Shown here piece by piece: positions 1-64,000 of a stretch of 64,000 nucleotides of DNA. How positions within the stretch are numbered: the first letter of the stretch is position 1; each line of letters starts with the position of its first letter. Location of the stretch: positions 186,290-250,289 of IMG/VR virus record IMGVR_UViG_3300017917_001996; one strand, given 5' to 3'. The notes below the pieces were generated by a model that was given only the letters and a program-made list of their open reading frames with translations, did no database searches and was not told where the DNA came from. A program made the translations under genes and the position numbers.

Positions 1-2
1 CA

Positions 3-1145
3 TCGAATTTTACCGTTCCTACTGCACCACTAACAGCAATTGAAAATACAAGTTTGTTGACCTGCCAAAATACTACAATAGTAGATAACAGTACCAATAA
101 TTATACTATTACAAAAACAGGTTCTCCGTCTGTAAGTAGTCTAAGTCCTTTTGCAGTAGAGCCCGGTACGGTTCAATTGACAACCAATGGACGAACTCTT
201 GATTTCCCTATCACTTTCGGTGAATTAACTAACGGATCAGGTGTAGTAAAATTAGATGGTGCGTTAACATTAGGAAGTACCAGATCTGTTACTCATACTA
301 TTGGTACCTTAGATTTAAATGATTTTACTTTAACTGCATTAACGTATGTTTCTAATATTGGCAACAACAGATCTATTAATTTTAGATCAACGGGTCTAAT
401 TGTGTTGTCTGGTAGCGCCGCAACAGTATGGGACACATCTACAGGTACAGGTTTCTCCTGGTCGGGTAACTTTCAAGTTAATTCAACATACGCCGGATCC
501 ACTGGAACTAGAACATTTAACTTTGGAAATATCTCCGAAACATATGCACCTAATGTTAAGGTTAGCACAGGAGCAGGCGTGTTTAGTTTAGGTACTGCTG
601 CTGATGTAAAAGTAGTTACAGGATCTATAAATGACTTTGACCTAACTAGTTTTGCTGGTAACTTAAACAACAGCACAAGAACTATTTACGGTAATTTAAC
701 TATACCATCAACTGGGGGAAATATAATTGCTGGTACTTCGACAACCACATTTGGTTCAACTTCAGGTGTAGTTAAAACTGTTAACACCAATGCTAGAACA
801 ACGGATTTTCCGTATACCTTTGACGGAGTTGGTGGTAACTGGCAGCTGACAAATAATTTAGTAACTAGCGCAAGTCGTATAGTAACACTAACCAATGGTA
901 CTGTTGATTTTAATCAGAAATCAGTAACCGCTGCTAACATTAGAGTATTAACTGGAAATGCTGCACTAACCAATTTATCAACGACATTAAATATTGTACA
1001 CACCAGTGGAAATTTAACAATCAATTCAGGAACCATCAATAGCGCAACAACTGGTACATATACATTAACAGCAGGTAATTTAATTTTGAGCGGACCTTTA
1101 AGCACTGGAGCATTTACCAATAACGGTGGGGGAATTTTGTTATGA
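3..1145 (+). CDS. Thr/Gly-rich repetitive virion fibre protein, 5'-truncated
   Basis: Frame open from base 3 (SNFTVPTAPLTAIENTSLLTCQ, the end of a LamG-type module); TTNGRTLDFP repeats shared with the next ORF. Confidence 0.75.
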   Translation, partial: SNFTVPTAPLTAIENTSLLTCQNTTIVDNSTNNYTITKTGSPSVSSLSPFAVEPGTVQLTTNGRTLDFPITFGELTNGSGVVKLDGALTLGSTRSVTHTIGTLDLNDFTLTALTYVSNIGNNRSINFRSTGLIVLSGSAATVWDTSTGTGFSWSGNFQVNSTYAGSTGTRTFNFGNISETYAPNVKVSTGAGVFSLGTAADVKVVTGSINDFDLTSFAGNLNNSTRTIYGNLTIPSTGGNIIAGTSTTTFGSTSGVVKTVNTNARTTDFPYTFDGVGGNWQLTNNLVTSASRIVTLTNGTVDFNQKSVTAANIRVLTGNAALTNLSTTLNIVHTSGNLTINSGTINSATTGTYTLTAGNLILSGPLSTGAFTNNGGGILL

Positions 1146-4100
1146 GTGACTTAACAGTTACTTCTTTTGTATCAACAGGAACCACTGCACGTAGCATTGA
1201 TTTTAGTACTGGCAATATAATAGTGGCCAACAATGCAGGTGGTACATTAATTAATATGACTGCCACTGGTTTAACCGCTACCGGAGAGAGCACCGGCAAT
1301 GGATTTATCGTTCAAAACAATAGCGCGAATGCTACAACATTAACCTTTGGGGCATTTACAGAACCCAACGCAATGAACTTGTCTATTGACCGTGGTACAT
1401 ATGCATTAACCCTAGCATCCAGTGGCGCATATAGAAACTTAAATTTTACTGGATTTGCAGGTTCTCTAACTAACGTAGCAAGTTCTATATATGGAAACTT
1501 GATATTGTCTACTGGAATGACTCTAGTAGCTGGTACCGCTGCTTGGACACTAGCTGCAACAACAGACAATTGGACTGTCACCACAAATGGCAAAACTCTT
1601 GATTTCCCTCTTACCTTCGGTACTGCTACTAGTGCATTGGCTACCTGGATCTTACAAGATGCACTTACACTAGGAACAACCAGACTTTTAACTCTTACCG
1701 GCGGTAATTTAAATATCAATGACAAAACTGTTACAACTGGGTTGTTTGCTAGCAACAATTCAAATACAAGAAATATTAATTTTGGCAATGGTAAAATAGT
1801 CCTTAACGCTAGCACAGCCGTAACAGTTTGGACTACAGCAACGACCACAGGTTTAACTGTTTCTGGAGTTCCTTTGGTCGAATCCAGAGGTGGTGGTACA
1901 GCTATAACAAAAACTATTACACCTGGATCATTAAACGAAGCTAACGCTATTAATTTTAGCTTGCTTGAAACAACTGGCTCGGTTACGTATGTTATCACAG
2001 CCGGTGCAGTCAAGAACTTAACAATAAATGGTGCACAGACCCTTAGTAATACCGCGTTGAGTATTTACGGTCACATTATTCATGGCACAGGTAATGGCAC
2101 CACTACTTTTGCTACTGGTACCAACGCATGGACACTGGCTAATACAGGTACAACTACTGGTAATAATTACGGTGCATTTTTCCCATCGGGCGGGTATTTA
2201 ACTGTACCAGCTAATTCAAATTATGTATTCGATGGTGATTTTACTATAGAAGGTTGGATGTACTTTACAAATGTGGGCTTCGTTGACCCGCAAAGTTTAT
2301 TTTGTATAGGAAACGTTAGTGCTGGGTTTGATGTTCGTTGGTTTAATAGTCGTTGGCAAATTAGTTTTAATGCTGGCGCCGGTACTGACATGGGAGGCAC
2401 TGCTACAAATAATACATGGATTCACGTGGCTGCTGTTAGAAGTGGGTCATCGGTTAAGTTATACATAAATGGCGTAGCCACAGGCACTACTATTACTAAT
2501 AGTTCAACGTTGGGATATAGTAATGTAGCTCTCGGTATTGGCGCAGGCGGGGTGACTGCAGGAAACCCATTGCAAAACGGATATATTTCTAACTTAAGAA
2601 TAGTAAAAGGAATTGCAGTTTATACTAATAATTTTACTCCTCCTAGCGGTCCGCTTACTGCTACACAGAGTGCCGGAACCAATATTGCAGCAATACCAGG
2701 AACGGAGACTGTTCTTTTAACTTGCCAGAGCAGCACGTTTGTTGATAATTCGTCTTACGGAGTCACTCCTACTCAGGTATCTAATGCAGCAGTTTCTGCT
2801 TTAAGTCCTTTTACACTTTACTCAACCAGCACCAAAGCTGTAGGTCTTCGAGCAACTGTGGATTTCCCAATTACCGTAAACGGCGTTGGCGGAGAATGGG
2901 AATTAGATAATAACTTAACATTGGGTGCAACAAGGGTATTCACTTTAACCAATGGTACTTTTGACTTTAATAATAGAACAATAACTGCCAGCGGCATAAC
3001 TGTCTTAACAGGATCAGCAACTGCTCGAAATCTAATAACTACTCTAGCAGTTACACATACCAGCGGTAGTTTGACTTTGGGTTCAAACATCAGTACCGGA
3101 GCTTATACATTAACTGCCGGTAATCTGTTCTTGGGCACAAATACACTAACAATGCTATCGTTTGCTAGCAACAATTCAAATATAAGAAATATAGATTTTG
3201 CCACAGGCAAGATAGTCCTCAGTAACAGTGCAACAGCAACAATTTGGACTACAGCAACTGTTACAAATTTAACAACTTCAGGATCTCGATTAATCGAATC
3301 TACTGGCGGAGGAACCAGCGTTTTAAAAACAATTAATCCTGGATCATTAAGTGAAGCTAATGCTCTTAATTTTAGTTTATTGAACGTTGGCGGTACAGTA
3401 ACATATTCATTTAATTCTGGTTCAGTGAATAATTTATTAATTAACGGACAACAAACATTTGATAACACAGCTACATTGACTATATACGGTAACTATACAC
3501 ATAGCATCTCTAACGGAACTACAACATTTACTGCTAGACCAAGTGCGTGGGTATTTGCGAGTACAACGGGAATCAAAACAATAACTACCGCGTCTGCAAC
3601 ACACGAATTTCCTTGGACATTCAATGGTGTTGGTGGCACATGGTTATTGCAATCCTCGGTTACGCTTGGTATCAATGGTACACTAACTTTGACTAACGGA
3701 AATGTAGACTTAAACGGATATACACTAACCAGCGGTTTGTTTGCAACAGCAGCCGGAACTAAGTCGTTAATATTCAATGGCGGAACACTGGCAATTACAG
3801 GCTCTGGTGCTACCACATTTAATAATGCAAATACCTCGCAGCTAATCCTTGATAAAGGTAGTAGTGTTGGTACAATTAGTCTGACTAGCGCCATCGCCAA
3901 AACATTTATAGGCGGCAACTTTGATTATTCAGGTGTTATTTTAAATCAAGGTGGCACAGGAACACTAACTGTAGCCGGATCAAACACCTTCGAAGATTTG
4001 TCGGCTACTATTAGCACTACTGCAAACTCTACAATAACTTTTAGTTCAGGAACAACTACTACATGGAAAAAGTTTACACTCAATGGTACAGCCACATACC

Positions 4101-5266
4101 AACCAACTGTGGCTTCGGATACAGTTGATAGCCCGGCTACTTTCTACAAAGAACCAGAACCAAGTGGATTTATTACAGGTATTAACTACATTCGAGCACA
4201 GGATATAACTTTTACTCCTTTCGCAACAGATGGCACAGACTTTATACGCTGGCATATAGGAGCAAATTCTGTTATTGTCAGTAGTACTGGTGCCCTAGCG
4301 CAAACTTACCTTGCTGGTTCTACGCCTAAAGTCTATGTTATTGAAACAGGATCATCCTGGAAAGTGCCGAATGATTTTAATACTACTAATAATAGTATAC
4401 ACTTATTCGGAGGCGGTGGTGGCGGCGGCTCGAGTGTTAGCGCAATAACAGCCCGAATTGGTAGAAGCGCAGGAGCCGGCGGCGGGGGCGGCTATACTCG
4501 AGTAACTAACTTTAATCCAAAGAATTTAATTTCTGTAGATTATACAGTTGGTGCAGGCGGGCAAGGATCGACAATTTATTCATCGCCTGGGGGTAACGGT
4601 GGTTCTACAGTATTTTCAACATTTAGCGCAGGTGGCGGATCAGGCGGTGCTGCAATGGCAACTTCGTTAAGCGGAGGAGCAGGTGGTACAGGATCCACAG
4701 CAAACGGCGGTGCAGGCGGTAACGGTACTGATGGTGGTTTAAGTACATATACCGGCGGCGGAGGCGGTGGCGGAGCAGGCGGCGTGTATGGCAACGGCGC
4801 TAGCGGAGCTATTGGTGGATCCACTAATAGTGATTCAGTTGCAGGCGGTGGTGGTGGCGGTGGCGCAGCCAGCGGCGGTACTGCAGGATCCGCTGGATCG
4901 GGTGTTAGCGGCGGTAGCGGTGGTAACAACTCTTTTGGCATCGGCGGAAGCGTTTTCTCAACAACTGTTTTTTCACGAGCTTTTGCTGGTGGCGGTGGCG
5001 CTGGTTCTTATGGTGGCGTGTACCTTGGCGCATCACCTAGACCTGCAACAGCAGGCGGTCATGGAACTGATATTTTAAATTCTGTTGGTGCTGGCGGCGG
5101 CGGTGGCGGCCAAAACCAACGAGCTGCTGGTGGAACAGGCGGAAAATACGGCGGCGGCGGCGCAGGCGGTGCCCGATCGGGGTCTTCTGGTCTTAATGGT
5201 GCTACTGGCGGCATTATCATTCAATATCTACCAGTTACACCAAAATTCCTAGGCTGGTTCAATTAA
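1142..5266 (+). CDS. Large virion fibre/adhesin protein with beta-repeats, a LamG/concanavalin-like domain and a Gly-rich C-terminus
   Basis: DFTIEGW...WIHVAAVR...GYISNLRIVKG LamG motif; GGGGG-rich tail; ATGA overlap with upstream ORF. Confidence 0.75.
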   Translation: MSDLTVTSFVSTGTTARSIDFSTGNIIVANNAGGTLINMTATGLTATGESTGNGFIVQNNSANATTLTFGAFTEPNAMNLSIDRGTYALTLASSGAYRNLNFTGFAGSLTNVASSIYGNLILSTGMTLVAGTAAWTLAATTDNWTVTTNGKTLDFPLTFGTATSALATWILQDALTLGTTRLLTLTGGNLNINDKTVTTGLFASNNSNTRNINFGNGKIVLNASTAVTVWTTATTTGLTVSGVPLVESRGGGTAITKTITPGSLNEANAINFSLLETTGSVTYVITAGAVKNLTINGAQTLSNTALSIYGHIIHGTGNGTTTFATGTNAWTLANTGTTTGNNYGAFFPSGGYLTVPANSNYVFDGDFTIEGWMYFTNVGFVDPQSLFCIGNVSAGFDVRWFNSRWQISFNAGAGTDMGGTATNNTWIHVAAVRSGSSVKLYINGVATGTTITNSSTLGYSNVALGIGAGGVTAGNPLQNGYISNLRIVKGIAVYTNNFTPPSGPLTATQSAGTNIAAIPGTETVLLTCQSSTFVDNSSYGVTPTQVSNAAVSALSPFTLYSTSTKAVGLRATVDFPITVNGVGGEWELDNNLTLGATRVFTLTNGTFDFNNRTITASGITVLTGSATARNLITTLAVTHTSGSLTLGSNISTGAYTLTAGNLFLGTNTLTMLSFASNNSNIRNIDFATGKIVLSNSATATIWTTATVTNLTTSGSRLIESTGGGTSVLKTINPGSLSEANALNFSLLNVGGTVTYSFNSGSVNNLLINGQQTFDNTATLTIYGNYTHSISNGTTTFTARPSAWVFASTTGIKTITTASATHEFPWTFNGVGGTWLLQSSVTLGINGTLTLTNGNVDLNGYTLTSGLFATAAGTKSLIFNGGTLAITGSGATTFNNANTSQLILDKGSSVGTISLTSAIAKTFIGGNFDYSGVILNQGGTGTLTVAGSNTFEDLSATISTTANSTITFSSGTTTTWKKFTLNGTATYQPTVASDTVDSPATFYKEPEPSGFITGINYIRAQDITFTPFATDGTDFIRWHIGANSVIVSSTGALAQTYLAGSTPKVYVIETGSSWKVPNDFNTTNNSIHLFGGGGGGGSSVSAITARIGRSAGAGGGGGYTRVTNFNPKNLISVDYTVGAGGQGSTIYSSPGGNGGSTVFSTFSAGGGSGGAAMATSLSGGAGGTGSTANGGAGGNGTDGGLSTYTGGGGGGGAGGVYGNGASGAIGGSTNSDSVAGGGGGGGAASGGTAGSAGSGVSGGSGGNNSFGIGGSVFSTTVFSRAFAGGGGAGSYGGVYLGASPRPATAGGHGTDILNSVGAGGGGGGQNQRAAGGTGGKYGGGGAGGARSGSSGLNGATGGIIIQYLPVTPKFLGWFN

Positions 5267-5269
5267 TTT

Positions 5270-5298
5270 TTGACAAAACTAAAACTAGGCTATATAAT
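5270..5298 (+). promoter_or_regulatory. Sigma70-type promoter, leaderless to ATG 5304
   Basis: TTGACA-17 nt-TATAAT, ATG 5 nt downstream, no SD. Confidence 0.8.
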
Positions 5299-5303
5299 AG
5301 CGT

Positions 5304-8300
5304 ATGAAAATTGCTATTATAGATATAATTGGGCTTCCGTATGATGGTACAACGGTACACAATCAAGGACTAGGCGGAAGTGAAAGCGCAGTAACATTCA
5401 TGGCCGAGCAGCTGGCTCGGTTGAATTTTGATGTAACTGTTTTTAATAACTGCAACATTGATCACGCCCGTCCTGGGGTATATTCGGGTGTACTGTATAG
5501 ACCACTTGAAGATCTAACTCAAGATCACGAGTTTGATATTGTTATTAGCAGCCGAACTATAATTCCATTTGTTGACCCACACAGGTATCACGAACTTAAC
5601 GACAATCGTGCATTTGCACTGCAACACTATAATCTCTATGACCGTGTAGTCTCCCGAGCACAAATGAGAATTCTTTGGATGCATGACACCTTTTGTCTAG
5701 GTGATAACATGATCGAAGAGTTGGCTGTCAGCAATCGGATTACCGATATCTTTACACTAAGTGACTTTCATCTAACCTATGTGGCTAACTGCCATCACGG
5801 ACGCCGCAGAAATTTTGAAGTACTTAAACCAAAGTTGTTTATTACTAGAAACGGTGCTAACTGTTATCACAAAGAAATCGATCTAAAGAAAAAAGACCCA
5901 AATCTCTTTGTCTATAATGCCAGTGTGACCAAAGGAATGATACCCTTGGTTAATGAAGTTTGGCCAAGATTAAAAGCACAAATACCCGAAGCTCGGTTAA
6001 AGGTAATCGGTGGTTATTACAGATTTAGCGAAAGCTCGGGACCCGATCAGCAAGAACAAGATTGGCGACGAATGGTTGCTGATTCAAGGTATGCTGAGTT
6101 GGATATTGAGTTCACCGGAGTTATTCCACAAAAAGCAATCGGTGACATCTTAGCAGAATCTAATTTTATGATATACCCAACGGCGTTTCCTGAAACGTTT
6201 GGAATATCAACATTAGAATCATTACTTTACAATACTCCAGCAATTACTTGTAGATTCGGTGCTCTTGAAGAAATTGCAGTCGAAGGTGCTTGTTACCTAA
6301 TAGACTATGCCGTTGAACCTAACAGTTTATTTCCTGATATCAATCGAGTTGAGCAAGTACAAAAATTTGTAGACCTGGCTGTACGTGCTTATCGTGATCC
6401 ATATCTACATCAACAAAAACAACAATACTGTAACGTGGTCAAAGACATCGCTGGTTGGGATAGTGTAGCTCTACAGTGGAAGCAGCATTTCTATAAGAAA
6501 GCTGGAGAGTATTTGTCGCGAGACGAATATCGTGCTGTGAGCAAAATCAATCACAAAGTGCACAAAATTTGGAATCGTCGATACACTAACCCTATAGAGT
6601 TTGAACACTACAAGCCGGGTAATGAACAACCCATTGTGGTTGTGAGTACATTCTATAACTGTGCCAACTACATTGCACGTTGCATCAAAAGTGTAGCCTC
6701 TCAAGATTACGATAATTACAGTGTCTACCTGGTTAATGATGCCAGCACAGACAACACGCTAGAAGTAATCAACCAAACATTATCCACATTGCCTGTGGAT
6801 ATTAGATCAAAGTTTAAAACAATCAATCGTGATACAAATGTTGGTGCAGTAAAAAATCAAGTTGAAGTATTTAGAAGTATTCGAGATCCTGAATCAATTG
6901 TTATGATTCTAGATGGCGACGACAGTTTAATAAACAACAATTCCATTTTTAGCTACTACAATTCTATCTATGATGGAACAACAGAGTTTACCTATGGTAG
7001 CTGTTGGAGTATGGTTGACCGCATACCTTTGATCAGCCAACCTTATCCAGAACACATCAAACAGTCTCGAGCATATAGAGAGCATAGGTTTAATTGGAAT
7101 ATGCCTTACACGCATCTTCGCACATTTAAACAATATTTGATTAACAATATTAACAATTCGGTATTCAAGGATCAAGATGGTAATTGGTTCCGTGCTGGCG
7201 GCGATGGTGCTACTTTTTATAACTTAATTGAAGCAGCTGATCCAGATAAGGTTAAATGCTTACAGGAAGTTGTCTATAACTACAACGACACTAATCCACT
7301 GAATGATTACAAGATAAATGGTCACGAACAAAATAAAACTGCCGATGCTATTCTAAATCAAAAGAAAACAGAAAGCAAATTGTATTCGGTGATTGTTCCT
7401 ACAATGTGGAAGACTGCTAAAACATTTGCAGGCTTTGCCAAATCTTTGTGTGCACACCCGTTAGTGGGCGAATTAATCATTATTAATAATCAAAGTGAGT
7501 TGACCCCTGAAGGACTCAACAATCCTAAAATTAGAATGATCGATCCGGGCAGAAATATCTATGTTAATCCTGCCTGGAACCTAGGAGTAAAAACAAGCAG
7601 ATACGATCGTTTGTGTATTGTCAATGACGATGTTATATTTGATCTGACTGTACTAGAACGATTAAAAGATAGGCTAACACCCGAATCAGGAGTATTTGGA
7701 CTTTGTCCTGGTGTAGCCGATTTTAACCAACCTCCGGTTATTAACGGTAATATCGATATTATTCCATGGTCTGGCCAACACACCTACGGCTTTGGTTGCT
7801 TGATGTTTATACACAAAAAGTCTTGGCGAGAGATTCCTGCAGGATTAGAAATTTACTATGGCGACAACTTTATCTTTGACTTGCAGCTACATGAAAAGAA
7901 AACTAACTATCTAATAACCAACATGTTGTTCAAGTCCCAGTTTGCAGCCACGACATCAGACAAATCTATTACTGCTGGATTCTTAGAAAAAGAAACACCG
8001 ATTTACGAACAAATAAAAAGCCAAGGATTTACAACTAAAAAACAAGAGATAGCACCTGCTATAAACAAAACCGCAATGCCTAAAAAAAGAATTTTAATTG
8101 CTATCCCTACTGCACGTAACATAGAAGCAGAAACATTTAAAAGCATATATGATTTAGAAATACCCGAAGGGTATACTGCCACGTTCCAATACTTCTATGG
8201 TTACAACGTTGATCAAGTTAGAAATCTGATTGCTGATTGGGTAGTTAGAGGATTTGATTATTTGTTTAGTGTAGACAGTGATATTGCATTTCCGCCAGAC

Positions 8301-9362
8301 ACTTTGAAGAAGTTATTAGCACACGATAAAGACATGGTTTCTGGTTTGTATATTCAGCGCAAGCCCGGGCAGCATATCTTAGAAGTCTATGAGCATAATG
8401 GTCGAGGTGGTTCGAGTAACATACCCTATGAGAAAATTGTTGGACGAGGATTAGTAGAAATTGCCGGCTGCGGCTTTGGTTGTGTGCTAGTTAAAGCCGA
8501 AGTAATGCGAGCCATTCCTTACCCGCATTTTGTTTATCATAGTGCAATCGACCATAAAGACACTATCAGCGAAGATGTTGATTTTTGCCGTAAAGTGTTA
8601 GCTAAAAACTTTAAGATCTGGGCTGACACAACAGTGCAGTGCCGACATATTGGTTCAGCCGAGTTTGTTATTAACAACAACATTAAGCCAGTATCTGCCG
8701 AATCGAGACTTAGAGAATTACACAGTCAACGACTATTGCCACAAGCACATGTTGAATACTTGCAAAGACTAGCAGCATTGGGATTAAATCCTCCTGTGAT
8801 ATATGATCTCGGTGCTTGTGTGTTACATTGGACCAACGAAGCTCGTAGAATATGGCCCAATGCAAAGTACTATGCATTCGAAGCCATGAGCAGTTGCGAG
8901 TTCTTATACAAAGAAGATGGTATCGAGTACGCTATGGGTTTGCTCAGCGATGTCGATGGCAAAGAATTAGACTTTTATCAAAATGAAGAACATCCCGGCG
9001 GTAACAGTTATTATCGAGAAAACTCAGAGGTGAATCCGCAGGCTCCTATGTATTTTAATGAATCTCATCGACGTCGTTTAATTAGTCGTAGTCTAGACAG
9101 CCTGGTAAAAGAAAAAGGTTTTGCTATGCCTGCCTTATTAAAAATGGACATACAAGGTGCTGAACTAGATGTACTACGCGGCTCTACACAGGTACTTCAG
9201 TCCGTGACTGATGTTATCTTAGAGTTGCAAGTTGTTGAATACAATAAAGGTGCACCACTTCGAGATACCGTATTAGCATATATGGACAGTATCGGTTTTG
9301 ACTGTATAGGTATGTTCTGTAATAACGGTCCAGACGGGGACTATCATTTCAGAAAAAGATGA
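5304..9362 (+). CDS. Multidomain glycosyltransferase (GT4 + 3x GT2-like) fused to an FkbM-type methyltransferase
   Basis: GGSE...ETFGISTLE (GT-B); VNDASTD/LDGDD, IVNDD, VDSD (GT-A DxD); YDLGAC...LKMDIQGAELDVL (FkbM). Confidence 0.85.
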   Translation: MKIAIIDIIGLPYDGTTVHNQGLGGSESAVTFMAEQLARLNFDVTVFNNCNIDHARPGVYSGVLYRPLEDLTQDHEFDIVISSRTIIPFVDPHRYHELNDNRAFALQHYNLYDRVVSRAQMRILWMHDTFCLGDNMIEELAVSNRITDIFTLSDFHLTYVANCHHGRRRNFEVLKPKLFITRNGANCYHKEIDLKKKDPNLFVYNASVTKGMIPLVNEVWPRLKAQIPEARLKVIGGYYRFSESSGPDQQEQDWRRMVADSRYAELDIEFTGVIPQKAIGDILAESNFMIYPTAFPETFGISTLESLLYNTPAITCRFGALEEIAVEGACYLIDYAVEPNSLFPDINRVEQVQKFVDLAVRAYRDPYLHQQKQQYCNVVKDIAGWDSVALQWKQHFYKKAGEYLSRDEYRAVSKINHKVHKIWNRRYTNPIEFEHYKPGNEQPIVVVSTFYNCANYIARCIKSVASQDYDNYSVYLVNDASTDNTLEVINQTLSTLPVDIRSKFKTINRDTNVGAVKNQVEVFRSIRDPESIVMILDGDDSLINNNSIFSYYNSIYDGTTEFTYGSCWSMVDRIPLISQPYPEHIKQSRAYREHRFNWNMPYTHLRTFKQYLINNINNSVFKDQDGNWFRAGGDGATFYNLIEAADPDKVKCLQEVVYNYNDTNPLNDYKINGHEQNKTADAILNQKKTESKLYSVIVPTMWKTAKTFAGFAKSLCAHPLVGELIIINNQSELTPEGLNNPKIRMIDPGRNIYVNPAWNLGVKTSRYDRLCIVNDDVIFDLTVLERLKDRLTPESGVFGLCPGVADFNQPPVINGNIDIIPWSGQHTYGFGCLMFIHKKSWREIPAGLEIYYGDNFIFDLQLHEKKTNYLITNMLFKSQFAATTSDKSITAGFLEKETPIYEQIKSQGFTTKKQEIAPAINKTAMPKKRILIAIPTARNIEAETFKSIYDLEIPEGYTATFQYFYGYNVDQVRNLIADWVVRGFDYLFSVDSDIAFPPDTLKKLLAHDKDMVSGLYIQRKPGQHILEVYEHNGRGGSSNIPYEKIVGRGLVEIAGCGFGCVLVKAEVMRAIPYPHFVYHSAIDHKDTISEDVDFCRKVLAKNFKIWADTTVQCRHIGSAEFVINNNIKPVSAESRLRELHSQRLLPQAHVEYLQRLAALGLNPPVIYDLGACVLHWTNEARRIWPNAKYYAFEAMSSCEFLYKEDGIEYAMGLLSDVDGKELDFYQNEEHPGGNSYYRENSEVNPQAPMYFNESHRRRLISRSLDSLVKEKGFAMPALLKMDIQGAELDVLRGSTQVLQSVTDVILELQVVEYNKGAPLRDTVLAYMDSIGFDCIGMFCNNGPDGDYHFRKR

Positions 9363-9364
9363 AA

Positions 9365-9390
9365 CTAAATATCTAATACTAGATATTTAG
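9365..9390 (+). promoter_or_regulatory. Perfect 11-bp hairpin containing a late promoter TAAATA
   Basis: CTAAATATCTA-ATAC-TAGATATTTAG, ending 4 nt before ATG 9395. Confidence 0.65.
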
Positions 9391-9394
9391 AAAT

Positions 9395-10324
9395 ATGACA
9401 TTTGACCTAGGCGTTATACAAAGACAACAAAAACGTATTCCCTACGGTGAAGCGGTGTTTACAACTCCAGGTACATTTACCTGGACTGCACCCTTTTATG
9501 TTGATAGAGTTTGTGTAGTCTGCATTGGCGGCGGCGGTGGGGGCCAAGCTAGAAAAGATTCAACTCCAAATCATCTTCGTGGTGGTGCAGGCGGCGGTCT
9601 CGGCTGGCGCAATCAAATTCCGGTAGTACCAGGACAAACCTATACTGTAGTAGTTGGTGGCGGTGCACCGGGCGGCGCAACTTCCGCTGCTATGACAGAT
9701 AATGTTTACCCAACTAGCAATGGTGGAGATAGTTATTTTATTGATACTAACACTGTAAAAGGTGGCGGTGGCGCCAGTGCATCACCAGACGTATTTTATG
9801 CTCCAGGCGGCGACTACATTGGTGACGGCGGTGGCCTTGGTGGCGCAGGCGCCGGAGGTTTTGGGTTTTCTGGTTTAGGAAGCACAGGTGGCGGTGGCGG
9901 CGCTGGTGGCTATCTCGGTGCAGGCGGAAATGCCGGAGGCTCTTTACAAGGGATGGATCCACAGCCAGGTCAAGGAGGTGCAGGAGGCGGCGGCGGTTCT
10001 CTCGATGATGGAGTAAATCCTAATCACGGCACAGGCGCCGGCGGCGGCGGTACTGGTATATATGGCATAGGTGAAAGCGGTATAGCAGGCACAAATTCGG
10101 CTACTACGCCTACCGGTGGTTTAGGTGGTAGCAACGGCACCAATGGTATACGGCATAGCACTGTGTTTGTCGGCGGACGTGGAGGCGGACAGTACGGCGG
10201 CGGCGGTGCAGCCACTGGTTTTGATCCTATACCAATGGTAATTAAAGGTGCCGATGGCGGTTCGGGTGCAGTTAGAATAATATGGGGAACCAGCCGAAAC
10301 TTCCCTGATGCCAATGTTGGTTAA
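9395..10324 (+). CDS. Glycine-rich virion protein
   Basis: FTTPGTFTWTAP...VCIGGGGGG...GAVRIIW, a common phage Gly-rich domain. Confidence 0.7.
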   Translation: MTFDLGVIQRQQKRIPYGEAVFTTPGTFTWTAPFYVDRVCVVCIGGGGGGQARKDSTPNHLRGGAGGGLGWRNQIPVVPGQTYTVVVGGGAPGGATSAAMTDNVYPTSNGGDSYFIDTNTVKGGGGASASPDVFYAPGGDYIGDGGGLGGAGAGGFGFSGLGSTGGGGGAGGYLGAGGNAGGSLQGMDPQPGQGGAGGGGGSLDDGVNPNHGTGAGGGGTGIYGIGESGIAGTNSATTPTGGLGGSNGTNGIRHSTVFVGGRGGGQYGGGGAATGFDPIPMVIKGADGGSGAVRIIWGTSRNFPDANVG

Positions 10325-10331
10325 TTGAGAC

Positions 10332-10360
10332 TTGATCTTTTGATTGGCATTTGCTATAGT
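10332..10360 (+). promoter_or_regulatory. Sigma70-type promoter, leaderless to ATG 10368
   Basis: TTGATC-17-TATAGT with extended TG; ATG 7 nt downstream. Confidence 0.65.
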
Positions 10361-10367
10361 AGCAAAT

Positions 10368-10769
10368 ATGAAAAAAGTGTTTGTTAACGGCTCCTTTGAT
10401 TTATTACATCCTGGGCACATTAAGTTATTAAATACTGCTCGTAGTCTAGGTGACTATCTAATGGTAGCCATAGACTCTGATCGACGAATAGCCGAAAAGA
10501 AAGGTCCAGACCGTCCTGTTAACAATCAATTTACTAGATACGTTTTGATGAGCAACATCAAAGCAGTTGATCAAGTTGTTGTTTTTGACAGCGACAGTGA
10601 ATTAGAAGATATTATTAAAAATTTTCAACCAGACATTATGATGGTAGGCAGCGACTGGCGAGGACGTACAGTAATTGGATCGCAGTATGCAGGCCATTTA
10701 GAGTTTTTCGAAAGACAAGATGATTATTCAACTACCAGTATACTCCAAAATTATATTAATCGGAGATAA
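10368..10769 (+). CDS. rfaE2: Heptose-1-phosphate nucleotidyltransferase (HldE/RfaE domain II-like)
   Basis: NGSFDLLHPGH HIGH motif, KKGPDRP, YSTT; start moved to MKKVFVNG. Confidence 0.85.
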   Translation: MKKVFVNGSFDLLHPGHIKLLNTARSLGDYLMVAIDSDRRIAEKKGPDRPVNNQFTRYVLMSNIKAVDQVVVFDSDSELEDIIKNFQPDIMMVGSDWRGRTVIGSQYAGHLEFFERQDDYSTTSILQNYINRR

Positions 10770-11478
10770 CTGCATCGATCAATACCAATACGGCACTGTA
10801 GATCGTATTAGCCCTGAAGCTCCTGTTCCGGTGTTTAAGCCTGAATCAGAAGAATCTCGCCCTGGTATGGCTGCAAATGTTCAAAAAAACCTTGAAGCAC
10901 TAGGACTAACAGTGGATGCATATTTAGGTCCGGCAAGCACTAAAACAAGATTGATAGATACCAGGAGTCAACAGCATATTGTTAGAATTGATAACGATGT
11001 ACTGGCAGACCCAATTGATATATCAGGAATTGATTTCAAACACGCTCAGGCTGTGGTAATATCTGATTACAACAAAGGTTCAGTTACATACGACATGGTT
11101 GAACAAATTGTAGACCAATTTAAAGGACCTATTTTTGTTGATTCTAAAAAACACGAATTGGCAAGATTCGATGGATGCATTGTTAAGATAAATGAAAATG
11201 AATACCGTTCTAGAAATAGTATCAATGACAACTTAATTGTTACATTAGGTGCATATGGTGCTATGTGGAAACAGTACAACAATGAAGAATTCTTTGATGC
11301 AGAAAATGTAGAGATAGCTGATGTATGTGGAGCAGGTGACACCTTCCTTGCAGCTCTAGTTTATCAATATCTGAAATCAAAAAATATACCTGATGCGATT
11401 CGATTTGCTATCCGTGCCAGCGCAGTTACAGTACAACATATAGGAGTATATGCTCCTAGACTAGAGGAAATTAAATGA
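10720..11478 (+). CDS. rfaE1: Heptose-7-phosphate kinase (HldE/RfaE domain I-like, PfkB family)
   Basis: RISPEAPVPV, ISDYNKG, DVCGAGDTF. Confidence 0.88.
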   Translation: MIIQLPVYSKIILIGDNCIDQYQYGTVDRISPEAPVPVFKPESEESRPGMAANVQKNLEALGLTVDAYLGPASTKTRLIDTRSQQHIVRIDNDVLADPIDISGIDFKHAQAVVISDYNKGSVTYDMVEQIVDQFKGPIFVDSKKHELARFDGCIVKINENEYRSRNSINDNLIVTLGAYGAMWKQYNNEEFFDAENVEIADVCGAGDTFLAALVYQYLKSKNIPDAIRFAIRASAVTVQHIGVYAPRLEEIK

Positions 11479-11834
11479 CAAGACTAATGGGTCGAGTAGA
11501 AAAAGGTTGGGGTTCTGAAGAAATTTGGGCCACTAACGACAAGTATTGTGGCAAGCTAATGCACTTCAACACAGGTGCAAAATTCAGTATGCACTTCCAT
11601 GCTACAAAGGATGAAACTTGGTATGTTCTCAGTGGGCAGTTTAGTGTATTCTATATTGATACTAAAGATGCTACTTTACACGAAGCACAATTAAGTACTG
11701 GTGACACTTGGCACAATGCTCCGTTATTACCTCACCAGTTAGTATGCGTAGAAGCAGGTACAATTATTGAAGTCAGTACTCCGGACTCAGTTGAGGATAA
11801 TTATAGAGTAGCAAAAGGTGATAGTCAAAAATGA
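11475..11834 (+). CDS. Cupin protein (sugar-phosphate isomerase-like)
   Basis: KGWGSEEIW...SMHFH...KDETWYV...PHQL cupin motifs. Confidence 0.75.
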   Translation: MTRLMGRVEKGWGSEEIWATNDKYCGKLMHFNTGAKFSMHFHATKDETWYVLSGQFSVFYIDTKDATLHEAQLSTGDTWHNAPLLPHQLVCVEAGTIIEVSTPDSVEDNYRVAKGDSQK

Positions 11835-12142
11835 AATATATTGTAGACATTGATGGTACTATCTGTACCAACACTAAAGGTGATTATCAAAGTGCAGAAC
11901 CTTTTATGGACAGGATTTCATACTTCAATAATCTGTTTGACCAAGGGCACGAAATACATTATTGGACTGCTCGTGGGGGCAATTCGGGTATCGATTGGAC
12001 CACACTAACACAACAGCAATTTGCCAATTGGCAGGTGAAATACACTACATTGAAGTTGGGTAAGCCTGTTTATGATGTATGGATTGATGACAAGGCTTTT
12101 AACGGTGACACCTACTTTGAGGATGTTAAGCGTTACAGTTAA
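11831..12142 (+). CDS. Small HAD-family phosphatase
   Basis: DIDGT, WTARG, GKP...IDDKA. Confidence 0.8.
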   Translation: MKYIVDIDGTICTNTKGDYQSAEPFMDRISYFNNLFDQGHEIHYWTARGGNSGIDWTTLTQQQFANWQVKYTTLKLGKPVYDVWIDDKAFNGDTYFEDVKRYS

Positions 12143-12548
12143 CTTCGGCTACTTTAATTTTAGCCATAATAGTTTCTGAGTTAAAAGTTCTATTAACGCC
12201 AGGGTGTGTAGGTTTCGGAATAGAGGTCAATGGCACCCAAGCATAACCTACGTGTTCATTGTTTAACACAGGAACAAACTCGTACTCAACAGCAATAAAA
12301 AACGTATGGTAAACAAACTGTTCGTTGTTGCTGGTAAACATCTCAATGGGTACCATTTTAGGTGCAATGATAGTACCACCTAGTTCTTCTAGGATTTCTC
12401 TTTCTAGTCCCTGTGAAACAGTTTCGCCAGGGTTTATCTTTCCGCCTGGTAAACCCCATGTTGCTGACCAACTTCCTGACCCTCGTAACAAGAAAAGATA
12501 ACGCTGAGTATCTTTAGCATAAATCAGTGCGCCAACACCTTCGGTCAA
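12126..12548 (-). CDS. NUDIX hydrolase
   Basis: Nudix box GGKINPGETVSQGLEREILEELG; probable TTG start at 12548 overlapping the upstream stop, with GGAG SD. Confidence 0.85.
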   Translation of the reverse strand: MTEGVGALIYAKDTQRYLFLLRGSGSWSATWGLPGGKINPGETVSQGLEREILEELGGTIIAPKMVPIEMFTSNNEQFVYHTFFIAVEYEFVPVLNNEHVGYAWVPLTSIPKPTHPGVNRTFNSETIMAKIKVAEVNCNA

Positions 12549-13927
12549 GGCACGAAACTCCACGCCCCTGCGCCGTAACGTCCTTCCACTGATTTGGTCC
12601 ATTGATTGTCTTTCCATTTGTATTGAGTATTAGTTCTAAGGTTGGTTACGTATTTTACATTAGTTGAGGCATTACTGTCAAAGGAAACAGTCCACTTAGC
12701 ACCATCAAATTCAATAATATCATTGGTTTGAGCAATTAACTCAGGTTGACCTGGCTTGTGCCAAACGGCTGCGCCTTCGTCGTTGGCTGCATTGCCAATG
12801 TCATTGAGTATCAAATACCTTGTTCCAGCAGCTGGTGTAAGTAAATCAGAATCTACTTTAACGTTTAAAGGATCAATGATTGCAGTGACAGGAGCAAGGT
12901 TATTAGCCGGAAGAGTGTCAATGATAGGTGTAAACAATAATAATGTAGCATCGCTTGGATGATATGCTACAGTACCGACTACAGTGGTTCCTGCTTGACT
13001 TAGTCTGATTTGACTGATGCCGTTGGTTAATGTTCCGTAATCTCTAATAATATCGACCCATTTTATATCATTAGTAGTAAATGAAGTAGCACCTGGTATA
13101 AAATCACTGGTGTAATCTGATGTAGAAATTTTCAATGTGTTGCCTATATACAGAACACCATAATTCGAAGGTGTGTAGATTCGTCTAGACAGTAACGTTG
13201 ATTGACTTAGATCAAATGTACCAGCAGCATGGTCGATGGTATTATTTGAATCCCATATGCTTTCAATGATACGCTGTATGACGCCCATCTTTTTAACTTT
13301 AGCAGGTGCACTAAACCAAATTGGAATATCAAATGTTAATGTGGCTATGTCAATGGCGTCTTCGGCACCCATTGGAATTGTGCGGCTAGTAAAGTTAGTA
13401 TCGGTTAATGTAACGTAGGTTAAGCTGGTCCAGTCTACATAGTTGTCTGTGCTTTGTATTTCTAAACTTGGATTGAACAAAACTGAAATTTGTTCTAGTA
13501 ACTGTAACTTTTGCTCAGTATTACTGGTCCAGATATCGCATTTTAACGTCAGCATATATGGAACAGGCATTAATCTTTCAACTGTAATTAAGTCTCCCTG
13601 TTCGCTTGTAAACTCGCCTGCTTCATTAATAGCACGTTCACGAAGATGTACCTTGCTGACATGGAATGGTTCTTGCATTCTTTTTTGGTCATAGCGTAAT
13701 GCACTAATGTACACACTCATAGCAGGCACAGTTGGTGTACTGTTTTCGCTATTGTTGCGTAGAATCATAGCTACCTGGCGGCTGCCGTCACCGTAATATA
13801 TAGGTACCTGAAGTAGTGTAGGATTTCCTTGGTCATTGTATCCAATGGCCACTTGGAAATTACTCATCATCCTTATAAACTGCTGTAAGAATCTTCTTAT
13901 CTGCCCTGAGTAAAAATATGAATTCAT
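12545..13927 (-). CDS. Tail sheath stabiliser/terminator (T4 gp15-like)
   Basis: YFYSGQIRR...VPIYYG...PVPY...QLLEQI..FNP pattern; next to neck genes. Confidence 0.7.
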   Translation of the reverse strand: MNSYFYSGQIRRFLQQFIRMMSNFQVAIGYNDQGNPTLLQVPIYYGDGSRQVAMILRNNSENSTPTVPAMSVYISALRYDQKRMQEPFHVSKVHLRERAINEAGEFTSEQGDLITVERLMPVPYMLTLKCDIWTSNTEQKLQLLEQISVLFNPSLEIQSTDNYVDWTSLTYVTLTDTNFTSRTIPMGAEDAIDIATLTFDIPIWFSAPAKVKKMGVIQRIIESIWDSNNTIDHAAGTFDLSQSTLLSRRIYTPSNYGVLYIGNTLKISTSDYTSDFIPGATSFTTNDIKWVDIIRDYGTLTNGISQIRLSQAGTTVVGTVAYHPSDATLLLFTPIIDTLPANNLAPVTAIIDPLNVKVDSDLLTPAAGTRYLILNDIGNAANDEGAAVWHKPGQPELIAQTNDIIEFDGAKWTVSFDSNASTNVKYVTNLRTNTQYKWKDNQWTKSVEGRYGAGAWSFVP

Positions 13928-13932
13928 TTTAA

Positions 13933-15042
13933 TTATTTGTAATCAGCACGAGGTTTCAATACTTCGTGTAAGTTTTGTTTTTCGTTGTGCGTATTACCAT
14001 TCTTATCAACAAAGGTATTGCTATTGTTGATAAAGGTGTTACGTAGTGTATCATTACCATCGACACCATTGGTCAAATTGGTTCTTACAGAATCTTCGAT
14101 CTTAATCCAACGACGGCCGTCATATCTAAATAACCTATTTGGCATGTAATCAACACGCAGGCAGTAATCTCCTGTTGCAGGATTAGCTGGAAAACTAATA
14201 CCAGAGGTCATTGGTAAACCGTTTGGTGTTGAACCATCGCCAGTTAGATAACCTTTAACTGAAAAGTCCGGTGTTTCTGCGTTTTTAGATTTATGATAGA
14301 TAGGAATAGTGTCGTATCCACTGCGTGGAACTTCAGTTTCTGCTTGTTCAACAATAGCGTCATTGATAAATTTATAGTTGTTGTAGGTACTAATCAAATC
14401 ACCTAATGGTGTAGAATCAGGTTCGCCATCACCATCTGTGTCCACTGTCTTAATATTCTTAAGTATGTCTTTGTATTCTTGGCTATCTACTAGAGGATTT
14501 AATTTAACACGCCAAATGTGTGGCCACCAAGTTGCGCTAAATCCTTCAGAACTTCTAGTACAGTCGCTGACCACAAAGAAACGTTTTAGTGCAGCAGGTA
14601 AATCTGGGTTCAGCGCATCATAATCAGTTAGGTGTACTAACTCAAGTACGTCGCCGTTCATGATCCTACGCCCTAGAGTTTCAACCATGTCATTTAAGTG
14701 AAATGACATGAATAGAGTACCTGTTTGTAAAAATAAACCAAATTGCGTTAGATCAAAGTCATTGTCGCTAACGGTGTAAATACCTCGTAGGCTGTAAACA
14801 CTGGTATCGTATTTGCGATCTCTGTTTTCCAAAAATAGTAAATCTTGGATGTTGAGTTCGCTTTGTGTAGTGTACGCAGGCCTAGTAGCATCTCCGGGTG
14901 GTTGATTGCTAGCTGCGGCACCTAGATATTTGTGTACTAAGATAGACGTACCGCCGATAAAAAACATCTCTGACATTCTGCGGTCAAAGAATTTGTAATC
15001 GTTTGTATGTTTGCCGTCTTTCCAAAGTGATAAACGTGGCAC
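13933..15042 (-). CDS. Neck/head-closure protein (gp14-like)
   Basis: DLLFLENRDRKYD, LTQFGL, GDVLEL; late promoter; position between gp15-like and gp13-like genes. Confidence 0.6.
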   Translation of the reverse strand: MPRLSLWKDGKHTNDYKFFDRRMSEMFFIGGTSILVHKYLGAAASNQPPGDATRPAYTTQSELNIQDLLFLENRDRKYDTSVYSLRGIYTVSDNDFDLTQFGLFLQTGTLFMSFHLNDMVETLGRRIMNGDVLELVHLTDYDALNPDLPAALKRFFVVSDCTRSSEGFSATWWPHIWRVKLNPLVDSQEYKDILKNIKTVDTDGDGEPDSTPLGDLISTYNNYKFINDAIVEQAETEVPRSGYDTIPIYHKSKNAETPDFSVKGYLTGDGSTPNGLPMTSGISFPANPATGDYCLRVDYMPNRLFRYDGRRWIKIEDSVRTNLTNGVDGNDTLRNTFINNSNTFVDKNGNTHNEKQNLHEVLKPRADYK

Positions 15043-15065
15043 AATAATGTCCTTAGAGTATTAAT

Positions 15066-15072
15066 TATTTAT
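15066..15072 (-). promoter_or_regulatory. Late promoter ATAAATA for the gp14-gp15-NUDIX unit
   Basis: Match to T4 late consensus upstream of AAGGA SD and GTG 15042. Confidence 0.6.
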
Positions 15073-15075
15073 GGT

Positions 15076-15104
15076 TTGACAGGCTAACCGTTTTAGTGTA
15101 TAAT
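15076..15104 (+). promoter_or_regulatory. Sigma70-type promoter, leaderless to ATG 15112
   Basis: TTGACA-17-TATAAT, ATG 7 nt downstream. Confidence 0.8.
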
Positions 15105-15111
15105 TACAGTT

Positions 15112-15378
15112 ATGGACGACTTAGAAGCTGCAAAACAACGTTATGAAGCAATTTTGCCTGCGGCTACTGCAATTCGCAGTTCCAACGTCTGGATTGACTT
15201 ACGTAGGATGACTCGAAATTGTGTCAAAATCTTGGATGAAATCAGCAAAGAAAGTGTTGTTTGTAGACAACGGCATACGGTCACTGCAAAATATAATACT
15301 TTAGTTAAAGATTATGTAGAAGCTGTAGATGTACTAGAAAAGTACGTAATGCTGGCACACCTATCTGGAGCCAGTTGA
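15112..15378 (+). CDS. Hypothetical protein
   Basis: 88-aa ORF directly after a consensus promoter. Confidence 0.75.
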   Translation: MDDLEAAKQRYEAILPAATAIRSSNVWIDLRRMTRNCVKILDEISKESVVCRQRHTVTAKYNTLVKDYVEAVDVLEKYVMLAHLSGAS

Positions 15379-15403
15379 CACCCTGTCCAAAAGGCTATAT
15401 AAT
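15375..15403 (+). promoter_or_regulatory. Sigma70-type early promoter
   Basis: TTGACA-17-TATAAT, then CAGGAG SD and ATG 15428. Confidence 0.85.
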
Positions 15404-15427
15404 ACAGTATTCACAACAGGAGTTCAC

Positions 15428-16585
15428 ATGGCTACAGTTGCCGGCGTTAAAATTAAGACCAAAGTGCCCAAGGCACGCAACCCGATCTTCTTTGACGAAA
15501 AGTACACTGGTGGTGAGCCCACATGGCCTGCTGAAGCCAAAGACTGGCCCGAAGATAAATTTGATAGCCGACTTCGAAAGAGTTTTTATTACTACAATTA
15601 TTACTACAGTCAGAAAGACTGCAAGAAGTATGTTGTAGAATGGATGAAGTCTACTACAGAGTTTGACCGTGACGAAGTTCGTGCTTTTGAGCGAGCTAAC
15701 GACAAATGGTTACCTATGACAGCCTGTAGCCTAATTATGGCACATCGCCAAGGTATGCCTTTGCGTCCACGCCACATCGAGTTTTTGGACAAGTGTATTC
15801 TGGAAGTCATTGAGCGTAGCAAGGGCGAACCACAGGAAGAAGATGCAGTAGCAACACCTGCCCAGGTTGCAGCCAAACCTACTATCCAAGATCGTCTTAA
15901 TGAAAAAACCAGTGAGCTAATTGGTGAGCTTGAAGGCAAATACGACGAGCTCGAAGGCACAAAATTCTATGATTGGTTTGTAGCCAATAACGTTGTGCAA
16001 AGCCAACTTGGCAAGTATGAAGCGGTCTACACCAAGCGTAAAGCTGAACTCGAAGAAGCACAAAGCAAAAAGGATGCACAGCTCAAAGAAGCCTATGCAC
16101 ATTACAAAGCCTCAGACTTTAAAAAGCACATTTCCTGGATCGATGATCTGCTAACTGCTATCGAGCAATACCGCGGTGTCAAGAAAGCGGCCAAGAAGGC
16201 ACGAGTTAAAAAGGCACCTAGCAAAGAGAAAATGGTTGCCAAGCTCAAGTACGCCAAAGAGAACAAAACTCTTAAGGTTGTTAGCATTAATCCCGCTGAT
16301 ATTGTTGGCAGTGGCGAACTTTGGGTGTATAACCTTAAAACACGCAAGTTGGGCAAGTATGTAGCCGCAAGCTACCAGACTCTGGGCATTAAAGGTACAA
16401 GTATCACAGGGTACGATGTAGATAAGAGTGTGGCCAAGACCCTACGCAAGCCCGAGGAACAGCTCAAAGAGTTTGCCAAAGCGGGTAAAGTAGCTCTTCG
16501 TACATATCTAAAAGATATTAAGGCTGTTGAAGTTAAGCTAAACGGACGTATCAGCGAAGATGTTCTACTGCTAAAAGTGGCCTAA
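15428..16585 (+). CDS. Conserved basic phage hypothetical protein
   Basis: 385-aa ORF with good SD; C-terminal LWVYNLKTRKL...KTLRKPEE domain recalled from T4-like phages. Confidence 0.75.
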   Translation: MATVAGVKIKTKVPKARNPIFFDEKYTGGEPTWPAEAKDWPEDKFDSRLRKSFYYYNYYYSQKDCKKYVVEWMKSTTEFDRDEVRAFERANDKWLPMTACSLIMAHRQGMPLRPRHIEFLDKCILEVIERSKGEPQEEDAVATPAQVAAKPTIQDRLNEKTSELIGELEGKYDELEGTKFYDWFVANNVVQSQLGKYEAVYTKRKAELEEAQSKKDAQLKEAYAHYKASDFKKHISWIDDLLTAIEQYRGVKKAAKKARVKKAPSKEKMVAKLKYAKENKTLKVVSINPADIVGSGELWVYNLKTRKLGKYVAASYQTLGIKGTSITGYDVDKSVAKTLRKPEEQLKEFAKAGKVALRTYLKDIKAVEVKLNGRISEDVLLLKVA

Positions 16586-16595
16586 GAGTACCCTG

Positions 16596-16648
16596 TACAG
16601 TCCTGTTACAAGTATAAGTTTTTGACTAAATACTTGAACAGGATTGTA
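16596..16648 (+). promoter_or_regulatory. SD-sequestering hairpin with internal late promoter (TAAATA 16627-16632)
   Basis: TACAGTCCTGTTACAAGTAT pairs with ATACTTGAACAGGATTGTA (one G-U, one bulge). Confidence 0.75.
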
Positions 16649-16653
16649 TTTTT

Positions 16654-17787
16654 ATGGCTACAATTAAACCCGGTTTAGACCCAATCACCAAAACACTTAC
16701 AGCAGACAGCCTTGGTGGCCCAGGGCCTATTGCCTTTGACGAAACCACAGTTACTGCACTTGACACTAAGCGTAACGAAATAATTGATTACATCAGGTTG
16801 CGTCTCGGCGACGGAATGGTCGATGTTGAATTAGATTCCGATCATTACTATTTGGCAATTAAAAATGCCTTGATTAAGTATCGTCAAAAAGCGCAAAATG
16901 CATACGAAGAAAGCTATGCATTTTTAAACTTGTTGCCCGAAACACAAGAATACATTCTACCACAAGAAATAATTACAGTCAGACAAGTATTTCGTAGAGG
17001 CATTGGTAGTATCACTGGTACCACTGCAAGTCAGTTTGAACCTTTTGCATCGGGTTACTTGAACACTTACATGTTGGTAGCAGGCCGCGTCGGTGGCTTG
17101 TTAAACTATGATCTGTTTGTGCAGTATCAAGAGCAAGCTATGAAGATGTTTGGTGGTTTTATGAATTTCCAATGGAATTCAGTTAGCAAGAAATTAACCT
17201 TGGTACGTAAGATTCCAGACACTGGGCACACTTACGTAAGATTAAACTCTTTGACTGCTAGCGGAACAGCAGCCGGTAGCACAATAACTATCGTTACTGA
17301 AGATGTTTGGAATGTTAGTGTAGGCAATAGTCTAGTAATCACCAATTGCCGAGTCAAAGGTTACAATGGTACCTATCAAATACAAACAGTCGATCTAGTT
17401 AATAAGACTGTCACTATTACTGCTAACGGCGAATTACAGGATACTTCGGTAGTTACATTTGATCTAAGAAGCACACAAGTTTGGAGCCCGACCACCGACG
17501 TTCCAACTGAAACAGTTCTATTGCATACCTACAATTACAAACCTGATGTAATGTTGCTTAACGATCATTTAGTTTATCCTTGGTTACAGGAATATGCCTA
17601 TAGCTTTGCTAAAATGATGCTAGGCGAAGCACGTAGCAAGTTTGCACAAATTGCTGGCCCACAGGGTGGCACCACACTTAATGGTGATGCATTAAAAACT
17701 GAAGCACTAACTGAAATGCAAAAGCTCGAAGAAGAATTAAAGAACTATTCCGACGGTTCTATGCCACTAACTTGGGTAATTGGATAA
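16654..17787 (+). CDS. Neck protein (T4 gp13-like)
   Basis: DYIRLRLGDGMVDVEL; WLQEYA...GEARSKF...GPQGGTTLNG. Confidence 0.8.
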   Translation: MATIKPGLDPITKTLTADSLGGPGPIAFDETTVTALDTKRNEIIDYIRLRLGDGMVDVELDSDHYYLAIKNALIKYRQKAQNAYEESYAFLNLLPETQEYILPQEIITVRQVFRRGIGSITGTTASQFEPFASGYLNTYMLVAGRVGGLLNYDLFVQYQEQAMKMFGGFMNFQWNSVSKKLTLVRKIPDTGHTYVRLNSLTASGTAAGSTITIVTEDVWNVSVGNSLVITNCRVKGYNGTYQIQTVDLVNKTVTITANGELQDTSVVTFDLRSTQVWSPTTDVPTETVLLHTYNYKPDVMLLNDHLVYPWLQEYAYSFAKMMLGEARSKFAQIAGPQGGTTLNGDALKTEALTEMQKLEEELKNYSDGSMPLTWVIG

Positions 17788-18152
17788 TGAAAATAAATGA
17801 AATAATCACCGAAGGCAAGCATAGAGAACCCTTGCGTCCAATGCATCGTTTAGCTTTGGACAATCTTACACAGTACGACCAATTAGACAACAATGCTAAC
17901 CCTTATCTAGCATATCGATTTGGTGTAGCATTAGCTGGTAGCCCTTCTCAAGATATCGATCAACGTGGACCAATTGGTAGTAATTTCAACATGGTTGATT
18001 ACACCGATGCCGATGAAGAAATTCGAAAAGGTGCAGAAAAAGTTATGGGAATCAAGGCAAGTCGCAGCACAGGTCGAGGCTCCGAAGAGTTGCCATCTGT
18101 AAATACAACCAGTCCGGTGGCAAAACCTAAGAAAAACAAGTACGGCGTATAA
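17787..18152 (+). CDS. Putative internal head protein
   Basis: TAATG coupling; N-terminus MKINEIITE. Confidence 0.6.
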   Translation: MKINEIITEGKHREPLRPMHRLALDNLTQYDQLDNNANPYLAYRFGVALAGSPSQDIDQRGPIGSNFNMVDYTDADEEIRKGAEKVMGIKASRSTGRGSEELPSVNTTSPVAKPKKNKYGV

Positions 18153-18211
18153 CTTGACACTGCTCTTTATGTAAATGTTTAGTATCTTATCCACTTCGTA
18201 TAAATAATTAT

Positions 18212-18644
18212 ATGAGTGAAGAGATTTTTATTAAAATCTACTAGAAATAAAATGTCAAAATCTCAACTCAAACGTTTTCAAAAAAATAACGGAACTTTCC
18301 TCGGAAGGGCACACAGCGTTGAGACGCGAGCAAAAATGTCACAGAAAGCATCACGACCTAAATCAGACAAATGGAGAGAGAGTGCATCTAAGAATAGAAA
18401 AGGTAGACAGGCACATAATAAAGGTATTTTACATTCAGAAGAAACTAAGCAAAAAATAAGAGAATCAGTTAAAGGTGAAAAAAACGGATTTTATGGTAAA
18501 CACCATTCCGCTGAACAACGTGAAAAAAAACGACAGGAAAAACTTACATCTCCTAGACATACTTGTCCTCATTGTAGTAAAATAGTTGATGCAATGAATT
18601 ATGCTAGATGGCACGGCAATAATTGTAAAAAGAGGATTATATGA
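18212..18644 (+). pseudogene. NUMOD3/Zn-finger homing-endonuclease remnant without nuclease domain; apparent frameshift near the start
   Basis: HSVETRAKMS, HSEETKQKI, NGFYGKHHS, CPHC..NYARWHG..CK; ATG 18212 after TATAAATA is out of frame with the main ORF. Confidence 0.55.
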
Positions 18645-19249
18645 TATTAGGCTTAGTGGGTTTCATTGGTTCTGGCAAAGATACAGCAGCAGATTATCTA
18701 GTTAACTTTCACGAGTTCCAGCGTGAAAGTTTTGCCTCTACACTTAAAGATGCAGTGTCTAATGTGTTCGGTTGGAACAGAGAATTACTCGAAGGGCGCA
18801 CAAAGCATAGTCGAGAATGGCGTGAACAGCCCGATGAATGGTGGAGCAATCGACTAAACATGCATATTACTCCACGTTGGATATTGCAAAACTGGGGTAC
18901 TAATGTACTGCGACAGCATTTCCATGATGATATCTGGATTGCCAGCTTAGAAAACAAACTGCGCCAAAGTAAAAACAATGTGGTAATTAGCGATTGTAGA
19001 TTCCCTAACGAAATTACAGCACTACGACGCCAGGGTGGGCGTGTAATTTGGATCAAGCGTGGACACCTTCCTGTATGGTACGAGAATGCAGTATTAGCTA
19101 ACCAAGGCGATATCTATGCTATTGAGTATCTTGAAGAAAACAATATACATCCTAGCGAAACGTCGTGGGCAGGAACTAACTTTGATCAGGTAATTGACAA
19201 TAATGGGTCCATTGAAGACCTATATAGCCAACTTAAAAATCTGGTATAA
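18641..19249 (+). CDS. Deoxynucleoside monophosphate kinase (T4 gp1-like)
   Basis: GFIGSGKDT, SFASTLKD, TPRWILQNWGT, SDCRFPNE, HPSE. Confidence 0.9.
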   Translation: MILGLVGFIGSGKDTAADYLVNFHEFQRESFASTLKDAVSNVFGWNRELLEGRTKHSREWREQPDEWWSNRLNMHITPRWILQNWGTNVLRQHFHDDIWIASLENKLRQSKNNVVISDCRFPNEITALRRQGGRVIWIKRGHLPVWYENAVLANQGDIYAIEYLEENNIHPSETSWAGTNFDQVIDNNGSIEDLYSQLKNLV

Positions 19250-19574
19250 TTGGACCAGGCCGCCAACCAGTTTTTGTTATTTCTGCTTGGCAGTTCAAAC
19301 ACACTGTTTTTAAGTTAGCCCAATTGATGTTGTCTGTATTTCCGTCTGTATAGAACACATTTGACTGACTAAGGAACTTAAACTTAAACCCACAGCGGTC
19401 ACATTTATCAGATTTGCGGTAACCCGAGCGATACCAATTTGGTGCCTCGGGCTTTACCTTTTTTCCTCTGTGAATACAGCTAATGCAGGTTGTTCGATAA
19501 TAAGCCTTACCATTGCGGTAGTAGTTTAATGACACAGGATATTGTCGGCAAACAGGGCATATCTTTCTTTGCAT
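19233..19574 (-). CDS. Cys-rich, HNH-like zinc-finger protein
   Basis: Four CxxC pairs, DGN...NLKTVCLNC; start MQRKICPVC 5 nt after ATAAGTA. Confidence 0.65.
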   Translation of the reverse strand: MQRKICPVCRQYPVSLNYYRNGKAYYRTTCISCIHRGKKVKPEAPNWYRSGYRKSDKCDRCGFKFKFLSQSNVFYTDGNTDNINWANLKTVCLNCQAEITKTGWRPGPIIPDF

Positions 19575-19620
19575 ATACTTACTTATCCTTAAAGGACCAT
19601 GTAAAGGACCGCTAACCAGC

Positions 19621-19672
19621 TCGTTTTTGTAACTTAAAAATAAATAACTACAACCACGTTTACAAAGGACGA
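19621..19672 (+). promoter_or_regulatory. SD-sequestering hairpin with late promoter ATAAATA (19640-19646) in the loop
   Basis: TCGTTTTTGTAA pairs with TTACAAAGGACGA. Confidence 0.6.
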
Positions 19673-19677
19673 TTATC

Positions 19678-22600
19678 ATGGCATTAGTATCACCAGGTTT
19701 ACAACTAACAATCACAGACGAGAGCCAGTACCTACCAACAGCAGTTGGTACTGTACCGTTTGTTGTTGTTGCTACCGCTGAAAATAAAAAAATTAATAAC
19801 GTAACTGCACCAGGAACCTTAAAGGCTAATGCTGGTAAAGTCTACGGAATCACAAGCCAGCGCGAGTTGGCAACTACATTTGGTTACCCACTATTCCGTC
19901 AGAGTAGTGCTGGAACACCACTACACGGAAATGAATTAAACGAATATGGCTTAATGGCTGCTTACAGTGCATTAGGACTTGGAAATCGTGTTTGGGTAGT
20001 ACGTGCTGACATTGACCTAGATCAACTAGTTGGTACTTCTACTAGACCAACAGGAAATCCTGCAGATGGTACAAATTGGTTTGACACATCCTCAACCAGT
20101 TTTGGACTATTTGAATACAATAGAGAAAAAGACAAGTATGACAAAGTAACACCAATGTTGCTGACAACATACGATCAAGTTGATCTAGTTGGCGGTGTTG
20201 CAACACCAAAAGCATCTATTGGATCTATCGGTGACTATGCTGTATTTGTAAAAGAAGATACAAATAAGCTATTTTACAAAGCATCTGACAATGCTTGGAA
20301 GGCAGTTGGTTCTGCAAGCTGGAAAGATGCTCTACCTGTTGCAACAAGTACGACTTCAACAGTTAGTTTACCAGCTGGTAGTGCATTTAAGATTAACGGC
20401 ACAACTGTTGAATACACTAATGCTGGAGCCACAGCACTTACTTCAATGTCAGCACTAAAGACATTGATCGATTCGGCTGCAATTGCTGGTATTACTACTA
20501 GAATTAACTCAAATGGACAGTTAGAAATTCTTGCTGCCTCAAATGCTACCAACGGTGCTGCAAAAATTGAGTCTGCGAGTATTGCCACAGTAACTGCTGG
20601 TAATTTTGTAGTAGGACGTAGATACAAAATTAAAACAGTTGGTACAACAAGTTTTACAGCAATCGGGGCCTCGGCAAACGTAATAGGCACTATCTTCACT
20701 GCAAGTGGTGTTGGTTCTGGTAACGGCGATGCTGATCCTGTAGTTGAAAGTAGCTTAACAAGCATTGGTATTGACAATGCAACTTATGGCCGCGCTGAAG
20801 TACAGCATAGCTCATATGCATCTGTTCCAGAGTGGGCAATTGGAGAAACTGTTACTCGTCCAAGCGGAAGCCTATGGATCAAGACTACTGCACAAAGCAA
20901 TGGTGCTAATTTTGTTGTTAAAAAATACAATTCTAGCCTAGGTGCTTGGAACACAATTGCAATGCCAATGTATGCTGACGGTTTTGAGGCTCTAAACGGG
21001 CTAGATCCTCTAGGTGGTGGCGTTAATATTTCCGTTGGAAGTTCTTTTGTCAAGTACAATCCTTTAAACAACGGTCAAGTTGGCTTCAAGTTTTACACAT
21101 TAAAAACTCGTGGCGCTACAAAAGTAACAGGTGCTACTCCTGGCGTATTCACTTCAGGTGATTCTTTCAGTATAGTAGCTTCGAGTCCTGGTACTGCCAG
21201 TGTTACAACATACAATTGCACTATTAGTGGTACAACTGCAAGTGATTTTGTAGCATCTATTCTAGCAGCCAACATTCCAAATGTTACAGCACAACTTGAT
21301 AATGGTGTTGTCAGTATTACTCATAAAACTGGCGGTATTGTTACACTAACAAACCTAACTGGAACACCAGTTACAACTGCTGGTTTCAATGCAAACACCT
21401 CCGGTGTTGTTGCTGATATTTGCTCAGGTGCTATTAACCTAACAAATTGGATCCCTACAGTTTACACATTCAGTAACCTTAAGCCATCTACCGATCCTAG
21501 CACCGGTACACTTTGGTACTATATGAACCCAGCTGATGTTGATGTTATGATTAACACATCAACTGGTTGGAAAGGTTACCGTAATGTAACACGTGATGCT
21601 AGAGGTTACGATCTATCCTTAACAGATCCAAATGGCGTTATTGTAAGCCCAACCAAGCCAACAACACAAAGTGGCTCTGCTGGTTCTGCACTAAAGCCAG
21701 GCGATCTATGGCTAGACACTAGCGATCTAGAAAACTATCCAAAGATTTATCGTTACAATGTAACAAATACTTGGGATTTAATTGATAATACCGACAAGAC
21801 AAGCCAAAACGGCATTGCGTTTGCTGATGCACGTTGGGGCGGTTCTGGTACTGTAAATCCAGTTAGCGATGCATTCCCATCCGTTGCTAGCTTATTGACT
21901 AGCGATTATCTAGATCCAGATGCTCCAGACTATCGTTTATATCCACGTGGTACATTGTTGTTTAATACACGCCGCAGCGGCTACACCGTTAAGCGTTTTG
22001 TTGTTAATCACTTTAACACAACATCGTTTAATGTTTCTGCAGGCGAGCTACCAGAGCAAACATCTGCATGGGTAAGCCAGCTTTCATTTAAGGCTGATGG
22101 TTCACCATACATGGGTCACCAGGCACAGCGTCAAGCTGTAGTTGGCGCAATGAAGGCTGCTGTCGATGGAAACCTAGAGCTAAGAGAAGAAGGTTATCAG
22201 TTTAACATTCTAACTGCTCCTGGATATCCTGAACTAGTTAGCAACCTAGTAGCTCTGAACAGAGATCGTGCTGAGACTGGTTTCATTATTGGTGACACAC
22301 CAATGGATCTAGTTGGTACATTAGGCGCAATTACCAAGTATGGCAACTCTATTGCAACTGGTGATTCTAATGTTGGATTGTTCTATCCAAGCGCATTAAC
22401 CACAGACTTGAGTGGTAATGAAATTGCTGTTCCTGCTAGCCACATGATGTTACGTGTATTCCTACACAGCGACAACATGAGCTATCAGTGGTTTGCGCCA
22501 GCTGGTACACGTCGTGGTCTAGTAGACAATGCTACTGCAATTGGTTATGTTGACAGCAAAACTGGTCTATTTGTAAGAACAGGTGTAAGCCAACAGCTAC

Positions 22601-23025
22601 GTGACGCTCTATACGAGCTACGTATTAACCCAATTACACTACTACCAGGTTCTGGAATTGTTGCTTATGGTCAGAAGACTCTAAACCCAACAGCAGGATC
22701 GGCACTAGATCGCATCAACGTTGCACGTTTGGTAAACTATCTACGTACAGTACTACGTGGTGTAGCTAACCAGTTCTTGTTTGAGCCTAACGATAAGTTA
22801 ACTCGTGATCAAGTTAAGCAAACTGTTGAAAGCGTATTCAACGATTTAGTTGCCAAGCGTGGTGTTTATGACTACCTAGTTGTTTGCGACACAACTAACA
22901 ACACGCCAGACCGTATTGCTCGTAATGAACTATACGTTGATGTTGCAGTTGAGCCAATGAAGGATGTCGAATTCATCTACATCCCAATTAGATTGAAGAA
23001 CCCAGGATCAATCGCTGCTGCTTAA
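19678..23025 (+). CDS. Contractile tail sheath protein (gp18-like)
   Basis: LVSPG, WFAPAGTRRG, RINVARL, LFEPND, VVCDTTNNTPDRI, EFIYI. Confidence 0.95.
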   Translation: MALVSPGLQLTITDESQYLPTAVGTVPFVVVATAENKKINNVTAPGTLKANAGKVYGITSQRELATTFGYPLFRQSSAGTPLHGNELNEYGLMAAYSALGLGNRVWVVRADIDLDQLVGTSTRPTGNPADGTNWFDTSSTSFGLFEYNREKDKYDKVTPMLLTTYDQVDLVGGVATPKASIGSIGDYAVFVKEDTNKLFYKASDNAWKAVGSASWKDALPVATSTTSTVSLPAGSAFKINGTTVEYTNAGATALTSMSALKTLIDSAAIAGITTRINSNGQLEILAASNATNGAAKIESASIATVTAGNFVVGRRYKIKTVGTTSFTAIGASANVIGTIFTASGVGSGNGDADPVVESSLTSIGIDNATYGRAEVQHSSYASVPEWAIGETVTRPSGSLWIKTTAQSNGANFVVKKYNSSLGAWNTIAMPMYADGFEALNGLDPLGGGVNISVGSSFVKYNPLNNGQVGFKFYTLKTRGATKVTGATPGVFTSGDSFSIVASSPGTASVTTYNCTISGTTASDFVASILAANIPNVTAQLDNGVVSITHKTGGIVTLTNLTGTPVTTAGFNANTSGVVADICSGAINLTNWIPTVYTFSNLKPSTDPSTGTLWYYMNPADVDVMINTSTGWKGYRNVTRDARGYDLSLTDPNGVIVSPTKPTTQSGSAGSALKPGDLWLDTSDLENYPKIYRYNVTNTWDLIDNTDKTSQNGIAFADARWGGSGTVNPVSDAFPSVASLLTSDYLDPDAPDYRLYPRGTLLFNTRRSGYTVKRFVVNHFNTTSFNVSAGELPEQTSAWVSQLSFKADGSPYMGHQAQRQAVVGAMKAAVDGNLELREEGYQFNILTAPGYPELVSNLVALNRDRAETGFIIGDTPMDLVGTLGAITKYGNSIATGDSNVGLFYPSALTTDLSGNEIAVPASHMMLRVFLHSDNMSYQWFAPAGTRRGLVDNATAIGYVDSKTGLFVRTGVSQQLRDALYELRINPITLLPGSGIVAYGQKTLNPTAGSALDRINVARLVNYLRTVLRGVANQFLFEPNDKLTRDQVKQTVESVFNDLVAKRGVYDYLVVCDTTNNTPDRIARNELYVDVAVEPMKDVEFIYIPIRLKNPGSIAAA

Positions 23026-23036
23026 TTGGCAGTAAC

Positions 23037-23065
23037 AAAATAGGCACAGCAATGTGCCTATTTTT
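23037..23065 (+). terminator. Rho-independent terminator
   Basis: AAAATAGGCACA-GCAA-TGTGCCTATTTTT. Confidence 0.85.
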
Positions 23066-23129
23066 ATGACCAAAAATTAACAATAGTTTTAATGATTTTT
23101 ATACCCGAAGAAAATTTATCCAAAAAATG

Positions 23130-23136
23130 ATAAATA
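23130..23136 (+). promoter_or_regulatory. Late promoter ATAAATA
   Basis: Upstream of the AGGAG SD of the tube gene. Confidence 0.7.
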
Positions 23137-23161
23137 TTTTTAACAGATTTAGGAGAAGACC

Positions 23162-23779
23162 ATGGCAGTAGCCTCACTCACAAGATTTACAGTACCTTTA
23201 GCAAACAACCAGAGTGCTAGCACTCAAGGTCTACTAATGCCTAAGCTACAGTATCGTTTCAGAGTTAGTTTCGAAGGCTTTGGTGTAAGCACCAACCGTA
23301 TGGAACTAACTAAACAAGTTGTTTCTTTTACTCGTCCAACAGTTAACTTTGTTGATGTTGACGTTCATGTTTACAACAGTATTGTTAGACTAGCAGGTAA
23401 GCATTCGTGGACTGACGTAACCACAAGCATCCGTGATGATGCAGCTGGTAACGTTACACGATTAGTTGGCGAACAGCTACAAAAGCAATTTGACTTTATG
23501 GAGCAAAGTAGTGCAGCCAGCGGCAGCGATTACAAGTTCATCACACGTTGCGAAATGTTAGATGGTGGTAACGGTGCTAATGAGCCAACTATCCTTGAGA
23601 CATGGGAACTATACGGTTGCTACATTAAAGAAGCTAACTATCAAGAAGTTAACTATGCTAACAGCGACCCTGTAACTATCCAGTTAAGCATTAGATTTGA
23701 TAATGCTGTGCAAGTTCCAGGTGGTTCTGGTATTGGTACATTTATTGGACGTACTATCGGCGAAAACATTACTCAGTAA
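23162..23779 (+). CDS. Tail tube protein (gp19-like)
   Basis: Follows sheath; YRFRV, AGKHSW, WELYGC, IRFDNA. Confidence 0.85.
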   Translation: MAVASLTRFTVPLANNQSASTQGLLMPKLQYRFRVSFEGFGVSTNRMELTKQVVSFTRPTVNFVDVDVHVYNSIVRLAGKHSWTDVTTSIRDDAAGNVTRLVGEQLQKQFDFMEQSSAASGSDYKFITRCEMLDGGNGANEPTILETWELYGCYIKEANYQEVNYANSDPVTIQLSIRFDNAVQVPGGSGIGTFIGRTIGENITQ

Positions 23780-23795
23780 TATATTCGCTTACTCT

Positions 23796-23822
23796 AAAAG
23801 GGCCCTAGTTGGCCCTTTTTTT
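23796..23822 (+). terminator. Rho-independent terminator
   Basis: AAAAGGGCC-CTAGTT-GGCCCTTTTTTT. Confidence 0.85.
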
Positions 23823-23852
23823 ATGGCATAAATATTTGTACTAAGGATTATT

Positions 23853-25463
23853 ATGGCCGATATTTTTTCTGATTTAGCTAACTTTGCTGGAGACACTCTA
23901 AGGCAGGTGATTACTCCTGACAATGTCAGGGATTATACTCATGCCAGTAAGTTGTTTGTTGGCGACCAGTATAGACTAGTTCCAAAGAACGGCTTTCTGT
24001 TTCACGTATTCATTGATATTAATAATCCCTACCTAGACTTTCAAAATCCAAACTCACTAAGTGAAGTAGGTCTTATGGTTAAGAGTGCGGATCTACCGAG
24101 ATTTACCGTTGAAACAAAAACACTCAATGCCTATAACAGACCAAACATTGTACAAAATAAAATTCGTTACGATCCTATAACAATTGCATTCCATGACGAC
24201 AGTAATAACCTAATTCGTAATTTTTGGTCATCGTACATGAAGTATTACTACAGAGATAGTGATTACGCAGAGAATTCTTATGCTATCCCACACAAGTATT
24301 CACCACAACAACTTAGTGGCTTTGGTTATTCGCCGCAACAGACTGCGCCTTATTTAAAGTGTATTCGTTTATATAGTTTGCATCAAAAGAGATTCAGTGA
24401 ATACATTCTTATTAATCCTATAATTAAGTCGATGAGACATGGTTCACATGCCCAGGATAAAATGGAAACTATGCAACATGAGATGACCATCGAATACGAA
24501 GCAGTTTTGTACAACAGTGGTCGTACTTCTTTGGGTAACCCTAAAGGATTTGCTTTGTTACACTATGACACAATGCCAAGTCCAATTACCGGAGCAGGTG
24601 GTGGAGCAAGATCGATATTTGGCCCAGGCGGTCTAATAGACACTGGCAAAGATGTTTTAGATGATATAAGTAATGGTAACTTTGGATCTGCGATATTCAA
24701 GGCAGCACGTGGTATTAACAATGCACGTGGTATGAATCTAAAAACCACTGCTATTACAGAGATAACAGATGCATTTAACCGCAGTATCAGGGAAAGTGTG
24801 ACTTCTCAAAGAATTATGGTACCCAATATGACAGGGACATCTGGTATTGTTAATTCACCTTACAGTGGAATTGGAGTTAGCAATGCTGTGGCTGCTCTCG
24901 CTGGTGTTGTTGCTATCAGAGAAACAAGAGTTCCGGAACCGTTGAACAATCAACGCATCAATGACATACGACAGTCTACAGCCAGTGAGTATTCGTCGCA
25001 ACTTACAAATTATAAAAAAACCTTTCCTCCTAATCCTGGTATAGTTGCCAGTGCAAGTAATACAGGATCGTTGACGTTGCTCAATGACCAAAATACAATA
25101 AGACCGATTGGAGTTCAAGGTACAATTAACGAGACTACTCGAAAACAACAATTAGATAATAATATTAAATCAGCATCGGATGCAGTTACCAACGCCACTG
25201 TAGAATTAGCCAGAGCTAAGAATCAAGAAGCTAATGCCACTGCTGCTATAAGCATGTTAAACATAAAATTAAATGCAGCTCGTGCATTACCTTTATACAA
25301 TCCTAGTAGAGAAGGCCTAATTCAACAATTAACACAAAGCATCGAACAGCAACAAAAAATTAAAGAAGATGCTGCTGCATTGGTTGCTACACTGACTGCC
25401 AAGCTGGCATTGCTAACACAAAAATTACAGGCTTTGAAATCTGAAAAGGATGCAATAAGATAA
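23853..25463 (+). CDS. Tube-fold baseplate/tail-tube initiator-like protein with C-terminal coiled coil
   Basis: VKSADLP...YDPITIAFHDD...MTIEYE; ATAAATA upstream. Confidence 0.55.
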   Translation: MADIFSDLANFAGDTLRQVITPDNVRDYTHASKLFVGDQYRLVPKNGFLFHVFIDINNPYLDFQNPNSLSEVGLMVKSADLPRFTVETKTLNAYNRPNIVQNKIRYDPITIAFHDDSNNLIRNFWSSYMKYYYRDSDYAENSYAIPHKYSPQQLSGFGYSPQQTAPYLKCIRLYSLHQKRFSEYILINPIIKSMRHGSHAQDKMETMQHEMTIEYEAVLYNSGRTSLGNPKGFALLHYDTMPSPITGAGGGARSIFGPGGLIDTGKDVLDDISNGNFGSAIFKAARGINNARGMNLKTTAITEITDAFNRSIRESVTSQRIMVPNMTGTSGIVNSPYSGIGVSNAVAALAGVVAIRETRVPEPLNNQRINDIRQSTASEYSSQLTNYKKTFPPNPGIVASASNTGSLTLLNDQNTIRPIGVQGTINETTRKQQLDNNIKSASDAVTNATVELARAKNQEANATAAISMLNIKLNAARALPLYNPSREGLIQQLTQSIEQQQKIKEDAAALVATLTAKLALLTQKLQALKSEKDAIR

Positions 25464-25843
25464 TGGCAACAAAACCGTCAAACTTAACTTCAGTAAATGC
25501 AGTAGAAATTACATCTGGACAAGTTCCTTCATTTTTTAATAATTTCTATCAACCTGCCTATTCAGTGTCTCAGAATGTTGACGATGCTGTGCTAGCATTT
25601 TTTGAAAAAATAACAGATGGACGTGAAGCTGCTAAAATTATGGCCAGTGCAGTTATCTATACTAGTTTGGCACAAAACATAGATCCATTGGAAACACTGC
25701 AAAAGTTTTCTACTATGTCGTCGGAAGACTTAAATTCTTATGTAGCCATGTTCTTAAACTTAAACAGAGTTGGCACAAGCTACTTAGGAATTAATAATCG
25801 CCCACGTACAGGAAAATACGTGGCAAGAATGATTCGTCCATGA
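25463..25843 (+). CDS. Hypothetical virion-associated protein
   Basis: Translationally coupled ORF in late operon. Confidence 0.65.
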   Translation: MATKPSNLTSVNAVEITSGQVPSFFNNFYQPAYSVSQNVDDAVLAFFEKITDGREAAKIMASAVIYTSLAQNIDPLETLQKFSTMSSEDLNSYVAMFLNLNRVGTSYLGINNRPRTGKYVARMIRP

Positions 25844-26274
25844 GTAAGTACGCACAAGGAAAGTATCAGATAAAAAATCCCGAAAAGTACACAGGCCGTA
25901 AAACCCCTACATACCGTAGTTCGTGGGAATTTACATTTTGTACTTTTTGCGACAATAACCCAGCAGTGATACAATGGGCCAGTGAACCCTTTATGATTCC
26001 TTACAGGAATCCTTTAACTGGTAAGAATACTATATACGTTCCAGATTTTTTAATTGTGTACATGGATAAAAATCAGCAAAAACACGCTGAAGTAATTGAA
26101 GTAAAACCATTGAAAGAAACAACATTTGAGTCAGCTAAGACTGTTAGAGATAAAGCCGCTGTAGCACTTAATATGGCTAAATGGGAAGCTGCTCGTGCTT
26201 TTTGTAAGTCATACGGGTTAAAGTTTAGAGTAGTTACAGAACATGATATCTATCAGGGCGCCCGCCGCCGATAA
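25840..26274 (+). CDS. Head completion nuclease (T4 gp4-like, TnsA-type)
   Basis: NPEKY, YRSSWE, WASE, YVPDF, IEVKP, KWEAA. Confidence 0.9.
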   Translation: MSKYAQGKYQIKNPEKYTGRKTPTYRSSWEFTFCTFCDNNPAVIQWASEPFMIPYRNPLTGKNTIYVPDFLIVYMDKNQQKHAEVIEVKPLKETTFESAKTVRDKAAVALNMAKWEAARAFCKSYGLKFRVVTEHDIYQGARRR

Positions 26275-26282
26275 ATATTCAT

Positions 26283-26777
26283 ATGACTAAGAAACTTGAA
26301 GAATTGTTTAATTTGCCCGAAGGCGCCGAGCCTACACCTGAGCAAGAGAAAATGATTGCAGAAAGCCAAGAAAACCTTGAAGTGGCTAATGATATAATTG
26401 ACCGAATCGATCAAGCATTACCACAAGTCAAAGAACTGGATTCTGCTGACGATGAACTAGATGAGCTATCTAACCTTGCCAAGGAAAAGTTTCAAGATTT
26501 AATGGATTTAGGCATGAATGTTGAAGCACGTTTTAGTGGTACTATACTACAAACTGCTGGAGTCTTATTAGGACATGCTATTACTGCTAAACAAGCCAAA
26601 ATTGATAAAAAGCTACGGATGGTTGATCTTCAATTAAAGAAAATGCGTTTAGATCAAGCTGCTAGTAAAGATGGAGATAAACTGCCTCCGATTGAAGGAC
26701 ATGCTACAGTAATTGATAGAAATGAGCTGCTAAAGCAGATTCTAGCTAGTTCTAAATCCGAAAAGTCAGACAAATAA
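26283..26777 (+). CDS. Possible terminase small subunit (gp16-like)
   Basis: 164-aa helical protein upstream of terL with gp16-like layout; ATAAATA-N5-ATG. Confidence 0.45.
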   Translation: MTKKLEELFNLPEGAEPTPEQEKMIAESQENLEVANDIIDRIDQALPQVKELDSADDELDELSNLAKEKFQDLMDLGMNVEARFSGTILQTAGVLLGHAITAKQAKIDKKLRMVDLQLKKMRLDQAASKDGDKLPPIEGHATVIDRNELLKQILASSKSEKSDK

Positions 26778-26803
26778 CATAAATATAGATATTAGGATTA
26801 CCT

Positions 26804-27382
26804 ATGAAACCCTTTGCTCAATACCTACATGAAATGAATAAAGTCTATGAGTTCAGCATTAAAGTTGCTGGCATAGACTGCGACAAAACCCAACAGGAAA
26901 AGCTAAAGTCTGCTTTGGAGACTTATGCGGTTGAACATTTTGGACCAGTTAAAAGACTGCCAATTCAAGAACACGCAGACTTTCCGGGCTGTGGTCCAAT
27001 GGAATGCCACATGATTGATGTATCAGTTCGTTATCCTGTAGTCAGTGATCAAGTTGCACAATTAGTTGCCGAGAAGCTAAACATGCCTCGCAAGCAAGTC
27101 TTAGTTCGTACCAAGGGCGAAGAAGCAATTCTAACCCAAACATTTGAGCCCAAAAAAGCCAAAGATGGTAGCGTACTAAACAATCCAGAACTAGACAGTG
27201 GTTCGGCTCAGGACCTAGTCGGTGAAGCTCGTAAAGAAAGTATGCTCAAAGAGTTAGAGTCACGTAAGTATGAATTTGCTGCCAAACCGGAAGCAGTTAA
27301 GACAGCAGACATTCCAACTAACAACACAAGCCCAGTTGGTTCACGTCAAAACAAAATACCCAGCCCAGTAAAAGGAAAATAA
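26804..27382 (+). CDS. Putative internal head protein
   Basis: Late promoter; N-terminus MKPFAQYLHE. Confidence 0.6.
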   Translation: MKPFAQYLHEMNKVYEFSIKVAGIDCDKTQQEKLKSALETYAVEHFGPVKRLPIQEHADFPGCGPMECHMIDVSVRYPVVSDQVAQLVAEKLNMPRKQVLVRTKGEEAILTQTFEPKKAKDGSVLNNPELDSGSAQDLVGEARKESMLKELESRKYEFAAKPEAVKTADIPTNNTSPVGSRQNKIPSPVKGK

Positions 27383-27383
27383 A

Positions 27384-28526
27384 ATGGATTTCGCAAAAAT
27401 ATTAGCAAAACTAGATTCTTTCGAGTCTAAACAAAATCTCAACGAGGGTTGGGACGATATGATGAAAGCTTCTAAAGAGAAGTCTAAGGAAGCCGACAAA
27501 GAAAAAGGCACAGGCAAGTTTGATAAAAAAGAAACTAGCACTGGTACAGTTTACACACGTAAGTCTAGCACATTCGACGATGGCGGCGACGATAAGGACG
27601 TAAAGAAAGCTAAAAAGAAAGACAAGGAAGCCAAGAAAGATAAAAAAGATGTCAGCGAGTCAATGGCTGATTTGTTGAAGACCCTTGACGCTATTGTTGA
27701 GTCCGAGAAGAAGCCCGACGAAGATGGCGACGGTGTTCCTGATTGGGCTGACAAGAAGCCAGGCAAGGACGACAACAAAGACAAAGACGAAGATGACGAC
27801 AAGGACGACGACAAGGACGATGACAAAGAAAAAGTCGACGAAAGTAAAATTGACGAAGAAGAAGTTGAAGAAGGTCCTGAGATCCTAAAACTCAAAGCAG
27901 ACCAAGCAAAAGCTAAAGGTGAAAAGTCATTTAAAGTCGGTGACAAAACTTTCCCAGTTAAAGAGTCCGATGAAGAAGTCGAAGAAGGTGTCGAAGACCG
28001 ATTAAAGGATCTAGATCCTAAGAACCCAGTGAACATTCCTGCTTATCAGCGTAAAGCAAAGAGCGGCGACACTGCTGCCCTAGCTAAAGCTGCCACACCA
28101 CCAAAGTCGTTGCAAGAGTGCTACGATCAAGCTATGATGGGCCAAGACGAGTCTGGCATGAACATTAGCAGCAACATGGATACTAAAACTGGCAGCAAGA
28201 GCTTGACTGTTAGCGCACGTGGCCAAGCTGCTGAAGAACTAGCACAGATTCTAAAACTATCTGGCCTAGTAGGTGGTGGTTCACATGCCGAAGAACCTGA
28301 AATGCATGTAGTAGCACAGGAAGAGTATGCTAACGAACCAAATCCAGTTGTACAAGGTATGGACGTACAAATGCAACAAGGCAACGACCTAAATCGTCCA
28401 AAGGGCACATATCCTAAGGTTGCTGGTGGTGACAACCCAATGCAAGCAATGATGGAAGACAAGGAACTAATGATCCTTGAGGCTCGTTTAATGCAAGAAC
28501 TTGAAAGCATTAAAGTTAAGAAATGA
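27384..28526 (+). CDS. Highly charged prohead core/scaffold-like protein
   Basis: D/E/K-rich low complexity; many (L/V/I)xE sites; ILKLSGL motif. Confidence 0.55.
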   Translation: MDFAKILAKLDSFESKQNLNEGWDDMMKASKEKSKEADKEKGTGKFDKKETSTGTVYTRKSSTFDDGGDDKDVKKAKKKDKEAKKDKKDVSESMADLLKTLDAIVESEKKPDEDGDGVPDWADKKPGKDDNKDKDEDDDKDDDKDDDKEKVDESKIDEEEVEEGPEILKLKADQAKAKGEKSFKVGDKTFPVKESDEEVEEGVEDRLKDLDPKNPVNIPAYQRKAKSGDTAALAKAATPPKSLQECYDQAMMGQDESGMNISSNMDTKTGSKSLTVSARGQAAEELAQILKLSGLVGGGSHAEEPEMHVVAQEEYANEPNPVVQGMDVQMQQGNDLNRPKGTYPKVAGGDNPMQAMMEDKELMILEARLMQELESIKVKK

Positions 28527-28741
28527 AATCTTTCAAGCAATACTTGGCTGAAGCAGAAATGCTCAGCCAAGTAAATGAAAACAGTAATCTGCCTGTTGCC
28601 AATGATAGCACTAGTCCTATAAATGGTAGCAAGGTAGATTACGAGTTTGCAAATAAACTCAGACGTAACCCTCCAAAACCTAAACCACATGAAAGAATAC
28701 AGAGTCCGGGCAAACCACTTTTCCCAACCAGAAATTCCTGA
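28523..28741 (+). CDS. Small putative internal head protein
   Basis: ATGA overlap; N-terminus MKSFKQYLAE. Confidence 0.6.
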   Translation: MKSFKQYLAEAEMLSQVNENSNLPVANDSTSPINGSKVDYEFANKLRRNPPKPKPHERIQSPGKPLFPTRNS

Positions 28742-28973
28742 TGCTGTTATGGACAATCAGGACCTTGCAAATCTGCAAAGGTTAGCTGGTATACAGACCA
28801 TTGGTGTTGGCAAACTTGCCGAAGGCAGTAACATATCAGTAACTGGTAACGAGAAAGGCGAGTTAATGAAGAAACACAATATTAAACCAGGAACCCCAGA
28901 ATGGTTCCAACTTTGGTTTACACTGCCATATCTGACAAACACTTCTCCATTGGACCCAAAATTTAATAGATAA
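28689..28973 (+). CDS. Hypothetical late protein
   Basis: LQRLAGI and [14 protein letters not shown] motifs; start MKEYRV. Confidence 0.65.
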
Positions 28974-29004
28974 TTTTTTTACCTTACTGGTGATAAATAA
29001 ACAT

Positions 29005-29771
29005 ATGAATAATTACTATGTTTATGCTTATCTCAGAGAAGATGGAACTCCTTACTATATTGGTAAAGGCAATAAAAATCGAGCATGGACTAAAGGTAAA
29101 GGGGAAATAGGAAAACCTAAGGACCTTAACAGAATAATAATTGTCGAAAAGAATTTAACACTAACTGGTAGTTTAGCAATCGAAAGAAGATTAATCAGAT
29201 GGTATGGTAGAAAAGATATAGGAACTGGAATACTTCGAAACCGAACCGACGGTGGTGATGGAGGAAAAGGCGCTAATGCCGGCAATAAATTATCAGAAAA
29301 AATAAAAAGAAAATATCATTGTCACACAAAGGCAAAAAGAGAACCCCTATGTCTGAAGAATCAAAAAAGAAACTTTCAGAATCATTAAAGGGCAAAAACC
29401 TTGGAAAACAAAGATCAATTGAAACAAAACTTAAAATGTCTCTAACTCTCAAAGGAAGAAAAAGAGAACCGATGTCGGAAGAGACAAAGAAAAAATTAAG
29501 TGAGGCAAATTTGGGTAAACATATAGAACCATTTACAGAAGAGCATAAACAAAAAATATCAAATGCTCTTAAAGGAAAGCCTAAAAAACGAGAATCTGTA
29601 GAAAAACAAAGACAAAAAATAATCGGAAGAAAACCAAGTATAAGCGAAAGAGAAGCATATTTAAATGCTTTAGAAAAAGGAAAAACTGTGTGCGAACACT
29701 GTAAAAAGATTTTTACATTGGGTAACTATCGTAGATGGCACGGTGACAAATGTAAGTTAAATCAAATTTAA
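29005..29771 (+). pseudogene. GIY-YIG/NUMOD3 homing endonuclease, frameshifted at about 29300
   Basis: [19 protein letters not shown] in one frame; NUMOD3 repeats and CEHC Zn finger in the -1 frame. Confidence 0.75.
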
Positions 29772-29797
29772 TATGTACCAGGATAAGTACATATATT

Positions 29798-30712
29798 ATG
29801 AGCGCTGAAAATTCTCTAATTAAAAGACCGTATTCATCAGAATCCTATTCTCTCGAACAGTTACAGGAATTTGCTCGATGTGCTGACCCAATCAACGGGC
29901 CCAGGCATTTCATGAGTAATTACTTTTATATACAGCATCCTATCAAGGGCAGAATGAACTATGTGCCCTTTGAATATCAAGATAGACTAATTGAAACATA
30001 TCATAATTATAGATTCAGTATTAGTCTAATGCCTCGACAAACAGGCAAGACAACCAGCGCCGCAGGATATTTATTGTGGTATGCAATGTTTAATCCTGAT
30101 AGTACTATTCTTATTGCTGCACACAAATACACAGGCGCTCAGGAAATTATGCAGCGTATTCGTTATGCTTATGAATTGTGTCCTGACTTTATTCGTGCAG
30201 GTTGTACCAGTTATAACAAGGGCAGTATTGAATTTGAAAATGGGTCGCGTATTGTGTCGCAGACAACCACAGAAACAACAGGTCGTGGTATGTCTATTAC
30301 ACTCCTATACTGTGACGAGTTTGCATTCGTAAGACCTACCATTGCTACAGAATTCTGGACTTCAATTTCGCCTACACTAAGCACTGGTGGTAAGGCTATT
30401 ATTACTAGTACCCCTAACAGTGACGAAGATCAATTTGCCTTGATCTGGAAAGGCAGTCAAAAGTGTATCGACGAGTTTGGCAATAAAACTGAACTTGGTG
30501 TAAATGGGTTTAAAGGTTACCAAGCCAATTGGTGGGAGCATCCTGACCGTGACGAAAAGTGGAAAGCTGAAGAAATAGGTCGTATTGGCGAAGAACGTTT
30601 TCGACGTGAGCACGGGTGTTTATGTGGTTCATCTCTTATTAAAATAAAACATCCTAATGGTCTAATAGAAGAAGTTACTATAAATGCTTTAAAGTCTCTA
30701 TTAAGTTCGTAA
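29798..30712 (+). CDS. terL: Terminase large subunit, N-terminal ATPase part, fused to a 31-aa N-intein
   Basis: PRQTGKTT, YCDEFAF, ITSTPN, FRREHG followed by CLCGSS. Confidence 0.93.
   Translation: MSAENSLIKRPYSSESYSLEQLQEFARCADPINGPRHFMSNYFYIQHPIKGRMNYVPFEYQDRLIETYHNYRFSISLMPRQTGKTTSAAGYLLWYAMFNPDSTILIAAHKYTGAQEIMQRIRYAYELCPDFIRAGCTSYNKGSIEFENGSRIVSQTTTETTGRGMSITLLYCDEFAFVRPTIATEFWTSISPTLSTGGKAIITSTPNSDEDQFALIWKGSQKCIDEFGNKTELGVNGFKGYQANWWEHPDRDEKWKAEEIGRIGEERFRREHGCLCGSSLIKIKHPNGLIEEVTINALKSLLSS
30617..30709 (+). other. Split intein N-fragment (31 aa)
   Basis: Block A CLCGSSLIKIK...EEVTINAL followed by stop. Confidence 0.88.
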
Positions 30713-30740
30713 TTTTTGATGAAACGGTATAAATAATAAT

Positions 30741-31424
30741 ATGAGAAAGCATAAACATCATATTATTCCTAAGCATGCCGGTGGAACCAATGATCCATCA
30801 AATCTAATAGAATTGACTATAGAGGAACATGCAGAAGCTCATCGTTTGTTATATGAAACTTACGGTAGGTGGCAAGATCGTGTAGCCTGGCTAAGTTTGT
30901 CTGGCATAATGACAAACCAAGAAAGGATATATGAGATTTTAAAAAATTCAAATCCCGGCGGGTATAAGCATTCTGAAGAAATAAAAAAACAACTTTCTGA
31001 AATGCGTAAAGGTAATAAAAATCCAATGTTTGGAAAAGTTGCTGCTAATAGTGGAATTAAACGACCTGGTATCGGTGGCCGGAAAAAAGGGTCAGGATGG
31101 TCTGACGCAGAAAGATTAAAACAATTAGAAGTTCGATCTCAACCGGGTTATTATGATTTTACTAAAGATCCGGAGAGGAATAAAAAAATAAGTCAGGCAA
31201 CTAAAGGTAGAAAAGGTTCGGCATTAGGAAAAAAATGGTTTCATAATAACGAAATTGAAACATATTCATTTAGTTGTCCTATAGGCTTTATACCTGGTAG
31301 GTTACCTGGCAGAAAATCAAACAAGGAAGGACTGCTCTGGTACAATAACGGAATTGTTAATAAGCAATTTAAAGAAGGACAACAAGTAGAAGGATTTACT
31401 CGTGGAAGAATTAATAAAAAATAA
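30741..31424 (+). CDS. Free-standing HNH homing endonuclease (NUMOD3)
   Basis: HKHHIIPKHAGG..DPSNLIELTIEEHAEAH; HSEEIKKQLS; own TATAAATA at 30728-30735. Confidence 0.88.
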   Translation: MRKHKHHIIPKHAGGTNDPSNLIELTIEEHAEAHRLLYETYGRWQDRVAWLSLSGIMTNQERIYEILKNSNPGGYKHSEEIKKQLSEMRKGNKNPMFGKVAANSGIKRPGIGGRKKGSGWSDAERLKQLEVRSQPGYYDFTKDPERNKKISQATKGRKGSALGKKWFHNNEIETYSFSCPIGFIPGRLPGRKSNKEGLLWYNNGIVNKQFKEGQQVEGFTRGRINKK

Positions 31425-31734
31425 CATCGGCCTGCAAATTTTAACAGACACAGGCTGGTCTGATTTTTCAGGACTTCTAGTAAGGGGCAGAAAGAAAACG
31501 GTACAAATACAAACGACAAATAAAAATGTTATATGTACTCTAGATCATAAATTTTTTAAACCTGATTTTACATTTGTTGAAGCACAACAATTAAGACCTC
31601 GACAAAAAATTCTAACAATTAATGGAACAGAACAAGTAGTATCAATTAAGATTCTTGACGAAAGAGAAGTATACGACTTATTTCATGTCTCGAAAAATTA
31701 TAGATTTTATGCAAACGGTATACTTGCTAAAAAT
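31402..31734 (+). other. Split intein C-fragment (111 aa)
   Basis: QILTDTGW, block B CTLDHKF, block F VYDL, terminal FYANGILAKN then Cys+1. Confidence 0.9.
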
Positions 31735-32469
31735 TGCGAATTCTTAATTTTCGACGAAACACTGATCAATGCTTCTACCTTATTAGAAATGCAGGGCACA
31801 GACCCAATCGAAAAACAAGGACAAGTACGCTGGTATCATAAACCCAAACGTGGAAGTACCTATGTGGTTGCCTTAGATCCAAGTCTTGGTACAGGTGGCG
31901 ATGCTGCTGCTATACAAGTTGTTGAACTGCCAGCATGTAAGCAAGTTGCCGAGTGGCAACACAATAAAACAGATATACGTGGGCAAATTCGAGTACTTAA
32001 AGAAATCTGTAATTATCTTTACGAAGAAATTGGAACACAAAACGACATCTACTACAGTGTTGAGAACAACACCTTAGGAGAAGCTGCCCTAATTGCTATC
32101 AGTGAAGTTGGAGAAGAAAACATACGTGGATCTTTTGCCAGTGAACCGCGTAATGGTCAGTCTCGTAAATATAGAAGAGGTTTTACAACTACAAACAAAT
32201 CAAAACTAGCAGCCTGTGCTAAGTTAAAGAGCTTGATAGAAAGCAAGAAGATGACTATATCTAGCTCTAATTTAATTTCGGAACTTAAGAACTTTGTATC
32301 TCACGGCAGCTCGTTTGAAGCTAAAATTGGCGAAACTGACGACCTAGTAATGGCAATGATCCTGGTTATCCGTGTGATACAGTATCTACAGAGCTTTGAT
32401 CCCACTCTAGACAGTTATGTTAAGGATCACGACGAGTTCATAGAACCCATGCCCTTTATTTTGATGTAA
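31402..32469 (+). CDS. terL: 111-aa C-intein fused to terminase large subunit C-terminal nuclease part
   Basis: GTG start with GAAGGA SD; after N|CEFL: ALDPSLGTGGD, VENN, DDLVMA. Confidence 0.92.
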   Translation: MEELIKNNIGLQILTDTGWSDFSGLLVRGRKKTVQIQTTNKNVICTLDHKFFKPDFTFVEAQQLRPRQKILTINGTEQVVSIKILDEREVYDLFHVSKNYRFYANGILAKNCEFLIFDETLINASTLLEMQGTDPIEKQGQVRWYHKPKRGSTYVVALDPSLGTGGDAAAIQVVELPACKQVAEWQHNKTDIRGQIRVLKEICNYLYEEIGTQNDIYYSVENNTLGEAALIAISEVGEENIRGSFASEPRNGQSRKYRRGFTTTNKSKLAACAKLKSLIESKKMTISSSNLISELKNFVSHGSSFEAKIGETDDLVMAMILVIRVIQYLQSFDPTLDSYVKDHDEFIEPMPFILM

Positions 32470-32501
32470 CTAAATATAGTATTAGGACTCAAGGTCGGAA
32501 T

Positions 32502-33917
32502 ATGAAAAATATTGAAAAAATAGCTGAGGAACTGTTTGACAAGATCCGTAGTAGATTTGAAAAGATCACCATTGGTAACGAAGAAGCCAATGAAACTGAT
32601 GATCCTGCTCAGGCACGTTTCTTTAATTTTGATTATGTTGACAGGAATGGAAAAAACTACGGCAACATCATGATTAATATCGTTGATGAAGAAAGTTTAA
32701 AAATTTACTTCAGCAAAAACATCAGCGACGAGTTAAGCGAAGAAGAACAACAGGAATGGTACAACTTTCTTAAAGATCTAAGATATTTTGCCAAGCGTAA
32801 TTTGCTAACATTCGATACCAGAGATATTAGCAGAAACAATTTAACTATAAGAGATGTAAAACAAGTAGCCAAAGATACATCAGTTGTGGATTCATCTGCG
32901 GCACCTACCAATACTGCTACTTCAGTTAACGAAAGCAAGTTATATGGTAGCACAAGAACCAGTATCCAAGAGTTTGGCCCTGTACGTTTAATCATTCGTC
33001 ACAACGAAGCAGTTAACGAAGAAATTCCTGGGGCACGTAGCCGCAAGATCCGTGCCTTGTTCATTGAGACAGATCAGGGCGAACGTTTCCGTATGCCGTT
33101 TACTAAACTAAGTGCGGGTCGTGCCATGGCACAACACCTAGCACACGGTGGACAAGTTCATGACGAAGCTGGACATCACATTGTGGAGATGGTCGAAGAA
33201 ATGAATAGTCTAGCATTCTTTGCTCGTAACACAAGACATAGGATGTTCGAAGAATCTGAAACACAAGCCATGGTTGAAGCCGCAGTTGAACGTTATCAAA
33301 CACTACGTTCAAATCTAAAGCACATGGGCGGCACTCGTGGTTATCAAAACTTTGCTGAAAATTTTGTACCAAATACTCCAGTTGACGAAGAATTTGATTT
33401 AGATGCACTTAAAGAACGTTTTGTTAAAAAGATGTTTGATGAGAGATTAACACAGGCATTACCTTATGTACAACGAGCATATCAGCAAAGACAAGCTGAA
33501 TCTAATGATCGATATGTTAACGAATTTGATACATGGGCCGACGATTTGGTGCAAGAGCAAGACGATGCAGAAACGCAAAATATAATGAAACTTGCCGATG
33601 TTATGCAGTCGCCTATTGCGGTAGGCATTGATGGTATTGATGCAATTAATGCCATCAAAGATTACGTATCCGATGACCAACTCTTTTCGGATATTACAGA
33701 ACTAAGTCGTAATGCTGGAATTGAAGCAGATGCTCGTCCACTAATTAACCAATGGGCAATGGACCAAGGCCATTCGGCATTGTACACCTCGGAACCAACT
33801 ATTCCGACACAAGAACCTCCTGTACAAGATGACGATCAGCCGATAGCACCAAAACCGGAAGCAGATATTACAGAATCCGGTTTGCGGATGTTAAAAAGGC
33901 TAGCAGGACTAGCATAA
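32502..33917 (+). CDS. Conserved late/virion protein
   Basis: TAAATA at 32471; acidic; C-terminal LKRLAGL. Confidence 0.65.
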   Translation: MKNIEKIAEELFDKIRSRFEKITIGNEEANETDDPAQARFFNFDYVDRNGKNYGNIMINIVDEESLKIYFSKNISDELSEEEQQEWYNFLKDLRYFAKRNLLTFDTRDISRNNLTIRDVKQVAKDTSVVDSSAAPTNTATSVNESKLYGSTRTSIQEFGPVRLIIRHNEAVNEEIPGARSRKIRALFIETDQGERFRMPFTKLSAGRAMAQHLAHGGQVHDEAGHHIVEMVEEMNSLAFFARNTRHRMFEESETQAMVEAAVERYQTLRSNLKHMGGTRGYQNFAENFVPNTPVDEEFDLDALKERFVKKMFDERLTQALPYVQRAYQQRQAESNDRYVNEFDTWADDLVQEQDDAETQNIMKLADVMQSPIAVGIDGIDAINAIKDYVSDDQLFSDITELSRNAGIEADARPLINQWAMDQGHSALYTSEPTIPTQEPPVQDDDQPIAPKPEADITESGLRMLKRLAGLA

Positions 33918-33950
33918 TAAAAAGGCAGATCAATTCTGCCTTTTTTCTTG
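33918..33950 (+). terminator. Terminator, copy 1 of the direct repeat flanking the OMP gene
   Basis: AAAAGGCAGA-TCAAT-TCTGCCTTTTTT. Confidence 0.85.
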
Positions 33951-33976
33951 CGTAATCAAAAAACATATTCTATAAT
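33948..33976 (+). promoter_or_regulatory. Sigma70-type promoter
   Basis: TTGCGT-17-TATAAT. Confidence 0.7.
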
Positions 33977-34012
33977 AGTCGGAGTCTATGACTATTTAGA
34001 AGGAAATAAAAT

Positions 34013-34465
34013 ATGAAGAAAATCGCAATCGCATCTGTAATCGCTTTGGCTGCTACCGCAGCATCTGCATTAGAAGTTGGCACATCTGTCACTCGTGACT
34101 ACTCTGGCGCAGAAAACCGTAATGGTGGCGGTATTAACCTAACTCAGCGTTATGGTGCAGTTGGCGTTACAGCCGGCTTTGATCGCTTTACAAAAGGCGA
34201 AAATGACCAAGATCGTTACAGCGTTGTCGCTGGCTATGATGTTGCTAAGGTTGGCTCATTCACAGTGACTCCTAAGTTAGGTGTTGCGTATTTGAACAAC
34301 CAAGTTGGTGAAAACGGCTATGCAATGACCGCAGGTGTTGGTGTTTCTACACCTATTACTAAACGAGTCACCCTAGGGCTAGACCTAGCAAGTCAACGTG
34401 GCCAAGACCGCGTTAAAGCCAGTGATGGCAACACTGTAGCAGTTGGCCTAAGCTATAAGTTCTAA
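34013..34465 (+). CDS. Small outer-membrane beta-barrel protein (OmpA/Ail/Lom-like)
   Basis: Signal peptide MKKIAIASVIALAATAASA; alternating beta strands; terminal VGLSYKF beta-signal. Confidence 0.85.
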   Translation: MKKIAIASVIALAATAASALEVGTSVTRDYSGAENRNGGGINLTQRYGAVGVTAGFDRFTKGENDQDRYSVVAGYDVAKVGSFTVTPKLGVAYLNNQVGENGYAMTAGVGVSTPITKRVTLGLDLASQRGQDRVKASDGNTVAVGLSYKF

Positions 34466-34485
34466 TTTGAAAATTAGACTTAACC

Positions 34486-34517
34486 TAAAAGGCAGATTTA
34501 TTCTGCCTTTTTCTTTG
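34486..34517 (+). terminator. Terminator, copy 2 of the direct repeat
   Basis: AAAAGGCAGA-TTTAT-TCTGCCTTTTT. Confidence 0.85.
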
Positions 34518-34544
34518 ACATTGATAAATACTATATCATATACT
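34515..34544 (+). promoter_or_regulatory. Sigma70-type promoter with nested late ATAAATA for the ssb gene
   Basis: TTGACA-18-TATACT; ATAAATA at 34524-34530. Confidence 0.6.
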
Positions 34545-34611
34545 AATGCTTGTGCATTATTGTATGATTAGGCACTTTGTAAGACCATCTTAATTTTAAG
34601 GAGAAAACATT

Positions 34612-35643
34612 ATGGCAACATCATTGGCAGAAATTCGCGCTCGATTACAAGCGGCTGAGAACCGTGGCTCAACTGGTTCAACTATGAATGGCGAGTCAGC
34701 CATTTACGCACACTGGAACATTGCGGAAGGTACCAGTGCAAAAGTTCGATTCCTTCCTGACGCAGATACTAATAACACCTTCTTCTGGGTCGAACGAGCA
34801 ATGATCAAGCTCCCATTTAGCGGAGTAAAGGGACAAGTAGATAGCAGACCAGTTGTTGTACAAGTTCCTTGTATGGAAATGTATGGTAAAGATGTTCCGT
34901 GTCCAATCCTTACTGAAGTCCGTACTTGGTTTAAGGATCCATCACTGGAAGATATGGGTCGCAAGTACTGGAAAAAGAAGTCGTATCTCTTTCAAGGTTT
35001 TGTTCGAGAAAATCCGCTGGCAGACGATAAAGCACCTGAAAACCCAATTCGTAGATTCATTATTAGTCCACAGATTTTTAATCTCATTAAGGCTGCGCTT
35101 ATGGATCCTGAACTTGAGAATCTTCCGACTGACTATGATGCTGGTTTGGATTTCACTATTACTAAGACTAGCAAGGGTGGGTACAGTGACTACAACACCA
35201 GCAAGTGGGCAAGAAAAGAAACAGCCCTAACATCCACAGAACAAGCTGCTATCGAGAATTACGGTTTGTTTGATCTATCCAGCTTCCTACCTAAGAAGCC
35301 TGGCGATGTTGAACTTAAGGTTATCAAGGAAATGTTTGAGGCCAGCGTTAACGGCGAAGAATACGATCCTGAGCGCTGGGGTCAATACTTCAAGCCAAGT
35401 GGTATGAACATCGGTGGCAATGCGGCTGTACCAGCATCTGATGTAGATGCCGCAGAAGCAAGTTTTAAAGCCCCTACTACACCGGCACCAACAGCCGCAG
35501 CACCTGCTGAATCGGCTAGTTCTCCCTGGGAAGACGATGCTGCTGAAGCAGCCGAAGCACCTGTTGTTACACCTAGTGCTAACAAAACATCAAGCCAACG
35601 TGCCGAAGACATCTTGGCAATGATCCGTAATCGTCAGAAGTAA
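34612..35643 (+). CDS. Single-stranded DNA-binding protein (gp32-like)
   Basis: VRFLPD, CMEMYG..CPI, YNTSKW, acidic tail; upstream of uvsX. Confidence 0.88.
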   Translation: MATSLAEIRARLQAAENRGSTGSTMNGESAIYAHWNIAEGTSAKVRFLPDADTNNTFFWVERAMIKLPFSGVKGQVDSRPVVVQVPCMEMYGKDVPCPILTEVRTWFKDPSLEDMGRKYWKKKSYLFQGFVRENPLADDKAPENPIRRFIISPQIFNLIKAALMDPELENLPTDYDAGLDFTITKTSKGGYSDYNTSKWARKETALTSTEQAAIENYGLFDLSSFLPKKPGDVELKVIKEMFEASVNGEEYDPERWGQYFKPSGMNIGGNAAVPASDVDAAEASFKAPTTPAPTAAAPAESASSPWEDDAAEAAEAPVVTPSANKTSSQRAEDILAMIRNRQK

Positions 35644-35653
35644 AATGTAAACT

Positions 35654-35690
35654 GAGAACCCTGCCGGTGCAACACCGGTGGGTTTCTTTC
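35654..35690 (+). terminator. Rho-independent terminator
   Basis: GC-rich stem GCCGGTG-CAA-CACCGGT followed by a T-rich tract. Confidence 0.7.
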
Positions 35691-35706
35691 TATAAGGGGA
35701 ATATCA

Positions 35707-36771
35707 ATGGCCAAACCTTTTGACCTAAGTAAATTTAGAAAAAACATCACAAAAAGTATTGAAGGCTTGAGTATCGGATTTAACGATCCAACAGACTGGG
35801 TTAGTACTGGTAACTATGCACTTAACTATTTGATCTCTGGAGACTTCCATCGCGGAGTACCCTTGGGCAAAGTTACTGTGTTTGCTGGCGAATCTGGCGC
35901 AGGCAAATCTTATATCTGTTCAGGTAATTTAATTCGACACGCACAAGAACAAGGCATCTATCCAATTCTAATCGATTCGGAAAATGCTCTAGACGAAGCT
36001 TGGTTACACGCACTAGGCGTTGACACCAGTGAAGAAAAACTATTAAAAGTTAATATGGCTATGATTGATGACGTAGCCAAAATGATTTCGGAGTTTGTCA
36101 AAGAATACAAAACATTACCCGATGACCAGCGTCCTAAGGTCTTGTTCATTCTCGACAGCCTTGGTATGTTGTTGACACCTACTGATGTTAATCAGTTTGA
36201 AGCAGGTGAAATGAAAGGTGACTTGGGTCGTAAGCCTAAAGCACTGACAGCACTTGTTCGTAACTGTGTTAACATGTTTGGTAGCTTGAACATTGGTCTG
36301 GTTGCCACTAACCATACCTATGCTAGCCAGGACATGTTTGACCCGGATGACAAGATCAGCGGTGGTCAAGGCTTTATCTATGCCAGCTCGATTGTTGTTG
36401 CTATGAAGAAACTCAAACTTAAAGAGGACGATGATGGCAATAAGATTAGTGAGGTACGCGGTATCCGTGCTGCTTGTAAGATCATGAAAACTCGTTACGC
36501 AAAACCTTTTGAAAGCGTACAGGTTAAGATTCCCTACGAGACAGGTATGAATCCGTATTCTGGTCTCACCGATCTGGTTGAAGCCAAAGGTATGCTTAAG
36601 AAGGAAGGCAATAGTCTTGTGTATACTACAACAGACGGCGAAATCATTAAGAAGTTCCGCAAGGGCTGGGAACGTAATGATGATGGTTGCTTGGATGTGA
36701 TTATGAAAGATATTACTGCAAATCCTCAAGCCATAAGTAGTCAAGCAACAGTTGAAGAAACTGTTGAATAA
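35707..36771 (+). CDS. uvsX: RecA-like recombinase UvsX
   Basis: AGESGAGKS, IDSENA, LDSLG, TNHTY, SGG. Confidence 0.95.
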   Translation: MAKPFDLSKFRKNITKSIEGLSIGFNDPTDWVSTGNYALNYLISGDFHRGVPLGKVTVFAGESGAGKSYICSGNLIRHAQEQGIYPILIDSENALDEAWLHALGVDTSEEKLLKVNMAMIDDVAKMISEFVKEYKTLPDDQRPKVLFILDSLGMLLTPTDVNQFEAGEMKGDLGRKPKALTALVRNCVNMFGSLNIGLVATNHTYASQDMFDPDDKISGGQGFIYASSIVVAMKKLKLKEDDDGNKISEVRGIRAACKIMKTRYAKPFESVQVKIPYETGMNPYSGLTDLVEAKGMLKKEGNSLVYTTTDGEIIKKFRKGWERNDDGCLDVIMKDITANPQAISSQATVEETVE

Positions 36772-36787
36772 CTTCTAAAGGAAAAAT

Positions 36788-37015
36788 ATGAGCATTGAAG
36801 TAGATGTTCTCAGCGAAGTATATACTATTTTAAAGCAATACATTCCACAAAAAGATCGCCAGGAAGCTGCTGACCATATTATGAGCGTTGTAGTTGATTT
36901 ACTCGACGATAACGAACTTAAAGAATTCGGCGCTACTGATAACAATTTAAGTCGTGCATTTAAGGAATACGCCGGAGATGCTGACGACGAAGATTATGAG
37001 GACTACGACGAATAA
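36788..37015 (+). CDS. Small acidic hypothetical protein
   Basis: AAGGA SD; between uvsX and uvsY. Confidence 0.75.
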   Translation: MSIEVDVLSEVYTILKQYIPQKDRQEAADHIMSVVVDLLDDNELKEFGATDNNLSRAFKEYAGDADDEDYEDYDE

Positions 37016-37467
37016 TGTGGTACAATCGAGTTGTCGATGACATCTCAAACATACCGGACTTTATCACTTACTACGAAAATGAACTGGAGATAGCTAAGAA
37101 AGAATGCCGTATCTCCGGTCATGTAGAAAAGAGTATTTCTGCTTTACCCGGTATTACCGAGCACCGTTTTAATCAACTACAGGAGATTGAAGCGGTGCTT
37201 AACTACCTCAACATCCAGCTACGCAAAATTCGACGTAAGCATTTCCAAAAGTATTTGGAAGCCTATAATCGAGTTTTAACTAGCCGTGATGCTGAAAAGT
37301 ATGTTGACGGCGAAGATGAAGTTATCGACTACGAAACAATTATTAACAGCGTGGCTCTGTTGCGTAATAAGTACTTGGGCATACTCAAGGGACTAGAGAG
37401 TAAGAACTTTATGCAAGGGCATTTAGTTAGACTCAAATGTGCCGGTATGGAAGATTATACCATTTAA
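37015..37467 (+). CDS. uvsY: Recombination mediator UvsY-like protein
   Basis: 150-aa helical protein; KYVDGE...ILKGLESKNF...RLKCAG; near uvsX. Confidence 0.75.
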   Translation: MWYNRVVDDISNIPDFITYYENELEIAKKECRISGHVEKSISALPGITEHRFNQLQEIEAVLNYLNIQLRKIRRKHFQKYLEAYNRVLTSRDAEKYVDGEDEVIDYETIINSVALLRNKYLGILKGLESKNFMQGHLVRLKCAGMEDYTI

Positions 37468-37468
37468 A

Positions 37469-37729
37469 GTGAAAACATCTCAGCAACGGGCACAAGATTT
37501 ACTAGATCAATGGCAGCAGTTTAGAACCAGTGGTATCTGTGCCGATCTTTGGAATATACAAGAAAGCAAAGAGCAGCTAGAGCACCTTGCTCTTGGATTG
37601 TCTACTATTCTATACTGTAATCCTGAAGATGTTAGTTTGGATCAGTCTTGTCAAGACTTTGAGCGTGAGCTTAGTAGATTTAAAAACAAAATCTACGACG
37701 ACCTGCTCAAGGGTTTAAAAACTAAATAA
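37469..37729 (+). CDS. Hypothetical protein
   Basis: ORF filling the gap; GTG start assumed. Confidence 0.6.
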   Translation: MKTSQQRAQDLLDQWQQFRTSGICADLWNIQESKEQLEHLALGLSTILYCNPEDVSLDQSCQDFERELSRFKNKIYDDLLKGLKTK

Positions 37730-37734
37730 CAGTT

Positions 37735-39267
37735 ATGCGAGATCTAATTAATATCATCACTGAATCACGTGGGCTTGGCGCACGTAAACCTGGCGAGGAG
37801 TTTGTTAATACAACTAACCCCGAAGACAAAATCTTTATTAAAAGCGTGAGCTTTTACCCTGAAGATCGAGTTGCCTATGGTTCGTATGAAGAAATGGCCG
37901 CGGCGCTACAGAAAATTGTTAACGCTATCCCTAACGCCTATGTTGATTTAATTGGTAAATTTACTAACAAGGATCTAGCATTTGGTATTGCTATATTCTC
38001 TCGTCCTGGCTCGCAGGATCTAGCATTTGTAAAACCATACCGCGCAGTTAAGCCGGACCCAACACAAAACGCCTGGGATAATCAAACGGGTATTCCCGGT
38101 TTTAGATATAACAGTAAATCGGCAGCTAAAACACAAGCAGGTATGACACCTCAGGATGTGTTAACCAAGCTGTCTGACCTAACTGCACAAGAAGTAGTAG
38201 ACCAAGTTCACGCTAAGTTTGGATCAACAAGTCCGTTGACTAAGTTTGCACAGTCTATTGCAGCAGGACAAAAACTTCCTATTGCTATTCCTGCAGATTC
38301 CACCATGAGCTTCTCGGCGTTTAGAGATTACTTCTGTGAACTCATGCATCCTATTGCACTACAGACAGGTAACTACAAAGGCAATGCTGGCGAAGCTGCC
38401 AGTAAGTTTTTAGGTGTTGGTGGTTTTGCTGAAACATTGATTAGTTTTGGTTCAGATAAGACCGAAGGACTCAGTGACAGTATTTTGATATCCGACACTG
38501 GCAAGAAAATTAAAGTAAGTAGTAAAGGTGCAGTTGGCGCAGAAGCCAGTAGCAAGAACGTTCTTGATGCTATCAATGAACTACAAGACTCTGATCTTAA
38601 TAAAAAACACGCAGAAGTTATTGACTTGGTAAGAGACGTAGTTAAAGGTGGCCAAGGTGGTGCTCCATTGATATTGGGTGTTCGTTACAAAATCATTGGT
38701 ACCGAGGATGCACAAGACATACAAAACTTTAAAAAACTTCCTCCGACTAACTTGGATGCAGTTGCTCAGATGAAATTGAGCCCAAAATTAAAAAAGTTAA
38801 TTGAAGAAAGAAACACAAACACACCTGAAAATTTAAATTTGTATTTTCACAGCATAGCCGCAGTAGCACATAAGGTCGCAGAATATGTTAACGAAAATAC
38901 TAATTTCAGCCAGGCAGTTAGCGAGATACTAAACAACGGTGCTTTGGTCCAAGTTTACACCAAAGCCACAGAATCACCTACAGAATGGACAGTACAATCG
39001 TTTACAACCGTCTGGCCTAGCAATACAGTTACTGGTGTTAAGTTCAGCGCCAGCAAAACCTACTACAGTACAGGCATCAAAGGCAACTTTACATTTAAAA
39101 TTCTACGTAACGGTGCTAAAGACGTAGAGGATGAGCGTTCTACAGATGTAGCTATGCAATCCAAAGAGCCTGTGGCTACACCTGGTGTGCTTACAGGAAA
39201 ACGCACCGAGATACGACCAACTCGTGACAAAAAACCCACAGGAGATGTGGGCAGAGAAAAAAGATAA
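37735..39267 (+). CDS. Putative internal head protein, possible PD-(D/E)xK fold
   Basis: TAAATA-N6-ATG; MRDLINIITE; LSDSIL...IKVSSKG. Confidence 0.5.
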   Translation: MRDLINIITESRGLGARKPGEEFVNTTNPEDKIFIKSVSFYPEDRVAYGSYEEMAAALQKIVNAIPNAYVDLIGKFTNKDLAFGIAIFSRPGSQDLAFVKPYRAVKPDPTQNAWDNQTGIPGFRYNSKSAAKTQAGMTPQDVLTKLSDLTAQEVVDQVHAKFGSTSPLTKFAQSIAAGQKLPIAIPADSTMSFSAFRDYFCELMHPIALQTGNYKGNAGEAASKFLGVGGFAETLISFGSDKTEGLSDSILISDTGKKIKVSSKGAVGAEASSKNVLDAINELQDSDLNKKHAEVIDLVRDVVKGGQGGAPLILGVRYKIIGTEDAQDIQNFKKLPPTNLDAVAQMKLSPKLKKLIEERNTNTPENLNLYFHSIAAVAHKVAEYVNENTNFSQAVSEILNNGALVQVYTKATESPTEWTVQSFTTVWPSNTVTGVKFSASKTYYSTGIKGNFTFKILRNGAKDVEDERSTDVAMQSKEPVATPGVLTGKRTEIRPTRDKKPTGDVGREKR

Positions 39268-39276
39268 CCGTTTTAG

Positions 39277-39305
39277 TTGACCTGATCTATAACTAGTGCT
39301 ATTAT
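39277..39305 (+). promoter_or_regulatory. Sigma70-type promoter
   Basis: TTGACC-17-TATTAT with extended TG. Confidence 0.7.
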
Positions 39306-39335
39306 TATGGTGTATTAACTCCATATAGGATCACT

Positions 39336-39557
39336 ATGTTGAAACCCAGCCATATTCGTACTCCCCGTACTCTCTCCGAATGCTACTTTTCTGCCGGTGA
39401 TTCGACTATCGAACCTGCAATGTGGGGAAGTCGGTGGAATTCTGGTCTTCCACCAAAGAAACGTTTTATACTTAATAACCTGTCTGCGCTTTCTTCTATT
39501 GGTATAGGACTAGTTGTTATTGTTGCGGCATCTCTGTTAATGACCAATCTTAAATAA
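39336..39557 (+). CDS. Small membrane protein
   Basis: AGGA SD; C-terminal hydrophobic helix. Confidence 0.7.
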   Translation: MLKPSHIRTPRTLSECYFSAGDSTIEPAMWGSRWNSGLPPKKRFILNNLSALSSIGIGLVVIVAASLLMTNLK

Positions 39558-39566
39558 GGATCAAAA

Positions 39567-39716
39567 ATGTTTGAATCAATTGAAATCCGCCGTGCGGCTA
39601 ATGGCTTTATCCTAGTCATTACTACCGAAGACGAGACCAAAGAATATGTCTACGACACTAGTCGTAAAACACTTAAAGTCCTCAAGGACTACCTGGAGTC
39701 AAAGTCTGCCCAATGA
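39567..39716 (+). CDS. Small hypothetical protein (49 aa, not in ORF track)
   Basis: AAGGA SD; MFESIEIRRAANGFILV; ATGA overlap with next gene. Confidence 0.75.
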   Translation: MFESIEIRRAANGFILVITTEDETKEYVYDTSRKTLKVLKDYLESKSAQ

Positions 39717-40435
39717 ACCAATATGCATTTTTAGTAACCAGTGCTATTAATACCAAATTTGGTATCTTTAATAGTGAACAAAGACTTGAGCAAACTCTTG
39801 CTACTATTGCTAGCATAAAATCTCGTGTACCCGGTGCTAAGATTATCCTAGTTGAAATGGGAGCTATTCCCTTGACTGCAGAACAAACTCAAAGTCTTAG
39901 TAAAGAGGTTGATCGAGTTCTAAGTTTTAACAGTGATCAAACTGTAATTGATCTTTTTAATAGCACTGACAATTGGGATGTTGTAAAAAACGTTACTGAG
40001 GTAATGTGTTTTGGTCAGGCATTGGCCACTTTAACTAATCACACCGACGTTCTTGATGGAGTACAGCGAGCTTTTAAAGTTAGCGGTAGATATACTCTTA
40101 CTGACGACTTTGACATTAATTACTACAACCAGTATAATGTTCAGCATCATATTGTAGTTAGTCAGGCTAGATCTAGTCAGTTTCCTTATAACGTCACTGG
40201 CGTTGAACGTCAGTACATGAGTAGGCTATGGAGTTGGCCGATTTCTCTTACATCGGAAATACTTGATGTGTACACCCATGGTCTTGTTTATATGCAAGAG
40301 CGTATTGTCAACGGTGGCTACTGCGATATTGAACACATGCTATATAAATTCCTAGATCACAATAAAATTATAGAAAAGGAACTGGTAGGTATTTGTGGTA
40401 ATATTGGACCCAACGGTGCCGCAGTAAAAGATTAA
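39713..40435 (+). CDS. Glycosyltransferase-like hypothetical protein
   Basis: FLVTSAI..RLEQT..TIASI..IILVE, FKVSGRY, DIEH; located in GT cluster. Confidence 0.5.
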   Translation: MNQYAFLVTSAINTKFGIFNSEQRLEQTLATIASIKSRVPGAKIILVEMGAIPLTAEQTQSLSKEVDRVLSFNSDQTVIDLFNSTDNWDVVKNVTEVMCFGQALATLTNHTDVLDGVQRAFKVSGRYTLTDDFDINYYNQYNVQHHIVVSQARSSQFPYNVTGVERQYMSRLWSWPISLTSEILDVYTHGLVYMQERIVNGGYCDIEHMLYKFLDHNKIIEKELVGICGNIGPNGAAVKD

Positions 40436-41197
40436 ATGAATCCTTATATTAACGAACAAGACTGGAATAAGCTGCACGAACAATTTCAAACAGCACAGCC
40501 TTTTAGGCATGTCGTCATTGATAATTTTTTTAAACCTGAAGTTGCACAACAGTTATTTGACGAATTTCCAAACTATAATAGTGATGTTTGGAATGCACAT
40601 TACAATAATCCGGTAGAAAACAAAAAGGCCTGCGATCATTGGACTAAATTTCCTCCGATGACCTATAGGGTCTTTAATTTTTTTTGCGGGCGTGAGTTTA
40701 CGCACACTGTAGAACAGATCACAGGGCATCCTGAAGTGCTTCCTGATATTGGTCTACACGGCGGCGGCTGGCATGCTCATGCTAAAAGTGGCAAGTTAAA
40801 CATACACTTAGATTACAGTATTCATCCTAAACTCAAACTAGAGCGCCACTATAATCTAATTGTATATCTTACTCCAAATTGGAATTCCAGTTGGGGTGGC
40901 GGCCTTGAGTTTTGGTCACACAATCATGAAACTAATCAGCCCTTGCAGTGTGTTACTACAGTTGAGAATAAGTTTAATCGTGCTGTGATTTTTGATACAA
41001 CACAAAATTCATGGCACGGCTTACCCGAGGATTTAATTTGCCCTGATGATCAAATACGACGTAGCCTAGCTATGTATTATGTAACAAATCCTGAGACCAA
41101 TGCCCCTGACCGCCTAAGAGCCAAATTTGCTCCGTATCGAGAGCAGAATCAAGACCAAGAAATTTTAGACTTTATTGAAAAGAGACAAAAACTATGA
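40436..41197 (+). CDS. 2OG-Fe(II) oxygenase (prolyl-hydroxylase-like)
   Basis: HLD...WHG...RRSLA; PFRHVVIDNF. Confidence 0.88.
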   Translation: MNPYINEQDWNKLHEQFQTAQPFRHVVIDNFFKPEVAQQLFDEFPNYNSDVWNAHYNNPVENKKACDHWTKFPPMTYRVFNFFCGREFTHTVEQITGHPEVLPDIGLHGGGWHAHAKSGKLNIHLDYSIHPKLKLERHYNLIVYLTPNWNSSWGGGLEFWSHNHETNQPLQCVTTVENKFNRAVIFDTTQNSWHGLPEDLICPDDQIRRSLAMYYVTNPETNAPDRLRAKFAPYREQNQDQEILDFIEKRQKL

Positions 41198-41814
41198 ACG
41201 AAACTAGTAAAGCATTAATCCGTAGGCTTAACGACTCTCGTTATGCTAGTACATATTTCCGAGGTAACGGAATTGATATTGGTGCAGGGGACGATTCCCT
41301 TGGGCGTTATCAACAACAGTTTCCTTTGATTGAATCGGTTCGTGCTTGGGATATTCCCGATGGTGATGCCCAGTTAATGGAAAGTGTTGTAGATAATACT
41401 TACGATTTTGTACACAGCAGTCATTGTCTTGAACATTTAAATAATCCTTTTGAAGCATTTAAAAACTGGATTAGAATTTGTCGTCCCGGCGGACATATTA
41501 TTACTACAATACCCGACGAAGATCTTTATGAACAAGGTGTGTTTCCTAGCACATTTAATAATGATCATAAGAGTTCATGGACCATTCTTAAAGGTAAGAG
41601 TTGGAGCCCTGTAAGCGTTAATGTTATTGAACTTCTTTATCAATTCCGTAACGAGATTGAAATCTTAAAGATTGAATTAGTTAATGGTAGTTTTAACTAC
41701 AACCAGCCGCGCTACGATCAAACTCTTTATGGAATTAGCGAATGCGCCATTGAATTCATTGTTAGAAAGCGCCCACAGTCAGAAATTGATCGTCTAGGAA
41801 GACTACCCGAATGA
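41194..41814 (+). CDS. Class I SAM-dependent methyltransferase
   Basis: IDIGAG, YDFVHSSHCLEH, RICRPGG. Confidence 0.88.
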   Translation: MNETSKALIRRLNDSRYASTYFRGNGIDIGAGDDSLGRYQQQFPLIESVRAWDIPDGDAQLMESVVDNTYDFVHSSHCLEHLNNPFEAFKNWIRICRPGGHIITTIPDEDLYEQGVFPSTFNNDHKSSWTILKGKSWSPVSVNVIELLYQFRNEIEILKIELVNGSFNYNQPRYDQTLYGISECAIEFIVRKRPQSEIDRLGRLPE

Positions 41815-42641
41815 AAGACATCACTATTGTAGCCGTTGACACTTATGCACACGATCTGACTCGTTGTGCTATAGAACGTACTCTAGAAGAAATACCTTGT
41901 CGAGAAGTTCTAGTATTCAGCGACAAAAACATTTTTCCTGATGGTCGCTGGATCGATATTAATCCTATTGACATAGTTGGTTATAATACTTTGATGGTTA
42001 AACATTTATGGCCTTTTATTCGTACCGAACATGTACTAATTGTTCAGTACGACGGACTGGCTGTGAATTCCAATAATTGGACTGATGACTTTTTAAACTA
42101 TGATTATATCGGCGCAATCTGGCCCTGGGATCACCACCCTCCTGAATATAAGGTGGGCAACGGCGGATTTAGTCTGCGTAGTCGAAAATTGATTGAAGCC
42201 TGTAAGAATCATGACATGGCATTAACTAACAAGCTGCCCATGTACGAAGATTTGTATATCTGTGTGCACTACAAGAAGTACTTAGAAAGCCAGGGTATCC
42301 GTTATGCCGACATAAGTACAGCTAAAAAGTTTAGTCATGAGCACCATCCTGGTTACCAAGATACTTTCGGGTTTCACGGCACATTTAATGTTCCGTACTA
42401 CTTAGACGATCAGTATTGTGAAAAGTTTATTGAACTGTTACCAGGGTGGACTAGCGAGGGCGTTCTTTTAATGGTAGCACATTGTTTCCAGGCAGGGAAA
42501 TTTGAATTAGGTAAACTTGCACTAGAACAAGGTCGCCGAAAAACAGATAACTTTGATTCTCGTGTTAGACAGATTTTAACACAACATTCTAGCCAGTTTA
42601 ACGGCGAAGATTTTCAAACAATTTATCGACACTTAAAATGA
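41811..42641 (+). CDS. DUF5672-like putative glycosyltransferase
   Basis: LIVQYDG, YDYIGAIW, VGNGGFSLRS, FGFHG. Confidence 0.8.
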   Translation: MKDITIVAVDTYAHDLTRCAIERTLEEIPCREVLVFSDKNIFPDGRWIDINPIDIVGYNTLMVKHLWPFIRTEHVLIVQYDGLAVNSNNWTDDFLNYDYIGAIWPWDHHPPEYKVGNGGFSLRSRKLIEACKNHDMALTNKLPMYEDLYICVHYKKYLESQGIRYADISTAKKFSHEHHPGYQDTFGFHGTFNVPYYLDDQYCEKFIELLPGWTSEGVLLMVAHCFQAGKFELGKLALEQGRRKTDNFDSRVRQILTQHSSQFNGEDFQTIYRHLK

Positions 42642-43525
42642 CAAGAACAAGTATATTAGTTAATAGACAAGGTGCAAGCGGCGATGTACTAATGACATCG
42701 CCTATTGTTCGTAAGTTGCATCAAGACTACCAAGGTAACTGCGACATTGATTTTTCTGTATGGCATGAATGTGCTCCGATGATCGAAAAGAATCCTTACA
42801 TTAGGAAAGTTCTTCACACAAAACCTACAGAAGATTTAATTGCACAGTATGATCGTTATATTGACTTAGATCTAGTCTACGAACGTAACCCAGAAATTCA
42901 TGCTGTTGATGCTTATGCACTACACGCCTTTGGTACTACAGACTTTGATCGAAGTTTAGAATTGCACACCGACAGCGCCGATCAAGAAGTTGGCAACAAG
43001 TTCCAAGAGATTCTCGGAGGCAATTACATTGTGTTACATCAGCGTCGTTGGGCATGGCCAAGTAGAAACATTGACCCTGACATGTGGGCACAAGTAGTTA
43101 AACAAATACTTGAAAATACTTCGGTATATATTGTACAGGTTGGTCAGGCACACGAACCTTGTTTTACTGATCATCCGAGATTAATCGATGCTCGGGGACA
43201 ATTTACTGTACACGAACTCAAAGAAGTTATTGGCAAAAGCAAATTATTCATGGGTGTCGACTCTGCACCCGGGCACATTGCGGCTGCAACCGAAACTGAT
43301 ATGTTGCTATTGTTCACCAGTGTGCGCGAAGAATATCGCAGACCCCTGCGTTCGAAAGGGCAATTTGTTCCTATCATTCCCGACATTGATTGCTACGGTT
43401 GTCATGCCAAGAACCCTGCACCGTGTACAACATTTATTTGTCACCGTGGTGATGTGGACTGCGTAAATAAGTTTAACTCGGAAGACATTGCACAACGAGC
43501 AATTGAATTAATAAACGCACAATGA
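42638..43525 (+). CDS. GT9 (heptosyltransferase-family) glycosyltransferase
   Basis: [26 protein letters not shown]-terminal Cys cluster. Confidence 0.85.
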
Positions 43526-44661
43526 GATTCCATATTCTAGGATTACCTCACACGGTAACAAACAAAGCATACAATGCCTGTGCATACACACAGAAGGTTT
43601 GGAAATTTGGTAAAATGATGAAAGCTCGAGGGCACGAGATTATTCATTACGGGCACCCTGACAGTGACGTTATCTGCGACGAACATGTTAATGTTATTAG
43701 CAACCAAGATTTAGAAATTGCCTATGGTAATTACGATTGGCGTCGGAACTTTTTTAAGTTTGATGTTAACGACCATGCTTACCAGACATTCTATAAAAAT
43801 GCTATTCGTGAAGTTGGCTTACGTAAAAAGAAACACGACTTTATCTTGCCGTTCTGGGGTTCCGGGCATAAACCAATCTGCGACGCACATCCTGACCTAA
43901 TTACTGTTGAGCCTGGTATTGGGTATGCCGGTGGACATTGGGCAAGGTTTAAGATATTCGAAAGTTATGCGATTTATCATGCATATTATGGTTTAGATGC
44001 AGTAGGTAGATGTAAACAGGACTGGTATGACGTTGTTATTCCTAATTATTTTGACCCTGATGATTTTGAATATGCACCTGAAAACAAAGAAGATTATTTC
44101 TTGTTTGTGGGTCGAGTATATGACGGTAAAGGTGTAAATGTTGCTATTCAAGCAACAGAAGCGATTGGCGCTCGATTAAAGATTGCCGGTCAAGGTAGTT
44201 TACAGGATATGGGATATCAAGAAATCCCCAAGCATGTAGAATTTATTGGTTATGCTGATATCGAAACTCGTCGACAGTTAATGAGTCGGGCACGAGCCGC
44301 ATTTGCACCTAGTATGTATGTAGAACCATTTGGCGGTGTGCAAATTGAAATGTTAATGTCAGGTACTCCTACAATCACCACAGATTGGGGTAGTTTCTCT
44401 GAAAATAATATTCATGGATTAACTGGTTATCGGTGCCGTACATTTGAACATTTTAAATGGGCTGCACAGAATATCGGTAATATCAAACCAGAAAACTGCC
44501 GTGCTTGGGCCATGGATAATTTTAGTTTAGATCGCGTGGCTAAAATGTATGAGGAGTATTTTCAGTCAGTATTAAATATATACACTGGAAAAGGTTGGTA
44601 TGAGTCAAATGATAATCGAAAAGATTTAGATTATCTAGGTAGATTTATTCCAAAAATGTAG
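43522..44661 (+). CDS. GT4 glycosyltransferase
   Basis: [18 protein letters not shown]...GTP. Confidence 0.88.
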
Positions 44662-44672
44662 GAGATAATATT

Positions 44673-44837
44673 ATGTCGTTTAGAGCCTGGTTACAAGAAA
44701 TGTGGTATCTTCATGTAATTGAAATAGAACAATGGACCGGGCGAGAACCGACATATAACAGTCAAGATTATTTTCAACGTAATAAATGGTGGTTAAGACA
44801 AGCATTTAGACAGTGGCAAAATCGAGAAATTTTGTAA
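44673..44837 (+). CDS. Small hypothetical protein (54 aa, not in ORF track)
   Basis: AGGAG SD; MSFRAWLQEMW...KWWLR. Confidence 0.7.
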   Translation: MSFRAWLQEMWYLHVIEIEQWTGREPTYNSQDYFQRNKWWLRQAFRQWQNREIL

Positions 44838-44893
44838 TACTTTTTGTGTACTAAAACCCTGTTCTTGACAGGGTTTTATTTTGGCAGTATAAT
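44833..44893 (+). promoter_or_regulatory. Early promoter element copy 1 (inverted repeat across -35)
   Basis: TTGACA-17-TATAAT; AAAACCCTGT/ACAGGGTTTT. Confidence 0.8.
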
Positions 44894-44899
44894 TAGGGC

Positions 44900-45247
44900 A
44901 TGTCCAACAAGGAGATGCTGATGCAAACTACATACCTCGACACTAAAGAAGCACCTAACAAGTGGTTTGCTCTGCAAGATCGTCGTATGCGTAATCACGC
45001 AAATCGTACACTGTACACCGATGCCCAACAAGTTCGCCTTGAGCGCATTCGCCTTGCCCTGGAGATGGTTGTGCGCGGTACTGTTTACGAAGTTGCATAC
45101 GGCCGTCGTAGCGCATCTGTAAAAGTACAAAACGGTGCAATCATTGCAGATCGTAAAATGTTGGCCTTGCTCGAATCAGACTGGAGTAAGGAAGGTATCA
45201 CCAAGAAAGAAACACCGCAAGGTTTTCAATATCACATGCCTCTTTGA
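44900..45247 (+). CDS. Hypothetical early protein
   Basis: After promoter; alternative start 44921 with AAGGAG SD. Confidence 0.75.
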   Translation: MSNKEMLMQTTYLDTKEAPNKWFALQDRRMRNHANRTLYTDAQQVRLERIRLALEMVVRGTVYEVAYGRRSASVKVQNGAIIADRKMLALLESDWSKEGITKKETPQGFQYHMPL

Positions 45248-45257
45248 AAGTTAAATT

Positions 45258-45593
45258 ATGCCTTGTATGAACTACGACGACTCCTGGCGAGATAACTGGC
45301 ACGACAGAGCAAAAATTACAGCACTATCAGAAATTACCAATAGGGTCTCTCGGGTCGCCTGCCGGGCACTTCGTGCCTTGGAACAAGGTACTAAAATCGA
45401 AGATGTCCTTAAAGATAAGGAAACTCGAGATTGGTGGGCCGCCCACAAGAAAGCCGACGACGCACGTATTGCTAAGGAAGAAAAAGCCAAGCAAAAACAG
45501 CTCGAGCTCACAGAAGTTAAAAAGCAAGCTATTGCCAAATTGACCGACGAAGAGCTTGAAGCATTCGGCTTACGCAAAGATAAGAAGAAATAA
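45258..45593 (+). CDS. Hypothetical protein (paralogue of the next gene)
   Basis: WW...KLTDEELEAFGLRK. Confidence 0.75.
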   Translation: MPCMNYDDSWRDNWHDRAKITALSEITNRVSRVACRALRALEQGTKIEDVLKDKETRDWWAAHKKADDARIAKEEKAKQKQLELTEVKKQAIAKLTDEELEAFGLRKDKKK

Positions 45594-45594
45594 C

Positions 45595-45933
45595 ATGGAA
45601 GAATCGCAACAAATTCCTGGTCTCGAAGACGATATTGTTGATGCTATTATCAACGGTGTCGGTAGTGGCTACATGGGTAAGTCTGAACGAGTAGCCAGAA
45701 AAGTCATGATCGAACTTCTACGTGCAGAACGAGCAGATTTCCTTTTACTGCGAGATGGCGAAGTCCAAGAATGGTGGGGTTCTGTATATAGTGGCATTCG
45801 TAAAAAGATTGACGCATATAGAGAAAAGGTTCGTATTTACGAAGTCAAACTCAACGCATATAATCGACTTACCGCTCAAGAGCGTAAATCTCTTGGTATT
45901 AGAAAACCCACTAAACCTAAGGCAGAACTATGA
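45595..45933 (+). CDS. Hypothetical protein (paralogue of the previous gene)
   Basis: WW...RLTAQERKSLGIRK. Confidence 0.75.
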   Translation: MEESQQIPGLEDDIVDAIINGVGSGYMGKSERVARKVMIELLRAERADFLLLRDGEVQEWWGSVYSGIRKKIDAYREKVRIYEVKLNAYNRLTAQERKSLGIRKPTKPKAEL

Positions 45934-46109
45934 AACATGTAATCGAAACCCTTGAATCTAAAAACATTTACGATGTTTATTTTGCTAATGGTAAATTGTT
46001 TTTCCTTAATGAATGGGATGAGGATTCTATTCGCCGATTAATGAAAGATATTGCACCCGAGCTTAAAGAAACCGATATTGAATTAGATAGTCCAGAAACT
46101 AATTATTGA
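45930..46109 (+). CDS. Small hypothetical protein (59 aa, not in ORF track)
   Basis: ATGA overlap; MKHVIETLES. Confidence 0.65.
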   Translation: MKHVIETLESKNIYDVYFANGKLFFLNEWDEDSIRRLMKDIAPELKETDIELDSPETNY

Positions 46110-46134
46110 CACTGCTCTAGCTTAGTGCTACAAT
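46106..46134 (+). promoter_or_regulatory. Sigma70-type promoter
   Basis: TTGACA-17-TACAAT with extended TG. Confidence 0.8.
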
Positions 46135-46158
46135 GCAGTTTTACACACAGAGGTCAAG

Positions 46159-46494
46159 ATGAAAGTTGTTCGCGAAACTACTGTTTGGAATCCTCCTGCC
46201 CCTAACGGCAACCATACATATTTTGTCAATGACTCAATGACGCAGATGGTTGCCTACATTCGAGCTGGCACTCGCAAGAAGGTTACCTTTAGTAAACCAA
46301 TAACCTTTGACCGACGTGGTCGTACCTTTGTTGTTGTCAAGAACGTCGAAGATGAAAAGGAAAGCATCCGAGTCGAAGGTAGCAAAGGGCAAGTGTATAG
46401 TCTAACCAAGCATGATGGCCAATGGCGTTGCAGTTGCCCTGGTCATGTGTACCGGGGTACCTGCAAGCACCTAAGCCTTGCGCCTAAGGAATAA
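46159..46494 (+). CDS. SWIM zinc-finger protein
   Basis: VEGSKG..Y...CSCPG...CKH. Confidence 0.8.
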   Translation: MKVVRETTVWNPPAPNGNHTYFVNDSMTQMVAYIRAGTRKKVTFSKPITFDRRGRTFVVVKNVEDEKESIRVEGSKGQVYSLTKHDGQWRCSCPGHVYRGTCKHLSLAPKE

Positions 46495-46496
46495 TT

Positions 46497-46736
46497 ATGG
46501 AAAAATGTTCAACCTGCAGAAAAGATATAGACCCAAATTGTGATTACAATCAAGGACGGTGTCCGCATCGTCCTGCCACTACTACTGTTGAAAAAATTAA
46601 ATCAGTAATGGCTTGGATCATTGTGGTTTTATCTGCAATTAACATATACCTTTACTGGGGAACTTCGGATGCCGTATATGCCTGGATTGTGGCATTTGTT
46701 GGCTGGTTAAATGTTGCATTTTGTAAAGGAAAATAA
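46497..46736 (+). CDS. Small membrane protein with Cys-rich N-terminus
   Basis: CxxC...CPH followed by two hydrophobic segments. Confidence 0.65.
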   Translation: MEKCSTCRKDIDPNCDYNQGRCPHRPATTTVEKIKSVMAWIIVVLSAINIYLYWGTSDAVYAWIVAFVGWLNVAFCKGK

Positions 46737-46903
46737 TGGAAGTACAACCTAAAGATACTAGCCGCGGACATTTTTATGTTAGCCTTGTAAAAAGTTTTAT
46801 TCGAATAGGAGCAGGTTGCTGGCTAATGGCAGGAAATTTGCTAATGGCAGGGGTATGTCTTATCCTAGCAGAAGTGTTAGGAATCGTTGAGGAATTGGTT
46901 TAA
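46736..46903 (+). CDS. Small membrane protein (55 aa, not in ORF track)
   Basis: AAGGA SD; TAATG coupling at both ends; HFYVSLVKSFIRIGA. Confidence 0.7.
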   Translation: MEVQPKDTSRGHFYVSLVKSFIRIGAGCWLMAGNLLMAGVCLILAEVLGIVEELV

Positions 46904-47556
46904 TGAATTTTTCAAATGTCTTTTTAGATTTTCACTCGCCAAAGGTAGAAAAGCGTTCAGTTGAATTGCCTAATTCGGTAAATCGAAGACTGCTTATGAG
47001 CAACGTTTTCGGCGCCAAATTAGCAAAGTTTCTTGATCTATCAATGGATGGTGGCCCCTGGCTTGCAGGCGGTGCCGTTCGCAAAGTACTACTTGGCCAA
47101 ACAATAGGGCAGTCTGATTGGGACATTTGGTTTAAATCTGCAGAGCAGTTTAGTCGCGCCGAAACTCTTATGCATCAACTAGGTGCTTCGGTTGCACACT
47201 CGTCTGAAAATGCAATATCTTTTAAATGCGAATACGATGGGACCTTTCACAATGTTCAATTGATTCGTCGTAGGTATTTTGAGCGTCCAGAACAAGTTAT
47301 TGGACAGTTTGATTTTACTATTTGTCAGTTACTAACAGACGGCAACACTATACTAATGGGCGATGATACCGCCCTGGATCTTGATTCTAAGACAATACGT
47401 TTAGGGTCGTCACCTATGCAGAACTATGTAATTTCTAGGTTAATCAAATACATGGTCTACGGTTATTACCCAAGTCAAGAACTCATTGAACACATCGAGT
47501 CGCAATCGGTTAATATTAATTGGACAGAGGGTCAACATGACTACGACGCAAGCTGA
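46903..47556 (+). CDS. Pol-beta-superfamily nucleotidyltransferase (class II CCA/poly(A) polymerase head-like)
   Basis: LAGGAVR..DWDIWF..VQLI..FDFTICQ. Confidence 0.8.
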   Translation: MNFSNVFLDFHSPKVEKRSVELPNSVNRRLLMSNVFGAKLAKFLDLSMDGGPWLAGGAVRKVLLGQTIGQSDWDIWFKSAEQFSRAETLMHQLGASVAHSSENAISFKCEYDGTFHNVQLIRRRYFERPEQVIGQFDFTICQLLTDGNTILMGDDTALDLDSKTIRLGSSPMQNYVISRLIKYMVYGYYPSQELIEHIESQSVNINWTEGQHDYDAS

Positions 47557-47929
47557 TGCAGTCCTTCTTAGCCTACTAGGCCCAAGACCTGTGTTTTGGC
47601 GTAATCCTAAATTTCCAGATACATTAACTGCCTGGAACGGTATATGCATGACACAGCGACATGCATTGATGTTAGCTGGAGAAAGATTTTGGGGTGCGTT
47701 TCCTACACCAGAGATGAAACATGCCGCAGACAGTCATTTGATGTTTTTGCACTCTGCAGGTGCGTTTGAGAATAGCGACAACTGGGGCAGGATCATTAAC
47801 GGAAATTCTGGATCAATGCACAATTGGTATCGCCGAAGACTTACACCATTCTTTGACAAAGAGCTAAAGGACCAAAAACCTCACGAAATTTTCAAATGGT
47901 TTGATCTAAAAGAATGGGCTAAAAACTAG
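47537..47929 (+). CDS. Hypothetical protein
   Basis: GAGG SD; overlaps the end of the nucleotidyltransferase gene. Confidence 0.7.
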   Translation: MTTTQADAVLLSLLGPRPVFWRNPKFPDTLTAWNGICMTQRHALMLAGERFWGAFPTPEMKHAADSHLMFLHSAGAFENSDNWGRIINGNSGSMHNWYRRRLTPFFDKELKDQKPHEIFKWFDLKEWAKN

Positions 47930-47948
47930 GCTAAGTCAACCGAAAAAA

Positions 47949-48014
47949 TGTAATACTTGAGTACTACCTTTTAGAAACCCTAGTCTTGACCTGGGTTTCT
48001 GTCTGTGTTATAAT
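47949..48014 (+). promoter_or_regulatory. Early promoter element copy 2 (inverted repeat across -35)
   Basis: TTGACC-17-TATAAT; AGAAACCC/GGGTTTCT. Confidence 0.8.
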
Positions 48015-48065
48015 TTAGGCATAGTAAGCAATAAGGAACAGCAAAAAACTTGTTTCAAAAAACGG

Positions 48066-48094
48066 TTGCACTGCTATCCAAAATCGCTTATAAT
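48066..48094 (+). promoter_or_regulatory. Second tandem sigma70-type promoter
   Basis: TTGCAC-17-TATAAT, then CAGGAG SD. Confidence 0.75.
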
Positions 48095-48124
48095 AACAGC
48101 ATACTGACACACACAGGAGCCCAA

Positions 48125-49144
48125 ATGTCGCAAGCTAACATCCGCATCAAATCTGGCATGTACCGCACCTTTCCTGCAGACGGTAAGGTGTTTGCACTAG
48201 TTGAGCAGTACAAGCGTACAGCCAAAGGCGGATATGTAACCGTTGTCAATGGTGGTGCATTTCCTGGCTTCCCTGACGAGATTCGCATCAAAGTTGAGGG
48301 ACCTGCTGACTACGAGTTTGTAACTGGCAACGATGCAGTTGCAGTTGCATCTGCAGAAGTTGCACCTACCCAGACTGATGAAGAACGCATTGCAGAAATT
48401 GCAGAGCGTTTTGACATCCTGCATGACATGACTAAGGCTGCAATCAGTGGCGACATCCGTGCTATGATTGTGTCGGGCCCGCCTGGAGTTGGCAAGAGCT
48501 TTGGTGTTGAGCAAGAAATCGAAAAGGCTTGCCTGTTGGATCAATTGGCTGGCAAACGAATCCGCGCCGAAGTTGTCAAAGGCAGTGCTACTCCTATCGG
48601 TCTGTACCAAACCCTGTACAAATACTCGGATCCTAACTGCGTGGTTGTGTTCGATGACTGCGATAGTATCCTGCTTGACGATGTGAGTTTGAACTTGCTC
48701 AAAGGTGCTTTGGATTCGGGTAAGAAGCGTAAAATCAGTTGGCTCAGCGAATCCAGTGCCTTGCGCCGCGAAGGCATTCCTGACAGCTTCGAATTCAAAG
48801 GTAGTGTGGTATTCATTACTAACCTCAAGTTTGATGCAATGAAGAGCCAGAAGCTCAAGGATCACCTGGACGCATTGCAGAGCCGTTGCCACTATCTGGA
48901 CCTGACTCTTGATACTATGCGTGATAAGATTCTGCGTATCAAACAAATTGCTCGAGACGGCGAACTGTTTGCAGACCTGGATATCTCCGAAGCTGGTAGC
49001 GATGAGATCATCGAGTTTATGGACACTAACAAGAACAAACTGCGCGAAATGAGTCTGCGTATGGCTCTTAAGATCGCTCAACTCTACAAGAGCTTTCCGC
49101 TTCGTTGGAAAGCCCTGGCAACCACTACCTGTATGAAAGTTTAA
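48125..49144 (+). CDS. AAA+ ATPase
   Basis: GPPGVGKS, VVFDDCD, FITN, ALQSRC. Confidence 0.88.
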   Translation: MSQANIRIKSGMYRTFPADGKVFALVEQYKRTAKGGYVTVVNGGAFPGFPDEIRIKVEGPADYEFVTGNDAVAVASAEVAPTQTDEERIAEIAERFDILHDMTKAAISGDIRAMIVSGPPGVGKSFGVEQEIEKACLLDQLAGKRIRAEVVKGSATPIGLYQTLYKYSDPNCVVVFDDCDSILLDDVSLNLLKGALDSGKKRKISWLSESSALRREGIPDSFEFKGSVVFITNLKFDAMKSQKLKDHLDALQSRCHYLDLTLDTMRDKILRIKQIARDGELFADLDISEAGSDEIIEFMDTNKNKLREMSLRMALKIAQLYKSFPLRWKALATTTCMKV

Positions 49145-49146
49145 TA

Positions 49147-49299
49147 ATGAATTGGCTGGCACTAATCAATTTATATTTTGTATTTTTCAGTTGGCGTTGG
49201 GCTAACGAATCATTCAAGAATGGAAACAATGGTGCAGGTTGGTTCAACATCTTTGCTAGTGCATTGAACGCCGCGGCAGTGGCAAGTGTCATTTTTTAA
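49147..49299 (+). CDS. Small membrane protein
   Basis: Hydrophobic 50-aa ORF in operon. Confidence 0.6.
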   Translation: MNWLALINLYFVFFSWRWANESFKNGNNGAGWFNIFASALNAAAVASVIF

Positions 49300-49309
49300 G
49301 GAGTTAGTT

Positions 49310-49492
49310 ATGACTTGGGTTTTGGTTTTGTTCCTTCATGCAGGTATGCTCAGCGAAAAAGATAGCATGGCTTTGACAAGTGTGCCAGGTTTCAAAACTG
49401 AAGCCGCTTGCCTGGCTGCTGGTAAACAAAGTGAGGCCTTGGGTAAACGCACTACTAAGGAAGTTAAGTTTGTTTGTCTTAAGCAAGACTAA
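49310..49492 (+). CDS. Small exported/membrane protein
   Basis: AAGGAG SD; hydrophobic N-terminus; two Cys. Confidence 0.7.
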   Translation: MTWVLVLFLHAGMLSEKDSMALTSVPGFKTEAACLAAGKQSEALGKRTTKEVKFVCLKQD

Positions 49493-49503
49493 GGAGATTG
49501 ATC

Positions 49504-49656
49504 ATGGAAATGAAATGGGCAATGATTACCATGTGTGTATTGTTCGGTGGCATGTTTGTAGGTCTTAGTGTTGAAAAGTATCAACAAAACCAATGCCGCA
49601 TCGCAAGTGTCCAAGCAGGTAAGTCTTCTGACGACATCGCAAAAATTTGTAAGTGA
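49504..49656 (+). CDS. Small membrane-anchored protein (50 aa, not in ORF track)
   Basis: AAGGAG SD; MEMKWAMITMCVLFGG. Confidence 0.7.
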   Translation: MEMKWAMITMCVLFGGMFVGLSVEKYQQNQCRIASVQAGKSSDDIAKICK

Positions 49657-49663
49657 GGTAATT

Positions 49664-50107
49664 ATGGGACTTGATCAATACGCATACGTGGCTGCACAAG
49701 CCGGCGAACGTGATGCATACTATGATGCTGATGGTAGTTTTGAAGACGGCGAATGGGTAGTACCGGGCAAGACTAAGCCGCGTGAAATTGCCTATTGGCG
49801 CAAGCATCCTAATTTGCAAGGCTGGATGGAGTTTACTTGGAAACGTAAGCTAATTGAGTCAAAACAAGAAGAGCCCAACGACGATGGTTGGGGCAGTAGC
49901 TTTAACGGTATCGAATTGGAATTAACACTTGAAGATCTCGATGCACTCGAGCAAGATGTGTTGCATGGCAGACTGCCTAAGACTTCAGGTTTCTTCTTTG
50001 GTAATGATTCCGACGATCATTACAAGCAACATGACCTAGAGTTTATTAAACAAGCTCGTGTAGATATTGCATCCGGACTCAAAGTATTTTACAATTCAAG
50101 TTGGTAA
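49664..50107 (+). CDS. Conserved phage hypothetical protein
   Basis: MGLDQY...EIAYWRK...GFFFG...YNSSW; GAGG SD. Confidence 0.8.
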   Translation: MGLDQYAYVAAQAGERDAYYDADGSFEDGEWVVPGKTKPREIAYWRKHPNLQGWMEFTWKRKLIESKQEEPNDDGWGSSFNGIELELTLEDLDALEQDVLHGRLPKTSGFFFGNDSDDHYKQHDLEFIKQARVDIASGLKVFYNSSW

Positions 50108-50108
50108 C

Positions 50109-50321
50109 ATGAACGAAATAATTGAACAATTAGCTGAACTAGCAACCGAAGACATGGAGTTTGTTGACGATACTGTGTTGCGTGTTACAGCCGAGACAGG
50201 TATTGAATACGAGATACCTGCCGAATTCATTAAAGCATTTGCCGAATTGATTGTTCGTGAATGTGCTACGTTAGCATATGATGGACCTGGGGGCATTTTG
50301 GAACATTTTGGAGTTGAATAA
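50109..50321 (+). CDS. Hypothetical protein
   Basis: FAELIVRECA...EHFGVE motif. Confidence 0.7.
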   Translation: MNEIIEQLAELATEDMEFVDDTVLRVTAETGIEYEIPAEFIKAFAELIVRECATLAYDGPGGILEHFGVE

Positions 50322-50686
50322 TGTCTGGCTACCACATGATTTTGAAGTGTGAAAAGATTAGAGAACGAGCCGACAAACTTGGCTTTATGCTTTGCTATCC
50401 TCGTAATGGTTGGGGTGGCAGTCGCGGTGATGACTATGTTGCTATTAAACCAAAGGACAAAGAAGCATTGCCTATCTATAGTCGCGATGCTGAACTGTTT
50501 TGTGGTACAATCGACGATCTAGAATCATTCTTTCAAGGTATCGAGTGGGCACGACAGTACGACGACATGCTTAGAGTGTCTACGTCAGTCAAGCGTGAAC
50601 GCAAAGAACAAGATTATAGAAATCAGAAACTTCTTCGAATGATTAAAGAAGGGCAAGACCCAGATGACCATTCCGTCCGAACATAA
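50321..50686 (+). CDS. Hypothetical protein
   Basis: Coupled ORF with GGAG SD. Confidence 0.75.
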   Translation: MSGYHMILKCEKIRERADKLGFMLCYPRNGWGGSRGDDYVAIKPKDKEALPIYSRDAELFCGTIDDLESFFQGIEWARQYDDMLRVSTSVKRERKEQDYRNQKLLRMIKEGQDPDDHSVRT

Positions 50687-51056
50687 AGTAGATATTATCC
50701 AAAGTGGCATGACTTTTATGCGAGCTATCACAGAAGCCTACGGCGTCGACGAAGGCATGCGACTTTGGGATACTATTGCCGACACTCTTGACCCGGATTT
50801 CAAAGGTCAGATTTTCTTAGCCATGCTCACCGGTCAATATACCAACGTCATTTATGTAACAGGGCACAATATCGGCGCTGATCGTGTTCGTATGATCAAG
50901 ACTGTACGTAACATTGATAAGCGAGGACTTGGTTTGAAAGAAGCCAAAGATATGTGTGATTCATTGAGTGCAGGTGTACCCTTTAAACTTGAAATTAATC
51001 CCGAAGCAAGGTCTATCAGCCTGAGCGAATTGCGTAAAGCAGGATTTTATGTATGA
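50664..51056 (+). CDS. Protein with ribosomal L7/L12 C-terminal-like domain
   Basis: RMIKTVRNI...GLGLKEAKDMCD. Confidence 0.65.
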   Translation: MTIPSEHKVDIIQSGMTFMRAITEAYGVDEGMRLWDTIADTLDPDFKGQIFLAMLTGQYTNVIYVTGHNIGADRVRMIKTVRNIDKRGLGLKEAKDMCDSLSAGVPFKLEINPEARSISLSELRKAGFYV

Positions 51057-51538
51057 AAAAAACATTCTATGAAAAAGTTGGCCGCAAATACGTACCAGTA
51101 CGTGAGTACGATAGCGACTTGGTAGATTCCTTACCCAAAGGTACTCACGTAATCATGTGCTACCCTGGCGGACAGTCGACTCGCTATAATGTAGACCCGA
51201 ACTATGTGGCACTGATTGCCGCAGGGCGTGTTGCCGAAGATGCTATTTCTGAGGCAATAATGAAAGCTACAGAAATTCGCAGGCAACAACGTTATGAAAA
51301 AGGCACACCGTTGACACCGGGCCAAAAAGCCGCTTGGGAAAAACTCGTCGAAGAGTTTGGCCCAGAAGCTAAACAACTTGAGTGGGCAAGTGTGCGAGAA
51401 TGCGCTGAAGCTGGTAATCAGGCTTTACAAGAACAGGCAAATCTGTTATTATCTAATCCTACAGTTCGTGCAGCCTATGAACAATTTATTATGGTTTGCG
51501 AACTGTCCAAAGGTGCCACATACAAGGAAGACAAATGA
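51053..51538 (+). CDS. Hypothetical protein
   Basis: ATGA-coupled ORF. Confidence 0.75.
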   Translation: MKKTFYEKVGRKYVPVREYDSDLVDSLPKGTHVIMCYPGGQSTRYNVDPNYVALIAAGRVAEDAISEAIMKATEIRRQQRYEKGTPLTPGQKAAWEKLVEEFGPEAKQLEWASVRECAEAGNQALQEQANLLLSNPTVRAAYEQFIMVCELSKGATYKEDK

Positions 51539-52068
51539 TTACTCTTAAAGATTTTATGGAAACAGTTGACTATCGTATCACCGAAGGTAGTGACTACTAC
51601 GGCCTAGGTCAGTCTGCATATACATTCACATACTGGAATGGTGATCAGGATGGTTGCAGTGTTAGCATAGTGTTTAGCACCGCCGACCAAGCAGTGCTAA
51701 TTGCAGAAGTTTGTGACTATTCTGCAGATCGCGCATATCGTCTAATTTGTCCAAGTGTGCAAAATCAAAGAACGGACAAAGAGGCTTGGGATTCTGTTAA
51801 ATGGACTGATCTGGAAACTGATCAAGACTGGCTGGAAAAAGCTGGTGCTATTGTTCGTGGCGAAGAGTACGATACTCGTGTAAGCATTCCTCTGGACTTC
51901 ACAGACGAGGAATTGCTCAAGTACATGATCATGGCACACGAACGTGAAATGACGTTTAATCAATTTGTTGAACAAGCATTGCAGAGTGCTATCGACGATT
52001 ACAAAAATGATCCTGATGGGTTCAAGGCTCGGGCTGCTCGTTGGAAAGAAATGAATGACCCTGCCTGA
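51535..52068 (+). CDS. Hypothetical protein
   Basis: ATGA overlap, AAGGA SD; MITLKDFME. Confidence 0.75.
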   Translation: MITLKDFMETVDYRITEGSDYYGLGQSAYTFTYWNGDQDGCSVSIVFSTADQAVLIAEVCDYSADRAYRLICPSVQNQRTDKEAWDSVKWTDLETDQDWLEKAGAIVRGEEYDTRVSIPLDFTDEELLKYMIMAHEREMTFNQFVEQALQSAIDDYKNDPDGFKARAARWKEMNDPA

Positions 52069-52309
52069 CGAAAGGTATCGAGCTGTCTTGTGGGCCGGAC
52101 GTTTTCTTCGAGATGTGGCCTACAATACAAAACAGTATCCTCGTGTACCTGAGACTGTCAGAAAAGAAGCATCTAGCATTTTACGTCATTTTCCATTGGA
52201 ATACGAAATGAAGTGTGCCGCAGAGGCTGCACCGGAAGTATTCCAAGAACGTATGGATCCATTGCATCGATTATTGGTACAGCACCAACAAGAAACCGAA
52301 CAAAAATGA
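52055..52309 (+). CDS. BPSL0761-like small protein
   Basis: MTLPDERYRAV...PRVP..VR..A..ILRHFP. Confidence 0.65.
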   Translation: MTLPDERYRAVLWAGRFLRDVAYNTKQYPRVPETVRKEASSILRHFPLEYEMKCAAEAAPEVFQERMDPLHRLLVQHQQETEQK

Positions 52310-52617
52310 CCACATACATTGCTTACTTTGATAGTCTTGGGTTTGAGTTTATATTCGACTTGACTAACTATGAGCACGAGCAGTTGCTAGGTATACTTGG
52401 CGACAAGCCAATAAGTAATCGTATTCCGCAATACGCTATCCTTCGTGCCAAGTCAAACCCACAAAGATTTCCTGAAATCTGGGCGTTTGATTCTGATGTA
52501 GACCAAAACACTTTAGATGAGTTAGCAAGGGAATCGCCGCAGATGCTAGCCGACTTAATTAGGAAACACGGCGAGCCAATATATCAAACTCCAAAACAAA
52601 AGTCAGTTATAGTTTAA
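52306..52617 (+). CDS. Hypothetical protein
   Basis: ATGA overlap; ends before terminator. Confidence 0.75.
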   Translation: MTTYIAYFDSLGFEFIFDLTNYEHEQLLGILGDKPISNRIPQYAILRAKSNPQRFPEIWAFDSDVDQNTLDELARESPQMLADLIRKHGEPIYQTPKQKSVIV

Positions 52618-52642
52618 TACCCGGAGCCCCGGGTATTTTTTT
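52616..52642 (+). terminator. Rho-independent terminator
   Basis: AATACCCGG-AGCC-CCGGGTATT followed by a T tract. Confidence 0.85.
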
Positions 52643-52669
52643 GACATTATCCTAGTAGTATGCTAAACT
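52641..52669 (+). promoter_or_regulatory. Sigma70-type promoter, leaderless to ATG 52676
   Basis: TTGACA-17-TAAACT with extended TG; ATG 6 nt downstream. Confidence 0.75.
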
Positions 52670-52675
52670 TATAAG

Positions 52676-53803
52676 ATGCAAAAACAGTCTTTTCGTTACC
52701 TAGAAGATTATATTGAATACCTTGCTGGATTCCCTATGACTAATAATGTTAGGCCGGGTACAGTGAGCTTGGCTAGATACGACACGCAGATTGTTGCTAG
52801 TATTGCAAACCAAACGTTCAATGGTACCGGCTTCAGTGATCGACAAGCCCTACTAGCTCATAAGTTGGTAGTAAAGTATAAAAGGCAATTTGCCAACAAT
52901 GGAATTCTAATTGGCGAACATGAAGAAGACCCAAAGTTTCGATTACCACTTAGACAAGTTGATCGTTCTAAAATTATTACCCTTAATGATAAAAAAATTG
53001 TTGTACGTTTTCCCTACGACGTTAAAATGATTGATGCTCTACGAGAGTATGGTAAAAAGATTCCCAGCGAGTTGAGATTTAACAAACCCAATCGACAGTG
53101 GGAAGCTGACATTACTGAACCAAGAGTTCTTTGGGCCTGCGAGTTTGCTGATAAATATGAGTTTGAGATTGATACGGTATTGCTAGAGCTTAGAGAAAAG
53201 ATCGATCATTGCCAACAAATAAGGTATGCCATTGAGCTGGATTATGTTGACAATCAGATAGTTATTTCTAATGCTGAGTCTAGTCTATTAGATTATATTA
53301 ACAGCAACGTTGGTGGACTTGGCAAAGACAATCTACTAAACTTAATTGACCAAAGTAGCATTTTAGGCTACACGGTTAGTGAAAAGATCATTACACTCTA
53401 TGACTTCGGCCAAGTTGACAAAAGGTTAGCACTAAAGAAAGAAAGTCATTTTCCTTGGAATGACGAAGGCAGCTTTGAAAAAATCGTAGACTATGCTGAA
53501 TGGTCGCAAAGATATCCTATATTTGTTTTTGATCCATTGAACGAAAATAAACCTAATAACCCAGTCCTTGAAAAATTAAAAAATCATTTTAAAGACGAGT
53601 TAGAAGTAGTCGGCGCTCGACAAAAACGTATCGATTACCAAAATAAGAAGTGTGTATACTTAACCCACTGGCATTCTAGCTGGCAAATGAAGATTCCTTT
53701 GCTGGTTACACTAACAGGGCTAATGGTTGGGTTAAAGAAACAACACATACTTCAGCACTCAGAAAAGATTGTATTTTCTTCTGAGATTCTCTATAATCCA
53801 TAA
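52676..53803 (+). CDS. Conserved hypothetical protein upstream of uvsW
   Basis: 375-aa ORF. Confidence 0.75.
   Translation: MQKQSFRYLEDYIEYLAGFPMTNNVRPGTVSLARYDTQIVASIANQTFNGTGFSDRQALLAHKLVVKYKRQFANNGILIGEHEEDPKFRLPLRQVDRSKIITLNDKKIVVRFPYDVKMIDALREYGKKIPSELRFNKPNRQWEADITEPRVLWACEFADKYEFEIDTVLLELREKIDHCQQIRYAIELDYVDNQIVISNAESSLLDYINSNVGGLGKDNLLNLIDQSSILGYTVSEKIITLYDFGQVDKRLALKKESHFPWNDEGSFEKIVDYAEWSQRYPIFVFDPLNENKPNNPVLEKLKNHFKDELEVVGARQKRIDYQNKKCVYLTHWHSSWQMKIPLLVTLTGLMVGLKKQHILQHSEKIVFSSEILYNP
53769..53797 (+). promoter_or_regulatory. Sigma70-type promoter, leaderless to uvsW ATG 53805
   Basis: TTGTAT-17-TATAAT; ATG 7 nt downstream. Confidence 0.65.
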
Positions 53804-53804
53804 T

Positions 53805-55298
53805 ATGCCTGAATGTATACTAGAAATACTTGACGAAGTAAACGTAAAAATTAAAGGGTTGGATTTAGACAGCCGTCGCCAACTAGTCAATCGATATAAA
53901 TTTGAAATTCCTGGAGCAAGGTATTTGCCTGCTGTACGTCTAGGTCGTTGGGATGGCAAAGTAAGTTATTTTCAACTCAGTGGCAGTACTTATATTAACC
54001 TGTTGCCGGAAATTTTACCTTGGTTAGAAGAACGGGGCTACAATGTTGAACTAGAAGATCAACGTGATTATCGCACACAGTTCAGCTTTGAGCAAGTACA
54101 CGAAAAAAGTTTTGAGCACATACTGTGGCCCAAAGGACATCCTGCTGAAGGAAAGCCTATCATGCTACGTGACTACCAAGTTGAGGTAGTTAATAAGTTC
54201 TTGTCCAATCCACAGTGTATACAGGAAATCGCCACTGGTGCTGGTAAGACAATTATGACTGCTGCCTTGAGCAATGCAGTTAGTCCTTATGGCCGTAGCA
54301 TTGTTATTGTACCTAACAAAGACCTAGTTCGCCAAACAGAAAAAGACTACATTAACATGCAACTGGATGTTGGTGTTTACTTTGGCGACCGCAAAGAATA
54401 CAATAGGCGGCACACTATCTGCACTTGGCAAAGTCTTAATGTTATGCTTAAGAATACCAAGAACCACGAAGCAGAAGTTACTATACACGAATTCTTAGAG
54501 GATGTAGTGTGCGTGATCGTTGACGAAGTGCACATGGCCAAGGCTGATGTACTTAAACAACTGCTAACAGGTCCTATGTCTCGAGTGCCGCTACGTTGGG
54601 GTCTAACTGGTACAATACCCAAAGAGAAATATGAATTTATGAGCTTGTTCTGTAGTATTGGACAAGTCATTGGACGTCTCAGAGCCAGCGAACTGCAAGA
54701 GCAAGGTGTGCTGGCGCAGTGCCATGTTAACATTGTTCAGTTAGTTGAGTATGCAGAATACAGCAACTATCAAAGCGAATTGAAGTACTTGCTGGAAAAC
54801 GATAAAAGAATCGCTTACATCAGTAAGATGATCAGCAGAATCAAGGATTCGGGTAACACATTGATTCTAGTGGACAGGATTGGTGCAGGCAAGGCATTAC
54901 AAGCTCATCTCAGCTCGTTGTTTAGTGTATTAAAAGATGCACCCGACGTAGTGTTTATTTCGGGCAGTACCAAGTCTGCTGATCGTCAAGATGAATACGA
55001 ACAAGTTAGCACAGCAAATAACAAGGTTATGATTGCTACCTACGGTGTAGCTGCTGTGGGCATTAACATTCCACGAATTTTCAATCTAGTGCTAATTGAG
55101 CCTGGCAAGAGCTTTGTGCGTGTTATCCAAAGTATCGGGCGTGGCATTCGTAAAGCCGAAGACAAAGACTTTGTACAGATCTGGGACATTACCAGCACCT
55201 GCAAGTTTGCCAAGAGACACCTAACACAGAGAAAGAACTTTTACAAAGAAGCCAACTATCCATTTACCATAGACAAAGTTGACTATCAAAAACAATAA
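53805..55298 (+). CDS. uvsW: SF2 helicase UvsW
   Basis: WDGK, LRDYQ, ATGAGKT, DEVH, GLTGT, QSIGRGIR. Confidence 0.92.
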   Translation: MPECILEILDEVNVKIKGLDLDSRRQLVNRYKFEIPGARYLPAVRLGRWDGKVSYFQLSGSTYINLLPEILPWLEERGYNVELEDQRDYRTQFSFEQVHEKSFEHILWPKGHPAEGKPIMLRDYQVEVVNKFLSNPQCIQEIATGAGKTIMTAALSNAVSPYGRSIVIVPNKDLVRQTEKDYINMQLDVGVYFGDRKEYNRRHTICTWQSLNVMLKNTKNHEAEVTIHEFLEDVVCVIVDEVHMAKADVLKQLLTGPMSRVPLRWGLTGTIPKEKYEFMSLFCSIGQVIGRLRASELQEQGVLAQCHVNIVQLVEYAEYSNYQSELKYLLENDKRIAYISKMISRIKDSGNTLILVDRIGAGKALQAHLSSLFSVLKDAPDVVFISGSTKSADRQDEYEQVSTANNKVMIATYGVAAVGINIPRIFNLVLIEPGKSFVRVIQSIGRGIRKAEDKDFVQIWDITSTCKFAKRHLTQRKNFYKEANYPFTIDKVDYQKQ

Positions 55299-55309
55299 AG
55301 AAAAACAAT

Positions 55310-55819
55310 ATGTCAAGAATTTTAAACTTAGATACCAATCGTGCATACGATATGAACGAGATACCCGAAGAGGTTGATGACCTTAGGTTCTGTGTGCTAG
55401 ATAACAGCGACCCGAAGAATCCTGATTACTTTTTTATACCATTAATCTTTTTAGAGAGCTTTAATAGCCCTGCACTGGTACTAAAAATTGGACCTTGGAC
55501 AGTTAAAATGCCTGTGGACTGGCAACTGTTAATTGGCGAAAAGGATCTGGGCGATCTAGAAGTAGTACCATTGACCAGTATTAATGATCGCGGCTTTTGT
55601 GCATTTTGCTTTAATCCTATTAGCAGCTTTAGACCTGAATTTCATCCAGTTGAAATTGTAGACATCTATCAAGATGTTAAATGGTATTTTCCTAAACTCA
55701 AGCCCGGACAGATGTTGGCAGTACCATTGGAGTCAGATACTGATAAACCTATGTGCGTGTATTTTGTCAAAGAGATTAGCCGAATGAGCGAAGTAGTTGA
55801 TTTTAGCAAGGCATGGTAA
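55310..55819 (+). CDS. Conserved hypothetical protein
   Basis: 169-aa ORF in replication module. Confidence 0.75.
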   Translation: MSRILNLDTNRAYDMNEIPEEVDDLRFCVLDNSDPKNPDYFFIPLIFLESFNSPALVLKIGPWTVKMPVDWQLLIGEKDLGDLEVVPLTSINDRGFCAFCFNPISSFRPEFHPVEIVDIYQDVKWYFPKLKPGQMLAVPLESDTDKPMCVYFVKEISRMSEVVDFSKAW

Positions 55820-55825
55820 TATAAT
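55797..55825 (+). promoter_or_regulatory. Sigma70-type promoter, leaderless to ATG 55832
   Basis: TTGATT-17-TATAAT; ATG 6 nt downstream. Confidence 0.7.
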
Positions 55826-55831
55826 ACAGCT

Positions 55832-56290
55832 ATGAGTGATAAACTAAACATTGCCAACGAAATGCGAGCCTTTGATAACAAGGATCGCGGTTTCTATGAT
55901 AGCCTAACTGAAGAAGAACGCAAGAAGTTCAGCACCTACTTAATGCTCAAGTGGGGCGCCAACGTAGAAGGCAGTCCCGAATTGCAAGAATGGTATTTGC
56001 GTGTGGTCAATGATCGTGTAAATCTTAACTTTTTTGATTTAGGAAGACATCCTAAGTTGCAGTGGCTTCTGTGTACAACGGTGAGCCCTGGGCTAGGAGT
56101 AAAACGTCACTATTGGATTACTTCCAAGCGTGGTAGTACCAGCAAAGCATATAAGTTTATTGAAAAACAATATCCTCATCTTAAACCCGATGAAATTGAA
56201 CTGATGTTGCAGATCAACAGTCCAGATCAAATTAAGAGTTATGCACGAGCATTGGGTTGGGATGATAAACAGATCAAATCTGAGCTATGA
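55832..56290 (+). CDS. Possible clamp-loader small subunit (gp62-like)
   Basis: FSTYLMLKW..VN..HPKLQWLL..KRHYWI pattern; size; context. Confidence 0.5.
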   Translation: MSDKLNIANEMRAFDNKDRGFYDSLTEEERKKFSTYLMLKWGANVEGSPELQEWYLRVVNDRVNLNFFDLGRHPKLQWLLCTTVSPGLGVKRHYWITSKRGSTSKAYKFIEKQYPHLKPDEIELMLQINSPDQIKSYARALGWDDKQIKSEL

Positions 56291-56991
56291 TTGTGGCAGA
56301 ACCTGTAGTCAAATATACTTGTAAATTTTGTGGGAAGAGTTTTTCAAAAGAAACTACACTGATCTCTCACGTCTGTGAAAAGAAGCGCAGAGCACAACAA
56401 GAAAAAGAAGTCGGCGTACAGCTAGGTCTGCAAGCCTACTTGATGTTCTATCAAAGTACCCAAGCAGGCACTAAAAATAAAACGTATCAAGACTTTGCGG
56501 AAAGTCCATACTATACTGCATTTGTAAAGTTTGGGCGCTATTGTGTGTCTATTAAGTGTATTAACTTTGCATCATTTACTCGCTGGCTACTACAGAACAA
56601 CAAAAAGTTAGACTACTGGTGTTCAGATAAGTTGTATGAAGAATGGATGGCAGAATACTTAAAGCGAGAGCCTGCACAAGATGCACTGGAACGAGCCATC
56701 AAGGAGATAACCGAGTATGCAGAAGATCATCCAGAGCTTAAAAACGGCTTTCGGGATTACTTTAGGTATGCTAATAGTAATCGAATTTGTCATCATATCT
56801 GTAGCGGCAGGATTAGTCCTTGGGTGGTGTTTAACTGCGCTAGTGGGGTAGAGTTTGTTGAGCGATTACCAGCAAATCAAGTTAACCTACTGTTACCGTG
56901 GATTGACCCAACATACTGGAACGGGTTTTTTAAAGATAATCCCAACGATGTTCAATGGGCTAGGAGCATCTTAGCAGCAGCAGGATTATAA
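56287..56991 (+). CDS. Conserved protein with N-terminal C2H2-like zinc finger
   Basis: YTCKFCGKSFSKETTLISHVC. Confidence 0.7.
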   Translation: MIVAEPVVKYTCKFCGKSFSKETTLISHVCEKKRRAQQEKEVGVQLGLQAYLMFYQSTQAGTKNKTYQDFAESPYYTAFVKFGRYCVSIKCINFASFTRWLLQNNKKLDYWCSDKLYEEWMAEYLKREPAQDALERAIKEITEYAEDHPELKNGFRDYFRYANSNRICHHICSGRISPWVVFNCASGVEFVERLPANQVNLLLPWIDPTYWNGFFKDNPNDVQWARSILAAAGL

Positions 56992-56992
56992 T

Positions 56993-57370
56993 ATGTCACA
57001 ACTTAAAACATGTGCCAAGTGCAATGAAACAAAAACGCTGGCTGAATTCTGCAAAGCCAGCGGCGGCAACTACTATAGATCCGAGTGCAGGGCGTGTGAA
57101 AAAGCATTAGCTAAAGTCAGAAAGCAAATTAAAGAATCTGCGCCACCGGTACCAGATAACTATTCCTGCCCTATATGCAATAGAACCGAAGCTGAAGTAA
57201 AAGGCCGCGGAGGTAAGAAGTCAGGTACATGGTGTTGTGATCATGATCATGTAACTAACAAGTTCCGGGGGTGGTTGTGTCATCAATGCAATAGAGCATT
57301 GGGCGGAATGAATGACAGTGTCGATCGACTAAAAAATTCAATTAAGTATTTGGAAAGTTCAAGGAAATGA
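56993..57370 (+). CDS. Endonuclease VII-family HNH nuclease
   Basis: CPIC...DHDH..KFRGWLCHQCNRALG. Confidence 0.88.
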   Translation: MSQLKTCAKCNETKTLAEFCKASGGNYYRSECRACEKALAKVRKQIKESAPPVPDNYSCPICNRTEAEVKGRGGKKSGTWCCDHDHVTNKFRGWLCHQCNRALGGMNDSVDRLKNSIKYLESSRK

Positions 57371-57963
57371 AATTCACCAGTGACGTTGATATAGACTTTG
57401 CAGATAGACAAAAAGTCTTAAGTTTAATCCGGCATGTGCCTGCGACTATAGCTGAAGGTACAGATCGTACAGCACACAATACTGGAATTTACGTTACTGA
57501 CATTCCTGTAGACCCATTTACAGGGCGTAGTGCAATAGATTATCGAGAAGCTGAACGTCGTGGTTATATTAAGCTAGACTTTCTTAATGTTGGGTTATAT
57601 AACCAAGTTAAAGACGAATCGCATTTGCTAGAACTTATGCACCGCGAGCCACCTTGGCACAGGCTCTACGAGCCGGAGTTTTGTTCACAGTTGATCCACG
57701 TGAACAATCATTATGATACACTGATTAAAATGCCCGAGGCTGTTAACAGTATTCCTAGGCTAGCTATGTTCTTGGCTATCATCCGCCCTTCTAAGCGACA
57801 TCTAATAGGTAAGACTTGGGCAGAAGTTGCTCGGACTATATGGGACAAGCCCACGGATAACAGCTACTACTTTAAAAAGAGCCATAGCGTAGGCTACAGT
57901 CATCTAGTAGTAGTTAATATGAATTTGTTGGATCTAAACGGTCTTACGAATCAAGGTAATTGA
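57367..57963 (+). CDS. Miniature DNA polymerase III alpha (DnaE)-like catalytic fragment
   Basis: DVDIDF, HNTG, KLDFL, LAIIRP, YFKKSHSVGY. Confidence 0.8.
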   Translation: MKFTSDVDIDFADRQKVLSLIRHVPATIAEGTDRTAHNTGIYVTDIPVDPFTGRSAIDYREAERRGYIKLDFLNVGLYNQVKDESHLLELMHREPPWHRLYEPEFCSQLIHVNNHYDTLIKMPEAVNSIPRLAMFLAIIRPSKRHLIGKTWAEVARTIWDKPTDNSYYFKKSHSVGYSHLVVVNMNLLDLNGLTNQGN

Positions 57964-58305
57964 CCGACGCTTACTGCGTTTTGATGCTATCTCTTTGAGA
58001 TTAATCTGAGGTCCCATGCGGATCTCAACGTCTTTGCTGTTCATAGTTTTAACGCAAAACTTGAATTCAGCCCATTCTTTCTTTAGGAAAACGTTAATAG
58101 GAATTATCCTATTGCTTTCCCACCACCATTGCTCTCCTAATTCTAGGAAACGCTTCTTCTGTTCAGGGAACTTTATACTACCAAAGTCGTAAATGGTAGT
58201 GATTTGCTCATCGGAATTTTGTATGATTCCGATGTATTCGTTGCCCCCGTAAACCAAATAGGTTATAAAAGGGTACCGTGCGAGTAAGGGTTCGATTTCT
58301 TCCAC
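57934..58305 (-). CDS. Conserved hypothetical protein
   Basis: YPFIT..EYIGIIQN..WWWESNR.IPI; minus-strand TATAAATA at 58337-58344. Confidence 0.75.
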   Translation of the reverse strand: MEEIEPLLARYPFITYLVYGGNEYIGIIQNSDEQITTIYDFGSIKFPEQKKRFLELGEQWWWESNRIIPINVFLKKEWAEFKFCVKTMNSKDVEIRMGPQINLKEIASKRSKRRSITLIRKTV

Positions 58306-58324
58306 TGGGCTAAATATAAAAATA

Positions 58325-58819
58325 ATGATAACAATCTATTTATATCCAAATATAATTGACGTTCAATTTTGGGACGTAACTCTTTTCAGTGCAAGGAACC
58401 AATATATGTATGCTAAACCTGTAGTCGTGTACCAAGGAATTGACAATCCTCTGCAGGTTCGCGTCAAGAACCAGGAGCAAACTCCGGTGAACATGACACC
58501 GTATTTACTGCAGGCCGAAATACAAGACCCTGATAGTTTCCTAACAGTAGAATCCTTTGGTATTCAATTTCAAAATGTTACCAAGGGTATAGGAACATTT
58601 GTAATCCCAAAAGATTTAGTAAATGGTTTAGAGCAGCGACGTTACAAGTTAACGTTTAAAGCTATAAACAAATCAAGCAACCAAGAACAGCCAGCATATA
58701 TTGACCACAATTATATGGTTCCGATGGATTTAATAGTGTTACCTGGTTATTATTCGACAATGCCTCCGGATGCCGAGGAAACCGACGACTTCTTAAAAAT
58801 TGATGGTGGAACAATATGA
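58325..58819 (+). CDS. Putative virion structural protein
   Basis: TAAATA at 58311; beta-rich; precedes fibre genes. Confidence 0.6.
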   Translation: MITIYLYPNIIDVQFWDVTLFSARNQYMYAKPVVVYQGIDNPLQVRVKNQEQTPVNMTPYLLQAEIQDPDSFLTVESFGIQFQNVTKGIGTFVIPKDLVNGLEQRRYKLTFKAINKSSNQEQPAYIDHNYMVPMDLIVLPGYYSTMPPDAEETDDFLKIDGGTI

Positions 58820-61800
58820 GCTTAAACAACCAAGTTTTAAATTTAGATGCAAGACAGATCCTTTTAAAAAGAGGAAATGCAATAGTTAGCCAAGGTTACG
58901 TGGGTCCAATTGGCGAAATAACTTTAGATACAACTCTTAATACACTACGTATTCACGACGGTGTTACACCCGGCGGTACTATTATTCCTACTGCTGCTAA
59001 CGTTGCAGCCGAAGTCACTGATGCAGTTAATGTAATTGGCGGAACTACTATTTCGGGACAGATTGCTACAGCACTTTTACCAGTATATGCAAATATTGCA
59101 TTAGTAAATGCAAATGTATCTAGTTTAATTGGCAATGGCCCAACAACACTTAACACTCTAGCAGAATTGGCTGCTGCGGTTGATAACGATCCAGATTTTG
59201 GTGCTAAAGTTTTGCTAGCATTAACACAGGTACGTGCCAATGTTACCAATGAAGTTAACCGTGCAATTAACGCTGAACAAGTATTACAAACAGCGATCAA
59301 TAATGAAGTTTCGGCTAGAACCGCAGCAAATGCAGTATTAGTCAGTTTGATAGGCACCCAATCTAACGCATATATTGCTGCTGACAGCGTACTTCAAAAT
59401 AATATTAACACAGAATCCGGATTACGAGTTGCTGCTTTTAATCAATTACAAACTGATATTAGTAATGAGGCTACTGCAAGATCTTCTGCTGACACAGCAT
59501 TACAAGGCAATATCATTGCTGAAGCCACTGCAAGAGCTTCTGCAGATACAACACTGCAAACAAATATCAACAACGAAGCAACAACAAGATCTTCTGCTGA
59601 TGCAGCACTCCAAGCAAACATTGATTCGTTGAACAATAGTTTATCAACTGTTGCTAAAACTGGTTTGTATTCAGACCTTTCCGGTAAGCCAACTCTATTA
59701 AGTCAGTTTACCAATGATACAAATTTTGCAAACGTTTCTTATGTTGACACGCAAATTTCCAACATAATAAATGGTGCACCGTCAACTCTGGATACCTTAA
59801 AAGAAATTGGTGATGCATTCCAGTCAGCTGACGGTAATCTACTAGCAGCAATAAATTCTCTAACCAGCTCGAGCTCTTCGACAGTTGATGCCGAAGAAGC
59901 AGCTCGAATTGCAGCAGATACTGCTCTCCAGGCAAACATCGATGCTGAGACTACTGCTCGTATTTCTGCAGATACAACACTGCAAACAAATATCAACAAC
60001 GAAGCAACAGCTCGTCTAAATGCAGACGCAGCGTTACAAGGTAATATTGATGCAGAAGCTACTGCTCGTATTGCAGTAGATACTGCACTACAAGGAAACA
60101 TTTCTGCTGAAGTTACCGCTCGCACTGTGGCAGATACTGCACTACAAGGCAATATTGATGCAGAAGCTACAGCACGTACTAGTGCAGATACCACTTTACA
60201 GACTAACATTAATAATGAAGCTACCACTAGGGCAAATGCAGATATAGAATTACAAGGTAATATTATTGCTGAAGAGACAGCCCGAATTGCAGCCGACTTG
60301 TCATTGCAAGGAAATATTACTGCCGAAACTACTGCACGTATTGCAGCAGATTCTGCATTGCAGGCTAATATTACTGCTGAGGAAACAGCCCGCATTGCTG
60401 CCGACACAGCACTACAAGGAAACATTACTGCTGAAATTAGTGCAAGAGTAAGTGCCGATACTGCACTACAGGGTAACATAACTGCCGAAGAAACAGCAAG
60501 AATTGCAGCCGATACAGCACTGCAAGGAAATATTACTGCTGAAGCTACTGCTCGTTCTAGTGCCGACACTACATTGCAGACAAACATTAACAATGAAGCC
60601 ACTGCAAGAGCAAATGCTGATACTGCACTACAAGGCAATATTGATGCAGAAGCTACAGCACGTATTGCAGCAGACTCTGCATTGCAAGCAAATATTGAGG
60701 CAGAAGCAACGGCTCGTCAGTCTTTACAATCAAATTTACAAAGTCAAATTAATAACATCATTAGTAATGTTGACCCTGGTGCCTTAGACAGCTTAACGGA
60801 GATCGTTACAGCATTCCAAGGTTCTGATGGTAATATTATAACGGCACTTAATACGTTAAGTTCTGGCACAGGCTCTAATATTGCTGCTGAAGCTAATGCT
60901 CGTATTGCAAGTGACTTGTCACTACAGAGTAACATTGAAACACTAACAAATAGTCTAGCCAATGTTGCATTTACTGGAAACTATTCTGACTTATCAAATG
61001 TTCCACCAGCTCTGAATACTGGTGATGTGCAATTCCTCGACGACGAGATTTATACTCAAACAGGAAGGATGTCATTCTATACAGAAGGTGCAGTATTTCC
61101 TGAAATTAACAGAATTGACTTCAGTACAGATCAATTTGGTATTGATGTTACAGGTGAAATACAACTTTATGCTGGCACCAATCTAAGAGTTGTTACAAAC
61201 AATGCTGTAAATGGTAGAACTTGGGAATTCAAAGATACTGGATCTTTAGAACTCCCGGGCATTGAAGACGATACTACACCAGTGCTGGATTTCTTTGGTG
61301 GCCCAAGCGGCTCCTTAGGAAACCATATTGTAACACTAGCCAGCGATTGGACACTGAAAGTCAAGGCTCGTGCCGATGCTGCCAACGAAGGTCACTTATG
61401 GTTAGAAGCAGGACAGAATACCAAGATTGAAATCAATGGCTCGACTTCTAACATAAACTTAATTGCCAGCGATGGAGTGTCCACAAGCACTTGGACCTTT
61501 GATAGCAACGGTGATCTAACTGCTGCCGGTAATGTAATCAGCGGTAATGGCAGAATTAATTTTGTAGCTAACAGTTCCGGCGACGGTTACGGTTACACAA
61601 CCATGGAACTACGACCCGACACCAGTATTTCCAGCGATCAATACATTATCATTGATCCTACTGCTCCAAGCCACATACACATTCGTGCAGGCGGCACCCA
61701 GGATCAAAGTGGCGCACAGCTATTCTTAGGCGGCGAGAAAAACCACTTTACTGTTACCGATGGTGGCCTAACCAGAATGCAAACTGAGCAGCTGATGTCT

Positions 61801-62778
61801 ACTGCTACCTATAGCTTTAATACCACATTGGGCTTTAGTTCTGCGGTATGGAGCAGCGATGGATTAAATCATACGATTCTAATCACCGATCCTACTGTTG
61901 ATGTTTATACAGCAGTCTGGGCATTGACCGGCGAAAGTTTAATTGAACTTTATGACGGTAACAACTATTATACTGTAACTTATAGTGGTTATGGTACTCC
62001 TGGACATCCTGCTCCTGTGACTTTAACTGTCAACGAAGCACCGCCTTCGAGTCCAATTAATCTAAATAGTATCTACATTGATATTAGACAGACTAGACAA
62101 TCCTATGTTGAAGTCAATGGCACTGATATCCGTATGGAGGCCATGGACGACATCAGAATTTATAGTAACGATGTGTTTAGACTGTATAACAACTCAACAG
62201 TTGATCCAATTGAAATAATTGTTAATGCCGATGTTGGACCAGAAAAGCGATGGACGTTTAATGTTGGCGGAACAATAACCTTCCCCGACGATACAAATCA
62301 GTCAACTGCCTGGCTTGGGTCAATCGATCGAATTGAAAGCGGGTTAGCTAATGTAACTGTTGCCAACACTGGCGTAGTAAGTTTACCAGCGGTAAGCAAT
62401 AGTCAGGTTACAATTTCTGGTGCAACCAAAACTGTTAAAGGTAATCCATATTCAGTAAGAAGTGCCTATAGCAGTGAATACGAAATTTGGAAGGCCAGCT
62501 CTGAAGATGTTGTAGCAGCTAAGGTCACTGTCAGATTACACAATGACTATTATACTTACACTGAATTGTTTGATGTAATGCTAGTCAAAGAAGCAACTAA
62601 CAATGCTAATGTCAGCTTTAGTGTGGGACCTAGAATTAAGTCCAATGATTCCTATCCAGACGGCGTTGTTGATGTAAGACTAAGCGACGGAAATAAACTG
62701 ACCTTGTACTATGCAAGTGTTCAAGGTGATGCCAGCTTCTACACATTTGATGCTGTTGAATTTACAAAAACTGTTTAA
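58816..62778 (+). CDS. Long coiled-coil tail fibre/whisker protein
   Basis: N-terminal GEITLDT..LRIHDGVTPGG; 18-aa repeats; GAPSTLDTLKEI modules; beta-rich C-terminus. Confidence 0.8.
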   Translation: MSLNNQVLNLDARQILLKRGNAIVSQGYVGPIGEITLDTTLNTLRIHDGVTPGGTIIPTAANVAAEVTDAVNVIGGTTISGQIATALLPVYANIALVNANVSSLIGNGPTTLNTLAELAAAVDNDPDFGAKVLLALTQVRANVTNEVNRAINAEQVLQTAINNEVSARTAANAVLVSLIGTQSNAYIAADSVLQNNINTESGLRVAAFNQLQTDISNEATARSSADTALQGNIIAEATARASADTTLQTNINNEATTRSSADAALQANIDSLNNSLSTVAKTGLYSDLSGKPTLLSQFTNDTNFANVSYVDTQISNIINGAPSTLDTLKEIGDAFQSADGNLLAAINSLTSSSSSTVDAEEAARIAADTALQANIDAETTARISADTTLQTNINNEATARLNADAALQGNIDAEATARIAVDTALQGNISAEVTARTVADTALQGNIDAEATARTSADTTLQTNINNEATTRANADIELQGNIIAEETARIAADLSLQGNITAETTARIAADSALQANITAEETARIAADTALQGNITAEISARVSADTALQGNITAEETARIAADTALQGNITAEATARSSADTTLQTNINNEATARANADTALQGNIDAEATARIAADSALQANIEAEATARQSLQSNLQSQINNIISNVDPGALDSLTEIVTAFQGSDGNIITALNTLSSGTGSNIAAEANARIASDLSLQSNIETLTNSLANVAFTGNYSDLSNVPPALNTGDVQFLDDEIYTQTGRMSFYTEGAVFPEINRIDFSTDQFGIDVTGEIQLYAGTNLRVVTNNAVNGRTWEFKDTGSLELPGIEDDTTPVLDFFGGPSGSLGNHIVTLASDWTLKVKARADAANEGHLWLEAGQNTKIEINGSTSNINLIASDGVSTSTWTFDSNGDLTAAGNVISGNGRINFVANSSGDGYGYTTMELRPDTSISSDQYIIIDPTAPSHIHIRAGGTQDQSGAQLFLGGEKNHFTVTDGGLTRMQTEQLMSTATYSFNTTLGFSSAVWSSDGLNHTILITDPTVDVYTAVWALTGESLIELYDGNNYYTVTYSGYGTPGHPAPVTLTVNEAPPSSPINLNSIYIDIRQTRQSYVEVNGTDIRMEAMDDIRIYSNDVFRLYNNSTVDPIEIIVNADVGPEKRWTFNVGGTITFPDDTNQSTAWLGSIDRIESGLANVTVANTGVVSLPAVSNSQVTISGATKTVKGNPYSVRSAYSSEYEIWKASSEDVVAAKVTVRLHNDYYTYTELFDVMLVKEATNNANVSFSVGPRIKSNDSYPDGVVDVRLSDGNKLTLYYASVQGDASFYTFDAVEFTKTV
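59890..60730 (+). repeat. Degenerate 54-nt (18-aa) tandem repeat, roughly 15 copies
   Basis: EATARIAADTALQGNIDA consensus; further copies around 59250-59630. Confidence 0.85.
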
Positions 62779-62788
62779 GGTATAAGCA

Positions 62789-64000
62789 ATGACTAAAAAA
62801 TTATTAAGAATAGACGGAATACAAATTGGCGGAGCTTCGCTAACAGCTACTGGTAATACTGTGGTCACTAGTGGACCAGTTGATTTATCTAATAGTACCA
62901 TTGCATGGACTTCAGTTAGTGACAAACCTATTTTTTCAAATATTGCCTTAAGCGGTAGTTATGCTGATCTATCAAATATACCAGTTACTGTAGAAACAGC
63001 AGCTATAATAGGAACTGACTTGCAGCTAACATACACTGATTCAACTACTGCTAATTTAGGATCAGTTATGGGCGCAACTGGACCACAAGGCATTCAGGGC
63101 GACACAGGAGCCACTGGACCACAAGGAATTCAGGGCGTTCAAGGCGACACAGGAGCCACTGGACCACAAGGGATTCAAGGGATTCAAGGGATTCAGGGAG
63201 ATGTTGGAGCTACAGGTTTAACTGGAGCCACTGGTGCCCAAGGCGACACAGGAGCCACAGGTCCACAAGGCATTCAAGGTGATGTAGGTGCCACTGGTGC
63301 ACAAGGCGTTCAGGGCGTTCAAGGCGATACAGGAGCCACAGGTCCACAAGGGATTCAAGGGATCCAAGGCGACACAGGAGCCACAGGAGCCACAGGTCCA
63401 CAAGGGATTCAAGGCGACACAGGAGCCACAGGTCCACAAGGCATTCAGGGCGATGTAGGAGCCACAGGTCCACAAGGGATTCAAGGCGACACAGGAGCCA
63501 CAGGTCCACAAGGCATCCAAGGAGATACGGGTGCTACCGGTTTAACTGGAGCAACAGGTGCCCAAGGAAATACAGGATTAGGGTTTAAGATAGCTAAAAC
63601 TTACTCTAGTGTTGCTGCTTTAACGGCCGATACTATTCCCACAGGGATCAATCAAGGTGAGTTTGCGTTAATTGACACTGGTGATGTTGAAAATGCAGAA
63701 AATTCTAGATTATATCTATGGAACGGTAGTACATACGAATATGTAACTGATTTATCTGGTGCGGCAGGCATTACTGGACCTCAGGGAGCCACAGGACCAC
63801 AGGGTATTCAAGGTGATGTAGGTGCTACCGGTTTAACAGGAGCCACAGGCCCACAAGGCATCCAAGGTGATGTAGGTGCTACCGGTTTAACAGGAGCCAC
63901 AGGCCCACAAGGCATTCAGGGCGATACGGGTGCTACCGGTTTAACAGGAGCCACAGGTCTACAGGGCATCCAGGGGGATACGGGTGCTACTGGCCCACAA
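62789..64000 (+). CDS. Collagen-like fibre protein, 3'-truncated (not in ORF track)
   Basis: ATG 62789 [10 protein letters not shown]; [12 protein letters not shown] Gly-X-Y repeats; open to window end. Confidence 0.9.
63071..64000 (+). repeat. Collagen-coding 9/36-nt tandem repeats in two blocks
   Basis: GGAGCCACAGGTCCACAAGG repeated; interrupted at about 63575-63760. Confidence 0.9.

What the first reader, a model, noticed from the sequence alone, without database searches (positions are those of the whole stretch)
39567..44661. Second glyco-tailoring operon: hydroxylase, methyltransferase and four GT-like genes including GT9
Seen: tightly coupled GT-like, 2OG-Fe(II) oxygenase, methyltransferase, DUF5672, GT9 and GT4 genes. 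Established: GT9 enzymes use ADP-heptose on LPS, and related enzymes heptosylate Ser/Thr-rich autotransporters; hydroxylase+GT pairs modify proteins or DNA bases. Inference: with the heptose operon and the giant GT, this forms a phage-encoded hydroxylate-glycosylate-methylate system acting on fibres, host LPS or DNA.
Basis: partly seen in the sequence, partly recalled or inferred. Interest (0 to 1): 0.65.

Follow-up and report, generated by a model that had tools for sequence, protein, structure and literature searches.

The report
Phage heptose-type glycan-building gene island
A large freshwater phage carries a tightly packed set of soluble sugar-transferring and tailoring enzymes, built around a previously unannotated transferase paired with a heptosyltransferase-like enzyme. 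The set probably decorates a protein or the host envelope rather than DNA, and it is one more example of the sugar-gene islands already known in big aquatic phages.

Summary
Window 39567-44661 carries seven back-to-back + strand ORFs:
- a conserved 49-aa protein;
- a 240-aa protein with no family match but a confident GT-A fold;
- a Tpa1/OGFOD1-like 2OG-Fe(II) oxygenase;
- a SAM methyltransferase;
- a DUF5672 protein;
- a divergent GT9;
- a GT4.

The record is a 250-kb fragment (about 71% complete) of a jumbo myovirus known only from metagenomes.

Across 62 related viral loci, the conserved core is the GT-A protein plus GT9 (52 of 62). The GT4 (17), DUF5672 (17), oxygenase (10) and methyltransferase (8) are lineage-specific accessories. 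In 13 distant loci, HldE-like kinase, cupin and adenylyltransferase genes, plus an HldD-like epimerase in the one locus examined (L043), sit under 1 kb downstream of GT9.

A DNA target is disfavoured. No TET/JBP match was found, and the ThyA of complete relatives looks canonical.

The island lies in a region with sigma70-type promoters and lacks the late-promoter motif found before the tail genes.

The acceptor is unresolved. I favour a protein (0.4) over host LPS or envelope (0.3). The "hydroxylate-glycosylate-methylate" pathway is not supported, because the hydroxylase is dispensable and also occurs away from any GT. Interest is moderate.

The parts
39277..39305 (+). sigma70-like promoter-like site (TTGACC, 17 nt, TATTAT, with TG before the -10) ahead of the 73-aa membrane-protein gene and the island
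   Evidence: 10 of 12 matches. No late-type ATAAATA motif occurs anywhere between 34531 and 53150.
39336..39557 (+). 73-aa protein with one C-terminal hydrophobic segment. It is adjacent to the island, but its membership is uncertain.
   Evidence: maximum KD19 2.39 at residue 51. tblastn found homologues in only two related loci, L009 and L011.
39567..39716 (+). 49-aa conserved small protein (s49), start-stop coupled (ATGA) to the GT-A gene. It marks the left border of the variable sugar island across the clade.
   Evidence: Identity is 50-87%. It always lies upstream on the same strand, from 3 nt of overlap to 8.4 kb from the GT-A gene.
39713..40435 (+). 240-aa soluble GT-A-fold protein of an unannotated family (here 'GT-A240'), the anchor gene of the island
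   Evidence: No family match. Fold evidence. 472 hits in the word search and 1,542 representative clusters in the profile search.
40110..40138 (+). perfect sigma70 consensus (TTGACA, 17 nt, TATAAT) inside the GT-A gene, about 300 nt upstream of the oxygenase gene. It may be an internal promoter.
40436..41197 (+). 2OG-Fe(II) oxygenase of the prolyl-hydroxylase/Tpa1/OGFOD1 type, with HxD...H...R present. It is an accessory gene of the island.
   Evidence: (OGFOD1, 2.7e-5)
41194..41814 (+). class I SAM-dependent methyltransferase (accessory)
41811..42641 (+). DUF5672 protein (accessory). Its activity is unknown and a GT-A-like nature is only a lead.
42638..43525 (+). divergent GT9 (heptosyltransferase-like GT-B) with a clade-invariant C-terminal Cys4 motif (C252, C255, C268, C275). 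It is the core partner of GT-A240.
43522..44661 (+). GT4 glycosyltransferase (EX7E motif present), 69-71% identical to GTs of Synechococcus phages S-CAM7 and ACG-2014f
   Evidence: (phrog_3408, 1.5e-190)
5304..9362 (+). linked locus: 1,352-aa multidomain GT4 + GT2 + FkbM-methyltransferase protein behind a perfect sigma70-like promoter at 5270-5298
   Evidence: Homologues follow GT9 in L055 and L077.
10344..12142 (+). linked locus: split HldE-like adenylyltransferase (10344-10769) and kinase (10720-11478), a cupin (11475-11834) and a small HAD-like phosphatase (11831-12142). This is the putative ADP-heptose supply.
   Evidence: (rfaE_dom_II 8e-35, rfaE_dom_I 8e-41, both under the equivalog cut-offs)

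Best explanation
The region is the local version of a variable sugar island that is conserved in one clade of freshwater jumbo myoviruses.

Shown:
- The constant core is a soluble GT-A-fold transferase of an unannotated family plus a divergent GT9 (heptosyltransferase-type GT-B) that carries a Cys4 knuckle.
- This phage adds a GT4, a SAM methyltransferase, a DUF5672 protein and a Tpa1/OGFOD1-like 2OG oxygenase.
- All six enzymes lack membrane segments.

Inferred:
- Transcription starts from sigma70-type (early or middle) promoters.
- The GT9 takes ADP-heptose, made by the phage's split HldE-like kinase and adenylyltransferase at 10344-11478, or by the host in relatives that lack those genes.
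- Together with GT-A240 and the GT4, the GT9 builds a short heptose-containing oligosaccharide in the cytoplasm, which the methyltransferase probably caps.
- The oxygenase is a passenger or an optional tailoring step, not the step that creates the acceptor.

My choice of acceptor is a protein, most plausibly a phage structural or fibre protein. Host LPS core is the close rival.
For: Gene content and folds.

GT-A240 and GT9 are linked in 52 of 62 related loci, and GT9 is in 10 of 10 large related records.

Link to ADP-heptose:
- PfkB, cupin and adenylyltransferase genes lie under 1 kb downstream of GT9 in 13 loci.
- L043 also carries an HldD-like gene: heptose_epim 2.2e-61, 208 bits against a cut-off of 275.
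- The window genes hit rfaE_dom_I and rfaE_dom_II best.

No membrane segments in any of the six enzymes.

Early-type setting:
- There are 18 sites matching the sigma70 consensus at 11 of 12 or better on the + strand, against 3-7 in simulated genomes. 12 of the 18 lie in the 5.6% of the genome that is intergenic.
- The motif ATAAATA precedes the tail sheath, tail-tube-like and other genes, and is absent from 34.5-53.1 kb.

Hints for a protein acceptor:
- In a Polaromonas MAG, the GT-A240 domain is the C-terminus of a 1,006-aa TPR + GT41 (OGT/HMW1C-type) protein, followed by GT4, GT2 and methyltransferase genes.
- The S-SRM01 homologue lies beside a TPR protein, a 2OG oxygenase and tail-fibre genes.
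- The 69-71% identical GT4 of S-CAM7 and ACG-2014f lies between collagen-like or large structural genes and the tail-fibre gene, next to a 2OG oxygenase.
- The GT9 model matches the protein heptosyltransferase TibC almost as well as it matches WaaC and WaaF (Z 22.4 against 23.0 and 23.9).
- Its Cys4 motif lies near the C-terminus, roughly where the sequence places TibC's iron finger (Cys339/342/358/370; PMC4358343).
- The phage's other sugar locus sits among fibre-like (Laminin_G_3, Gly_rich_2) and tail genes.
Against: - No acceptor was identified, and none of the hints is direct.
- The island sits in the replication and recombination block (gp32, UvsX, UvsY ... helicase), not among structural genes, and it lacks the late motif.
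- The set GT9 + GT4 + GT8-like GT-A is also the toolkit of LPS-core assembly.
- The TibC-type N-terminal beta-barrel is absent, and sequence similarity to TibC is weak (E 0.15).
- A residue-level match of the two Cys4 motifs could not be shown.
- HldE-type kinase genes are absent from 8 of 10 large related records, including three that are at least 92% complete. The heptose donor is therefore inferred, not shown.
- The HldE-like scores are below the equivalog cut-offs.
- No GmhA (SIS) gene is present in the 250 kb held.
- GT-A240 lacks a canonical DxD after beta-4.
Confidence: 0.4

Rival explanations
1. Host envelope remodelling. The soluble GT9, GT4 and GT8-like GT-A act at the cytoplasmic face of the inner membrane on the host's LPS core (or another lipid-linked glycan). 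They change the cell surface early in infection, for example to block superinfection or to keep progeny phage from sticking to debris.
For: - The family set mirrors the LPS-core toolkit: GT9 as in WaaC/F/Q, GT4 as in WaaG, GT8 as in WaaO/J/R (established knowledge).
- The best GT9 family hits are LPS heptosyltransferase III and RfaQ.
- The GT9 model's nearest structures include WaaF and WaaC.
- The nearest named structural cluster for GT-A240 is GT8 from Pseudomonadota.
- Early-type promoters.
- This is the reading usually proposed for GT and rfaE genes of pelagimyophages and cyanomyophages (PMC7029224; PMC12801897; PMC10747093).
Against: - The GT9 scores far under every LPS heptosyltransferase equivalog cut-off (70 against 170 bits), and it carries a Cys4 insertion.
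- The island has no priming phosphoglycosyltransferase, flippase, polymerase or any membrane protein among the six enzymes.
- The host is unknown.
- The fusion of the GT-A240 domain to TPR-GT41 in a bacterium points to proteins rather than lipid-linked acceptors.
- None of the papers read tested this reading experimentally.
Confidence: 0.3
2. DNA hypermodification. The GTs glycosylate a hydroxylated base in phage DNA (heptose on 5hmC has been reported for other phage GT clusters), and the oxygenase makes the hydroxyl group.
For: - Phage GT-A and GT-B enzymes related to LPS enzymes put hexose, HexNAc or heptose on 5hmC (bioRxiv 10.1101/2023.12.21.572611).
- The island lies in the replication block and has early-type promoters.
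- A dCMP deaminase gene lies beside the island in L058.
Against: - No Tet_JBP match in this record or in four large relatives. The control genomes did not ring either, so sensitivity was not proven.
- The oxygenase is of the P4H/OGFOD1 type and is absent from most related islands.
- The only ThyA homologue in the three relatives that are at least 92% complete scores 354-358 bits. The two that were translated keep the Asn in the PFN motif, which is typical of dUMP-specific thymidylate synthase (the residue rule is from my own knowledge).
- No ThyA in the 250 kb held.
- No QueC or TGT/DpdA.
Confidence: 0.08
3. The 2OG oxygenase first hydroxylates a Pro or Lys of a fibre protein, the GTs glycosylate that hydroxyl, and the methyltransferase caps the glycan. 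This would resemble collagen Hyl-glycosylation or the cytoplasmic Skp1 Hyp-glycosylation pathway.
For: - The oxygenase belongs to the prolyl-hydroxylase superfamily and has intact HxD...H...R residues.
- Oxygenase and GT genes lie next to collagen-like and fibre genes in cyanophages.
- The fold hits of GT-A240 include the Skp1 alpha-galactosyltransferase and the collagen LH3/ColGalT1 complex, but among 150 or so other GT-A enzymes.
Against: - The oxygenase is in only 10 of 62 related islands, while the GT core persists.
- A close homologue stands in another phage without GTs.
- The cyanophage oxygenases next to the GT4 homologue are not detectably related to this one (no tblastn hit).
- Gene order is shuffled between relatives.
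Confidence: 0.12
4. No single pathway. The stretch is an insertion hotspot downstream of the conserved s49 gene, where unrelated sugar and oxygenase morons accumulate. They are packed tightly only because the whole genome is.
For: - The distance from s49 to GT-A240 varies from 3 nt of overlap to 8.4 kb, and the content is variable.
- Tight junctions are common genome-wide.
- The accessories vary widely between relatives.
Against: The GT-A240/GT9 pair is kept in 84% of loci across 45-88% protein identity. Where sugar-nucleotide genes are present, they join the same island. That pattern is what a shared pathway with interchangeable tailoring steps would give.
Confidence: 0.1

Closest known systems
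GT and rfaE ('LPS-related') gene islands in the hypervariable regions of pelagimyophages and cyanomyophages (PMC7029224; PMC12801897)
   Same: - Large aquatic T4-type phages carry several GTs, nucleotide-sugar enzymes and 2OG oxygenases in variable islands, with function untested.
- The GT4 here is 69-71% identical to a cyanophage GT.
   Different: - This island sits in the replication block of a CBB/GAP32-like jumbo lineage (UvsX 67-69% identical).
- Its core is an unannotated GT-A family plus a Cys4-bearing GT9. Neither gave a hit closer than 30% identity in 50,697 phage records.
LPS inner-core heptosyltransferases WaaC, WaaF and WaaQ (CAZy GT9) with HldE, HldD and GmhA/B
   Same: - GT-B fold: Z 23-24 to WaaF and WaaC.
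- A G-D motif at the N-terminus and a D-S-x-x-x-H donor motif.
- HldE-like and HldD-like genes are linked in relatives.
   Different: - Scores lie far below the equivalog cut-offs.
- The protein is 295 aa rather than about 320-350, and has an added Cys4 motif.
- No GmhA was found. A cupin stands in the cluster where an isomerase would be expected.
- The acceptor is unknown.
Bacterial autotransporter heptosyltransferases TibC and Aah (BAHT; PMC4358343)
   Same: - A GT9-like catalytic domain that uses ADP-heptose on protein Ser residues.
- A Cys4 metal finger inserted in the C-lobe.
- Structural match Z 22.4 over 270 residues.
   Different: - No N-terminal beta-barrel.
- Cys spacing is CxxC-12-C-6-C, against C339/C342/C358/C370 in TibC.
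- Sequence match is only E 0.15.
- No autotransporter substrate is known.
Phage DNA sugar-hypermodification clusters (5mYOX/TET or ThyA-homologue plus GT-A/GT-B; Pyle et al., bioRxiv 10.1101/2023.12.21.572611; NAR 2026, PMC13326640)
   Same: Phage GT-A and GT-B enzymes derived from envelope-glycan enzymes, heptose among the sugars, and nucleotide-sugar genes alongside.
   Different: The defining generator of a hydroxylated base (TET/JBP or a ThyA-type hydroxymethylase or hydroxylase) was not found.
Autonomous glycosylation machinery of giant viruses (PBCV-1 A064R, mimivirus fibril glycans) and virion glycosylation of mycobacteriophages (cited in PMC12619734)
   Same: - Virus-encoded soluble GTs, sugar methyltransferases and nucleotide-sugar enzymes that decorate virion proteins in the cytoplasm.
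- The PBCV-1 capsid GT (2p6w) is among the fold hits (Z 11.9).
   Different: No virion glycoprotein is known here, and there is no specific sequence relationship. These are resemblances of kind only.

Membership tests
CAZy GT9 / Pfam PF01075 | Pfam model matched above the gathering score | tested here: met
   31.7 bits against 22. All 51 homologues carry PF01075.
CAZy GT9 / Pfam PF01075 | GT-B fold whose nearest solved structures are GT9 enzymes | tested here: met
   Z values: 27.0 (3TOV), 23.9 (WaaF), 23.0 (WaaC), 22.4 (TibC). The next unrelated GT-B scores 12.5. Model pLDDT 93.1.
CAZy GT9 / Pfam PF01075 | N-terminal G-D catalytic motif and C-lobe D-S-x-x-x-H nucleotide-sugar motif | tested here: met
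   G15, D16, D208 and H213 are invariant, and S209 is nearly so. They align to the same motifs of 3TOV and WaaF. The equivalence to WaaC D13 is from memory.
CAZy GT9 / Pfam PF01075 | ADP-heptose as donor | not testable with these tools
   Only genomic linkage to HldE-like and HldD-like genes in relatives.
LPS heptosyltransferase I/II/III orthologues (TIGR02193, TIGR02195, TIGR02201) | score above the NCBIfam equivalog cut-off | tested here: not met
   70.3 against 170.2, 30.8 against 134.6 and 27.3 against 185.3 bits.
BAHT (TibC/Aah) protein heptosyltransferases | N-terminal beta-barrel domain (TibC residues 1-97) | tested here: not met
   The protein starts directly with the N-lobe. The structural alignment covers TibC 92-390 only (PMC4358343).
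BAHT (TibC/Aah) protein heptosyltransferases | Cys4 iron-finger insertion in the C-lobe | tested here: inconclusive
   An invariant Cys4 is present at 252/255/268/275. Residue-level equivalence to TibC C339/342/358/370 was not shown.
GT-A fold glycosyltransferases (nearest: GT8/GT6) | GT-A Rossmann-like fold | tested here: met
   (TM 0.68 to a GT8 cluster).
GT-A fold glycosyltransferases (nearest: GT8/GT6) | DxD metal/nucleotide motif after beta-4 and a C-terminal His | tested here: inconclusive
   - No DxD at the strand end. Instead there is an invariant S-G-R-Y at 124-127.
- A D-x-F-D follows at 131-134.
- An invariant D-I-E-H lies at 205-208.
GT-A fold glycosyltransferases (nearest: GT8/GT6) | sequence membership in a curated GT family | tested here: not met
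   No Pfam, PHROG or NCBIfam hit for the window protein or for nine distant members.
2OG-Fe(II) oxygenase, P4H/Tpa1/OGFOD1 branch (PF13640) | Pfam above cut-off, plus the HxD...H iron triad and a 2OG-binding Arg | tested here: met
   54.8 against 27 bits. H-L-D, the later W-H-G and R-R-S are seen in the sequence. OGFOD1 is the best solved relative. JGI names homologues Tpa1-like.
TET/JBP 5-methylpyrimidine dioxygenases (PF12851) | match to the Tet_JBP model | tested here: not met
   No match in the protein or in five records. The control genomes gave no hit either.
GT4 (PF00534) | Pfam above cut-off and the EX7E motif | tested here: met
   64.4 against 26.4 bits. E-P-F-G-G-V-Q-I-E is in the sequence. 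phrog_3408 at 1.5e-190.
HldE (RfaE) ADP-heptose synthase, linked locus 10344-11478 | rfaE_dom_I and rfaE_dom_II equivalog scores | tested here: inconclusive
   These are the best hits (140 and 120 bits) but lie below the cut-offs of 345 and 181.5. The domains are split and in reversed order.
Phage DNA glycosylation clusters | a hydroxylated-base generator (5mYOX/TET or a ThyA-type hydroxymethylase) in the genome | tested here: not met
   The record is only about 71% complete, so absence is not proven.
Seroconverting gtrABC-type O-antigen modification | membrane GtrA flippase, bactoprenol GT and polytopic GtrC | tested here: not met
   None of the six enzymes has a hydrophobic segment.

The most novel reading that the evidence does not exclude
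The Cys4-bearing GT9 is a virus-encoded protein heptosyltransferase, analogous to TibC. It uses phage-made ADP-heptose to start a heptose-based O-glycan on a phage fibre or capsid-decoration protein. GT-A240, the GT4 and the giant GT then extend and methylate the glycan. This would be a self-contained cytoplasmic protein-glycosylation machine in a bacteriophage, comparable to those of giant viruses.
Probability: 0.2. Interest if true: 0.75.

Novelty: new variant of a known kind. Interest (0 to 1): 0.45.

Why it matters
Sugar-gene islands in large aquatic phages are common and are routinely labelled 'LPS-related'. None of the papers read here reports an experimental test of that label.

This analysis gives four things that make the question testable:
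- A defined, conserved two-enzyme core: an unannotated GT-A family with about 1,500 sequence clusters, plus a Cys4-bearing GT9.
- Genomic evidence for the donor (ADP-heptose).
- Arguments against a DNA target.
- A bacterial fusion of the GT-A domain to a TPR-GT41 protein glycosyltransferase, which points to proteins.

If the acceptor proves to be a virion protein, this would extend virus-encoded protein glycosylation, so far known from giant viruses and mycobacteriophages, to heptose chemistry in Gram-negative jumbo phages. If it is LPS, it would be the first tested case of the long-assumed surface remodelling by lytic aquatic phages.

Tried and rejected
- Megablast of the region against 50,697 phage records: no match.
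- tblastn of the GT9: none.
- tblastn of GT-A240: only S-SRM01, at 30% identity.
- phmmer of GT-A240, GT9 and DUF5672 against PDB sequences: nothing usable. A DUF5672 profile against PDB also gave nothing.
- hhalign of DUF5672 against GT-A240: no relation, probability 0.1.
- Profiles of the GT9 C-terminal Cys4 region against PDB, to align it with the TibC iron finger: no TibC match.
- Complex prediction of s49 with GT-A240: no verdict (score 0.26, mark 0.32). This is not evidence either way.
- Flagellin genes near the bacterial GT-A240 homologues, to test for a flagellin glycosylation island: none nearby.
- QueC and TGT/DpdA searches, after noticing a GTP cyclohydrolase I gene: none.
- The T4 late-promoter octamer TATAAATA is not enriched in the window by count. 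The shorter ATAAATA motif upstream of genes was informative.
- Rfam scan of 29-46 kb: no family.
- The 'moraphage' lineage (PMC12619734) was considered as the phage's identity and dropped. Those phages are described as lacking much of the machinery of other large phages, whereas this record carries UvsX, UvsY, gp32 and helicase genes.
- One contig look-up failed because the remote machine did not answer.

Full report
**What is there.** The window is the last 64 kb of a single 250,289-bp virus record that CheckV rates as about 71% complete. Between 39567 and 44661 there are seven + strand ORFs with junction gaps of 0 to -4 nt.

- A 49-aa ORF (s49) lies at 39567-39716.
- Six enzymes of 240, 253, 206, 276, 295 and 379 aa follow.
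- Pfam assigns five of them above its cut-offs: 2OG-FeII_Oxy_3, Methyltransf_23/11, DUF5672, Glyco_transf_9 and Glycos_transf_1.
- The 240-aa protein matches nothing in Pfam, PHROGs or NCBIfam.
- Its AlphaFold2 model, built from 39 homologues, is confident (pLDDT 93.8) and is a GT-A fold. Foldseek gives glycogenin (GT8) and alpha-1,3-GalT (GT6) at 4e-8 to 1e-6. VIA-align gives Z 11-13.4 to many GT-A families. The nearest named ESM Atlas cluster is GT8 (TM 0.68).

That DUF5672 is "GT-like" remains unshown. Tight packing is real but ordinary for this genome: 46% of same-strand junctions are 10 nt or less.

**What kind of phage.**
- The tail sheath (19678-23025), a tail-tube-like gene, the gp15 sheath stabiliser, terminase, gp32, UvsX, UvsY and a helicase identify a T4-type myovirus.
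- UvsX is 67-69% identical to that of the 350-kb jumbo phages Vibrio 2.275.O, XbC2, CBB and GAP32, and less than 60% identical to cyanophage UvsX.
- Related contigs reach 320-374 kb.
- No cultured phage has a close homologue of the island.

**Comparative anatomy of the island.** GT-A240 has 472 homologues in the word search and 1,542 representative clusters in the profile search. Nearly all are stand-alone proteins of about 240 aa.

I fetched 80 IMG/VR loci around it and mapped the window's proteins on them. Among the 62 loci with at least 5 kb downstream:

| Gene | Loci with it (of 62) |
|---|---|
| GT9 (within 3.4 kb) | 52 |
| GT4 | 17 |
| DUF5672 | 17 |
| HldE-like kinase | 13 |
| oxygenase | 10 |
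| methyltransferase | 8 |

- Gene order is shuffled even among close relatives (L003 and L005).
- The core is therefore GT-A240 plus GT9, and the rest are interchangeable accessories.
- s49 is 50-87% identical throughout. It always lies upstream on the same strand, from 3 nt of overlap to 8.4 kb away, so it marks the left edge of a variable island.

**Link to the heptose genes.**
- In 13 distant loci, a PfkB kinase, a cupin and a cytidylyltransferase-like gene lie 0.73-0.98 kb downstream of GT9. These are homologues of window 10720-11478, 11475-11834 and 10344-10769.
- L043 reads: dTDP-glucose-type 4,6-dehydratase, GT-A240, sugar C-methyltransferase, GT9, an unknown gene, kinase, cupin, an unknown gene, adenylyltransferase, an ADP-glyceromanno-heptose 6-epimerase-like protein (2.2e-61), and a GGACT protein.
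- The window's two enzymes hit rfaE_dom_I (8e-41) and rfaE_dom_II (8e-35) best, although below the equivalog cut-offs. A small HAD-like phosphatase follows them.
- Homologues of the giant GT (5304-9362) follow GT9 in L055 and L077.

So the two sugar loci of this phage are one functional unit that is merged in some relatives. GT9 is in 10 of 10 large related records, but the kinase is in only 2 of 10 and in none of the three that are at least 92% complete. Those phages must take the donor from the host or use another one. No GmhA-type isomerase was found. The cupin may replace it, but that is inference.

**The GT9.**
- It is a true GT9 by model score, motifs and fold. Z is 27.0, 23.9, 23.0 and 22.4 to 3TOV, WaaF, WaaC and TibC, and drops to 12.5 for the next unrelated GT-B.
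- It is not an orthologue of any LPS heptosyltransferase.
- It carries a clade-invariant CxxC-12-C-6-C motif near the C-terminus, just before the last helix.
- TibC, the autotransporter heptosyltransferase, has a Cys4 iron finger inserted in the same lobe, and that finger contacts its protein substrate (PMC4358343).
- I could not align the two fingers residue by residue, and the TibC beta-barrel is absent. This is a lead, not a membership.

**The oxygenase.**
- It has the HxD...H...R residues.
- Its best solved relative is OGFOD1, and JGI names its homologues Tpa1-like prolyl hydroxylases.
- It has over 3,200 homologues, and a 59%-identical copy sits in another large phage contig with no GT around it.
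- Together with its presence in only 10 of 62 islands, this argues that it does not create the acceptor for the GTs.

**Which target?**

*DNA.*
- No TET/JBP match was found in this record or in four large relatives (with no positive control).
- The only ThyA homologue of the near-complete relatives scores about 355 bits. In the two relatives I translated, it keeps the Asn of the P-F-N motif, so it looks like an ordinary thymidylate synthase.
- QueC and DpdA are absent.
- The published DNA-glycosylation clusters need such a generator of a hydroxylated base.
- I rate DNA at about 0.08.

*Timing.*
- Sites matching the sigma70 consensus at 11 of 12 or better are three- to five-fold more frequent than in simulated genomes. 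Two thirds of them fall in the 5.6% of the genome that is intergenic.
- Such sites precede the giant GT, gp32 and the genes just downstream of the island. A 10-of-12 site with an extended -10 precedes the island, and a perfect site lies inside GT-A240.
- The motif ATAAATA lies 25-40 nt upstream of the tail sheath, tail-tube-like and other genes. It is absent from 34.5-53.1 kb.
- The island is thus probably early or middle. That fits the envelope and DNA readings slightly better than a virion reading, but it excludes none of them.

*Protein.*
- In a Polaromonas MAG, the GT-A240 domain is fused to a TPR + GT41 protein. To my knowledge, all characterised GT41 enzymes glycosylate proteins. GT4, GT2 and methyltransferase genes follow it.
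- In cyanophage S-SRM01, the only cultured-phage homologue lies beside a TPR protein, a 2OG oxygenase and tail-fibre genes.
- The GT4's cyanophage orthologues lie between collagen-like or large structural genes and the tail fibre.
- The giant GT and the heptose genes sit among fibre-like and tail genes.

*Envelope.*
- GT9 + GT4 + GT8-like is also the LPS-core toolkit, and surface remodelling is the literature's usual guess.
- However, no membrane or priming component is present.

I therefore commit to a cytoplasmic, heptose-containing glycan built on a protein (0.4), with LPS or envelope at 0.3.

**Novelty and verdict.** Islands of GTs, rfaE and 2OG oxygenases in big aquatic phages are on record (PMC7029224, PMC12801897, PMC10747093), and phage GTs that use heptose are known for DNA. 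Three things are new here:
- the defined core, an unannotated GT-A family plus a Cys4-bearing GT9;
- its linkage to ADP-heptose genes;
- the bacterial fusion that points to proteins.

I found no paper describing this cluster. It is a new variant of a known kind, of moderate interest, and its acceptor can only be settled at the bench.

Noticed in passing
window 29798-32469: The large terminase gene is split. An N-terminal ATPase ORF lies at 29798-30712, an HNH homing-endonuclease ORF at 30741-31424, and an ORF at 31402-32469 whose terminase match starts only at about residue 110. Relatives have one 521-aa TerL (L003, L005). This looks like an insertion of about 1 kb, either an intron or a free-standing homing endonuclease. 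No Rfam intron model matched.
   Followed up: partly
window 40110-40138: A perfect sigma70 consensus (TTGACA, 17 nt, TATAAT) lies inside the GT-A240 coding sequence, about 300 nt upstream of the oxygenase gene. It is one of 18 near-perfect (11 of 12 or better) + strand sites in the genome, and most of the others are intergenic.
   Followed up: partly
window 39567-39716 and about 60 IMG/VR loci: A 49-53-aa protein (s49) is far more conserved (50-87%) than the enzymes next to it. It always lies upstream of GT-A240 at variable distance. Its function is unknown, and a complex prediction with GT-A240 gave no verdict.
   Followed up: partly
whole genome; window examples 15066, 19640, 23130, 23828, 26271, 26779: The motif ATAAATA is depleted overall but sits 25-40 nt upstream of the tail sheath, tail-tube-like and other genes. 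It is probably this lineage's late promoter, a shortened form of the T4 TATAAATA.
   Followed up: partly
L097 (G000:C1:52000-70000), locus 6573-11550: This is a third sugar-related spot outside the window. It holds a weak GT-B-like 408-aa protein, an SDR epimerase/dehydratase (326 aa), GTP cyclohydrolase I, an HNH endonuclease and a Bax1-I family membrane protein. No QueC or DpdA is present, so nothing points to 7-deazaguanine DNA.
   Followed up: partly
L093:1737-4757 (Polaromonas MAG): A 1,006-aa bacterial protein joins TPR repeats, a GT41 (OGT-like) domain and a GT-A240 domain, and is followed by GT4, GT2 and methyltransferase genes. This looks like an uncharacterised bacterial protein-glycosylation locus. 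No flagellin gene was found in the MAG.
   Followed up: partly
L058:8117-8872 (- strand): In the 320-354-kb relatives, an adenylyltransferase (rfaE_dom_II-like) domain is fused to a mannose-6-phosphate-isomerase-type cupin. This suggests that the cupin and the nucleotidyltransferase act on the same sugar phosphate.
   Followed up: no
window 1142-5266 and 9395-10324: Two Gly_rich_2 proteins flank the giant GT, and the larger one also has a Laminin_G_3 lectin-like domain. They are candidate fibre proteins and candidate glycan acceptors.
   Followed up: no
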